A stretch of 61,331 nt of DNA, the filler included, from Bipalium vagum (Eukaryota), in the NCBI GenBank assembly GCA_037834085.1. It is 3 parts of 3 records of this genome, joined end to end, with 100 filler letters (N's around TTAATTAATTAA, not from the genome) between each part and the next. Parts side by side here need not be neighbours in the genome. Positions count along the whole stretch, not along the records: positions 1 to 15,797 come from JBBMKC010145368.1; 2 more parts are not named here. One strand, 5' to 3'. The translations under genes were made by a program, and so were the position numbers. This document shows positions 1-61,331 of this stretch, one piece after another. Within the stretch, counting starts at the first letter, position 1. Each line of letters starts with the position of its first letter. The notes under the pieces were generated by a model. It made no database searches and had not been told where the DNA came from. It saw only the letters and a list, made by a program, of their open reading frames with translations.

Positions 1-935
1 TGAGAAGAAATGTATAAAGGATATGTTCTCCATGATTTTCTTAAATGGTTTTCTTTGTTATTAATGCATTCAATTATATAAACATTTATTCTTATATTAT
101 TTTCTTTTTCAAATTTAGAAATATTATTTATTTTTATCTTCTTCATTATATTTAAAAGTAAATTCATTTTCTTTATACTAAGTTACTCTTTCTTTATGTT
201 GAGGAATTTGATTTTGCATGAAATAAGAAATTACAGACAAGATAAAACATTTATTATCTCTGTTTTGAATATTAATTAATGAAGAAGATCTGAAGGTGAA
301 GCAATAAATATAATCAATACATAACTTTATATGAGAAAAACCATCAATAATCCAACCAGATTTTTTTAATCGTTGAGAAGAATTTTCCATTTCATTTCTA
401 AACTTTCTATAATTTTTTTCATTTCTGATTTAAGATTATTTGTTGTTAATATTATTCCTACATCAGATGATATTTTTACAGTAAAATATTTTGAATCAGT
501 TGGATGAAAAAAGCATTTAAATTTATTGAAAATTTTAAAGGTTTTAAAAGCAAACCATCGTCAATTTTATAAAATATAGATGTTTTAATTTCAGGAATAA
601 TGTTATATAAATAATCTTTAATATCATTTCCTTCAAATAATTTGTTAGAAATTTCATGATTATAAAATTATATTATAAAACTGTTCTTTCAAAGAAATAT
701 TATGTTTTTCATGATATTCTTCTAAACTTTCAAGTTTATTTGGATTATAAGCACAATATTTTTGATGAGAAATATTAGCTGCAACTGTTCTAAAAATATC
801 CACAAAAATTATATTGTTTTTATGGTATTTAAATTTGATTCATTTTATCAATATGTGTTTTAGATTTTTTATGAGAAATTAAAGCTTAGATATTTTGAAA
901 ATCTCTATCACATATTTCACAATGATTTCAATTCA
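1..935 (-). pseudogene. Protein-primed family B DNA polymerase (pPolB), N-terminal part, outer Polinton
   Basis: Starts with a C2H2 finger (CEICDRDF...SHKKSKTH), then SGWIIDGF...INIQNRDNKCFILSV (ORF 178-390) and YPLYIS near base 1-30. Same motif order as the inner pPolB (GWIIDKY, VNIKTHNKCFQYC). Contains stops and frameshifts. Confidence 0.8.
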
Positions 936-979
936 TTTTTTAGAAAAAAAATTAATTTTAAAATTTTTATTCTTTGAAC

Positions 980-1364
980 TTACCCTTTTGTTTTAGTTTC
1001 AAAATTAAACATTTTTCCTCCTTTTAATTTTATTTCCATAAATTGTTCTTGTAAAAAAACATTTATTTTTCCTAAAAACTTATCTTTTAAAATATGTAAA
1101 GTTACAACTGTCCCATTAATACATAAGTTTTGCTTGGTATTTTAAATCAAATAAAAATCTAGAATATAAATTTTGAAATTCTAATAAACTTAATTGAGAG
1201 TCGGAAGCATAGCTTTTAAGAGCTTTGCTCATATTTTAAAATAATTTGCAAGCTTTTACATAATTCGAATAAGTTCGATAATTTTTTCTTTTTTCAAATT
1301 GAATCCAATTTATAGGATAATATGAATTATTAACTTGAATTCTTAAAGATTTTACTTTATCTTG
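980..1364 (-). pseudogene. Polinton major capsid protein, C-terminal part (split from the N-terminal part by the Gypsy insertion)
   Basis: Reads QDKVKSLRIQVNNSYYPINWIQF...RTYSNY. Removing 1365-12199 and one TCTTG copy restores NNSLFIQ-DKVKSLRIQVNNSYYP in frame. Confidence 0.75.
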
Positions 1365-1429
1365 AGTTAGTTCTTCTACACTAAACATTGAAAAGATGTC
1401 AGAGTTATAAAAAGTATTTATTTAAACAA
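1365..1429 (-). repeat. Gypsy 3' LTR remnant (5' part lost in a deletion that fuses it to the integrase)
   Basis: Matches 12111-12175 with 6 mismatches in 65 bp (ACATTGAAAAGAYGTCAGAGTTATAAAAAGTATTTATTYAAACAA core) and abuts the TCTTG duplication. Confidence 0.88.
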
Positions 1430-1744
1430 TAATGACAACCATGTATTTGTAGTGTGCCGCTGCTTTTTCCATAAATGCTATATCTACCACGATCTGCTCT
1501 AAGAAATGTGAGCTTCTTCTCGGGATTAGGATTTCTTTACTGCGCGTTTGATCAATTTTTCTCTTGGCACAAACGTCACAGGTTTTTAAACATCGTTGGA
1601 CTGAATTCCACATCAATTCCAAGCATTGAGAGTATACTACATGGGAAATTCTGGATAGGCCATCAGCGTTACAATGATCTTGGCCTTTTCTGTACCTCAA
1701 TTCAAAATTATATTCTGATAGATTGGCTAGCCAAGTTTGAAACT
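1425..1744 (-). pseudogene. Gypsy pol: end of RNase H plus truncated integrase (Zn-binding CxxC, first catalytic Asp)
   Basis: QFQTWLANLSEYNFELRYRKGQDHCNADGLSR; CDVCAKRK; FLEQIVVDIAFM...YKYMVVII. Confidence 0.9.
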
Positions 1745-1750
1745 GTGGAC

Positions 1751-1880
1751 ATTATGTATGTAACATTAGACCTTGAACCCGGACCTCAAATTCTCACACA
1801 GAGATAAATATTAAAAATACCAAGTTACCAAAATAACAAAATACTTTTACCTTATATTTATTTATTTTTATAAAAAATGG
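1751..1880 (+). repeat. Left terminal inverted repeat of the inner Polinton
   Basis: GTATGTAACATTAGACCTTGAACCCGGACCTCAAATTCTCACACAG...ATTTATTTATTTTTATAAAAAATGG is the reverse complement of 9021-9202, apart from an internal deletion of roughly 50 bp and substitutions. Confidence 0.9.
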
Positions 1881-2748
1881 TATTGTGAAATTTCTTATAA
1901 AAGTGTTTCTAAGAAAAATAAATCTCATCATTGAAGATACAAGAAAACATGAAAAAAATAAACGAAGAAACAATGATATCAACGATAACAACGAAAAAAC
2001 AATGAGAAAACAACGAATAAAAACAACGACATCAATAAATAAACAACGATTGAAAAGATTCAAGAAAAATATCCATCTTTTTTTATAATAACCGGTGGTG
2101 ACATTCAATCAGCAATAACAAATAATAAATTTTTTAAGAAATTTACTACAGGAAAATATCCAGGAGAATTACATCTTAGATCTTTAAACCCTTTTAACAA
2201 TATAAATCCAACTCATTCATTTACGGGGCCTGGCTCGAATATTGATAAAAGATTAGAAAACTATAATGAAATAATCAATAATTATAATGAAACGGGTAAT
2301 TTAAACACTCCTCCAATTCCTAAACCAGATTCAATACCAATAAACAGAGTTGATCAAGCTGTAAGGAAACATGATGTAAAAGGCATATCAAAAGATTTAA
2401 AAGATCGTCATGTTGTAGACATAGAAATGATACATGAAATGAACAATATTGAAGACCCTACTCCAAGAGAAAAATTAGAAAGAGCTTTAGTATAATTAAT
2501 TATGAAAGGGAAGGTATTGTTTAGACAAGGCATACCAAAGATACTAGGGCCAAAGGCTCGCTTAACGAGAAGCAAAGAATTTAGCATCAGAAAAACTATA
2601 TGAAAATTCCAAAGTACTTCCTCCAGAAAAAAAAGAGCAATTAGCCAAAGAATTACATAAAGAATTTAGAAAATCTAAACATTTATTGAAAGTTAGTTTT
2701 TAATAAAGATGATATTTGGTCAGCAGATTTAACATTTGTACATAAATA
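1874..2748 (+). pseudogene. C2H2-finger / low-complexity / parvovirus-VP1u-like phospholipase A2 (PLA2X-type) / retroviral-like integrase N-terminus
   Basis: KWYCEIS...; KYPGELHLRSL...HSFTGPGSNIDKRL...PINRVDQAVRKHD...DRHVVDIEMI...TPREKLERALV; then EQLAKELHKEFRK...NKDDIWSADLTFV. Frameshifted; the integrase is cut off just after the first catalytic Asp. Confidence 0.8.
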
Positions 2749-3072
2749 GTTCTATTTTAATGAAAGATTGAAAATGATACTAAAAATCCATTAATTTGTA
2801 AATATTTTTATCAATTTTTAAAATTACTAATTAAAATTTATTTATTTTTCCTATAAAAAGTCAGACAAAAAATGGGACAGTTCTTTAGAAATTTTTATTA
2901 TTGGGACAAAATTTCTAAAAAATTGTCCCAAATTTGATTTGATATTATTTTATGAAAAATTTCTATTTTGTATATTAGGGATTCAATTTGATATTATTTT
3001 AAAAGAAATTTCTCTTTCGTTTATTAGAGATATAATTGGAATTTTAAAAAATCGATATCTTATCATGAAGCT

Positions 3073-3426
3073 TTGATTATTGAAAGAATAAAAAGATGTG
3101 AAAGCAATATAAAGATTATCATAAACCAAATTACGGAATATTCTTCTTCTACATCTTTAATTCATTCGGAAAATATAAAATCCATATATTCCTGTATACC
3201 GGAAGTAAATTTATCTTTTGCAAGAGAGGTATGTGAAAATTCAAGAAATATTATTAATGAAATTGAAAATATTGTGAAAGAGGAGGAAAGAAGAAGAAAA
3301 TATGAAGAAACATTATTTAATATTTCAAAAAAGGGGCATCTTTGTAAAAAATATCTTGAACAGAAAAAAGAAAAATTTAAGAATAGAAAAAATCCATATG
3401 ATTTACGAAGAAGCATATTTAAATAA
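3073..3426 (+). CDS. Polinton accessory ORF of unknown function (predicted helical/coiled coil, basic C-terminus)
   Basis: 117-aa open frame inside the TIR-bounded element; no recognisable motif; the start codon is uncertain. Confidence 0.4.
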   Translation: MIIERIKRCESNIKIIINQITEYSSSTSLIHSENIKSIYSCIPEVNLSFAREVCENSRNIINEIENIVKEEERRRKYEETLFNISKKGHLCKKYLEQKKEKFKNRKNPYDLRRSIFK

Positions 3427-3618
3427 AAACTAATCTGATGAAAAACAAATTAACATTTTTTTTCTTCGTTATATTTACTTAATAAAGATTTGTTATTAAA
3501 TAAATTTTAGATTTATTTTGTTTTATTAAACAAATATACTTATTCAAAAATTATGATATGCTATTATTTTAAACAAATATTAAGGTTATAAAGTATTTCT
3601 CAAATATATTTATTAAAA

Positions 3619-4018
3619 ATGGAGGAAAAAACTGGACAAATTACAAAAAATAATTGATGTTGGTAAATGAAAAGTGATAACATTAAATGGTGAGAAAAAA
3701 ATTTTATCTAAAAAAATAATTAATAAAATTAAAGATAAAATTGAAGATGAGAAACAAGGTGGTGTATTACCATTATATCCAATCTTAGGTGCAATATTTG
3801 TAGGATTAGGTGCAGTAGGTGGTGTAGCAGGAGGAGTTGCAACTGCTGTGCAAAAAGTAAAAGAAGCACAAAAAACAGATTTAGAAAAAAAGAAGAAACC
3901 AAGCGAAGCTCTCAACACCAAAGGTGTACCAATAGAAGTGACATCTGGTGCTGGATTGTATTATGCCCACCTAAAGGTTGCGGAATTTACTTTGACCCTT
4001 ATTTTGGAAAGGGGTTAA
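3619..4018 (+). pseudogene. Polinton/adintovirus virion core-type protein with a Gly-rich hydrophobic segment
   Basis: EKQGGVLPLYPILGAIFVGLGAVGGVAGGVATAVQKVKEAQ...SGAGLY resembles the GGFLP-type small virion proteins of Mavericks, with GG-X / GXG protease-site-like motifs. Confidence 0.65.
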
Positions 4019-5445
4019 GAGATTTAATTTAAATAGTATAGAATATAAAAATTTTAATAAATCAGATAGAAAAGAATTAAAAGAGTTATTACAAAAGATG
4101 TCCAAAAATAAAATTTAAATAATTAAGCAAGTGAGTGGTTTGCATTCTGACAGGGAGTAGTCCTTGACAACTTCGTTGGACCCTTATATAAAAGATAAAA
4201 TATTTATTTATTTAAATTACTATACTTAATTTCCCTTTTTATTGGGGAAATTGTTGGAATTAGAACTGCTGTTATGACAGGAATACCAACATTAGGAACT
4301 AGTTTATTAATTTATAATCCAGTTGCAACATCAATTTTTGGGGCATATTTCATATTTCTCTACTACAAATGATTCACAGTTTTTACATATTTGAATTAAC
4401 TCCCTGTCTTGTGAATTATGATTATCTATATGATTTTATTTTTTGAAATTCTTTAATTATTATTTCATTTTTAATATATTTATTTTCATTAATTGTCTCC
4501 AGCTGGGAAAAATATATAATAAATATAATGAATAAATGTAAATGTGAAAATTGTAATCAAGAGTTTAAAACATCACATACATTAAGTAAACATAAAAAAT
4601 CACAAAAAAAACATTTATCTTATCTAAATTCACTTCAAGTAACTTTAGTAAATAATGCTAATTTAATGCATGACAATACTTTAATGGATGAAGATGACAA
4701 TGGTTCTCAATTTAAAATAGATGTAAAAACGTTTCATGATATTTCTTCACCAAATATTACTATAATAGAATATGAAATAAATAATAAAGATAATATAATG
4801 AATTATTTAACAAACATGTTAAATAAATTTTAAAAAATTAAATATCAATTTATAGTTAATGTTACAATAAATAATACTAGAGATTATGAATTCATTACAG
4901 AAACGATTTAATCTGATCAGATTATAAATTTAAATAGAAATATTTCAGAGGATGATATGATAAAAGGTATTTCTAATTATCAAGAATTGTTGGATAGAGA
5001 AATAGATAGAGTAAAAGGATTAGGATGGATAATTGATAAATATTATTCTATTAAAGTTAAAGTTGTAAAAATAAATTCAATAAAGGGGGGTTCTTTTATA
5101 GAATTACCTTTTAGAATTAATTGTTTTGTTAATATAAAAACACATAATAAATGTTTTCAATATTGTGTATTAGCTCATTTAAATGCCTTAAACAGAAATG
5201 TTAATGATCCAAATAGATATACTTATGATACTAAATTATTTAAGGAATTAGATGAGTCTACATCAGGAAATAAGTGGGTTTCAATTAATGATATTAAACA
5301 ATTAGAAAAAAAGATAAACATACCAATAAATGTATATGAATTAATGGGTAAGTGGAATGTAAGAGAAAACTATAAAACAGATTTAATATATTATTCAGAT
5401 TTGAATGAGAAATTAAATAAACAGTCTATCGACCTTTTATTACTA

Positions 5446-5585
5446 TCCAACAAAGTTGGAATTCCTTCGGAAACATATGGCAAAGCCATCAATACCTTCG
5501 GTCAATCCAACAAAGTTGGAATTCTTTCGGAAATATCAAAGAATAATAAAGGTTTTCTTTCAGTCAATAATGAACGAAGTGAATA
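5446..5585. repeat. Array of triloop mini-hairpins inserted in pPolB
   Basis: TCCAAC-AAA-GTTGGA (5446-5460 and 5506-5520), TTCC-TTC-GGAA (5462-5472), ATGGC-AAA-GCCAT (5477-5489), ACC-TTC-GGT (5494-5502), followed by decayed copies. Confidence 0.85.
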
Positions 5586-6185
5586 ACTCAATTATCATTA
5601 TGTTTTATTTAAAAATTTTGAAAGACATGCGTGGTGAAATGGTGTATAAATTACGTCCAACTCAGGAATTACATTTTTGTAAGAGATGTCTGAGTTATCA
5701 AACAACTTTAGTAGCTCATGAGAATCACAAAAGATTATGTATAAATCATAAACCAGATAAGATAAACATGCCTAATACTAAATTCAATAAATTTAGGGGA
5801 TATAATAATAAAATTTTAAAATTTAGTAATTATTCAAAAATGATTAGAGTACCATTTATTATAGTAGCAGATATTGAAAGTGTTAATTTACCTTTTCATA
5901 ATGTAAAAAATAAAGAACAAAATACGTAAGTAAGGATGATTCACCTAAGTTGACTTTAAAAAGTAAAGATCACAAAGTGACGCCAACGTCGTTAGATCTC
6001 TTTAATCAAGTACCCTCGTGCATATATGCAAAATTAATTTCTTAATATCCAGAATTAAAAGAGAATGAAAATATTTTATTTACAGGAGAATACTGTGAAA
6101 AGGATTTTGTTAAGTGGATAAATGAAAAGGAAATAGAATTAAGTGAGTTATTAAAAAAAATATAAAAATAAATATGAGTGAAGAA

Positions 6186-6248
6186 GATCCAACAAAGTTT
6201 GCTTTACAAAGTAAAGATCCAACGAAGTTGGCTTTACAAAGTAAGGAT
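6186..6248. repeat. 2 x 30-bp tandem repeat built from two mini-hairpins, in frame in pPolB (DPTKFALQSK-DPTKLALQSK)
   Basis: CTTTAC-AAA-GTAAAG (6202-6216) and CCAAC-GAA-GTTGG (6219-6231); a decayed relative lies at 5925-5995. Confidence 0.85.
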
Positions 6249-7229
6249 GAGGTTAATTTTAATAATACGTCCACATGTATATATTTTAATAAAAGTTTAC
6301 AACCGCAAAATATAAATCAAAATTTAGAGATCATGATCACTCCAATGGTAAATATAGAGGTTCGGCTCATTATGCATGTAATTTATTAGCTAAGAAACCA
6401 TCTCATTTGCCCATTTATTTTCATAATGGAAGTAAATATGATTTTCATTTAATTATAAAAGAGTTAGGTGAACAAGCAATTCATAAAATTGGTCCTATAC
6501 CTTTAACAGATGAAACATATATTAGTTTTAAGTATGGATTTATTCAATTTATGGATTCTTTAAAAATTTTTCAATCAAGGATTGATGATGTTGCTAAATC
6601 TATGCCAAATGAAAGTTTTATAGAATTAAAAAAGAATTTGATTGTAGTTTTAAAACATTTGAATTTCAAGAACAGAAAATAGAATTAAAATGCAGTCTCA
6701 TAATAATTTTAGGAAGTTTAGTTTATTAAATCAAAAGCAATTATATCCTTATGAATATATAACTTCCTTTGAAACATTAAATGAAACAGAAATACCTCCT
6801 AAAGAAACTTTCTGGACTAGATAAAAACAAGAACATATTTCAGATGAAGAATATCAAAAAGCTAAAGCTATTTGGAATGAATTCACATGTAAAACTTTAT
6901 GGGATTATACGATAGTTTACTTAAAACAAGATGTCTCTATTTTAGCCGATGCTATTGAAAGCTTTAGGAACTTATTTCCATTAGACCATTGTCATTATGT
7001 TTCCTCTCCATCATTAAAATTTGATTGTGGTTTATTAAAACTAAAATTGAACTAGAGTTATTAACTGATCAGTCAATGTATGAAATGTTGGAGAAAGGAA
7101 TTAGAGGAGGTATTTCTGGAGTACAAGGAAAGAGACATGTTATAGCAAACAATAAGTATACTAATCCACTAATGTTTTATTTTTTAATCTCAGTACAATC
7201 CATTATACCTCCTCCTATTTTTATTTCTA

Positions 7230-7794
7230 TTCGAAATAAAATCAAAAAATGGTAAATCAAAGAATGATTGTGATAAGTATATTACTGAACATTTATTATG
7301 TCTTCCTCTCGTAAAATACATATCCATGCGAAGTGTGTTATTAAACGACGTGTTATTAAACGGGTTTGACTGTATATTGTTTTTTTCATTTATTATATCA
7401 TCAAAAATTATTAAACTTTTTCGATTTTTTTCTAATTCATTTGGTGGAGGAATTTCATTTGCTTTATCACTTAATGTTACCCTTATTTGTCTTTGTTTAT
7501 ACTCATAGCCTTGCTCATGAAATTTTATTTTCTTTTTTCTATAAAAATTTGATAAACATTTTCTTTTGAAAATCCATAATTAAAATACTCTTATATATTT
7601 AAGTGCTGGTTGAAGTAAAACAGTTTTTAAAAAAATAATTAAGTTATCATAATCAATATAGTTAGGAGTTAATAACATTTTATATAACTCTGTTTTTCCA
7701 GAACCAGAAGGACCAATAATTAACATTCTAAATATTGAAGGTAAATTTTTATAGAATTATCATTTAATAAATCAGAACAAAAGTTTTCATCCAT
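7230..7794 (-). pseudogene. A32/FtsK-like genome packaging ATPase
   Basis: FRMLIIGPSGSGKT (Walker A, 7714-7691); SLIIFDDI (Walker B, ~7415-7395); YFTRGRHN...VIYLSQSFFDLP. C-terminus truncated against the pPolB deletion. Confidence 0.9.
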
Positions 7795-7811
7795 TTTTTA
7801 AAATTAAATTT

Positions 7812-8589
7812 TAAACTTGTTTTAAATGAATTGTAAAACTTACATCTTCTCCAGTAAAATCTATAAATTCCCCATCTTCATCTTTAATTTTAAAAATTTA
7901 TTTCATTAATATTTTTCATCATTAAAGGAAAATAATTTGGAAATTTTGGTCTTTAAATTATTCTAGATCCTCTTGCAACATTGTTTGAAGGAAAATCAAA
8001 AATATTATTTGTTTTTCTCCCATTAAAAAAATCCCACATTTGCAATATTACATTCAATCATAATTCTATTTATTTTTTGTAATTTTAACTGTTTTAGATT
8101 CATGATTTCCTTCCTTATAAGTTTCATTTAATTCGAATCACCTAATGAATTTTCCTTAGGAAATGAAACACTACACCCTTTTTCTATTTTCATTATACAG
8201 TTTAAAGAAATTGGATTTGATTTTATTTGTATATAAAACTGTTTATCTTTTAAAGGTTCTAAATCTTCATCATCTTTAAATTCATTCTCTATATATTTTG
8301 ATATTTCAGAAATTTTGTATGTTCCCGGATTTAATTTCAATTTCATAGTTTTATTCTTTCCTTTAGAATCTGTCACAGTTACATCTATTCTATTATTTCT
8401 TTCTGTAATATTAAAAATAGAATTATAAGTTGAAAAATAATCTACAGCTAATTCATAGTTTAAATTTGAATCAAGAATTAGAGGAGTTTCAAACGTGTAA
8501 GTTATATCTGATTTTTTAGTTTCTACCATAAATGATGTTCAAAATTTATTTGATAATTGATTTGATATTTGTTTTAAGGTATCATCCAT
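7812..8589 (-). pseudogene. Polinton minor capsid protein (penton-like single jelly roll)
   Basis: FETPLILDSNLNYELAVDYFSTYNSIFNITERNN...LNPGTYKISEI; after frameshifts, CNI...NYFPL...INFKIKDEDGEFIDFTGEDVSFTIHLKQV*. Confidence 0.85.
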
Positions 8590-8599
8590 TTTAAAAGAA

Positions 8600-9024
8600 A
8601 AAATATAAATTTGAGAACAAAGTCCAAATTTCGAGTAAAGATCTCATTTAATCAGAATCTATATCAAATTTAACAAGTATTTTTTCATGTGTCTTTGGAT
8701 TAATTTTATTTTGTTCGATTTTGTTTGTTTATTTTATTCACGAATATACCAATCGATATTAATAATATTTTCTTGATTAACATCATTTTGTTCATTTTTA
8801 CTTTGTTGGTTTCCATCTTTTTGATTTTCTAATTTAACAGACAATGTTTTTGTGGTTAGTGCATTAGTAACTGGTTTATGAAATATTGTTAAATCTTGTT
8901 CTAAACCTCTTTCTGCTCTCCATTGATTTAATTGGTCAGTTTCAAATTATTTTTTTGCAACAATTAATTCTTTTAACATTCTTATTTCTCTTTGTATATA
9001 ACTTTCATTTTTATTCGATTCCAT
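8600..9024 (-). pseudogene. Polinton terminal ORF of unknown function
   Basis: ATG sits at the inner edge of the right TIR; MESNKNESYIQREIRMLKEL...LEQDLTIFHKPVTNAL; several stops. Confidence 0.5.
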
Positions 9025-9202
9025 TTTTTATAAAAATAAATAAATATAAGATAAGATAAAAGTATTTTGTTATTATGACAAGTTGGTATTTTTGAGAATT
9101 TCATACTTTGGTATGTCGTAATTTGGTAATTTGTTATTTTTTATTTTTCTCCCTGTGGGAGAATTTGAGGTCAGGGTTCAAGGTCTGATGTTACATACTA
9201 CT
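9021..9202 (-). repeat. Right terminal inverted repeat of the inner Polinton
   Basis: Ends ...TTACATACTACT (AGTAGT terminus on the minus strand, typical of Polintons), immediately followed by GTGGAC. Confidence 0.9.
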
Positions 9203-9208
9203 GTGGAC

Positions 9209-10990
9209 TAATTGGGTTCTTCGTGGTTTTCATAAAAACCAAAGCTTTATGATAAATTCTCAAAATGAATTGTTTTCCATATACAGTGATGGTAAAAAGT
9301 CTTGCATCACCCTAAAAATCTAGATACTGCGTGAAATGGAGAAAAAATTCATAAATTGATAACAGCTCTTTTCTGGTGACACAATATCCCAATTCATGGG
9401 TAGATAAGTGAGATAGAGGCATAAGCAATAACTGTTTCACTTTCATCTTCCTTCAGCTGACTCAAAACAGATTCAATCGCTCCAAAGCTTGCATCTGTAT
9501 CCAATATAAAAACACGATCTCTGCTTGGAAAACCCAGAATGATGCTTGACATAGTTTATCCTTCAGTGCTTGGAAACTATTCTGGCATTGTTCTGTCCAA
9601 TGAAGCTGTTTATCGGCACCTGATATAGCAGCATATAAGGGCGCTGCTACTTCGGCATAATGGGCAATAAAACGTCGGTAATAGTTTTTCAACCCAAAAA
9701 ATGATCTCAACTGAGACACGCAACCCGATGGTTTCGCTTTCACTATTTCTTCAATCTTCTTCTTGTTAGTTCTGACTCCATTGGCACTTTGTGTCCCAGA
9801 AAAGCCAACTCTCGTTGATGAAATTTGCACTTTGCTGGATTAACCTTCAATCCAGCCTTAGCAATCCGCTTCAAAACAACCTTCAAAATGATGTTGTGTT
9901 CTTTTTCTTCTGGACTGTATATTAGAATATCATCTAAATATATATATCATCTGAACAGCAAACCATCAAGCAATTCATGCATCAGTTTCTGAAAGGTAGC
10001 AGGCGTCATTGCCAGTCCGAAAGGCATCCGGTTGAAGCAAAATTGGCCTTGTTTGGTGCTAAATGCTGTAATTGATTTAGCATATCCGTCAATTCCATTT
10101 GGTATAGGCTTGGCCCAGATCTATTGACGAAAAATATTTTGAATCAGCCAAGCAATCCAGCAGTATTTGCATGTTTGGCATCCGGAACGTGTATTTTTCT
10201 GTTATGGCGTTTACACGTCTGAAATCCACGCAAATTCGGATAGATCCATCCATCTTCCCGACAACCACCATCGGGGAGTTCCATGCACTTTTACATTTGG
10301 AAATGACACCGGCAGCTAAAAGTTGAGTAATCATCTCATCAACTTTAGGTTCATATACATTGCTTGTCTTCGTGGTGCCTGTGCAATAGGTGGGCCGGTA
10401 ACGATTATGTCGTGTTTAACCAATCCGATGTGTCCAATATCAAATGAATGGGTCATGAATATTTTCCCATATCGTAGTAACATATTATGCAATAGTATAC
10501 TGGTTTGATTATTGACTTCCATCATTACTTGATTTCCCCTATCTATGTCAGATATTTTCTTAATCAAGTCTGATGACTCAATATTATTTACCACACACAG
10601 TTGAATGAAAATTCTTCATAATGTCGACACCTCCAAAAAGTCGGGCTGCAGCTTCTTCACAACAATAATATCAACTTCGATCTCCTTTCCCTTCCAAGAG
10701 ATATTTACTTTGAACGATCCAAGTGGTCCTTCTCCTCCAGACGAAAATACGTCACCCAACAATATTTTTCTTTCCACTAGACGTGGATTCTGAAGTTTGT
10801 TCCAACAATTTTCGTTCATCACAGTAACTGAAGCTCCGGAATCCCACAACATTTTGATCTTCATACCTCTTATCTTCATCCAACTCCACTGTCTACCATC
10901 CGCTGTCGCGAACATCTCAGCATCTGACACATTCCGATTTTGTGATGATCTTAATGATTCAACCCCACAGACGAAATGTTTGCAATGAGG
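9209..10990 (-). pseudogene. Gypsy pol: aspartic protease, reverse transcriptase, RNase H
   Basis: LWDSGAS; WNSPMVVV...IRICVDFRRVN; FSSIDL; NRMPFGL; YLDDILIYS; LRSFFGL.NYYRRFI; ILDTDAS; YCVTRKELL. Frameshifted. Confidence 0.95.
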
Positions 10991-11019
10991 TCGGCCTGGT
11001 TTTTTTCTTCATCTGATTC

Positions 11020-12095
11020 ATAAGCATCGTCTTGGTTTTGTGAATCATCTTCTTGGAATTCTCGGATTTGAATTCAATATCGGTCATGAATGGAAAAGGT
11101 GCCCATCTTTTCCACAAATCAGACATTTATTTTTCAGTTGACAATGCATTCGCACATGATCGTCACCACCGCAGCAAAAACATTGATTCGACCGTAGATA
11201 TTCATCTCGTGGTGCTGGAATACCTTTAAATCTGTTGTAAAATCGTCTGGCTATATGTTTGGTAGAGAATTGTGGAGCTTCTCGTTGCTCTGAATATGTT
11301 GGTCTATCTTCTCGTCTTTGTTGTCTTTTAAATCAGTCATCTCTTCGATATTCTTTCTGTGCTTCTTTAATTATTGAAGCAGATGTCAAATTTCTCCTTT
11401 GAGTAACTCGATTGTACACAGATGTATCAGCACGTTTCAGCACGTTTCAGCTGAAAATCTTTGGGAAAATTTTTTTGAACTGTTTCTGCAAAGCTTCTTT
11501 GTCTCACGACATTGACTTGAAATTCTTTCTTCTGATCCATTTTTGACTCCCGTGTTTTATATAGTTTGGCCATAGCTCTAATATCTTCGACTTTGACGTT
11601 CGGTTTCGAAACAAAAGCATCTCGAAGTTCAGCACTTCTAGCTCGTTTTGTTATAAATTCGGTAATGATCTCTTCCTGGGACAATCCAGAATTAAAGATG
11701 TCATTCATTAAATTCCGAATACGAATCTTAAAAGTTGCAAATCGTTCATCGGAATTTTGTCTAACTTCTGACAATTCGCAAATTAAATCGGTTATTGGTT
11801 TCTTCTCCATAAATGTGTCAGGAAACCACGACTTGGCTTCTTCTTTTGTTGTTGCTTCTGTCTTGAAATTCTTCCATAAGATTGAGGCTTCGTCGGATAA
11901 TAGCAAATCAGATACGCCGACAAGGCATAAGTCATTTATACTGAGCCATTCCTCAATATCTCAACCATCTGTCGGCTTCAGTAGAGCTTCTGTCGTTACA
12001 TCGTTTGATTTAAAATCCCAAAATTTCCTGTGCATTTTTGGTAACGCATCCATAACTAGTTTTTTTTTCATGCTTCTAGTTATAGCATGTACATT
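11020..12095 (-). pseudogene. Gypsy gag with two zinc knuckles
   Basis: ORF 11427-11906 (capsid-like, QNSDERFATF); CFCCGGDDHVRMHC and CLICGKDGHLFHD at ~11090-11185. Confidence 0.85.
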
Positions 12096-12100
12096 TTCGG

Positions 12101-12111
12101 TGTGGTCACCA
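12101..12111 (-). promoter_or_regulatory. Primer binding site (TGGTGACC..., tRNA-Trp-like)
   Basis: Directly follows, and overlaps by one base, the 5' LTR end ...ACTAACT. The first 8 nt complement the usual eukaryotic tRNA-Trp 3' end (GGTCACCA). Confidence 0.65.
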
Positions 12112-12199
12112 GTTAGTACTTCTTTACTACACATTGAAAAGACGTCAGAGTTATAAAAAGTATTTATTCAAACAAAACATAATTACGTAACACGTAACT
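12111..12199 (-). repeat. Gypsy 5' LTR (89 bp, AGTTA...TAACT)
   Basis: Bounded by the TCTTG duplication and the PBS; contains AATAAA; matches 1365-1429. Confidence 0.88.
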
Positions 12200-12690
12200 T
12201 CTTGAATAAACAAACTATTATTTTTATAAAATTAAACTCAGCTTCTCTAAAAGCTATAAAAATATAAATTGGTTTATTTGGGATATGTTATAATTGTAGA
12301 GTTTGAGTTGTTTCTTCAGTAAGATTTCTTTCCTTACAATGTCTCGATAAAAAGTTTATGTTGATTGATTTTCCACCATCTATTCTTGATAATAATTTTA
12401 ATTCAGGAATTAATAGTTTTAAATCAATTAATTTTATTTTTGCACCTCCCTTTGTTCCTAAAAATATTTCTTTATCGATATCATTTCTTCGAGTAAATGT
12501 TAATTCTCCTCGCATATTATAAATAACTTTAACATAAAATTGTAAAATTCCAATTATTTTAATGGAAAGTCACAAGTAAATTTATTATTTGAATAATTGT
12601 TTTCTTTTCTTATATACTTTATTGTCCTTAGTTTCATCTTCTTTAATTTTATCTGGAATCCAACCAAATGTTTATCAATCATTATAAAAT
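12200..12690 (-). pseudogene. Polinton major capsid protein (double jelly roll), central part
   Basis: GWIPD...KFTCDFPLK...YVKVIYNMRGELTFTRRND...IKLIDLKLLIPELKL...ININFLSRHC...KPIYIFIAF...NNSLFIQ. Confidence 0.8.
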
Positions 12691-12699
12691 TTGTAATTG

Positions 12700-13262
12700 A
12701 ATTACTTCATCAAAATTAAATTCAACCCACTGTTTAAAAAATTCTTAAGAGCATCCTAAATATTTTATTAAACTTTCTGAATTACCTTCTTTTAAATTTC
12801 CTGATATGCTATGATAAACTTTATTTTTAAATCAAACATCGGGATTATTTTGATAATGATTTTTGTACCAATCATTAATTTATCTCTATTTTCATTTTGA
12901 TAATTACTTTGATATTCTAATCTTTCTTCTCTGTGATTTTGATAATAAATTGGATTTCTTTTATTATTATATTCTCTCTCACATTCTTTACATAAACTGT
13001 TGTAAGTATAATAATCTCGTTTTATTCTATATCTAAAATCTGTTATTGGCTTATTTATTTTACATTTTGTACAAACTTTATTATCTGATGATGACATTTT
13101 TCTAATATTACTTATTCTTTTTTTCTAAATAAGAAATTTCTCTAATTTTATTTTCTTCACTTTCACAATATTTACACGAATGAGAATAATATTGATTACG
13201 AATTATTTTAAAATTTTCTGAGTTTTATATTTTCACAATTTTCATATTTTCTAAATTCCATT
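12700..13262 (-). pseudogene. Zn-ribbon (CxxC...CxxC) protein related to giant-virus/phage HNH endonuclease-VII-like nucleases, nuclease core deleted
   Basis: KVCTKCKINKPITDF...SLCKECEREY...YYQNHREER; downstream KYLGCS*EFFKQWVEFNFD; a second degraded ribbon (ENCENIK...SCKYCE) at 13150-13262. Confidence 0.6.
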
Positions 13263-13289
13263 TTTAATAAAAACAATAATTATTTTACA

Positions 13290-13610
13290 AGCTATATATA
13301 TTTTATAACTTTAAAAATACTAGCAGACGTAAATTGTAAATCACCAATAACTTTTGATAAAAAGAATCCCGGATATTTTTCTTCAAGATTTTTTAATTTT
13401 TCATTGGTCGTTGTTTGAAATTTTGTTGTTTTTTTATTGATCTCGTTGTTGTCGTTGTTACTATTCGTACTTTTTAGTCGTTGTTTTTTCGTTGAAGTCG
13501 TTCTATTTTTCGTTGAATATTTTTTTCATGTTTTATTGTAACTTCATGATCACTTTTATTTTTTTTAGAAATATTTTTTTCACAAAATTCACAATACCAT
13601 TTTTCTACCC
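13290..13610 (-). pseudogene. C2H2-finger ORF paralogous to the first ORF of the inner Polinton
   Basis: VEKWYCEFCEKNISKKNKSDHEVTIKHEKN...KYPG versus inner KWYCEISYKSVSKKNKSH...KYPG; nucleotide similarity is visible (ATGGTATTGTGAA). Confidence 0.7.
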
Positions 13611-14979
13611 TTTTTTAAAAATAAAAATTTTATATTTTCATATTTTTCGTCAGTTTTCAAATTTTTAATTTTTCACAATTTCCAGTAATTTTCAATTTTT
13701 CACAGTTTTCAGCAATTTTGAAATATTTCTATTTTTCCAATTTCGTCAATTTTCAGATTTTTCAGTTTGTGCAATTTTTCAATTTTTTTGGTTTGACAAA
13801 AATTGGGTAATTTTTTAAGAAAAAAACAATAAGATTTTCATTAATATTATTTCTTTTTTGTAATTTATATGTAGTTAGGCAAACTAGACTTTGAGAAAAA
13901 ATCCCCGATCTAATTATTTGCACAAAATAACATTTAGTATTTTTTAGTTCTTTTCATTTACTTTTTAGTACTTTTATACTTTTGCTTTGCCACAAGATAT
14001 TTCGTGAAATTGTGAAATTTGCACTAAATATCATTAGCATGTTTTAGTAGTTTTGAGTGCTTTGTTTTGCACTTTTTTTACTGTTGCCAACAAAATATTT
14101 TGGGGTCTGTCCTCAAAGTCTGGTTTATATAACTAATCCTGCCTGAAAAAAATCATCTGGAAAATTTTTCCGGGACCATAAAAAATTATTTTGCAAGTCC
14201 TAATGAAAGTCATCACAACCAAGGCATCAAATAACTAGGAAACATTTGACTAAATACGTTGAACTAAGTTTAGTAGAAAATTAATGTGATTTTCGAACAA
14301 TAAAAGTTTTTTATTCTTCATTTTCCAAATTTTTCAAACTAACCTTTATTTTTTTAGAATAATTTATTTTATTTATCTTATGAACTTAAATTTCTAGAAA
14401 ACTATCAAATGAGTGTCCCTTTGGAAATTCAGCTTTAGCTCCTTTTTCATTTTCATTAAAAAATTCATTGAAAATTCGGTCTTGAAATAAATCTAATAAT
14501 ATTTCTTCTGTTAAAGGGGTTAATGTTTACCATATTTTAACTTACCTTGTTTTTTATATTATTTCATTATATTTTTGATTCAGTACTTGAAATATAATTT
14601 TATAATTATTTTTTTATTAATAATAAATATTGACATAAAGATAAAGAAATAAATTAGAGCTAATTCATCATTCAGATTCTCATTTAATAATAAAAGCTTT
14701 TATAATTTTAAATTTATATCAGATTAGTGTAGTAGAAATTTCTTATTTTCTTTTGTATATTTTAAATTAATTGGTTTAAATGAAGAAAAAGGTATTGGAT
14801 TAATTTTACGAGTTTGAATTAAAATAAATAATAAAAAAACTATGTAAAAAGGATAAGCAGAAACACCGACAGTAGTGATAAAATGAATTTTAAAAAGTCG
14901 AAGTAGTGGCAAAATGAGTAAGCACAAAGAAAATTCAAATAAAAACTTTGAAAAATCTTAAACGAAATCTCGTTTATTC

Positions 14980-15480
14980 AAATATTAGGTATACAAATTA
15001 GTTAGATCCATTTTCAAAAGATGGCTCTCGCTATAATAAAACTTTAATAATTACAGCTTAATTCAATTTATTCATAGAAATTAAATTAAATCTGTGAATA
15101 ATCTTCAGTTAAATTTTTTAGATTTGCTTACAAAACAACATTGTTTTACTCAATTATGACAACTTTTCCAATACGATCAAAGACATGAAAAAATAATTTT
15201 TATGCATGATAACATGTCTCTAAAGTGGTAAGAAATTATTTGGAAACGATCACATTGGTTGTTTTACGGTACCTGCCGAATTCGCCGGACATTGGTCCTC
15301 CAGATTACTGGTTATTCCGATAGATGCATCAAAGAAATTGACCAATGGTTCATTACTCAGATCAACTCAAAAGACTAGAAAATTTTTCAAGGTAGTTGAT
15401 AGCGATGAGCATTACTTTGATAATTTGTTTATTCATGTTGTTGTAAAATAAATATACATTTTTTAATACATTTTGACTTG
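14980..15480 (+). mobile_element. Degraded mariner transposase 3' fragment
   Basis: FMHDN...; LPNSPDIGPPDYWLFR (YSPDLAPxD motif). Boundaries approximate. Confidence 0.65.
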
Positions 15481-15797
15481 AAAAAAGGAACCAAACTAAT
15501 TTTTACATCCAATATGTAGCATTTATTCACTTGATATATTGCATACATCTTAAATAATCGCATTTCTTTAACAAGTTTTAAAGAATATATATTGTATAAT
15601 GCGATATTCTCTATTACAGGGTGCGCCAAAAGTTACTTCATGCCTAAAAATGATCATAACTTTTTGTAATTTAAATAATTTTCAAATTTTATTTTTTGGA
15701 TAAATTTATATGAACAATGTAAAAATATATATTGGAAGAAAGAATCAAGATATTGATATTTTATTTGGAAAATCAGAGAAGCATTTATAAGACTCAA

Positions 15798-15897
15798 NNN
15801 NNNNNNNNNNNNNNNNNNNNNNNNNNNNNNNNNNNNNNNNNTTAATTAATTAANNNNNNNNNNNNNNNNNNNNNNNNNNNNNNNNNNNNNNNNNNNN
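15798..15897. other. Artificial 100-bp scaffold spacer (N44-TTAATTAATTAA-N44)
   Basis: Six-frame stop linker inside Ns; identical construct at 44849-44948. Confidence 0.95.
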
Positions 15898-15964
<67 letters not shown>

Positions 15965-15971
15965 GTTATTA
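15898..15971. repeat. (ATT)n microsatellite at a contig end
   Basis: Direct reading. Confidence 0.95.
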
Positions 15972-18900
15972 TAAAATTGATTCGGTAACTATTTTGTTAA
16001 TAAAATATATGAATTTATATGAATAAGTTATTTCGTAAGAAATGTTTTAATTAATAAATTTTTTTCTGAGGTTATGTAAAATGAAAAATTTTTAATTACA
16101 CTAAAATTATAAAATAAAATTGAAACGACATTTTTATGTTTACCTTTACCATTATCAATTTTGTAATTATCCGAGTTGGGAAAATAATACCCAGATTATT
16201 TTCAATGAAGAATTGGGATTTTTAATACTCTTTTACTGTAATCTTATCTTTATGGACACTTACTCATACTCATTTATCTGTATCAACTGACAGATATCTC
16301 TTATCAAAACTATGGACAACATATTTGTTTTTTTATCGCAACTTTCAAAACAAAGTTATATTATTTTTATATGGCGAAATGGATATCACAAATGTCAGAA
16401 TGTATAAAATGTTGACAAAGTTTTCCAGTTGGCTTTTGTTGATGCTGGAGATGTCACATTTCATTTGTGAACTATATAATAGAATATATATAATCATGGG
16501 AAAGTTTTTATTGAAAATTTTTATTTATTGACAATGTCAGTTACTTGGGTTTGTTGGGAGAATAAATAAAAGTAAATTACGTTACTCTGTTCCAGCATTA
16601 TCATGGGAATTCTTTGAGAGGGATTATTGGAAAATTTAGAGCTCAGGCTGTCAGAAAATTATAAATCTTAAGCTACACCGAGTTAAGATAATTTGATTGT
16701 TATAGGGTTTTCTTTTATTTAGTAATGTTGTCAGCAGTAAAAGACCTTGTTCCAAAACATACCGACATAGTTGGCTTTATCTATAAGGAGATTAATAAAG
16801 TTGAACATCAATCTAGAGGAAAATATGTCACTTTCAATATTCTTTTTTAGAGTTTGATATTGACATTTGTTTTCCTAAGAACAAATTTCTATAATATTAT
16901 GGTGTCATAAAAAATGATCGTTTTTGATATATCCACATAATAGCTAATAACTTGTTGTAACCAGGATTAATTAACTATTGATTTAGTTTATGAAAATTTA
17001 CATTTCTTGGTTAATAAAATAGTAAATTAACTTTATAGAGATTTGTTTTAATATTCATTTTAGCGCTGAATTAAAATGATACTTAAAAAATACTTAAATA
17101 TCTCATTTTCCGATTTGTTACTTCCGTAATATCATGTGTTCGGTACTATTTGTTTACAAACCATTTACGAAATAACAAGGATCGAAATCTTAATATGATT
17201 TCTAGATTTATTTTTATTAAATTTAATTAAATTATTCAATTTTCTAAAAGTTTATTGAAATAAAATCTAAAAATTAAATTAAATTTATTAAAAGTATTTT
17301 TCCGTTTTATAAACAAACTTCTTCGCTAATGTGAATCATAAATTAAGAAAATCTAAGGATCAGTTGAATTTTATCTTTCAGTTATTATTTATTTTTTATT
17401 TATATTTGTTGATTATATCACCACTTAAATATATTTTTAAAAGAATAAAATTTCATTAAAGCTGATTGATAAATTAAAATAAGGGTTTGCATTTAATTAA
17501 AGCTGAATGTTCTAAATCAAATAGGACCATAGACAAAAATATATTCAGTATTTTTCTGTTCAGCGGTTTTCTCAACGTAAGGGAGAAACAATTGAAATGA
17601 GAAATTCTGATGAAAGCTCCATCATTTAATATTTGGTAATGAAAATATTATTGGGATTATTGCAAAGTGACATTTCGAAAGACTGAATAAATATTGTTTC
17701 ATAAACTACTTTATTTATTGTCAAAGGAGTAATAGTTTATATTCCTGTATATTTATGTTATTTACTTATGTTATGTGTAACCTATTACTAAGTATCGAAT
17801 ATGATTGTATTATCTACATTTTCTGATTCCCTATCCGAATTCAATGTGTGAAATGGTCGGAAAATAGATCAAATAACTGAAATTACCAATGGAATTTTAT
17901 CAATTTTTCTCTTGTAATAATTATTAATTATAATTATTTTATATTATAAATATACTTATTTTTATTATTAAATAATAATAATAAATGTTAGACACCGAGA
18001 TTAATAAAAATTGGATAAATAATAATTGATTAATAATAAATTGAATCTATTTCAATAAAATTACATTTTTTTAACAAAAATAGACAATTTTTAGCACCAA
18101 TCATACATTTCTTTTATTATTGATTACTATTAATTAATATATTTTCATATAATAATATTATTAGTTTATCAATCAATATTTTAATTGTCGTTTTGATTAA
18201 TGAATAAGCTATATTTATGCTTCATAAACAAAATAAGTGATTCCGTATTTTTAAAATATCATTAATTTTCATTGTATTTTGACTCGTTTCACTCTTCTAC
18301 AAATTCTCCGTGAAAAATCTGAATTCTAACTTTGTAGAGCTATTTAACATTCGCAAAAGATCTGGTGGGTTATTCAACGTTATGTCAATAAAAGTGATAT
18401 TTAGAAATTATCGATTATGTACAATAATATAAAATGTAATTTATTATAAATTACAATCAATAAAATATTTCATTGAACAGTTATTTTTATTATTTAGTCA
18501 ATAATTTTAAATAAAAAAAATTATAAATTTATTAAAATAAAAATTTAGGACTCTCTTTAATTTTTTTTCATATTGAAATTGTTTTAAAAATATTCTATTT
18601 TTATATTAATTTATTTATTTTCTTTGAAAAATCAATTTAATAATCATAATCTAATGAAAATATTTTTAGATTATAATAAAATTGATAGTTTATTTTATTT
18701 TATTGTTTTTTTTTCAAGTAATTAAGTTTAATTAATAATAAAAATGTGTAAACAAATTATGAAAGACAGTATTTTTTATTTTTAAATTAATAATAATTAA
18801 TAATAATTTAGTAATTAGTTGGAAAGGTTTTGATAATATATTATAATCTATGGATATATTCTTTGAAAAATGTTTCAGCCCACATTTCAGGTTTTATATT

Positions 18901-20987
18901 TAATTTTTTTTATTATTTAATTTACTAACTAAAAAGATATTCTTTTATTATTAATTAATAATTCTCAAAGTTTACTTTTCTGTCATGGAATCGAATGAAA
19001 TTTAAAAAATGGATAGAGTATTCTAAGAATCTCGTACTAAAATGTTTATCATAGATTCATAACAGATTCATGAAGACGAAATGAGTCTTAATTCTGGACC
19101 CTTTCATGATAAATATTTGAGGCATCTAATTTGTCGTTCTTCAATTGTGAAAATATTAAATTTAAAGAAAAAGTCTTAAAGTGAAAATAATAGTTGGACA
19201 TGTTTTTAGATTGTTTTTAAATCGTCTAAGAAAATGTTCTGAGAAATGTCTGATTTTTAGAATTAAATTTAATAATTAACTAATTTTAAAGAATTTCACA
19301 CTGTTTCAGATCACTTTTGTTTGCATAGCGTAACTCAAATATTTTGTTAAGAGATGTAGAAATATAAGAATTATGTCATGTTTTGCTAATACATTGATGA
19401 TCTGATCAATTCGGAATATAATATATAAAGATAGGTTAATATGAGTTTTGAAATTGTTGGTTTTATTATTTATTCGTATGAATATTGATTGGATTAAGAA
19501 AATCAAATAATCCCTTTTTTATCTTCCTAGCTTCCCTAGCTGGACTTGAGCAGCTTCCGCCGTTTTCATAACCTAATCATTTTCACACGGAAAAAATTTA
19601 GAACAATATATTATCATTGTAAAATATTAATCAACTTTGAATCATGTCGTTCTCTTTGTCTTAATGTCACACCGGAAATAGAAATAGAAATAGAATTCTT
19701 CTTGATTTCTGATTTCCTGTACTGGTATCAAAATAGGCCTAACTCTATTTTTATGTGAACTGTTGATTTAAACTTTGACCTGAATTTCCGTCATGTTTAA
19801 GGACAGAAAAGTATCACATTACGATCCTTTGATTGTTACTCTGTCCTCAGTTGACTCTTTTTTGTATCTTGTCCAAATTCGTCGTTATGAAATCAGGAAA
19901 TATCCTTTAGTATTGGAGTTTTGAAAATTTAATAAAATCTAAGACATTTTAGAAATTATTAAATTGCTAAAATATGGAAAAAATAAAGACTTATTCTTTA
20001 ATATTAATATTCTTGTTAACTTTCATATTTCAATTATTGATTAACGCAATTATTTTTAACTAATCTTTTTATTTAATTCTATTTAATGAGGATTTATTGA
20101 AATTAATCATTTTTCCAATTAGCAGTGCTTGACCCCAGCCAGTCTTAGAATTAGAGCAGAGTACTCCAAATTATACTGTTAAGAGAAAAAGGCATGGTTT
20201 GAGTCAATGAATCCATGGAAAAATATTTAGTTCTGTAATTGGAAAAATCTGTTATCGAATATGCAGAGTTGTGTTGTCCTCTGTTGTAGAACCGGAATTT
20301 AAAAAAATGATGGATTATCATTGGTCATGAAGGACCATTAGGCAAAAGAATTAGGGAATATTTTCTACTAGTTTTAGAAATAAACAGTTTTTGTACTAAT
20401 GATTTTACCATAACAATTCTGAAGTAATGAAAAAAATACATATATATATATTAGTTAAATATTATAAATATTTGTGAAAGAAAAACAAATAAAAATATGT
20501 TTAAAATATTTATTTTAAGATATTTAGCATCGTTGGACAGACTAGAATACTTTCTTTATTTACATTATGGACATGGTGCCTATTTTTATATTGTTTTAGA
20601 AATGAAAAAAATAAACTCAGACAAAATCAATAATAAAAGTCGATAAATCGTAGGAAGAGTTGAATTTTGAAAAGCCAAGTTATTTAGATCTACAAAAATC
20701 GATATTCCATTACTTGTATACGTATATTTTATTTTAAAAACTAATGTAGAATCAGGATTATTTTAACTTTTTATTCTGTGGTAATTTTTGTTGTTGAAAA
20801 TCTGTACGTAATCTAAAAATAATAAAATAACTTTGTTTTAATTATTAATTTTTTTTAATATCAATTGTATTGTAATTACCAATCGTTTGAAATTTGTTTA
20901 TAATGATCAATTTTGGCGTGTAAAAGTTTTGAAGTTTCTAATCATATATAAACTATAAGTATACTTATTGTTAGTTAAAAATTAATC

Positions 20988-21059
20988 AGAGATACCGGGA
21001 TTCGGACCTGGGATATTTTACATTCGAATAAACTGCTCTGACCGCTGAGCTACATCCCC
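20988..21059 (-). pseudogene. tRNA-Ala-like pseudogene or tRNA-derived SINE head
   Basis: GGGGATGTAGCTCAGCGGTCAGAGC...TTCGAATGT...CCCAGGTCCGAATCCCGGTATCTCT. A box recognisable; B box, anticodon arm and acceptor stem mutated. Confidence 0.75.
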
Positions 21060-22349
21060 AAATTAATTTTCAATCTATCTCACACTTATTTTGTCTGAAT
21101 TCTGCGAAAATATATAATTTTGACTGTGACTTATATAGAATTTTTTCAAATATTATCAGAGATGGTTTGTGGAATTCATTATTTATTTCTTTTACTTCTC
21201 AGTGATACTTTTAAAAAATATTCCTTATCTGAGGTATTCGATTATACTTTTGGGACTTAATTATTCCCAATTTTTATAGAGAACTGCGATCAAACTTTTA
21301 ACCAAAGCAAAGCTAGAATATAATTATCTCTCTGTTATTATTATTTATTGATAATTAGTGTGAAATGTGAATGTTTGATGAGGTTTAATTAAAATTTTAC
21401 ATAATAAATACCATTTAATAATTTGTATTTATACCCATGCATTTTCGACAGGGAAGTATCAGAAAATGCATTTGTGTAGATTATATATACAGAGTGATTC
21501 AGAGAGGAAAACTGATTAATAATGTTAATCAGTAAATTACGTTTGGGAAAGGAATCATGACAAAATAAAAACCTTTTAAAATAATAATTTAAATATAATA
21601 ATAATTTAAATAATATTTGTTTTAAAACAAATATTTTAATAATCATAATAAGATTGAGACGTTATTAGGCAACCGTTGTGTTGTGGAGATCTGTCGGTAA
21701 AACGTTCTTAATGGTATAGATAAAGAACTATATATTTGAATGATTTGGTTTTTTGCCCGGAGCTCCAAAATTTTTACGTAAAATGATTAAGGTTCTGTTG
21801 GAAAGATGGATCTCACATCTTAAGAACAAGAATATTTTGCTTTACAGTTGTTTTAAAAATAGAAAAAATTGATTCTTGATTACACTAAACTTCGTAATTT
21901 TTGAAAAATAATAATTTGTGCATGATTGTATTTTTTAGGAAAAAAAAGAAAAATTTTAATAGTTAAAATTATTTTGTTTGTATCTTTCATTTATATTAAT
22001 ATTTAACTTACGAACACAAATTTTGAATTCTGAAAACTGTTTAATGTTTTCGGTGACTCTAAATACAATGTTAAATATGAAAATAAGTTAATATATTCAA
22101 AATATGGTTATATCCAGTCCATTCCCGAAAATCAATTGGTTTTATTTCGGAGAATCTTAAGATTTAATGATTTAATTAATTTTCTATTTTAACCGTTCCT
22201 CCATTTTTTATTTTTGAAAACTTAATAATGAACTATTGTTATCGAACGAATAAAATTGTAATGATTTTCAAGCTTAGGAAAATAAATTGGAAGACAGATG
22301 GTAAAATGTACTTATACTGTACCAGAAATAATGAAGTCAACTTAACAAA

Positions 22350-23100
22350 CCTTTTAACAATACGTATATATTTATAGGTTGCATTTCTCACCATAACCGC
22401 CATTTACATGATGCACTTTTTCCACAGGTCGACTACTCCATTCTTATCTCAAAGAAATCTTGATTTTTATCCATGAGGAATTTTGTCCTTTATATCATCC
22501 TTTTAAATAAATATTTGTATTCGAATATGTTTCTTCAGAGGATTGAACAGCCAAAAATCATTTGGTGCCTAATCTGGATTGTATGGAAGATGATCCAGCT
22601 ACACAAACCTGGCTATTGTTAATTTTTCTTGTGTTTTCTTTGGTGTTTGAATAAGAAAGTTATCATTAATCAAAAATGCTCCAGGCTGTGTGGCTTGTTC
22701 TGGATGCTTTGGATTTCAAATATGAGATTACTGTAGTAATCCGAATTTAAGATTTCTTCAGTAAAATCTACCTCCAAGATGCAATTTCTATCCCAAAAGA
22801 CGTTCAACGTGGCATGTTTATGATGCAAAATATCGAGTCGCAAGACCTTAGATGGCTTCTTATTTTCTTTGAATCTATTTTAGAGTAAGGAAGATGGAAA
22901 CTCATTTGCATCTCGTTTATAGTTATTATATTCGAAAAAAATTGGTCCGTTTGCATTCAGATGACCGTCATCTCAGCGTTTAACTATTTCGGCACAAACC
23001 TGCTACATATTTTTCGAAGTATTTTGAATATTTTTGTTAGAATCCAAATACTTTTTAGTCTTAACCCATATCCCTGAAAGATTTGTTTTTAAATCCACCA
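22350..23100 (-). mobile_element. Degraded mariner transposase
   Basis: HLPYNPD*APNDFWLFN at ~22545-22595; MLNVFWD at ~22790-22815; RW-like C-terminal remnant. Boundaries approximate. Confidence 0.7.
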
Positions 23101-23739
23101 AGTTCTTAGTTATTTTTTTCACTTTTATAAGCAAATTTTTGTGAGATCTGACCAAACAACAATTATCGAAGTTTTAATTAAAAATTATGTTGACTCTAAC
23201 AAATAAAAAAATAAATCAATCATTTATTACCTATTTACGTTTTGCATTGTTTTGTAAGTATAACATTAATTCTTTTGTTATATTACCTCATCTCATATTT
23301 TATCATTCCTTTTCCATCCACATATTTAATCATTTCTCGTTTTCAATTCCCTTTCGGCTCGATGAGTTTCACTTTCATACATTAATGTACCCGACGATAT
23401 AGAGAGTTTATTCTCTTTTCCCGAACCCATCTGCTTCTCCATTAAATGCTAATGTCAATTATCACGGATAATTTACTAATTTTTATTCAAATATACAATA
23501 AATTATAAAATATTTAACAATTACCGACACGTTACCAGGAAACATTACTATTTGATGTGAAATCAATTTTGGTTTGATGGTTTGTTTTGAAACTTGTTTT
23601 CACCATACTTTACATTGACTTTTTTTGTTCTTTTAGTTTGGTTTGTTGAATCGTTGGTTAAAGTTAAATAGAAGTTTCTTTTTAAATTATAAGACATAAT
23701 ATAATTTAATTATAATATTATTATTATATCACAAGATCA

Positions 23740-24060
23740 GAGTCTTTATATCTTCTTTTGAATAGAAATTCGGTAATATACCCATCCAGGTTTTGTCTAT
23801 TTCTATAAGAATTAGATCTTAGGAAATGTTTCAACATCATCTACAAATTTTCAATTAATTGTGCATTGGCAACTGTTTGAGGATCTACAAAGTTTTCTGA
23901 ATGATTAACCGTTAAGTGTCTTAATTTAAAAGTATCTTCTATTTTAAAAAGTGTCTTATATTTAACCTTAACCGAATTTTCCTTTTCCAAAACATTCGAT
24001 AATCTTTGTATGGCCTATCTATGGCACTGAATTACAGATTAATTTTTTCCATTTGTTGTT
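23740..24060 (-). mobile_element. Merlin (IS1595/ISXO2-like) transposase C-terminal fragment
   Basis: RHLTVNHSENFVDPQTVANAQLIEN and NLDGYITEFLFKRRY match the Merlin HxTVNHxxxFVDPxTGxxTQxIE and YLxEFxxRR motifs. Confidence 0.8.
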
Positions 24061-24705
24061 TTTAGACTTTAAACCCTTTGGCTTATGTAATATTTAATTA
24101 ACTCCGCTGTTAATATCATTTTCCTTACATTCATTCAAAATTCTTTATGAAAGAGAAATAAATAAATAAAATTTTCAAAATATATTAAATTTCAAGTCTG
24201 GTTGATATTTAAAGTTATCTTTAAATTTTAGTTTTATTTTTTTAGTTTTGGGAATTATTGATACATTTACAATTACAAATTTAATTTCAAGAATTTTCCA
24301 TATTTCTTTTTTAAGTAAAACATAAAATAATATTTAATTCAATGTAAAAATTATTTTTTCATATTCCTCTGTGGAAGTAATTTAAATAATATTCCATATC
24401 GTTAGTATTAATATTTCTTCTTTCATCCTAAACCAGATAGAAAATATTAGGATTATTAATAATAAATAATTTTGCATATTTTTATAATCTGGGTTGTAAT
24501 GCAAATTGAGTTGTAAAATGAGAATAAATCAATATATTATTATAATTTTATAAAGTGAAATCTGAAAATATCATAGAAGGAATTTATTTATTATACTAAT
24601 ATTTTAATAGATAAGGAAGAAATGTTTCGAGGTTTAAATTAAAGTATAATGGTAAATTAAGATCCCTCTATTACCTTATAATTTTAAAAAATTATAATAT
24701 ATTTA

Positions 24706-25131
24706 CCGTAGATACTTCAATATAAGTCGAGGTTTTTTTCTATAAAATTTGATGAAAAAAATGGGGTCGACTTATATAAGAGTTATAGCAGTTTTAACCA
24801 ATATAATGGCTGTATTTATGAAATGTATCACGTTGTGTTCATAATTGAATACTGGTTATCATTTATGTTTCGTTTTTTTTCCAGTTTTTCTCAGCACCAC
24901 AGTGCTACGCATGATAAATTTACGCATGTTTGAATATATTTTGCAATAAAGTATCAAAAGATTGACATTTTTTCCTTTTTATTTTATGTTATTTTCCAAA
25001 TGTACGAAAGAGGAAACTACTCAGACATATATTTTTACCTCGACTTATATAAGAGTCATACGGTTTTTCACAGAATTTCCCATTTTTCCCCCTTGACATA
25101 CACGAGGTCGACTTAATTTAGAGTATCTACG

Positions 25132-25132
<1 letters not shown>
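24706..25132. mobile_element. MITE of pogo/Tc2 type (CCGTA termini, TA duplication), 427 bp
   Basis: TA-CCGTAGATACT...AGTATCTACGG-TA, with internal repeats of TCGACTTATA in both orientations. Confidence 0.85.

Positions 25133-25187
<55 letters not shown>
25133..25187. repeat. (ATT)n microsatellite starting at the MITE's TA
   Basis: Direct reading. Confidence 0.9.
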
Positions 25188-26250
25188 CATTTGTATATTT
25201 GTAGTATTGTGGCCTTGTTTAAATTGATACTTCTTTATAGTCAAATATTAAAATCAATATATATTGTGAAAAAGCAACGTCTCAAAATTGTTCAATTTCG
25301 GTAATTTAATTTTCTGGTAAATATTGAGCTTATTTTTGATTTCCTCGCTCATAATCTTTAACATTGATTGAGATAAATAAAACTATTGTCTTCTTTTATT
25401 GTTACACTGATATATTTTTTATTTTTATTATTTCTCATACTAAAAATGAATTTTTTCTAATTTTTATCATTTTTTTATTAGACATTATTTTGTTTTATGT
25501 TCTGTAATCATCAAATTTTAGGTCGACTGATAAAAATTCACATCGAAAATTAATATTATTTTTTTATATTGATAATTAAAATAATATAAAAATAAATAAA
25601 AACTGGAAAAAATGTGATTAATTTTTTCTAATTTAATTTCCATTAATTTAGTTTGTTAAATGTTCAGTTAGCATTTGTGAACATTAATTTATTATAATTT
25701 GTTGTTCAAAAGATAAATAGTGTTTTATCATTGTCATTTGTATTATATTGTACTGGTTCTATATTAATAATGATTAAGAAAATCAATACATTTACAATTA
25801 GAAAATTTTCGAAAACGAAAATTAAAAGATCTTTTCCTCTTATGACAAAGTCATTATTATATTATTATATTTTTCGAATATACCAAATATTTTTGAAATT
25901 TTATCCGTGTCATAAAAAATATTTTTTTCAAAAAAATAATTATTAAATATAATACTAAAACGCAAAAATTGTAATTAGAATGAAGTTCAGCTGAAATGTA
26001 GGTTAAAATCGTCGTCATATCGTTGAAGTAATTGTGTTGATTAATGGCAGCAAGAGTAATTTGTTTTGATTAAGACTTTAACAGAAATATGCCATTACAC
26101 TATTGATTATTTTCTATTTTAAATGTGACAAAAAGTATTCATTGTTAAGATCAAATTATATTGATTTAATTTCAAAGAAATTAACTGAATTATAATTTTA
26201 TGGTTTTTCAAAAAAAAATGTTTTTAAATTTAGCAAATTTTTTTCAACAG

Positions 26251-26332
26251 GTATTTCTCGTTCGAAAAATCACAGAACCCCTTCTTGGTCAACTGTATGC
26301 CATGAAAGTGCTGAAAAAAGCATCTTTAAAAG
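26251..26332 (+). CDS. RPS6KA: p90 ribosomal S6 kinase (RSK), N-terminal kinase domain exon (82 bp)
   Basis: cag|VFLVRKITEPLLGQLYAMKVLKKASLK|gt. Confidence 0.93.
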
Positions 26333-27717
26333 GTTTTTTTATTTTACATCCTGTTCTTTCAAAAAATTTTAAAAATAATATAATTATATTATTTTGATGG
26401 TTTGACTTATTAAACATGAGACTTTCTGATAAAAAATATAATAATAAAAACGTTAGTAAGTATTTTTATTTTAGATATCAAAATATAATTTTTATTGATT
26501 AAATATTTTTATAAAAATTATAAATATAAATATTTTATAAATATATATGAAGTTATGAACCTCTTATCTCGTTATTTTGTTAGTCACAATTGATTTGGGA
26601 CAGATCTGAATGAATTGAAGATGAAAATAAATTTTATAGTGTAATTGATCTCAATAGAAATTATTGGAAATTAGCACTGTTATTATTATTATTATTATTA
26701 TTCTTTACAGAAAAAATTTTTTTCTTAATAGTTTCGTCTAAAATTATTCAGACATTAATTGATGAAAAAAATTTGATAAATGATGAAAATAATATTGATG
26801 AAATCATGAAAAGAGAAGATTTTGATCTTTTTTGTGAATGTGATAAAGAAGAACCTACGATCTCGATACACGGATATTTGTGAGAAGAAGATGATTACTT
26901 AAAATAATAATTTAACTGGTGAAGTAACAGAATATCAGCGCTAAAGAAAAGTTTTCCTCTGTCATTTACATTCGCGAATACCTTCAGGAAAACAGTCTTA
27001 GTGCTGAAATGGAATTAACTTTGTAATTGAAAATGGTATCTTAAATAGACCACAATGCTATAAGCAGTTATCCTTACGGAACTTCTTTAAAACAAATTAA
27101 ATGATATGTATGTTTAATTAGTATTTTAGAATCAATATTCTTTTTTAAAATTAATATTGCACAATAATTATTATGTAATCATACTAAGTAAATTTCTTTT
27201 AATATGTTATATCGGTTATTACGATAAATTTTCGATGTCCCGGCAATATCGTTTTAAGCAAAGTCCACTGTATATTTTTCAAAACTGTTTTAAAAAAAAA
27301 TATTTTAAATTCATTTAATCTTGAAATTATCTATAGTGAAAATGTAGGAAATATTTTAAAAATTGCTCTTACTGTAATGTGTTAACACGAGATCTTCAAG
27401 CAAATACATTTAGATATATTATACTTTTTTGTTAATCGTTTTTAAAATAATATTATTAAAAAGGAAATATAAATATAAATAATTTTCAATCAATTTATCA
27501 AAATTTCATGTTCTGAATTATATTATAAATAAACATTTTCTTCTTGAATATCATTTCCGTAATTATTTATTTATGTCTTGATGGAGTGTCATAAAATCAG
27601 TTATTAATTTTCGGAAAATTATAGTTATTCTATGATTATTTATTGAATTTGTTTAAACTATTATATTTTAATTAAAAATGTTCCGATTCTTATTTATTTA
27701 ATTTGTTTCGGTCATAG

Positions 27718-27798
27718 TTCAGGATCGCAAACGGACAAAGATGGAGCGGGATATTTTGGCTGCTATCAGACACCCATTCATAGTTACATTGCATTATG
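27718..27798 (+). CDS. RPS6KA: RSK exon (81 bp)
   Basis: tag|[27 protein letters not shown]|gt; phase matches neighbouring exons. Confidence 0.93.
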
Positions 27799-28307
27799 GT
27801 TAGGTTTCCTTTGAAAAATAGATTAATATTCAATGTGGAGAAATCAATCAGAAGTGTCTTTTGGACATTTACGCGACTTTTATACATATTTTATTCATTC
27901 AAAGCTGAAAGAGAGAAAGAGAATTATTCTATTTCCTTCTGATTTTTTAATTTTCTTTTTCTAAATTTAATATTTTTGATTTTTATTAATCTTTTTTACA
28001 TTATTATTAAAGATTTCAATTTAATTCGATTTTTTTCATATATTACTGACTCTATAGTTTTAGATCATACATTGTTTAATTTATTATATATATATATATA
28101 TGGAATATATACAAAAATTATGATAAAATAAATATTTATTCAATCATGATTATAACAACATCTAAATTTTACTTTATTATTTATATTATATTTTATCATA
28201 CATAATAATATAATTAAATTGTTAATTGATTATTAATAAATATAATTTTTCCTAATAATAATTTTTGTTTTTATTATATTTCTGTCAGTTAAAATGATTA
28301 TTTTCAG

Positions 28308-28387
28308 CTTTTCAAAATGAGGGCAAAGTCTATTTGATACTTGAATTCTTGAAGGGGGGAGATTTATTTTCTCGTTTGTCTAAAGAG
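28308..28387 (+). CDS. RPS6KA: RSK exon (80 bp)
   Basis: cag|[27 protein letters not shown]|gt. Confidence 0.93.
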
Positions 28388-28600
28388 GTAATGTTTTATT
28401 GGGCAAATATTAATTTAATTTACAAGATAAATAATATTTATTTCTCTGATTAAAATTTATTATTTATCCAGAATGAGCTAAAATAATAAAACATGCTATT
28501 AGGTTGTTTCATATGAAATTTCCTATTTAAATAGTTACTTTTTGCAAATTTTTTATAATAAAGCTGCATAAATAAATTATATTAACTTTTGAAATCCTTA

Positions 28601-29105
28601 TATTGGGTTGATTCATATAAGTTCGTGCGTTTTTAATGAAAATATTATGCGTGTTTTAGAGATAAGAATCTACCAATCAAACAAATTTTATTCAGAAAAA
28701 TAAAGATCATTATGATCAACTATCTTAATTCAACGATGGGCAAGTTGTTCGATGCCACTCCGGTACCATGCTTTATCTTTTGAAAGGAAAAATTCATAAC
28801 ATCCATTTTCAACCTGTTCTATATTCTCAAACTGTCGTCCTCTAATTAAATGAACCATTGATCGGTAAGAATAGTAATCGCTGAATAGTAATCTTGACTG
28901 AATTCAGGATGTGGTAAAATTTCAAGTCCTAATTGGGTAATTTTATTTTGGGTTACTCGCGCAGTATGCGACGACCATTATCCTGTTTCAGAAGTACCCG
29001 CTTTCTGTTGACTAAAGCAGGATATTTTATGGCTAATTTTTGGTTCATCCTATCGAGTTGAGCAGAATATAACTCAGTAGTAATGGTTTGGCCATATGGA
29101 AGTGT
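28601..29105 (-). mobile_element. Mariner 3' half with TIR
   Basis: TIR-like TATTGGGTTGATTCATATAAGTTCGTGCGTTTT at 28601; GQTITTELYSAQLDRM; LVNRKRVLL; EILPHPEFS; RHGTGVASNNLPIVE. Confidence 0.8.
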
Positions 29106-30299
29106 TTTTTTTTAATATTTTAATTTTTAAAATATTTTTTTAAATAATCTAATAAATTCTTAGAAAATATCAGGAATGACGCAAAAACTGATAAAACAAG
29201 AAATTCGCACAATTTACTAAAAAAAAGAAAATTAAGACATTCACATTTGAAACTACTAAAAACATTAATTTGGTATTCAGCAAAAGTACAGCTAATAAAT
29301 GTACCAATAGGTGATGGCGTGTGAAATTCATGGAAGGTGACGAAATTAGACTTCTTTATTTTATGTTGTAACTGTATTTTTGACAGATTTTACTTCTAAA
29401 TTTGAAATTGAGTGGTATTTATCTTTCCTGAGATATGCCACTTTCTTAGCTTCAGTGTGTTAACATTCTATGGCCAAACGATATCATCAAATTTCATTAT
29501 TTTATTTTTTGCCTTCCATTTCTCTTTCTACTGTATCTAGTATCTTAGTCGTAACTTTTCCACTCTTCTGTTCTTTTTGTTGCGTTTGACAGTATTGATT
29601 CTGCATTTGAATGAACAAGAGCCTTCCTATATCCTAGGCTCATGTCTAAGATACTAAAATAATTGATCCATGTCTAAAATTGTGAGAAATTTGCTTTTTG
29701 TTGTAACCATAAGTAATTCGTAATTTGTAATATTTAAGTAATGTAAAACGTTTGTTTTATAAATAATGATTAGAATGATTAAAAAGTAATAAACAACTAT
29801 CAACTATTTCCTTTTTAGATAATAGGCTTTTTCGAGATCATTTATTGAATATAAGCTATATTCAAGCACAGTTTAAAGTAAATTTGAACTTTTCTATGAT
29901 AGATGTGCAGCAATTGTGTTAGAACTGGTATTTATATCAAGTATAAATTCTTCATTCATATCCGAAAACCTTAATATTGAACTGGTTACCAGTGACTCTT
30001 TCAGTTCCTCAAAATCCTTATTTATGTCCGGTGCCTAAATCAATTTTTTATTATTAATTCCAAATAATTATTCCATTGCTTTTGGTTTCTTTGTTTATGA
30101 AACGGCGATATTAATGAGAATCCCAATAAACTTTAATTCTTATCAGAATTTGGTTGGGTAAACTTTAAGATAACGTATATTTTTAACTGTGTTGCTTGTA
30201 CACTGCGTGCCAAAAAATGCACATTCAGTAAATGGAATTTCTGAGCTTGTTCATATTCCAGTGTTTTTGATATTCATTAATATCTCATCCAAGACTTTA

Positions 30300-30907
30300 A
30301 TGGTGCTCTACGGTGCCTATATTTGATTGCTGAAAATTTTCGGTATTATTTTTAACTAATAAAATCAAGTAATTATTTTATTCCAAGAATTATTATGCAT
30401 TTGAAGGAATCTGGAGAGCTTTATCTATTACAACTTCTTCAAGTCGATCAAACTATCAATGCTACAAAGTATTGTGGTTAGCTTGAAAAATTTAAAGAAG
30501 AGATACTGAAAAACAACCAGAATTGCTGAACAAAAAGAATGTGATCTTCCACATGGATAATGCAAAACCACATACTGCTTTGTTGTCAAAACCAAACTAA
30601 AAGGACTTCGGTTTGGAATTAATGCAGCACCCACCGTACTCTCTAGATGTAGCTCCTTCGGATTACCACCTATTCAGATCGCTTCAAAATCACCTTGAAA
30701 ACAGCAATTCCATTCAATGAAGGATATCAAGAAGTCATTGGAGAATTTCTTTGCAGGAAAACCTCAAAGTTTTATAAGACTAAATAATGATCTTACCATA
30801 AAGTTGGCAACAATAATGGCTTTTTTTTTAATAAAATAAATATTTGGATGTTAACTTTGTATTTTAATTTGTTAAAAATAACGCAGAACTTATTTACCTG
30901 CCCAATA
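30300..30907 (+). mobile_element. Mariner 3' half with TIR
   Basis: IFHMDNAKPH; HPPYSLDVAPSDYHLFRSLQNHL; TIR-like AACGCAGAACTTATTTACCTGCCCAATA. Confidence 0.85.
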
Positions 30908-30909
30908 AA

Positions 30910-31560
30910 AACGAAAATATCATCCAGATATACTATATCCACTTTGATTTTTCCTTTCACTTTAATCTTGATTTCTTGAAATGTTCCTGGAGCTGCAGCA
31001 ATACCAAATGTCATTCTATTGAAGCCTTATTGTTCATCATTCTTCGAAAACGCACTCATTTTCTTTGAGTTTTTATCCGATTCAAAGTGGTAATATCCAT
31101 TTCATAAATTTATTAAACTAATGTAAAGTTCAGATCCCAAAGCATCTAATATTTGGTATTGGAAGTCCTTGTCTTTCCATTACCACATTTAGTGTCGTAA
31201 AGCCTAGATTGATTCGAAAGTCTTTTTTCCCTTTTTCCATATCCATATTAGCAGTCCACATTCTCGTGATCATATCTCTTATTTCAAACTTTGTAATAAG
31301 GTCTTTACACCTCTGTCGTTTGCCTTTCTCCTTCAACTGCCTCAATTCTTTGGGAATAATTGATTATGGCTCCCACAAGCTTTCATACTAGTGAAGTTCG
31401 ATCTTTTAGGTGCACCGAAACATTCTCATATTCTTCTTTTATACTTGTCTACTTCCGATACCACATAAATATTTTTCTTTAATCGCGTTAATCCTTCTAT
31501 TTCCATTCCTTGATTAGTTTCGTAAAAATTTCTTTTTCTTCTCTGATCTGCATTTTTATT
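30910..31560 (-). mobile_element. Gypsy reverse transcriptase fragment
   Basis: FRINLGFTTLN; GYYH; SAFSK; NRMTFGIAAAPGTFQ; VYLDDIFV. Abuts the mariner TIR. Confidence 0.8.
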
Positions 31561-33399
31561 TAAATTTTGGTAGCAATCCACTATATTATTATATAAATAT
31601 GATTTTAAAATTAAAAATTCCTATGATCTAATTAGTCTCTTTTATAAGAATTTCAATATCATGAGAAAATTGAAAACCAATTAGAAATTAATTCGATGAA
31701 TTATCTGTTATGTCATTCAAATTAAGAAAATTTTAATTTTTTTTAACTGATCACAACTGTCAACTGTCAACACTTAGCGAATTCAACAATAAATCTTTGA
31801 AATATTTTTAATTATCACGAACCATGATATTTCACTTTCAAGAAAACTAAATACCTTCGGATAATTCTCTTTCAGGACAACTAATATCAACGAAAACTTC
31901 CCTTCAAAAATAAACTCTTTAAAAGATAACCGGGGTACTTCTTAAAAGATTTTAAATTGAAAAAAAAAGAATTAAAACAGGAAACATTTTTAAGATATTT
32001 TGATAATGTTTTCTTTATGATATAATATTAGAAAATGATAATATTCATGAAAATCTTGGTTAATGATCATTTAACTGGAACAAAATGACTTTCACTTTCA
32101 ATATGGATATAATGACATAAATAGGAAGTTTAAACATCCATGGCTTGGTGTTTAATAAGGCAATTTTCGTTTTCGATTTTCTTTTTCTCTCAATGTAAAA
32201 ACAATTTTTTAAAAATTTCATACTAATATGCAAGAAAATTTTTTTCTGGTCATTTTAGTGCTTACATGTTTCTTAAAAATATTGATTATTTTAATATTTC
32301 GAAAATGTTTTGCAAAAAAATGTCAAAAAATAATCCTCTGGAGAAATTCTTGATTTGTAAACTTCGATTTATTTGTATAAATTGTTACAGTTAAACTATT
32401 ATAATCGATTTGATCAATAAAATTAAAAGTTTTTTAAAAATTTTTTTTCATATATTTTGAAATTAAAATGAATTATTTTAAATAATGGAACATTCCAAAT
32501 TTTAAATAATTTTTATTATTATTAGCACATTTAAATATTCTTGATTAGTTAACTTTCATGGTTTAAAAAAATAAAAATAAAAAATTTACATTAAATTATT
32601 TATTTTTGTTAATACATTTTTATTTATTTCTTCTTTTTCGACAAGAATTGCCTCTGCCTCTGAAATTAAGCAAAATAAAATTCTTTTTCACTTTCGCTAA
32701 AATATTTTAAAAACCTTAAACATTTTAAGTGGTGACGTATTAAAAGAGAATTTTTCAGATTTATTCATTTATATTTTTTCGTGTAGTAAAACAAAAAATC
32801 TATTTTTAAGTTTTGTCTTTGTTATGAAATGTTGATTGCGTAAAACATGTCTCCTGGTTTTTTATATTTTTTTAAAAAGATTTTATCGCTTCCATAATGA
32901 GTTTATTGTTAATAAAGATAAGTCTGCTTAAGTGTACGTGAAGAAGGAAAGTGTTAGTGCTTTTACAAGGCAGTTATAACAAGTGGAAAAAAGAATTCTC
33001 TTGAGACATTAAATATTTTTTTTCTATGAATTTTAAACAGTTTTAACTGGAGATCAATTATACATAATTTTTTATATGAATTTATCCATAGAAAACATCA
33101 TGTTACTGAACAAATGTCTCCACTTAATCATTTTAGTGTCACTGATTCCATTAAATTTGTTTTTTCAAAGTGGAGCTTACAAGCAAAATGAGGAAGTTTG
33201 ATGAAAAAATAATAAAATGAAACATTGTGTCAGCTATTGGAAAAACTTTGATATTAAACAGGATTATAGATTAAATATTAGATTGTCCCACATATGAAAA
33301 GGCGGATTTTAGTTTTATTATTTCAAAGATTTGTTAATATAATTGTTTAAATACATCAAGGTAAAGCGCAAGTTTCACTTTTTCCAGATAATTCTAAAA

Positions 33400-34290
33400 G
33401 TTAGTAGTTCAATCTAAAAGTATGTATTATTTTTGACATTTCAAAAATATGGTTGAACAACATATTTGAATTTGCATACTTTATGAATTCAAGCTTTATC
33501 ATAATGAATCAGAACCAACTAGAAAAAATAGGCAAGTACCATCTTCAAGAGCTCGATAAATGGATACCACATCACAATAGGCAAGAAAATAGGAGGTTCG
33601 AAATTTGTTCTTCTTTGATTATTCGAAGCTGAAATGATACATTTTTTGTCTTTAATTGTAATCTGTGACGAGAAGTTGGTTTTATATGACAAGATCAGCG
33701 AAATGGTTAGATGTGGTTGAAGATCGAAACATGTACCTAAGCAAAGCCTTCAGTCAAAGAATACTAGCATTACTGTTTGGTTGTTTGAAAATGGATTTAT
33801 TCACTATAGCTTTTTAAAACCTGATGAATCTATCACACCTCTGTTATACTGCAATTAAATTGAATTATTGCACCAGAAGTGTCTTGAAAATCAACCAAAA
33901 CATGTTAATAGAAAGGAACCAATTTTTATTCATGATAATTCAAGACCACATGTTTTGAGATAGTTAGCACAAAAGTTACAGGATATAAACTTCTAATATT
34001 TACCTCATCCAGGTGATTAACTGAACTCCTTCCCATCAGATTATCATATTTTCAAACATTTGGATACATTTCTGACTATTAATTTGTTTCGAAACCAAGG
34101 TGACTTTCAAAATGTCATTCTTCAATTTTTCAGTCCAGAAATCCTGATTTCAATGAAAAGAAAATTTATGATTTATTGTCCCCATGGCAGAAGTGTATTG
34201 AAAACAATGGAAAATATTTTGATGAATAAAATTTGTTTCCTAGCTCTTTTTGTTCATTTAAATTTGTTACATCCTAAAAACTGATACTTC
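33400..34290 (+). mobile_element. Degraded mariner transposase
   Basis: KWIPH; IVICDEKLVLYD; HDNSRPH; PSDYHIFKHL. Confidence 0.85.
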
Positions 34291-34790
34291 ACCTGTTATT
34301 ATGCTTTCCATTTAAATGACAGTATGACTAGATCTGAATTGATTTATTATCTCATTTTCTGAAAAAAATATTAAAGAAAATTAAGGAAAGATGGTGAAAT
34401 TTTTCAAATTTAACGATTTTTTTGACCTTGAGAAATATTACATTTAGTAATTCTTTTTCCACCGTTTGTTTTAATTGAATGACTTCAAAAAAAAGAATTA
34501 TTGGTCGGCATGACAATACAGATTGTAAAATAATAAGGATGAGCAAGGTTTTACTTACCGTAATAAAAATAATGTAAAAATAACTTAATTTCAATGAAAT
34601 CTTTTTTATAATTTGCAGTTTCATTAGATTTCTTTGATTTTCCTAGATTTCAACGGTTTTTCTAAAATTATTTTTCCTTTCCAGTCTTATAAAATCTGAA
34701 CTAGTTTAGTATATTGAATTAGTAATAATTTTTGTGAAGCATTTTTTATAAATTAATTTATTTTTGCCTAGTTTCATATTCTTTCTTTAG

Positions 34791-34898
<108 letters not shown>

Positions 34899-35292
34899 TA
34901 AAGTTTATCTTAAAAGTTTTCATATTTATTTTATTTATTATATATTTTATAAAATTTAATTAAATAATAAATTTAATAATAATTTAATAATAATTTTATA
35001 TTCTAATATCAACCAACCATAATTTTTCTTAAGCCAATATGAAGTAATTAATATTTTATTCTCATCCGTTATCGAAAGAAGTGAAGAAATTGTTGAAGAA
35101 AATATTTATAATTAATATCCATTGTTTTATGGAAATGCTTATGAATTCATTTTTATAGATAAAAGGTTTTGCTTATGATATTAATTATTTTTTTCATATT
35201 ATTTATTTAATAAGAGCGGTAAATAATCAAATTTAATATATCATTAACTTGTATTTCTGTAACAAAATTAATTATAATTATCAAGAATAAAT

Positions 35293-36800
35293 TATCAGCT
35301 TTTGTAAAAAGTAATGCCTGTTTTATGACACAAACTTCGGACAAAAATAATTAAGTCATAAAATAAAATTTATTCATTGAAATAGTCACCACCTGCTTTA
35401 TTTATATTTTTTTATACACCTTAGCCAGTTTAGTCACCGGTCGTGGCCTAGACCTCACAAACCCCGTATGAGCAGAACATACAACAAATAGTATAAATAA
35501 ACTGCTTAACAACACCAACACCAACCCCACCCATCACCAAACATCAAACAATTAATCATACAATCAATCAATCCAACAGACATTCCTAACAGAACAAGAA
35601 AGTGAAGAAATAAAAGAAAATAACATATAGCCAGTTATAGAAAATAGCCAGTTTACTCAACGGTCGTGGCCTAGACCTCACATACCCCGTATGAGCAGAA
35701 CATACAACACATTGTACAAATAAACTGCTTAACAACATCACCAAACACAAACAATCAATCATACAATCAATCAATCCAAAAAAACATTCCTAACAGAACA
35801 AGAAGCTGAAGAAATAAAAGAAAATAACATAAAACTTACCTAACTTACCTGCCTCGGTGGTATACATCTTGACCAGGTCCCCTTTCCCAGGTCAAAAATG
35901 ACCTCAGGTTCCTCCTAGCCCGACCGCCGGACACCCGTACACTTTTCCCTCCCTGCTCGACAGAGAGTCGACCCCTGCTGACAGAGATATGCCAACGTTT
36001 CACTAGCATTTCAATTATTGATTTGTAAATTAAATTAATGAATTTATGAAAGACATTTTCCACCTCTTCTTCGTTTTTAAAAAACCTGTCTGTAAGAAAA
36101 TTTGACAAAGACCTGAATAAATGTAAATCTGAGGAGGTGATGTCTGGTGAATAAGTAAGATGGGAAAGAGTTTCATAACCGAGGTATTTCAATTTTTGTA
36201 CAGTTAAGTTTGACGTGTGAGGTCTTGCATTATCTTGCAGGTGAATTTGAAATTTTTCTATTGACTAAATTAAATTACACCAGACACTTACCATTGTCTT
36301 CTTGTAATGAATATCTCTTTTTACCACTTTCCCTGCAAGCTCGCTCGCATCAAACCATTGTCCAGAGCGACGAGAATTTTCATAAATGATCCACTTCTCA
36401 TCACTGGTGATAATTCTGTTCAAAAAAGAGTCATTGTTGTTGCGTATTACCAAAGAAATGCAGATACTCAGATCACCGATCATGCTTCTACAATTTGCCA
36501 ATATGATGAAGATGGTTTGCAATGGTCTTCGGTTAAACATTGAGAATTTTGGCAAGTGCACGTACTGTTTGGGAGGGATCAAATTCAATCAAAACTTCAT
36601 TGTCAAGAGATGGTGACATCCTTATCTTCAAGTTCAAAATCTCCAGAAATCAAACATCATTTTTCCTGAAGACAATCTTGATTTTCCAATTGTTTGTGAA
36701 GCTTCATCTTCTTTTCTCCAATATTTTTCTAAAATTATTATCATGCGTGATCTATTTTTCATCTATAATACTTTTAAGAAATGATTCATTTCATTTCAAT
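35293..36800 (-). mobile_element. Mariner element, degraded, interrupted near its 3' end by a 564-bp insertion
   Basis: FLNRIITSDEKWIIYEN; QDNARPH; HLTYSPDITSSDLHLFRSL; LVKRW | insertion | RCI...AGGDYFNE*; TIR-like TATCAGCTTTTGTAAAAAGTAATGCCTG at 35293. Confidence 0.88.
35424..35987. repeat. Unclassified insertion: two ~190-205 bp direct repeats plus a GC-rich tail
   Basis: Units 35422-35627 and 35645-35831 (TAGCCAGTTTA...GGTCGTGGCCTAGACCTCACA...AAAATAACATA); flanked by TA on both sides. Confidence 0.8.
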
Positions 36801-37589
36801 AAAGATTCGAAAATAGAAATTCTTTTGATTAAATTATTTTCAGATAAAATATGAGGCAGCTAAATATCAAGTTCTTTCTTGTAATCTAGCTGGTCTACAT
36901 GATTTTTAAAACATCTTTTTGGAAAAATTCCTAAATCTTTAACAATGTCATAGATGCTTATATTACGGTCTTGCTTGATTATATTCATGATTTTGTTGTC
37001 TTTATTTGCGAAAAGGTTGGCAATAACAAGGTGTATTTTTCAGTTCAAAAGAAAACCGTGTACATTTTTTAAAGTCAATCATGGAATTTTTCTAATTTAT
37101 GAAAAAAAATTTCATAACGCATCTGATTTCTTTATTTTGAATTTTTTTGACATCTTTTTATTATGATAAACAAATGATATAAATATACTTTTTAATAAAG
37201 ATTTATTTTGATTTGATTTTACTTATATATCTCTTAAAATGCATTTCAAACTTACATATTGCCTGAAATTCAAATTAAAGAAAATCACGAAAAGGTGTAA
37301 ACTTTTAAAGTTAGCTGACAGAAAAACTTTTGCCATAAAGATGTTTAATAATAGCAGGTTTTAATTAATTTGCTTAATAATTTTAAAAATTAAAGCTTTA
37401 TAAATGATTCTTTTCAAGTTGTAACATGCGTATTAGTATTTATTAGTTTGAATTTTTTCTGTATCAAAGTTTTTAGAATAAAGTTTATATTATTGTATAT
37501 TATGTTAAATGCAGTTTTCTGTTACATAATTTTCTGTAATAATAAAGTAGTTAGTTGTTTAAATGCATCAATGTATTTAAATTTGTTAG

Positions 37590-38048
37590 CAGTTTGAGAA
37601 ATGCTTTCAAATTCAGAAATTCGGATAATTTTGTTGAACGAATTCAAACTTATTGTATTGCTATGGAAGTGTCAAGAAACGTAATCCAGGTCTGAGATGA
37701 TCAAGCAGTTTCTGAACGAAGCACATAAATGGCTTTAATGTTTTCAAATGTTGATAATACTCAGTTAAAAACAACGATCGAAGCAGACCCAAGGAAAATC
37801 ACACAGGATGTTACGAAAAACATAAGCGTTCAATTTATGGAAAGATTAATTAAAAAAAGATAAATAAACAACAGCTTTGCGCCACTTGGACACAATTGGA
37901 AAGATTAAGAAGATGGACAATTTTGTACCGCATGACGTGAACGAAGATCAAAGAAATCAACGTTATGATAACTGTTCGAAGTTTCTTGTGCCCACACAAA
38001 AATGTATTGTTTATAAAAAAAACCATTATTTTTCCACCAACCTAATAT
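37590..38048 (+). mobile_element. Degraded, internally deleted mariner
   Basis: IRIILLNEFK; QLKTTIEADPRK; HLDTIGKIKKMDNFVPH; TIR-like CCATTATTTTTCCACCAACCTAATA. Confidence 0.7.
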
Positions 38049-38199
38049 AATTTCCGATTTTGTAAAAATTTTAAAAACAAAACTTAACATGACTTCACAA
38101 GTATTTGAAACTCAACTTTCACGACAATATACGTTTCTGCTACTGATGACATTTCTAATAGTTGTGAGGTTAATAAAAGAAGTTATCTAAATGCTTAAA

Positions 38200-38830
38200 G
38201 AAATGATAATCTATTTTGGCCAGATTTGATGAATGTAAATGCGGACATTTTTATTCTTCGATTCTCTTAGCTTTTAGACGGTTTTTCTTGAAATATGTAG
38301 CCAGAATTATTTTTTAACAGGATTGTACCTGTTATTTTGCATAACACAATTTCGGAAATATTATTTAAGTTTAGACTAACATTTTTGTGCTGTGAAAGGA
38401 AGGATGTGTCATGTAATCTGTATCCCAGAAAATAGTATTGAGCCGATTTCGGTTGTAAATCGAGTTTTGACCCGTGTCAAGAATTTTCATTGATATTTAA
38501 TCTTTGCGAGTAATAAAGGATCCATTTTTCATCATATGTAACAACACAATCAGAATTTTTAAAGTTGATTATATTCCCAATACTTTGCAAATGGAATGAA
38601 ATTATTATAGAACCTACTCCAATTTTTCACTGCAGATTTAGTCAAATGTCAAGTTTAAATAAATCCTCATTGACAATTCTGACATCCAGCCTCCCTTGGG
38701 TGACGTTTGTTAGTTTATGATGACCTTGTTCAAGTTTGAATACAAATGGCGAATGCTGCTTGTTTGTTGAATCATACCAGCTTTGGTAGACTTTAGTAAA
38801 CATGCACTGAAAACAGGGTCACAACTATTT
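38200..38830 (-). mobile_element. Degraded mariner fragment
   Basis: CVVTYDEKWILY at ~38515-38550; FSGIQIT; remnant RPH. Confidence 0.6.
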
Positions 38831-39325
38831 TTTGTTTAAATATTAGTTTTAATAATATTGTTCACATCAACTATTGTTTTTTTTGCTCGAGGCCTACTTG
38901 GCATAAAAAATTAAATAGTTATTTGTATTTATTTGAAATAATTAATAAAAAGCTAACTAATTTAATTATTAATTTAATGAAAAAATGTTAAATAGTTTAG
39001 GTTAAAACTAATATTTTTAAAAAATCAATTTAATCAGACCTAAGCTGCATGCTTACCGATTTTTTTCCCATTTCATTAAGAAGAAATAATTCGAAAAATT
39101 CGTAATATCAGAAATCTCGACCCAAAACTCAATTTTAAAATATTAAGATTATTTTAAAAAATATAATTTATTATACAGTTATATTTTATCTGAAGATTGA
39201 GACTTAAAAAGGTTCGATATGTTAAGAAATCAATGATCTACAACATATGTTAAACTAATGACTTAAATCGAACATTTCATGTTGTGCAACCTAATTTTTA
39301 TTTATTGTTCAAATGAATGAATATA

Positions 39326-39780
39326 TATTGTAGGTTCAAAAAGTTCCGGGATAGTTCTCTAAAATTACAGTTAGACCGCATTATCCATTATCATGTGAAT
39401 GGTTTCTTTTGCATGACAATGCACCTGCACATACATCACTTATCGTTTTGCGATTTTTGGCGAAGGAAAAGGTCCACAAAAACATCCACAATATTCACCC
39501 GATCTAGCTCCGGCCGACTATTTCCTTTTTCCGCAGATGAAAACAGCCCTAAAAGGGAGATGTTTTGATAAAATTCAGACAATTCAGGAAAACGTAACAA
39601 GACTTTTGAAATTGATTCCAAATCAGGAGTACCATGACGCCTTCCAGAGGTTGTATGGACGATGCCAGACATATATAGAGAAAGAAGGGTTATATGTTAA
39701 AAATTGAATAAATTTTATTTTGTGTCATTATTTTTGGTTTTTATAACATAAGTCCTGGGCCTTTTTGAACCTACTGTGTA
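39326..39780 (+). mobile_element. Internally deleted mariner with both TIRs (~455 bp)
   Basis: GTAGGTTCAAAAAGTTCCGGGA ... TCCTGGGCCTTTTTGAACCTAC inverted; internal LHDNAPAH and PQYSPDLAPADYFLFPQMKTALKG. Confidence 0.88.
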
Positions 39781-41347
39781 TTCTTAAAGTTAGTTTATAT
39801 TTATATTGATTATAATATAATTATATTTAGCACATGAAATAAAATATCTTGATCTTAAAACTTTTTTTGAAAAGTACGTTATTTTATAAATAGTTATTTT
39901 AATTTTTATATTACTTTTAAAAATAATTTAGGTTACCTAGCTGTATAAAAGGAGATCAAATTATAAAATATTTTCAATTTCTTGAATTATTTTATATATA
40001 AAGTATTCATAACAATCATTTATTGGGAAGATAAAGATTTACTTGACTGAATAAATCCAATAAAATAAAAAGTGAATTACTCTTGATCATTTTTCTCAGA
40101 AAAGTTATTTTTTAATTTTTTTTTCTATCTCACCTCGGAGTAATAAATTTTTCATAAAAATTAATTAATTTTATTATTGATTTTAGTGATCAGCATATTA
40201 CCATTTATATTAATTTTTTTTATTTTAATCAATCAATTATATATTTTATTTATTTTTATAAAATAATGTTTACATTATAAGGTAAGGTTACTTAAAAGAA
40301 TAAACATATAATTAAAGTTTTTATAATTAACAAAATAGAAGAACTAATGTATTTCATACAAATAAATATTTTAATATTATAGCATGTAGACCATTTTGTT
40401 TTAATTGAAACTAATAGTTTTTTTTTGAAATTTTCATATTTTTAGTTATTTTATGTTAATAAAGTAACGAAATAAAGGAAAATATTACTTTATATATACT
40501 TAATATATCATAGTGTTAAATGAAAATTTTAGTTGTTTTTTCCAGATAATAAAGATATTCTTATTAATTAAACTGTTTATTTCAGTTTTTTAAATTTTTA
40601 ATTTTATTTTGATAACTCCGAAATTATTAAAAAATATTTAAAAAAAAACCGTTCTGATCTTTATAATTCTATTCTCTTGTTCAATTTTTACCTTTAAAAA
40701 AATTAATGTCTCGTCCTTCAATACATCAATAAAAATTAATGAGATAAAGTACCTTATTGGAAAAAATCGATTTCCTTTAATTTTAAATATAATTTTATTA
40801 TGGCATTGGACTATTCAGGCTATGAAAATAATTTTATATTCTACGAAATGATAATAAATGATCCTGAAATAATCAATTTCTAATTAATTAAAATGGAAGT
40901 GTATATTAGAACAGATTTTTATTTGACGTCGTTGATAATTTGTCTTTCTTTAGAGATATTTTTTATCAGTAGAAAATAAAAAAATTCTTTAATAAATGAA
41001 TATTATATTATCCCCTAAAAATATTTAAAATGCGTTGATTTCACATATTTTTCTGATTTTCATATATTTAGTGTCACAATTAATTAAGTAATATATTAAA
41101 ATATTTAATGTGTTCCATTTTAAACAAAACGTTTATCTTTTATATCATATATTTCATAAAAATACCTGGAGTAAAAAATATTTATATTTAATATATTTTT
41201 TGACAAATATCTAAAATTCCAATTCGGAATAATAATAAAATATTTATTTTTATAAAAGACAAGTAGAGGTTCATATCGATAATAATAATAATAATTAATA
41301 AAATATAATAAAGTTCACTCTATTGTTTGTTTTTAATAATTTTATAG

Positions 41348-41605
41348 TATCTTATTAGACGAAAATGGTCACATAAAGCTCACAGATTTCGGTCTATCTA
41401 AAGAATCCATTTATAATGATGAAGCTAATCGAACTTTTTCATTTTGTGGAACAGTAGAATACATGGCTCCAGAAGTAGTAAATCGCAAGGGTCATGGAAC
41501 AGCAGCTGACTGGTGGAGTTTTGGTGTTTTAATGTTTGAAATGCTCACTGGTCAGTTACCATTTCAAGGAACATCCCGTAAAGAAACAATGACCATGATT
41601 CTTAA
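41348..41605 (+). CDS. RPS6KA: RSK exon (258 bp: DFG, activation loop, subdomain IX)
   Basis: tag|[86 protein letters not shown]|gtaagt. Confidence 0.97.
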
Positions 41606-44600
41606 GTAAGTTGAAGATCAATAACATTTTTTCGTTAATTTTCCATCGATTATTAAGCAATTATTCAACCAACAGCCTATGTGTAAACAGACACCTTTAG
41701 ACTAATTCTAATTGTTTACAAATATTATAAAATCATTCATAAAAAAATATTTTTGTTAAATCCATTTTAACCGCTAATTTGTTGAAAAATAATTTTTAAA
41801 AACGTCACTCAATTTTTTAAATATTCTACAAAATTAAAAAGGTTTAAATTAACAAACTTTTATGATTTTAATTCAGAATCTTGGCATCTCGAAGAAATTT
41901 TCAGATTTTCTAGGGAAAAAAGAAAAAAATTATTCATAATATTTTTTATTTATTTTATTTATTAATATTAGTTAATCAAGAAAATTCATTCCGTTTTTGT
42001 ATATGCAATTATTAATGATGGATAAGTGACCTGATACAATTTTTCATGACAGTATAAGCTTATATCAAATATTAATTAGCTTTTGCAAAATTAATTTAAA
42101 TCTTTAAATTGTAATCAAGTGTAGCGAACTATTCAATTCAGAATGTTTATCGATTTAACTGTAATTTCTGTACAATGGCCAGACTGTAAATGCTGATTTT
42201 GCATGCATTAGTAAAAGCATGGCTGGAACATACAAAAATAAGTTCATTCGAAAACATCCGGTAATGCAAAGTCATGCATTGCAAAATTCACTCGTGAAAA
42301 AATCTAAAATTACAATGGGAAATGTTTCCATATTCTTCAGATATTTCTCAAACTTATTACCGGCTCTTCTTATCAAAACAATCATTTCTAGCAAAAAGTA
42401 TTCCGGAATAGAGAAAGTTTGAATTTGAAGTTGGAAATTGATTCTCTTTTAAAAATTCTCAATTCTGTAAAAAGTGTTCTTTAAACTATTATCTCGTTGG
42501 GAAAGTGTGGTTGATTTTAAGGGAAAATAGCTTAATTAATAAAATCTTATTCAGTTACTTTTACTAGTATTATTATTGGACTTGTCATAAATGAACTTTA
42601 AAACAATACGGACGTTCTTGGTTACCTAATTTTTATTGAAAATTAATATCTTAATTATTATTAATGTTTTCTTGTACATTATTTTTTTAAAGAATTTTTA
42701 TTTATTAAAAATATTTTTATTTTAAAAAATGGTTAAGTTCTATTAAATAAACAAGGGCTATTTTCTAGTACTCCATTGATAATAAAATTCTTGTTCATCT
42801 GTAGAATTTATTATTCCACATTTATTTCAATTTATATTTTATTAAAATTTTCACTTTTACGAATTTCTCAACTTGACTTCTGTGGCCAAGATTTAGCACT
42901 TTAGATCTTTAGGGTAAGAATTTTATTTCACAAAGAAATCTTTTGAATTGACAGTCATCTAAAAGCTTATCAATATTTAACATTTTATTATGAAAGTTTG
43001 TTCATTGCACTTTAAAGATTTATTTTAACTCTCCGTAATCCGGAAAATTCTCAAAAGAAACACCTTTATCTGTTTTTAAATCATCCACAATTTTTTGTTG
43101 GGATCTCTTTTGAACTTGAATATTTCACATTCCATTTAGTGAATTTAATTTTAATATTTTTCTTCACATATATTTTTTAATATTGATTATTGAGCTCTTT
43201 CGAAAACCCTTTATATACTAGAGGCTCATTGTTGATTGATTCTTATTTATTTATATCATATAATAAGATTCGTGACTTATCATTATCCATTTAGATGATA
43301 AAGATTATCAGTTTCCATGATCTTCTTAGATATTATAAAGCTATATTTTTCTAATTTTATTATTATTATTATTATTATTATCAATAAGATTCGTTTGTTC
43401 AGTTTAATATATTTTCATTACTTAAACTGTTTTAAGTAAATATAACAATATTTTTTTTATTAGAAAATATTTTTTCATTAATAAACAAATAGGTACAGAG
43501 TTTACACTTAAGTTTAATCATTTTTCAAAACTTTTTTTTTCGTAATTTTATTTATTTGGTTAAGATGTGAATTATTTAACGGATTTCTTATTAAAATGTG
43601 TATGATTGGAAACTGAAATAGCTTGACGATGAGACAAGGGAAAATTGATAATTTCACAAGAAAAAACATTGATCAAAAAATATATCGATCAAAGAGTTGT
43701 CAATTATGTATGGAATAAATTTGAAACCAATTACAAGTATAATAAACTGATGTGAATAAACAAGAAATCAACAAGGAATAGCCTTCCTAATAAATTAACC
43801 AGCAATGTTGTGTCAAAAATTCAATCAATATTGATAATGATGCAAAAATTACGTTAAAATTTCAGAAATTCAATAGACAAATATTTTTTCAAAAAAGCTT
43901 TGAAAAAGATTTAAATAGCGCAAAATATAAATAAAATATACTAAACTTCCATATTTTTATTGAAAATATATTTCACGAATTATATAAGAAATTCTTTCTG
44001 CGCTGGAGTAAAAATACAGTAAAAATATATCTATTTAATCTTATTTATTAATATAAATAAAGTAATATAAATTGGGATGTTTAATTTGTTTTAATTACTT
44101 TTATGAATCATTTATTAGCTAAATGTAAAATGAAAAATATGGAGAAATATTTTTGAAAAAATCTCCGTTCTCAATAGGCAATTTTTCCAAAGGAAAGTTA
44201 AATAAAGATTAATATTTCCCCCTATATTTTGTGGTCTTTCTCTCTCTGATTATTGTAAAAATCCATAAATGCGAAATTGAGATGTGTATGTGGATTGAGA
44301 ATTAGTTTCTAAAGAACAATGTCGACCATTCAATGCCTCGTGGCCAGATAGAAAAACATTTTTAAAAAATTACTTTACTTCAATACTTTTCTTGTAAAGT
44401 TTTCTTTTTTCTCTCTTAAATAGTAAATTCGATCTTAAATTATTTTACCAGAACCTACGGATTTTACTTTAGTAAATTTTATCAGTGTTTGTAAGTAAAA
44501 AAATTAATGAGAATGAAGTTTTTTCGTGAATGATTTATTTAGAACATATAGTATATATCTAACAATAAGAAATTAATTTTATTTAAAGGAACATTGTTGA

Positions 44601-44775
44601 TAAATATTTTCAAAGTTAATTTTTATAAATTAGGATCTATTTTGACAATATTAAGTTTTATTTTGACATTGTGTTGGTTTTACCCAAAACACTCACTCGT
44701 CCCAACTGAAAAGTGTAAAATTGTGCTCAAAATAATAAGAATAATAATAATTGTAAAATTGGGCACAAAAGGACT

Positions 44776-44785
44776 ATAATAATAA

Positions 44786-44824
<39 letters not shown>

Positions 44825-44948
44825 GAAGAATAATAATAATAATAATAANNNNNNNNNNNNNNNNNNNNNNNNNNNNNNNNNNNNNNNNNNNNTTAATTAA
44901 TTAANNNNNNNNNNNNNNNNNNNNNNNNNNNNNNNNNNNNNNNNNNNN

Positions 44949-45005
<57 letters not shown>

Positions 45006-45024
45006 TAATAATAATAATAATAAT
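44776..45024. other. (AAT)n microsatellite spanning an artificial scaffold spacer (44849-44948)
   Basis: N44-TTAATTAATTAA-N44 flanked by AAT repeats on both sides. Confidence 0.95.
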
Positions 45025-45042
45025 TTCTTTTTTTAATTTTAG

Positions 45043-45233
45043 CTATTGAAGGAGATTCCAGTAACTTTTCTCAGAAGTGGACCACTCATAAATGTTTCCT
45101 TACCAAATCCGGAAAATTAGCTATTGTCATACCATACCGGGATCGAAAATATCAGCTAAACATTCTGGTTCAGAGTCTCAATGAATTACTCAGAAAACAA
45201 ATGCAGTGTTATCACATTTATATTGTAGAACAG
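45043..45233 (+). CDS. GT7 beta-1,4-galactosyl/N-acetylgalactosaminyl-transferase exon
   Basis: tag|IEGDSSNFSQKWTTHKCFLTKSGKLAIVIPYRDRKYQLNILVQSLNELLRKQMQCYHIYIVEQ|gt. Confidence 0.92.
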
Positions 45234-47749
45234 GTAGGATTATATGGATTAATTATGATTTTTTTGAAAACCATTGATAAATACCAAATAAGTAAATATT
45301 ATAGAAATATACCAAAATATCAGCAATAATTAAATGTATAAAAAAACAAAAACAGAAACCAGGATTATAGATTAATTAATTATTAGAACAGGATTAATCA
45401 TCATGCTAAGAAAATAATATCTTCTTATGTATTATATATAAATAATTATTTTTTCCTATATAAAAATAAAAATAATATTGATTTTAATTATTTTTCAAAA
45501 AAGGTAATTTTTGTATGTTTTAAAAAAATATAATTACTTTACAAAAATAATAACCACTTAAATTTATTTAAATTAATTAAATTAAAATTAAATTAAATAA
45601 TTTAAACTAAAATGTGATAATATTCAAATTAAATTATTTCTTGTTAGTTTTTCAATGAAAAAAAAATAGTAAAAATTGGTTTTGTTGAATTTTTGAGTAA
45701 AAAATTAAAATAAATAAGTGTAAGAAATTATTTTATTTTTTATTATCTTTTAAAAAACACAACTATCAAAAAAATACAATGTTTTAATTCAAAGATTTTT
45801 AAGTTCCTGTTTCATAAAAATAATATTTAATAATTATCAAAGAGAATAATTAATAATTATCAAGTTTTGGTGGCGAATTTTTGGATTAAATGTGAAGGAC
45901 AACAATTGCAATACGCTTATGAAAAGAATAGGCAACTGCCTGGTTTTTATTGACGTTTCAGAGACATTTTAATTAATGTACGATCTGTAATAATTTCAGC
46001 AATATTTCTTTCTTTTGTTCGAAATCTCGCGAGAGAAAATTCGGGAGAAGGAGAAAAGGGAAAAAAATTATTTTAATAATATTGAAATTTCAATTAACTT
46101 TCGTTACCGTTTTACGGATTACGGACACGTTCTTTTCACAGAATTCAGTCTTTTCCATTATAAGAAGAATTTAATTATAATTAGATTATAATTACATTAT
46201 TATTATTATTATTATTGCAGATTATAAACGGATTATAATTCAAATACTTCACGTTTAACAGTCATTAATTTATTTATTTATACAGGAAGAACATAATACT
46301 TTGTTACTACTTTTGCTGTCCTATATTAAAATAAAATTAATAATATGAATAAAAAATATTATTTATATTTTATATTTATTATATTATATTTTTTATTTGT
46401 GCATAATATTTTATATTTTACAACATTTATATTTACGACTTAAGCAGAATAAAGAGGTCGAAAATAATATTAAAAATGTGTAAGAAAGTTTTCAGTTACA
46501 AATCTGTAAAACTTTTTAAAAAAATATTAATTTTAATTTTAAATTAATTTTATTTAACTTTAATTTATTTTTTAATTTTATTAATTTCCACACCGTAAAA
46601 TAAAAATTTTGAAGTTAAATCTTCAAATGGAAATTAATATTATTATTATTTTACAAATGAATTAAAATAGAAATAAAAACGGTGTTTATTTTTAATAATG
46701 AAAATAGAAAGAACGAAATTTTTGTGGATTAATCAATAATAAAATATTATAAAAATATAACAAAATGCAATTTACAATTAGAAAATTGAGAGGTCTTATA
46801 GAGAAACTCGTAAGAAGATTTTCATCTGTCTCCAGAAAGGCTTTTTATTATTTAACTTTGAAATTGTTAATGGACTCAAGACAATACCTTCAATGAAAGC
46901 CTGCTGCTATCACAGTTTGATAACGATCAATATATTGTTGAAAAATTAATTAAAATTTCATTTAAAAATAATGAACTATTCACAAATATTCTATGAAAAT
47001 ATGTGATAAGAAAACCAGGTGGTAAAAAAGCAATTAAAATATTTTTTTAGTTATTTTTGTTGAGAATATTAATTATTTTTCTTTAATATTTATATTTTAA
47101 AGTCAACTGTGGCGCGTGTCCTTCTACATTTTCCATAAAATTTGGTTTTTGAGCAAAGTAATTATTCAGTTTTAGTATTAAATCTCAGCGCCTTGAATTT
47201 CATAAAATTTATGTTTTTAATTACATTTTTCAATTAAAATCCACTAAATATTTTCCATTTTTTATTAAATTTAATTAAAGAAGGAAAATATTGTTTCAAT
47301 AAAAATTGAAAATGTTAAGATTTTCAGAATTGATTAATTGTAAAAATATAAATCTGAATAAATAATTAAATAAATATTTTTTTAATTTGCTAAGCTAATT
47401 TAATACGTATATTTTGCAAGGTATGTGTATTGCTGCAATTTTAGTTGTGACTGGGGAAATTGAACTCATTTAGATGCGATATTTAAGTAAGCGGAACAAA
47501 ATTATAGAAATTGATCAATAAAATGAGATGTATTGATTAAGAATATTATCGTAATTATTTCATTTCGTTTTTAAAAATTATTCAATTATAAAATAAAATA
47601 ATAAGATTGTTAGAGGATAATGTTATGTTTCTCTATATAACATTTTTTTAGAATTTTGAGGAATTTTTTTCATGTAAAATTATAATTTCAATATAAAAAA
47701 TTTTAACTTTTATTTACGGTATGATTTGTTTTAAAGTTTTGTTTAAATA

Positions 47750-48260
47750 TTTCACATAACTGTTCAGGTTGCAGATTTGAAATAGATGTTGTCCAATTGC
47801 ATTTTAAACACGTTTATTGTTTCATTACCGAAAACGTAAAAGTGCAATATAAGCAAGAATTAAATTTTGTACCGTATTTGGAAAAAAATTCACTTACAAT
47901 ATGCTAATACCAAAACTGGTAACGGAAATCTCGATCTTGAAGATATAGAACGTTCCAGAAAACAAAAAAGCTATTAAAGATAAAATAATAAACTTTATTG
48001 ACGTTCACATTATCGTGCTACTTTTATATTATTCCGGAATTACATTTTTCTGATATGTTTATTAAACATCAAAGAATTGATTTATTTTTGGAGACATTGT
48101 TGGAGAAACATATGTTACTGAAAAAAAAACTGATCCATACAAATTCGAAAGCTGATGTCCAAGAAAAACCGTAGCGTAGCAATAAGGGTGCAGTGTTCCA
48201 TTATGACAATGCACTAGTCAGAAACTTTGGAATCTTAATTTTCTTTGTAACACTGCTGGA
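47750..48260 (+). mobile_element. Highly degraded mariner remnant
   Basis: GNLDLEDIERS; MSKKNRSV...VFHYDNA. Confidence 0.5.
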
Positions 48261-48349
48261 CCGAATATCTTTTGATTTTATAAATTTAAAAGGCAACGAA
48301 ATATAATATTTAGAAAAATATTAATACCTCATAGGTTACTCTTTCATCT

Positions 48350-48950
48350 TCAGCGTAATAATATTTACTTGAAGCATAGAATCAACCATGTTATGACACG
48401 TCTATGTGAATAGTATATCACAAATGTATATCTGTCTGCATTTTCTCCGAATTCGAATGTCCCATGGTATTAATTTTGATTAATTAATGTCCTGCTGGAA
48501 AAAAACCTAAGAAGTTTATATATGACATTGAAAAATTCATATTTACTGTAATCCCTTTCAGGATTTCCACAAAAAATCTTGAGAATTATCAAAATCCATG
48601 AATTTTGAATCTATGAGGTTGAATTTATTTAGAATCTTTTGTTATGAAATCGTCTAATTCTGTGGCTAACTTTCACAGCATGTATGAATATTGATTCGTC
48701 GCTAAAAACGACGTATATCTACTTATATATCACTGTCACTTAGATGAACCTGTTTTTCTTGGGTGACATAAGGCGTCCGAACCTTATGACTTCGTAACTT
48801 TTATATTAACAAAAATCTGTGACAAGATTGGAATTCCTTCAATGTTAAAGGATGTTAAATAATTTGTGATACTTAAGAATATCGTTCTTTCTTTTTTCAA
48901 GCATATACGACGAATTATATGTTATATGTTTGCATAATTTTGGTGTTATT
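48350..48950 (-). mobile_element. Degraded Tc1-like transposase
   Basis: YVVFSDESIF at ~48685-48720; FFQQD at ~48495; PWDI. Confidence 0.55.
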
Positions 48951-49269
48951 ATCTGTCTTCGTTAAAGTCTTTTTTTAACTTTGAAATTTTGACAAACCAA
49001 TATCATGTCTACTTTTCATAATTTATTTATGTAACCAGTAATATGACCGTTCATTAATTCTACAATAATAATTTGACATCTCATATTTTCATTCCGGGTT
49101 TTCATTTTATCTATTAATATATTTTCTATATTTGAAATACTTTTAAAAAGATTTTAATTAAAATTTAAGATGTTTTTTTACCCAAAAATAACAAGGTTTT
49201 TATGACCTACAATAAAAAACCAATGTTAATAATAACAAGATAAAATTAACAACCAACAAATTCAGTTTC

Positions 49270-49790
49270 TTCAAAGCTAGTATGCATAGCTTTCAGCCTT
49301 TCTTTGATCTTGTTACAGCTTTCAATGGTCTGAATGAGGAAATTGTGATCATAATCAACAAACTGATATTTATGACAAATCGATTCACGTATACATGTTG
49401 TTTTTAGGTCTCCATAGACTTTTGCCTCATCAGTGCATATCGTGTTGCCTTGTCTAACTATTTTGTATATGATTGGAAAGATAATTTTTGGTTCAAATTT
49501 CGAAGGCTTTTACTGCAATCTGCTATTAATAAGGCCCAGCATTGCTTAGACGGACCACTTGGTTTAACATTGTTTCTTCATTCTGAAATATTTTATTTGG
49601 ACCACCTAACAAGATATGATTTTTATCAAAATATATTTTTATATTCTCTTTAGGTTGACCCGAAATTTGATAAGAACTAATCTATAAATGTATTCATGAA
49701 ATAATAAATAACCTGCTTATATCAACATATTTTAGGATATCGCATAGTTAAGTGCCATTATTGAATACACCATGTTTACTCTCCAGTCAT
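49270..49790 (-). mobile_element. Merlin (IS1595-like) transposase remnant
   Basis: LLGGPNKIFQNEETML (IGGxxxxVEIDE-like); GNTICTDEAKVYGDL; ICHKYQFVD...IQTIES. Confidence 0.75.
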
Positions 49791-50144
49791 TAGGTTTATA
49801 ATTTCATCGTACTGGTTGCACATATTGGATTATAATTTAATATGTATAATACAATAATTATTGTATAAAATAATCTTAATATAATATTTTATGCAATTTG
49901 TGAAAAATGATAAATGTGTATAATTTGACGTACAATATTTCAATAGTTTAAAAAGCATTGTCCAAAATGTAACACGAATAAAAAATTAATAATTTCAGTG
50001 ATTTATGATTTTATATTGAAAAAAATTGTTTGATAGATGCGAACAGACTTCAGAGACTGACTCGGATTTTTGATAAAATTCTATTTTTCATTACATCAAT
50101 CGTAAAATATTGTTATAAATTTTACATTTTATATACTTAACTAG

Positions 50145-50332
50145 AGTGGAAATGGAAAATTTAACAAAGGGTTGCTCATGAATGCCGGATTCCTTGAAGC
50201 AATGAAACTCTGGAAATTTGACTGTATCATGTTCCATGATGTAGACTTGATCCCAGAAAATTTCAATATTCCTTATAATTGCTCCTTACAGCCAATGCAC
50301 ATCAGCGTTAGTGTAGACACCTTCAATTACAA
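50145..50332 (+). CDS. GT7 transferase exon containing the DVD metal-binding motif
   Basis: tag|SGNGKFNKGLLMNAGFLEAMKLWKFDCIMFHDVDLIPENFNIPYNCSLQPMHISVSVDTFNYK|gtaagt. Confidence 0.95.
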
Positions 50333-50443
50333 GTAAGTGGATTCTTTAATCTTGATGGAAATGTTTCATTGTACCAGACTAGTACATAACAGAATGAAAG
50401 AGTTATTTTCAATAAACAGATTGACATGAACATAATTCTTAAG

Positions 50444-50566
50444 ACTCCCTTATTCGTATCTTGTTGGAGGGGTATTAGTGATGAAACCAAATCAGTTTCT
50501 TCTGCTTAATGGTTACTCAAATCTGTATTGGAATTGGGGAGCCGAAGATGATGATCTTTATATCAG
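50444..50566 (+). CDS. GT7 transferase exon containing the WxWGxEDDD motif
   Basis: aag|LPYSYLVGGVLVMKPNQFLLLNGYSNLYWNWGAEDDDLYI|gt; phase matches the previous exon. Confidence 0.95.
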
Positions 50567-51559
50567 GTGGAAATCATGATAAAAATATTTTTATATTGTA
50601 TTGTAATCTTATTTATTTTTAATTTAAATAACGAAATGTATTTAAAGTTCTCTTTAGTCTGTAAAATATAATTTTCAAACATGAAAATTCAGAGATCTGG
50701 AGACTAAAGTTGGTTTTGAGCAAAAATTTCTTGTAATTTTATCATGTTATTTTTCAATAAATTTTAAAATAATTATAAAAAATCATAACTGAAGTACATT
50801 ATTACATGAAGTATCTGTTAAAAATATTTTAGATTAAATTAAAATGTTATGAAGCGTGAGTGCTTATTTCACTTTTGATAACTGAAAGAACCTCTCTCTG
50901 AATATTGTCAATTTTATAAATTACAGTTTTAGACCTTCAGGGTTCGTACTTTAAACATGAATAAAAAGCAACAGTGAGCTAAAGGAATCTAATTGTAAAC
51001 TTCGTTACTTCATAAACCAAATAATTAGAAAGCTTTTGTTTTGAATTTTTTAAGATAAAACTATATAAGGCATAATGACATATTACAAGGATCATAAATT
51101 TGTTATCTTCATATACCAAATTTTCTTTAGTCTATATTAAAGATGTCAGGGTTGGACAGCATAATCAAACAATAAGGCTCAATTTGTAATGTTTATTTCA
51201 TTTTACTGAGAAAAGGTACAAAAATATTTTATAACTAAATCATTATTTTCTATTTATATTCATAATTTAATTAATTAAAAGTAATATTATTTCATTACAA
51301 AATATATTATAAATCGTTAAAAACTGTGTAAATTTATATTTAAACAAACTTATGATTTTTTTTATTTTAAATCATTAATTTCAATTGTATTTAATTTTCT
51401 AATTTAATATTTTTAATTAAATTATTGATCTTAAACACTAAAAAATGGATTTGGTAATATCATTAGGTTTATATTTTATTATACCATATTACTAATCAAT
51501 ATAATATAATCTTTATTATATTACATATTATCAAGTAACCATGAAAATTCGTACGGGTT

Positions 51560-52300
51560 TTTGCATGAATATATTAAAAATCAAACAAACACTAATAAAT
51601 GATGTTAAATTAAATTTTATTCATTAAAATAATCGCTATAACAATCAATAACACTTTTTAATGAGAAACAAGTTTATAAATACCATCTTTATAAAATGAC
51701 GAATTTTTTGAGGAGACAAATTTACTAACTTCCACTTTAATTTCCTTTCTTTTTTTGAATTACCAAATTTGCGAAAATTATTTTTAAAGACGAAAAAGAT
51801 ATGTTAGTTTGTAGAAGATATATCAGGAGAAAATATTAGGTGTTATAATTTTCCATTTATTTTACTCCCAGGTGAGTTTTGTTAACAATACAAATTTATT
51901 TTTATGAATTAGACATAATTTTCATTGTCTGGAAACTCGTGGTGAGTGGTACCTATTACATTCCACCATGCGCAAAGCATGATCTTTGAAATATGATTTT
52001 TGTTCTTGGAGTGTGTAGTATGCGATCTTTTGATGACAACCAATAATTACTTCGCCTTTTATTGATGAAGTAAATTTATTTTTCATCTCAAATAACCAAG
52101 AAGTCCATGAATGGTGTTTCACCATATTGTGAAAGATGAGAAAACCATATTGTCAATCTATGAACTTTGTTCTCCTTCGTTAATAGTAAATGAGATCTAT
52201 TTGGTTAGTTTCTATGATTTTCCAATACAATGCAAATGAGTAAATTTCGACACTTATTCCTTTTTTATTTTAAGATGGATAAGTGTTCAAATTACATTCA
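51560..52300 (-). mobile_element. Degraded mariner
   Basis: Remnants HALRMVECNRYHS (MLcvWW...GII-like), HLIFSPDISSTN, FYKDGIYKL...GDYFNE*-like end. Confidence 0.55.
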
Positions 52301-53269
52301 AAAAGAGTTATAAAGCTTATGCATAAGATGCTTTGTCAGCAGAGATGATGCTAAGATGATTTCTGAAATTCAAAAAATAGAATTTTGTTTTGAAGATTTT
52401 TAATTTCAATCTTTCTTGTTGTGATAGTGTTATTTTGCAGTAGATCATAGTCCATAATCATAGCCTAAATGCTTCAAAGATGACAGAAATACTCTAGATA
52501 CAACGAGTAACATTCAAGCTAATATAAAAAGAATAAAAATGAAAAATATTTCTTAAGAAAATGAATATTAGTGAATGTGAATAATTTTTTCATCATTTCT
52601 CTTAGACAACACTTAAAATTATAACCTTTTCGTATTCATTTTCAGCCGATTTAACAATTTTTTGCTTTAAAAAATATGTATATTAATAATAAATAATTTA
52701 TTATAATAATAAAATTTACTTCACTAAGAAAGACAGGAATACTTTTAATAAGATTATATCGCTAATTCATGTTAAAACCGCAACTGAGAGAGAGAGATTA
52801 GACAATATTTTGTCCGTAAATCATCAGAGACTAATAGAATAAAAGGTGCGTATAACGTAGGCGAGTTATTTACTTTTAAGATTTCGCTGTAGAATATATT
52901 CCTCAGGCTCCATAACTGAGAAAAGTGGTTTCAAAATACAGCTATTTTCGTTCAAGTAAAAATAATGCAATTCTTTAAAGAACACAATACGTCACAATCC
53001 AAAAATCTACAGACAGTTAAATCCTTGACCAATTAGTCTCAAGTAATTTACGTTTACGACTAAACGGTTTTGGTCTTTCCCCTAATCCCACCTTTAGAAA
53101 GATTTTAATTATACTCCTCATTCATTATATGGAAGAGTGAGTTTTGAATGAATAAACTTTGGTATGTCTCAAAATCCTCCTCTAAAAACGAGTGAAAGTT
53201 ATTTGTTGGAACAATCAAGTAAAATATTCGATAAATTTTTAAATTTTTTTATGAAGAGAAAATACCTCA

Positions 53270-53920
53270 CTTCTCAATGAAATTTAAAAAAATTATTTGA
53301 AAGAAATTCCTTCAATTGTTAAAAAAATAATCGTTTTTCATCAAAGCCATTGGGTTCATTATTGGAATCATTTGTGATTTTAATAAAAGGAAAACCCTAT
53401 CATATTATTAAGTGTTCATAGAGATCACTTTAGGGTTACCAAAGTGTCGAAAATTTTCTCCAGTTTCCCAAAGATTTGTGAATAGGAACGTTATCATGAA
53501 GTAAAAAAAAATTTTAAAAAAAGACCAAAAGTTAGAGATTAGAATTTATGATTTCTTCAAAAAAATCTAGCTTCATTATGCCTTTTCTATCCAAAAAGAC
53601 GATCAGCATGGTACATTTCGATTAGAACTTCCCAGATGCAAGACTGTAGATGGATTCTCATTTTGGAGCTCGAGTAATGTTTTGTTCTTTTTTTACAATT
53701 TCTTTAAAATTTGTAATAATTTCTTCATTAATTTCGGAAGTTTTTCCATTTTTGGATACTTGATAAACACTTGTTCGACCAGTTATAAATGGACGTCTCA
53801 AATGTGGCTTCTTCATCGTATATACCTTTCAGCTCATTAATAATTTCCTGCTTAGTAGATTCCTTCAGTAGCAAAAACCGGATCAAACTTTGAATTCTAC
53901 ATTTTCAAACATTTTTTTAC
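53270..53920 (-). mobile_element. Degraded mariner
   Basis: VEFKV*SGF / RPFITGRTS helix-turn-helix region; MLIVFLDR; FMITFLFT (HDN region). Confidence 0.5.
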
Positions 53921-55240
53921 ATTTGGTCATATCTAGTGGAAACAAAAATTAGAATATTTAAACAAGTCATATATTTCATACTTATATATGATTATTATTT
54001 TATGTGCAAAATGTTATTTAAATGTATTATTATTTCTGGTAGTCTAAGTACTTTTTAGTTTTAAAACGTGTATATTCGATAAATCTCTCTTTGTGATATC
54101 CACAAATTAATAAAAAGGTTCAAAATTTACAAATGAAATGGAAATAATCTTCAGTGAAGGGATGTCTTTTCTATTATGAGAATCACCATTTCCCACTGGA
54201 GTATATGGAAATCAGTCATATAAATAATAATGAAATTATGATAACAGTATTCAAAGAATATTTCATGTTGTTTTTCAGTGTAAGCTGTTCACAGTACAAA
54301 GAGCTTGGCAACGGAACTTCATAAAACTTTATGTAAAAATTCTAAACAAATCCATTTAGACAATTACACAACTGTTATTTTTTATATTTTCATATATTTT
54401 GGTATAAATTGTATAAATGGTTTACGTAATTGTTTTTTATTTGGATCACATTCTAATATTCTTGTTCAATTATATAAGATCAATTTCGAAGAGCATTAAA
54501 AAATGATTGGAAGTTGGAAAAAAGAATTATATTTTTAAATATAATTATTTTAATTTTTTTGTTAATATTTATGATTATTTTTTCCATTAATAATTTTATT
54601 TTTTTACATAATTTCGTTTGGATTTATTGTTTATGTTATTTTTGGGACTTAAACTTTTATCTTATAAATTAAAATAATTACTATTTTACCCACAGAATAA
54701 TTAAGTATTAATATTAATTATCTGACGGATGCAGTAATTAAATTTCTAATTTTTATATAAATAAATGAAAAAGAATTATTTATCAATCTCACAATATTTT
54801 TAGAAATATGACAACTATTTCCTAACCACTGGATCCTAAATATTGAGTCTTAATGATAAATTATAATAATTTGATGGCTACAGTTATTGATCCAGATCAA
54901 GATTAAATATTAAATTAATTAGAAAATTTCTCAATATTTATGAATGATAAGTGAATAATTTACACAATTGGAGAGAGATCGTAATAAAATTTCATATTTT
55001 TACATTAATATCGTTAATTAGACATTTTATGAATATTTTTTAAAAAAGTGAACAATTATCTCTTCTCTGTGGAAAACATTTTTTAAAACTTTAACATATT
55101 TTGTGGTAACCTTTCGATTTGATCCGAGCTGAATTCATACATTCAACAAATTTCGCAGTTTGATTTGAAATAGATTTAATTTAATAGTTAAACAAACCCA
55201 TACTATATACATTGTTTAAATATTGATATTTAATGGTTAA

Positions 55241-57017
55241 CCATGCTGTTTTCATCTCATTTACTCTCCATTGGTATATACATCGGGTCAATATGAACTT
55301 TAAAAATAAAAAATGAAGTAAAACAAAATCATTATAAAATATTTTTTTATTTATACATAAATACGATGCATGTTCTTAAATAAATATTCACCACAAGATT
55401 TACATACGATATTTATTTTATCGTATGTAATTAGGAGAGCAAATTCGACAACAAACACTCTTATTACTTACATTAAATGATTCTGATTCAACCATTAGAG
55501 TATCAAATTTAAACCTGACTCCAACTCTTAGGTGGTGCAAAATAACAAAAAATAATAAAGCAATAACTTATATTTATATCACAATAAATCACACTGATAA
55601 CACTTTCAAAAATCGTCCAACTCAACAAAAGGGGATCACAATAATATCTGAAATGTCTGAAAATATCTTGGGTAATCAATCAAACACAAATGTTCAATAA
55701 AAATCGATTTAATTAATTAAACAATATAAATACTTAAAGTTAATGTAATCAAAAATCAAACTTGAATAATAGTTAATATTATAGAATTTTAAAACAAAAT
55801 GATCAAAATAGAAAAAAACGATTTACGAGGTGGCTTCGTTCAAGCTTCCCGAACTATCAGCTGAGCCTTTAAGGTTGCTCAGAGATAGCCCTCTGGTGAG
55901 AAACCTGAACACAATATCAGTACTGAACACATTAAGAATATGTGTAGTCTCCGAATAATTGTTCTAGTATGCTTTGCAAATATCAGCTTCTTGACGACTT
56001 CCCAAAATCAATAATAATCTTTCTGATAATCATTAATCAACTTCTCGAACGTTTTTCCAAAAATAATAATCTTCAACTCTTCTGAAACTAATAACTTATT
56101 GGACATTTTCAAAACCAATAATAATACTCTGATTCTTGAATGCTTTTTGTTCGGCCAAATTAGAAAGAAATCCTTTTATAATATTCTGCTGTTGGGTATG
56201 TGTCTTGGTAAATTCAACACATTGGTAAAGTTTCTAAGGAAATTTTGATTTGTTTAACTTAGCGTGTATGGGTTTTGGCATTTCTGCAGGAAGTATATTT
56301 CTACCAGTTTTTGAGTTCCACAAACTATTAGTAGATTCCCTTGATTTATAAACCCTAGCTAATAGTAAAAGAATATGTAAGCTTGATAAAATAGTATATC
56401 CATATCTTTTCATTGTTCTCCATACATCCATTTTCCTACGATGTTTGACATCGACAAGACCTGATCCATCGCATGGTGAAAAAAAACACCAAAGAAACTC
56501 TTAACGTCTGTTATCCTTGTATAAATGTACTTAGTAATTCTAGCTTATTTTTAATTTTATTTCTTGCAGTCTGGTGGCCAAGTTTAATCGATAGCTTTGA
56601 ATTCCTGTCTTTTACTATTTTTTGATAATTTCAAGACATTTCACTCTATTTCTTCATCACCATTACTGTCGGAAAAATAGTTTTTAAAATTTCGTTGCTC
56701 ATATGATATTCCGTTTCAGAACAAGACTTATTACTTTCAGAAACATAAACTTAATTACTAAACTATATTTTTGTTTATTTAAAAAATTCATGTGTCAATT
56801 TTTAATTCCTATTGGGTCATATTGACCAGGTGTTACATAGATACAGTTAAAAATTACGTAAATAGTTAGCATACATAATAAAAATTTTTCAGTGTCACCG
56901 AAACTAAATTCAAAAAACGGACAAGCATTTCTCATCTGAAAAAAAATATTTTGAAATGTAACTAAATTTAATTTTAAAATTTGTTCTGGTCATATAGACC
57001 CGAGGAGAACAGCAGGG
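55241..57017. mobile_element. Non-autonomous piggyBac-like element (TTAA duplication) with unrelated internal sequence
   Basis: TTAA-CCATGCTGTTTTCATC... and ...GAGGAGAACAGCAGGG-TTAA are imperfect TIRs; subterminal GGGTCANATTGACC-type repeats at ~55284, ~56814 and ~56988. Confidence 0.7.
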
Positions 57018-58406
57018 TTAAAAAACGGAACTGTAATTTTAAAAATTTAATAGAATTTTTAGCATCTTAAATTTAAATCTATCACAGCCCCTCTCACTTA
57101 AAATAAAATTATTTGTATATTATTGATAACTCTTCATTTAGCGTTTCAGCAAACTGTTATCATATCAACATACTTGAACAGGTAACACAACCATAAAATA
57201 TCGACAAAGTAAGATAATAATTAATTATTCAAGAAAATAAAAAAAAAATTTTTTTAAATTATAAGAGTAAAAGTTTAAAGTATATTACAAGTATGTTTTT
57301 AAAGAACATTACAATAATTTTTAATGTCTAAATAAAATATGTAGTTTTGAAATAAAATCAAAGCCAGTAACAGTTTTATAAATTTAAAATTCTTCATATT
57401 TGACATATTTTGAAAGCTACAAATAAACACTTAGTTTAGATATTAAAATTTAGGAGCAACGTTCAAAAGCAATTAAGAATATACTTTGTTTTAAATATGA
57501 ATTATTGACAATTGTTCATTATGGATTTAAATAATATGGTTAATAAGAAATCAATAGCAAATTTTATGTAAGGAATGATATCTTTTTATTGATTTTTGAT
57601 TAATTAAATAAATTAATAACCAATACTTAAAATTTAAAATGTAATTTAGAAAAATATTGGATATTTCTTTTTGATTCTACTTAACTATTAATCACAAGAA
57701 CCCAAAAACTAAGCACTTTTAAAAGAAATACTGATTAGCTTTGTTAATTTGTTAAGTAAAAAAACTTAATAATAAAATGCTATTTTAAAGTTAAAATAAT
57801 TTTTTTTGAAAGACTGAAATATTCATTTAGTCTACGAACATCAAAATCCGAGGAGCACGCTTTCTTTTGAAGCCTGACATTTCGTTACTTATATGAAATG
57901 TGTATAGCTTGAATTATTAGAAGACAACAATGATTTCGTTAATTAAGAATAATTTTTCTTATATTGATCCTAAAATTTTCAAATTGATTTATGAGCTATT
58001 AAAATGCAATATTTTCTCAAAAAATCTAGATTTCCCAGAGAGAAAAGTTTCCAGTGAAATATAATCGCTATTACTATAGCCTCACATCTGATTTTCTTAT
58101 TTTTATTATATTTGTCAGTTAATTATCATGGATAGCTATTATTAAAAGATCTGACTGTCTTGCGGCGAATATCGAATAAACAATATCATACTTTCGTAAA
58201 ATCATAAAATGTAATCTGATAAGATTTGTCTATTAGTTTTAATAGAAGGAATAATTCAATTTCAGCAGCGCTATGAATATTGATAGGAATAAAAGTTAAA
58301 TTGATATCATTATAAAGCCTTAACTTTTTAAATTCTAATTATATTATATTGTAAAGACATTAAAACAAAGATGTATGCATTTTATTTAGTTTACATCAAT
58401 ATATAT

Positions 58407-58572
58407 NNNNNNNNNNNNNNNNNNNNNNNNNNNNNNNNNNNNNNNNNNNNNNNNNNNNNNNNNNNNNNNNNNNNNNNNNNNNNNNNNNNNNNNNNNNNNN
58501 NNNNNNNNNNNNNNNNNNNNNNNNNNNNNNNNNNNNNNNNNNNNNNNNNNNNNNNNNNNNNNNNNNNNNNNN
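58407..58572. other. Assembly gap (Ns)
   Basis: Direct reading; ORF calls across it are artefacts. Confidence 0.98.
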
Positions 58573-60949
58573 TAATAATATCATTAATATAATTAATATT
58601 AAAAATAATATTATTATTTTTATTTTTATTATTCTTATTATCATTATATATTTTTAAAATTATTTTTATGATAAAATTAAATATATTTTTGAGTAAAAAT
58701 AATTTTAAATTCAAGTGTTTCATTGAATTATACATATTTTAATAATGTAAATTTTATATAATAAAGTATATATTAATTATATAATAAATTTATATAATAA
58801 TAAAATTGGTAATAAATTGTTAATAATAAATTTAAAAAATATATTTTAATATTATTGATATTTTTTGGGAAATTATAGGTTATTTATGACTGAAGCTTTG
58901 TGGTAGAAAATATTAAAGGCTAGAAAAATTAGGATTGTATTAATTAATTAGAAGGAAAAATTAATATTTGATTATAGTGTTTCGATGCAAATATTTATTG
59001 TATTAATCGAAGTTTTTATTAAATCGACTGAAAAAAAAGGAATAAAAGGTTTTCCCTAGTATTTTTTATTAATTGCTTTTAACATATTTTAACAAATGAA
59101 CTCAATTAAAATTAAATATTTCTGCTTTCTTAACCAAATGTCACAATTTAATGCCATAGGGACTTAGTACCATCTCAAGGAGATTAGACAGTTCATATTT
59201 CACATTATTCAAAGATAATTCTGTAGACATGATAGACATAATTTCTCATTTAACATTAACAAAATGGAAATTAGAGAGAATAAAAATTCCATGGGTTTTT
59301 ATAAGATATTATTGTGGAGATCTTGTAAACTATTTGGAAAAAAACTACATTTCAGGAAAAAGACGAAAAATATTTTTCTAAAAATAATTATTTTATGATG
59401 CCAAAATAAATTATTTATTATCGAAATAAAATATAAAAAATTTCTGTATCATACTAATCAGAATTGTGACTATAAATTCATCGGTTTATTGATATCAGTA
59501 CTGTTAATAATAATATTTATACTTATTCGTAGATATTCTAAATAAAATATTTAATTGTTCTCCTTTGTTAATAGTTAATAGATTATCTCTGTATTATAGG
59601 TTATAAAACTAATTTTGTTAATTATTTATTTAATTAATAATAATTTATCACATTTTATAAATTAAATCTCACATTTAAAGTAGTAAATTTTAATAAATAA
59701 ATTTTTGTAAATTATATAGGAAATAATAAAATAAAAAAAATTGAGTCCATCTGGCAATATCATTATTAAAATAAAAGATTTTTCTAATAATTATAATTAT
59801 TACTAACAAAACAATACACTGTCATTTCTCTGATCATTTTTTCTCATTTCATTTCGATCTGATCACTTTTGTTTCTTTAAATTATGCTATTGTCAATTGA
59901 GAATATACATTTTTAAAACCAGAAGTTTAGAGGTGTGTTCTCATAGAATTTTAGAATTATTATATATCTTTTTCCTTATTCTTATTATTTTTTTGTATTT
60001 TTATGTTTTAATGATATTAAAAGTGAATAATTAGATATATGAATGTTTGTTAGAGATTATTTTTTTAACGAATGCTATAAAAAAATTATAATTTAATATA
60101 TTTGTTTAAATTAAATTATGTTCTTAAATTATTTCTTTGTATAATTAATATATTTTTTGAAAATTTTATAAATAATAATGTGGTTGCTCTATGTACCATT
60201 TAAATAATTGTACATATTATAATTTAAATATTTATAATATTCAATTTATGTATTATATAAATTCTAATTTTCGCTATAAATTTTAATAAGATTATAAGAT
60301 ATCGTTATTAAGTTGGAAAAATTATTATAAAAAAATGAAAGGAACTTATTAAAAAATTAGAGTTAAGATCATTCCGACATAAAAGTATTAATGAAGACCA
60401 AAGAGAAACTTCAATAATTTGCTTAAATGAACTGAAGACATCAAAACAAGTTTATACATTACCTCTCTGAAGTATTAAGAAGGTACTTACAATTTTAAAT
60501 ATTACATGAATAGATCTTATTCGTCAGGGGCTCTTTTTCCAAAAAAGTTTTTTCAGATTAAACAAATTATTATTATAATTATTATTTATTTTATGATTTT
60601 ATTATTATTATTATTATTATTTATTATTATTATCATTATAATTATTTTTATTATACAATTAAATTAATTAATTAAATTATTAATTATTTATTTTTATTAC
60701 ACTTAAAATTAAAATATAAATATTTAGAATTGTACAAATTAAAAATAGATCTCATATTTGAAGAAATAAAGTTAATTGATTATTGATGTCCAAAACCTTA
60801 ATTTAGAATAGCTTTACATGATTGTATGAACGATGAATAAAAATACCATTAATTATAGTATAAATTTATAAGTAGTGATATTTTAATAAATGCTTTGTTA
60901 AATTGCAATAAAAATTAAAATAATAAACAAATCCTTTTGGTTTTGGGTA

Positions 60950-61331
60950 GGAATTGACAATGAATTGTGTACCTGATCGATTCAATGGTTAAAAGAAATA
61001 AAAAGATTTTTTATTAAATCACAAAAATATTGTTCATTGTTTCAAAAAGAATAAAAACTAATATAAACAACTGTTTATTCAATGCTGTGGTCGCAAAACG
61101 AATATTGATCAGACAGAAGATTATCTTGAAATAAATTAAAAGTTAAAAAGGAGGAATAATTTGGAAAAATATAAAATTTTTCTTTTATTTTTTGAAATTA
61201 AAATAATGATTATTATACAAGACCTCACACGGCCAAGCATACCCTGGAAAAAAGTTCAAATTATGGATGGATTTTAATACCTCAACCAGCTTATAGTCCC
61301 GACTTGGCTCCTTCCGATTTCTACTTGTTTG
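60950..61331 (+). mobile_element. Mariner fragment running off the window
   Basis: TRPHTAK...GWILIPQPAYSPDLAPSDFYLF. Confidence 0.8.

Follow-up and report, generated by a model that had tools for sequence, protein, structure and literature searches.

In the analysed window, a stretch of 61,331 nt from Bipalium vagum, three mobile elements form a three-level nest: an inner Polinton lies within a Gypsy element, which in turn lies within a second, different Polinton. Each of the three has suffered internal deletions and is now a fossil. The most probable explanation (about 75%) is that three independent, integrase-made insertions occurred here, in order, and that the nest probably persisted since insertion into DNA that is already dead carries no cost for the host.

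Target-site duplications and split genes

The inner Polinton, 7,452 bp with TIRs and a 6-bp target-site duplication (TSD), splits the RNase H of the Gypsy element, and the two copies of its TSD, GTGGAC, at 1745-1750 and 9203-9208 (right copy), are flush with its ends. The Gypsy element splits the major capsid gene of the outer Polinton and is likewise flanked, flush with its ends, by a 5-bp TSD, TCTTG, at 1360-1364 (left copy) and 12200-12204 (right copy). With the element ends taken as given, flush matches like these would arise by chance with a probability of about 3.6e-4 for GTGGAC and about 4.6e-3 for TCTTG. The coordinates of the repeats and elements in the original prediction hold. Because 9 nt (ACT plus the 6-mer) are common to both sides of the inner site, the precise cut point was placed by means of the right end, ACTACT.

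Both split genes can be followed across the insertions. For the Gypsy pol, one HSP ends at window position 9201 and the next starts at 1751 or 1748 in all 16 relatives (16/16), with an overlap of 2-3 residues. For the capsid, the alignment to the relative P0030 stops at residue 292 on the 12200 side and resumes at residue 292 on the 1364 side, continuity across the Gypsy element being read from this one full-length relative. The restored reading frames that had been predicted stand in so far as the RNase H and capsid halves align contiguously across the cuts, but stops and frameshifts lie elsewhere, and neither gene is otherwise intact. The predicted order of containment (outer Polinton, Gypsy, inner Polinton) is borne out by both TSD pairs and both split genes.

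Uninterrupted copies of the families were found in contigs of public runs, for the inner site in two runs and for the Gypsy site in one. A skip of 7,458 nt at the inner site, that is, 7,452 + 6, is present in at least 6 contigs of run X1 and at least 1 of run X2, and skips to 12200 amount to net 10,840 and 10,841 nt, compared with the expected 10,840 nt. These values come from 15 of 466 contig joints, with joints from 1196 with sides shorter than 30 nt left out; run X2 (0.08 of words) contributes one joint.

These uninterrupted copies bear on the possibility that the nest arose during assembly as a chimera of repeats, which we regard as exceedingly improbable. The scaffold is of a short-read type with linker gaps, and among 8 of 138 pieces of run X1 at 98% identity, no contig spans either of the nested junctions (1365 and 1751); an uncovered junction is not the same as absence, and contigs drop rare variants. 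Mis-joins, however, would not create two independent TSD pairs that are flush with the termini where uninterrupted copies run through. Moreover, positions 1-15797 are free of Ns, and an exact flank contig (depth 22), which starts at 14106 with 32 letters inside, extends across the outer right end.

At 98% identity, the depth is 41 and 0 in the bins with the two left junctions (zero cover in bin 1751-1781), versus hundreds to thousands beside them; the junction sequence is thus not amplified at this identity. This argues against formation of part of the nest elsewhere, followed by movement as a composite, for example with the outer Polinton shuttling the Gypsy element. A shuttle role was indeed proposed for Polinton-like viruses (PLVs) with intergenic inserts (PMC12220804), but both inserts described here break core genes (capsid and RNase H), and such a composite origin is very unlikely. 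We infer that each insertion occurred at this spot rather than in a donor copy.

Relative age of the insertions

The Gypsy LTRs differ at 6 of 65 sites, as had been noticed originally, and the TIRs of the inner Polinton at 12 of 131. Both values correspond to 9.2% (Fisher p = 1.0), with wide intervals of 3.5-19% and 4.8-15.5%, respectively. Thus, the order of the insertions is shown, but the separate waves of integration that had been proposed are not, because the LTR and TIR divergences are equal; the clock also fits a gap. Assuming that the TIRs started identical, the Gypsy element and the inner Polinton appear to have arrived within one broad period.

The outer Polinton

The outer Polinton, all features of which are on the minus strand, runs off the left edge of the window, its second end and TSD being past position 1. 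At the left edge of the window lie a decayed zinc finger and the N-terminal part of a protein-primed DNA polymerase B (1..940; 31-55% amino acid identity in tblastx blocks shared with the polymerase region of the inner element, E 1e-7). The C-terminal piece of the major capsid, residues 292-410 of P0030, follows at 986..1364 with a stop and a frameshift, and the upstream piece at 12205..12706 corresponds to about residues 109-292 of P0030 (PF21738, E 0.005). An accessory zinc-finger ORF and the first ORF occupy 12795..13604, and the terminus at 14088..14137 is similar to the starts of the inner TIRs (0 and 1 of 2,000 shuffles reach the score).

P0030 itself is a Pfam DJR-like protein (PF21738, E 1e-25), for which no PDB match was found. 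The nearest capsid relative is 39-52% identical to the outer capsid, which carries 7 stops in three HSPs as well as frameshifts and has residues 1-108 unmatched. In a word-index search with the capsid piece none of 130 candidates passed, and a full HMMER scan with the capsid gave 3 matches. One of these, P0032, a protein with GTPase repeats, was dropped as spurious.

The Gypsy element

The Gypsy element, also on the minus strand, has the order PR-RT-RH-IN according to Pfam and its relatives, which are 77-81% identical over the matched part. The 5' LTR (12111..12199; 89 bp, termini AGTTA...TAACT) looks whole and is followed by a likely primer-binding site, which starts with TGG and overlaps the LTR by one base; truncation concerns only the 3' LTR, which is cut to its last 65 bp (1365..1429; 91% identical to 12111-12175). 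The gag gene (11084..12050; PF03732, E 1.1e-4) has CCHC-type knuckles. The protease, the reverse transcriptase and the N-terminal piece of RNase H (9209..10915) contain stops and frameshifts, and the C-terminal piece of RNase H lies with a linker at 1623..1750, the left copy of GTGGAC included. The integrase fragment at 1428..1613, about residues 728-789 of the relative P0001, is flanked by two internal deletions; compared with the relatives, about residues 603-727 and everything past about residue 790 are missing, and the HSP ends at 1428 in 15 of the 16 relatives.

The likeness to Ty3/Gypsy elements includes the order of gag, PR, RT, RNase H and IN, the LTRs, the primer site and the 5-bp TSD. 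In contrast, the termini are AGTTA...TAACT instead of TG...CA, the LTR has 89 bp, and the primer site overlaps it by one base, as in insect errantiviruses. A literature search yielded nothing on AGTTA...TAACT LTR termini.

The inner Polinton

The TIRs of the inner Polinton (left, 1751..1882, plus strand; right, 9019..9202, minus strand) are 91% identical over the 131 aligned columns. The right end is an exact ACTACT, an end motif described in PMC8097293, and at the left end one substitution and one 1-nt indel set the sequence apart. On the plus strand, the first ORF (1873..2100), of a decayed zinc-finger type, is 77% identical at the nucleotide level over 185 nt to the first ORF of the outer Polinton (13425-13604). 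It is followed by a phospholipase A2-like gene of the parvovirus type, likely of the PLA2X class (2160..2560), with a Pfam match to PF08398 (E 0.025) that is below the cut-off; its top Atlas matches (0.87-0.88) are PF08398 clusters and serve as a lead only. The segment 2620..2770 is likely an integrase N-terminal stub, with ELHK and IWSADL, which we take to be a motif of the Polinton integrase family; no integrase core in the inner Polinton matched a distant Gypsy integrase probe, which is a weak test. A hydrophobic segment at 3740..3880, seen in the translation, has no Pfam match and is likely pX-like, its resemblance to adenovirus pX being our assumption. It lies in a separate ORF, 1.2 kb from the phospholipase A2-like gene.

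Polymerase B (4520..7150, plus strand) is fragmented, and its PF03175 matches (E 7.5e-5 and 0.025) are fragments only, below the cut-off. A motif scan of the inner polymerase found no catalytic palm motifs, and Pfam scans of the polymerase fragments gave no match to an OTU domain. Two genes are on the minus strand, namely a fragmented A32-type packaging ATPase (7190..7750; Pox_A32 as best match, E 2e-4, just below the cut-off, with the Walker B region) and a likely minor capsid fragment (8131..8538; Atlas 0.97 to unnamed mollusc, arthropod and viral clusters), presumably a penton. When 1751-9202 was searched for a major capsid with P0030, no match reached E<=1; Pfam detected neither a capsid nor a protease in the 12 ORFs of the inner element that were scanned, and a C/HW motif scan revealed no clear protease. 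We read the missing capsid and protease genes as a deletion in the inner copy.

Two Polinton families and their known relatives

The comparison of the two Polintons supports two distinct families. The view that they are related but distinct, part of the original prediction, agrees with the common first ORF and the similar TIR start, on the one hand, and with the divergent polymerase (31-55% amino acid identity in the N-terminal blocks) and the different gene order, on the other hand.

Taken together, the two resemble the animal Polintons/Mavericks (adintoviruses) described in PMC8097293 and PMC8502044. The likeness comprises an end of the (AGT)2//(ACT)2 type, which the inner element has preserved intact on its right, a 6-bp TSD, TIRs, a PF03175-type polymerase, an A32-type ATPase, a DJR capsid, a PLA2-like gene and the degraded state. 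According to these papers, Polinton TIRs end in (AGT)2//(ACT)2 or (AG)3//(CT)3, most vertebrate Mavericks are degraded fossils (PMC8097293), and Alpha adintoviruses have a PF03175-class PolB with an N-terminal OTU and a PLA2X, that is, a PLA2 with a C-terminal pX-like domain (PMC8502044). However, the inner copy has only 7.45 kb, without a detected capsid, integrase core, recognised protease or polymerase palm, and in both elements the end by the first ORF starts with ATTA instead of AGTA.

Retroelements nested in Polinton-like viruses and virophages have been published (PMC12220804; PMC8547959). Ngaro elements occur in virophages of Cafeteria, and EMALEs harbour 91% of the type 1 Ngaros, a targeting of viral DNA by a retroelement (PMC8547959); retroelements are also frequent in cryptophyte PLVs (PMC12220804). 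As in those systems, an integrated virus of the Polinton class has one of its genes disrupted by a retroelement; the animal host, a Gypsy rather than a tyrosine-recombinase element, and the third level set the present nest apart. A literature search, with subscription papers mostly outside it, found no Polinton > Gypsy > Polinton nest in an animal, and no related loci with DNA context were found in viral contigs (searched with P0030 and the inner polymerase piece) or metagenome contigs (P0030 and P0001).

The precedents in Cafeteria and cryptophytes, together with two nested events at one locus, would fit a preference of one or both integrases for mobile-element DNA, like some Ngaros with virophages, such that nests recur genome-wide. 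This is improbable: only one locus is involved, and a Pfam scan of P0001 (one protein) revealed no further C-terminal targeting domain in this relative of the Gypsy element.

Host gene setting

A 100-bp linker gap (15798-15897) separates the nest from five consecutive exons of a p90 RSK kinase gene (26251..41606, plus strand), the earlier exons of which are outside the window. In the window, the nest lies upstream of these exons, across the gap, and may be in a long intron of the RSK gene. In comparisons of the kinase exons, the top named scores fall within a narrow band and belong to molluscs, an annelid, a nemertean and Macrostomum. No later RSK exons were found past a second linker gap, so that the scaffold joins are doubtful. 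Neighbouring contigs carry exons of spliced RSK and galactosyltransferase genes, and relics of mariner, IS1595-type and Gypsy elements are dispersed among these exons.

The Gypsy element and the outer Polinton, like a second Gypsy relic at about 29550-31160, occupy the minus strand and are antisense to RSK. Such an arrangement would fit a TE trap or piRNA-producing region, perhaps with an RSK precursor reading through the antisense Gypsy and outer Polinton, in which insertions are favoured and kept. Antisense orientation in introns is, however, also left by purifying selection. The main targets of piRNAs in S. mediterranea are LTR elements and Polintons (PMC8532177), and among planarian clusters those of type A show an excess of antisense LTR sequence and those of type B of Polintons; yet type A clusters are depleted of genic sequence, and piRNAs from introns are less abundant than those from exons (bioRxiv 2026.01.28.702291). 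Elsewhere in the window, mobile-element remains are limited to scattered relics amid conserved exons. The summed contig depth, which is not a copy number, is 945-38,724 over the elements versus 22 for the unique flank contig, a hint that the families are high-copy. In view of the scattered relics and these apparently numerous copies, the trap or piRNA cluster suggested originally is unsupported and improbable. Relaxed selection, invoked with it, is the default inside an already inserted element and does not need a special locus. It is likewise unlikely that the nest marks a landing zone to which insertions are targeted or in which they are selected, formed by a long intron of a conserved kinase gene that collects antisense Gypsy and Polinton copies and feeds them to the piRNA system, in a spiralian with very abundant Polintons of a lineage distant from those sampled and a Gypsy clade with errantivirus-like ends.

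Implications

Three independent insertions remain the preferred explanation. The outer Polinton would have integrated first, the Gypsy element would have landed second in its capsid gene, and a different Polinton third in the Gypsy RNase H. Survival would be likely because landing in dead mobile DNA is costless to the host, and high copy number together with selection against exon insertions would be enough to give such nests, although one given triple nest is rare under uniform insertion.

A single nest of this kind reveals no new mechanism. It is clean but ordinary, probably a product of the usual accumulation of mobile elements in an animal genome rich in repeats, and evidence of targeting or a trap, from genome-wide counts or small RNAs, would be needed to give it wider importance. 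From the nest it follows that one Polinton family remained able to integrate once this Gypsy copy was in place, and the fixed relative order of the three insertions makes it a clean teaching example. Many such nests in a full assembly could yield a relative chronology of Polinton and LTR element activity.

Structure of the nest and its junctions

The original prediction held that positions 1..14137 contain a Polinton interrupted by a Gypsy element that is itself interrupted by a second Polinton, and all six boundaries it claimed are present in the sequence. The inner Polinton (1751–9202, 7,452 bp) has GTGGAC on either side; its TIRs show 12 mismatches and three indels across 131 aligned columns, and its right end, ACTACT, has been described as the common Maverick end motif (PMC8097293, available text). 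The Gypsy element (1365–12199, minus strand) has the termini AGTTA...TAACT and is flanked on either side by TCTTG. Given the ends, the chance of such flush repeats is ~3.6e-4 for GTGGAC and ~4.6e-3 for TCTTG. Containment fixes the order of the insertions (outer Polinton, then Gypsy, then inner Polinton), as had been proposed.

At the first-ORF end, both Polintons begin with ATTA and not with AGTA (1751–1756 and 14132–14137), unlike the canonical right end of the inner Polinton; either the change arose twice in parallel, or the end motif of this lineage is asymmetric. The inner TIRs (1850–1882 and 9019–9050) reach the start codon of the first gene at each end, and therefore the two ends likely have one promoter and leader in common.

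Each half of the split genes was tested separately. The downstream piece of the Gypsy pol identified 16 relatives out of 27 candidates; in all 16, the upstream piece also aligned up to window position 9201 and the match restarted at 1751 or 1748, with an HSP overlap across the inner Polinton of 2–3 residues, the same length as the target-site duplication. The search with the outer capsid yielded a single full-length relative (P0030, 413 aa; PF21738, E 1e-25); on it, the piece ending at ~12204 matches as far as residue 292, and the piece from 1364 takes over at that residue. The predicted contiguity of the rejoined halves on their homologues was thereby borne out for pol in 16/16 relatives and for the capsid in one.

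Contigs from two public sequencing runs, X1 and X2, independently support the split genes. Among the 15 joints listed of 466, a skip of exactly 7,458 nt at the inner insertion is present in at least six X1 contigs and at least one X2 contig, and X1 contigs skip to 12200 at the Gypsy site, with a net 10,840 and 10,841 nt vs 10,840 expected. These contigs are other, uninterrupted copies of the families. The right end of the outer Polinton is bridged by an exact contig (14106–15450, depth 22); for the junctions at 1365 and 1751, no bridging contig was present among the matches listed (8 of 138 pieces). That the nest is a misassembly is the least probable of the alternatives, and movement of the composite as one unit is scarcely more probable.

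Two Polinton families and the decay of the elements

The two Polintons are distinct families, as predicted, yet related. Their first ORFs are 77% identical over 185 nt and their termini are alike beyond chance (score reached by 0 and 1 of 2,000 shuffles), whereas similarity between the N-terminal parts of their polymerases is confined to blocks (31–55% aa identity) and the gene order differs. The outer Polinton carries, on a single strand, the first ORF, a zinc-finger ORF, capsid and polymerase; the inner one carries the first ORF, PLA2, integrase stub and polymerase, with ATPase and penton facing these.

All three elements are fossils. The Gypsy's own DNA amounts to 3,377 bp; numbered on the relative P0001, its pol is missing residues ~603–727 and the whole stretch beyond ~790 as far as a point within the 3' LTR, and its six HSPs together contain 5 stops, plus frameshifts. 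A short microhomology at ~1426–1429 may have been involved in one of the deletions. The 5' LTR (12111–12199) looks whole. The outer capsid has 7 stops across three HSPs, plus frameshifts, and residues 1–108 had no match in the comparison with P0030. The inner Polinton retains its first ORF and an A32-type ATPase, likely also the integrase stub and penton, and perhaps a PLA2-like gene; its polymerase is fragmented, with palm motifs absent, and a major capsid was not detected in this element. Because of the stops, frameshifts and deletions, the in-frame continuity claimed for the rejoined genes holds only locally.

The Gypsy LTR remnants differ at 6/65 sites, the count originally given (9.2%, 95% interval 3.5–19%), and the inner TIRs at 12/131 (9.2%, 4.8–15.5%; Fisher p=1.0). 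The dating spans the Gypsy and the inner Polinton, the second end of the outer Polinton lying outside the window. Assuming that the TIRs were identical at insertion, this equal divergence makes the two ages indistinguishable. The order of the insertions stands, and the separate waves of integration that had been suggested are neither shown nor excluded.

We consider it about 75% probable that three independent integrase-made insertions produced the nest. Each would have been retained because nesting inside dead elements is neutral, and point decay and deletions would have followed. It is unlikely that the locus is a piRNA source or TE trap. The main piRNA targets in S. mediterranea are described as Polintons and LTR elements (PMC8532177), and how much TE and genic sequence a piRNA cluster contains reportedly varies with its type (bioRxiv 10.64898/2026.01.28.702291), both in the text available; this planarian literature makes the idea testable, but gives no support at the nest locus. 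A preference of integrases for TE DNA appears slightly less likely still.

Surrounding sequence

The remaining region (14138–61331) contains five consecutive p90 RSK kinase exons on the plus strand (26251, 27717, 28307, ~34794 and ~41346; span 26251–41606; introns 0.5–6.5 kb), recognized by splice signals and 15 aligned relatives. The kinase exons place the host no more precisely than as a spiralian-like animal. The exon expected before 26251 is absent from the window (best match to a 14-residue motif, 7/14), as are the first and later exons, the latter missing beyond the second gap. Downstream of this unfinished gene, on the same strand and across the linker gap, two beta-1,4-galactosyltransferase-type exons (PF13733; 45024–45326 and 50145–50333) either belong to a nested gene or reflect an erroneous join of the scaffold. 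Both 100-bp gaps (15798–15897 and 44849–44948; 44 N, a 12-nt AT linker, 44 N) adjoin TAT/TAA microsatellites and were introduced artificially as spacers of the scaffold. A third run of Ns occupies 58407–58572. A correct scaffold would place the nest inside an RSK intron of >26 kb, but the first gap separates it from the RSK exons and the later exons of that gene are missing past the second; the odds that the nest is intronic are about even.

In this region, Pfam (64 of 154 ORFs scanned) yielded three mariner matches (22673–22879, 28956–29111, and 35848–37039 with the match at 36268) and one IS1595/Merlin-type relic (49249–49509). Further mariner-like relics were recognized by eye from translations (33408–34281, 37868–38047, 39355–39704 and 53731–53904), and short direct repeats at 35412–35831 (109 nt spaced 223, 53 nt spaced 204) adjoin a mariner relic. 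A second Gypsy relic in an RSK intron (~29550–31360, minus strand; 30–42% identical to pol relatives) is older and more decayed. Summed contig depth over the elements, which is not a copy number, was 945–38,724 vs 22 on the unique flank contig and suggests that these families are abundant.

Comparison with known elements

According to the available text of the sources, Polintons occur in all eumetazoan phyla (PMC8502044), planarians included (PMC8532177), vertebrate Polinton/Maverick copies are mostly fossils (PMC8097293), and retroelements nested in Polinton-class viruses have already been published (PMC12220804; PMC8547959). The available part of a study of planarian giant Gypsy elements (PMC6431247) adds nothing on nesting. 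In the accessible portions of the literature searched, no report of the Polinton > Gypsy > Polinton order in an animal was found.

The LTR of the nested Gypsy is only 89 bp, with a 5-bp target-site duplication, and the primer site overlaps it by one base. We take the LTR ends to resemble those of insect errantiviruses, and the primer site presumably resembles a tRNA-Trp site. Multi-level TE nests are common; the present nest is real, well resolved and ordinary, and its Gypsy could belong to an under-described clade.
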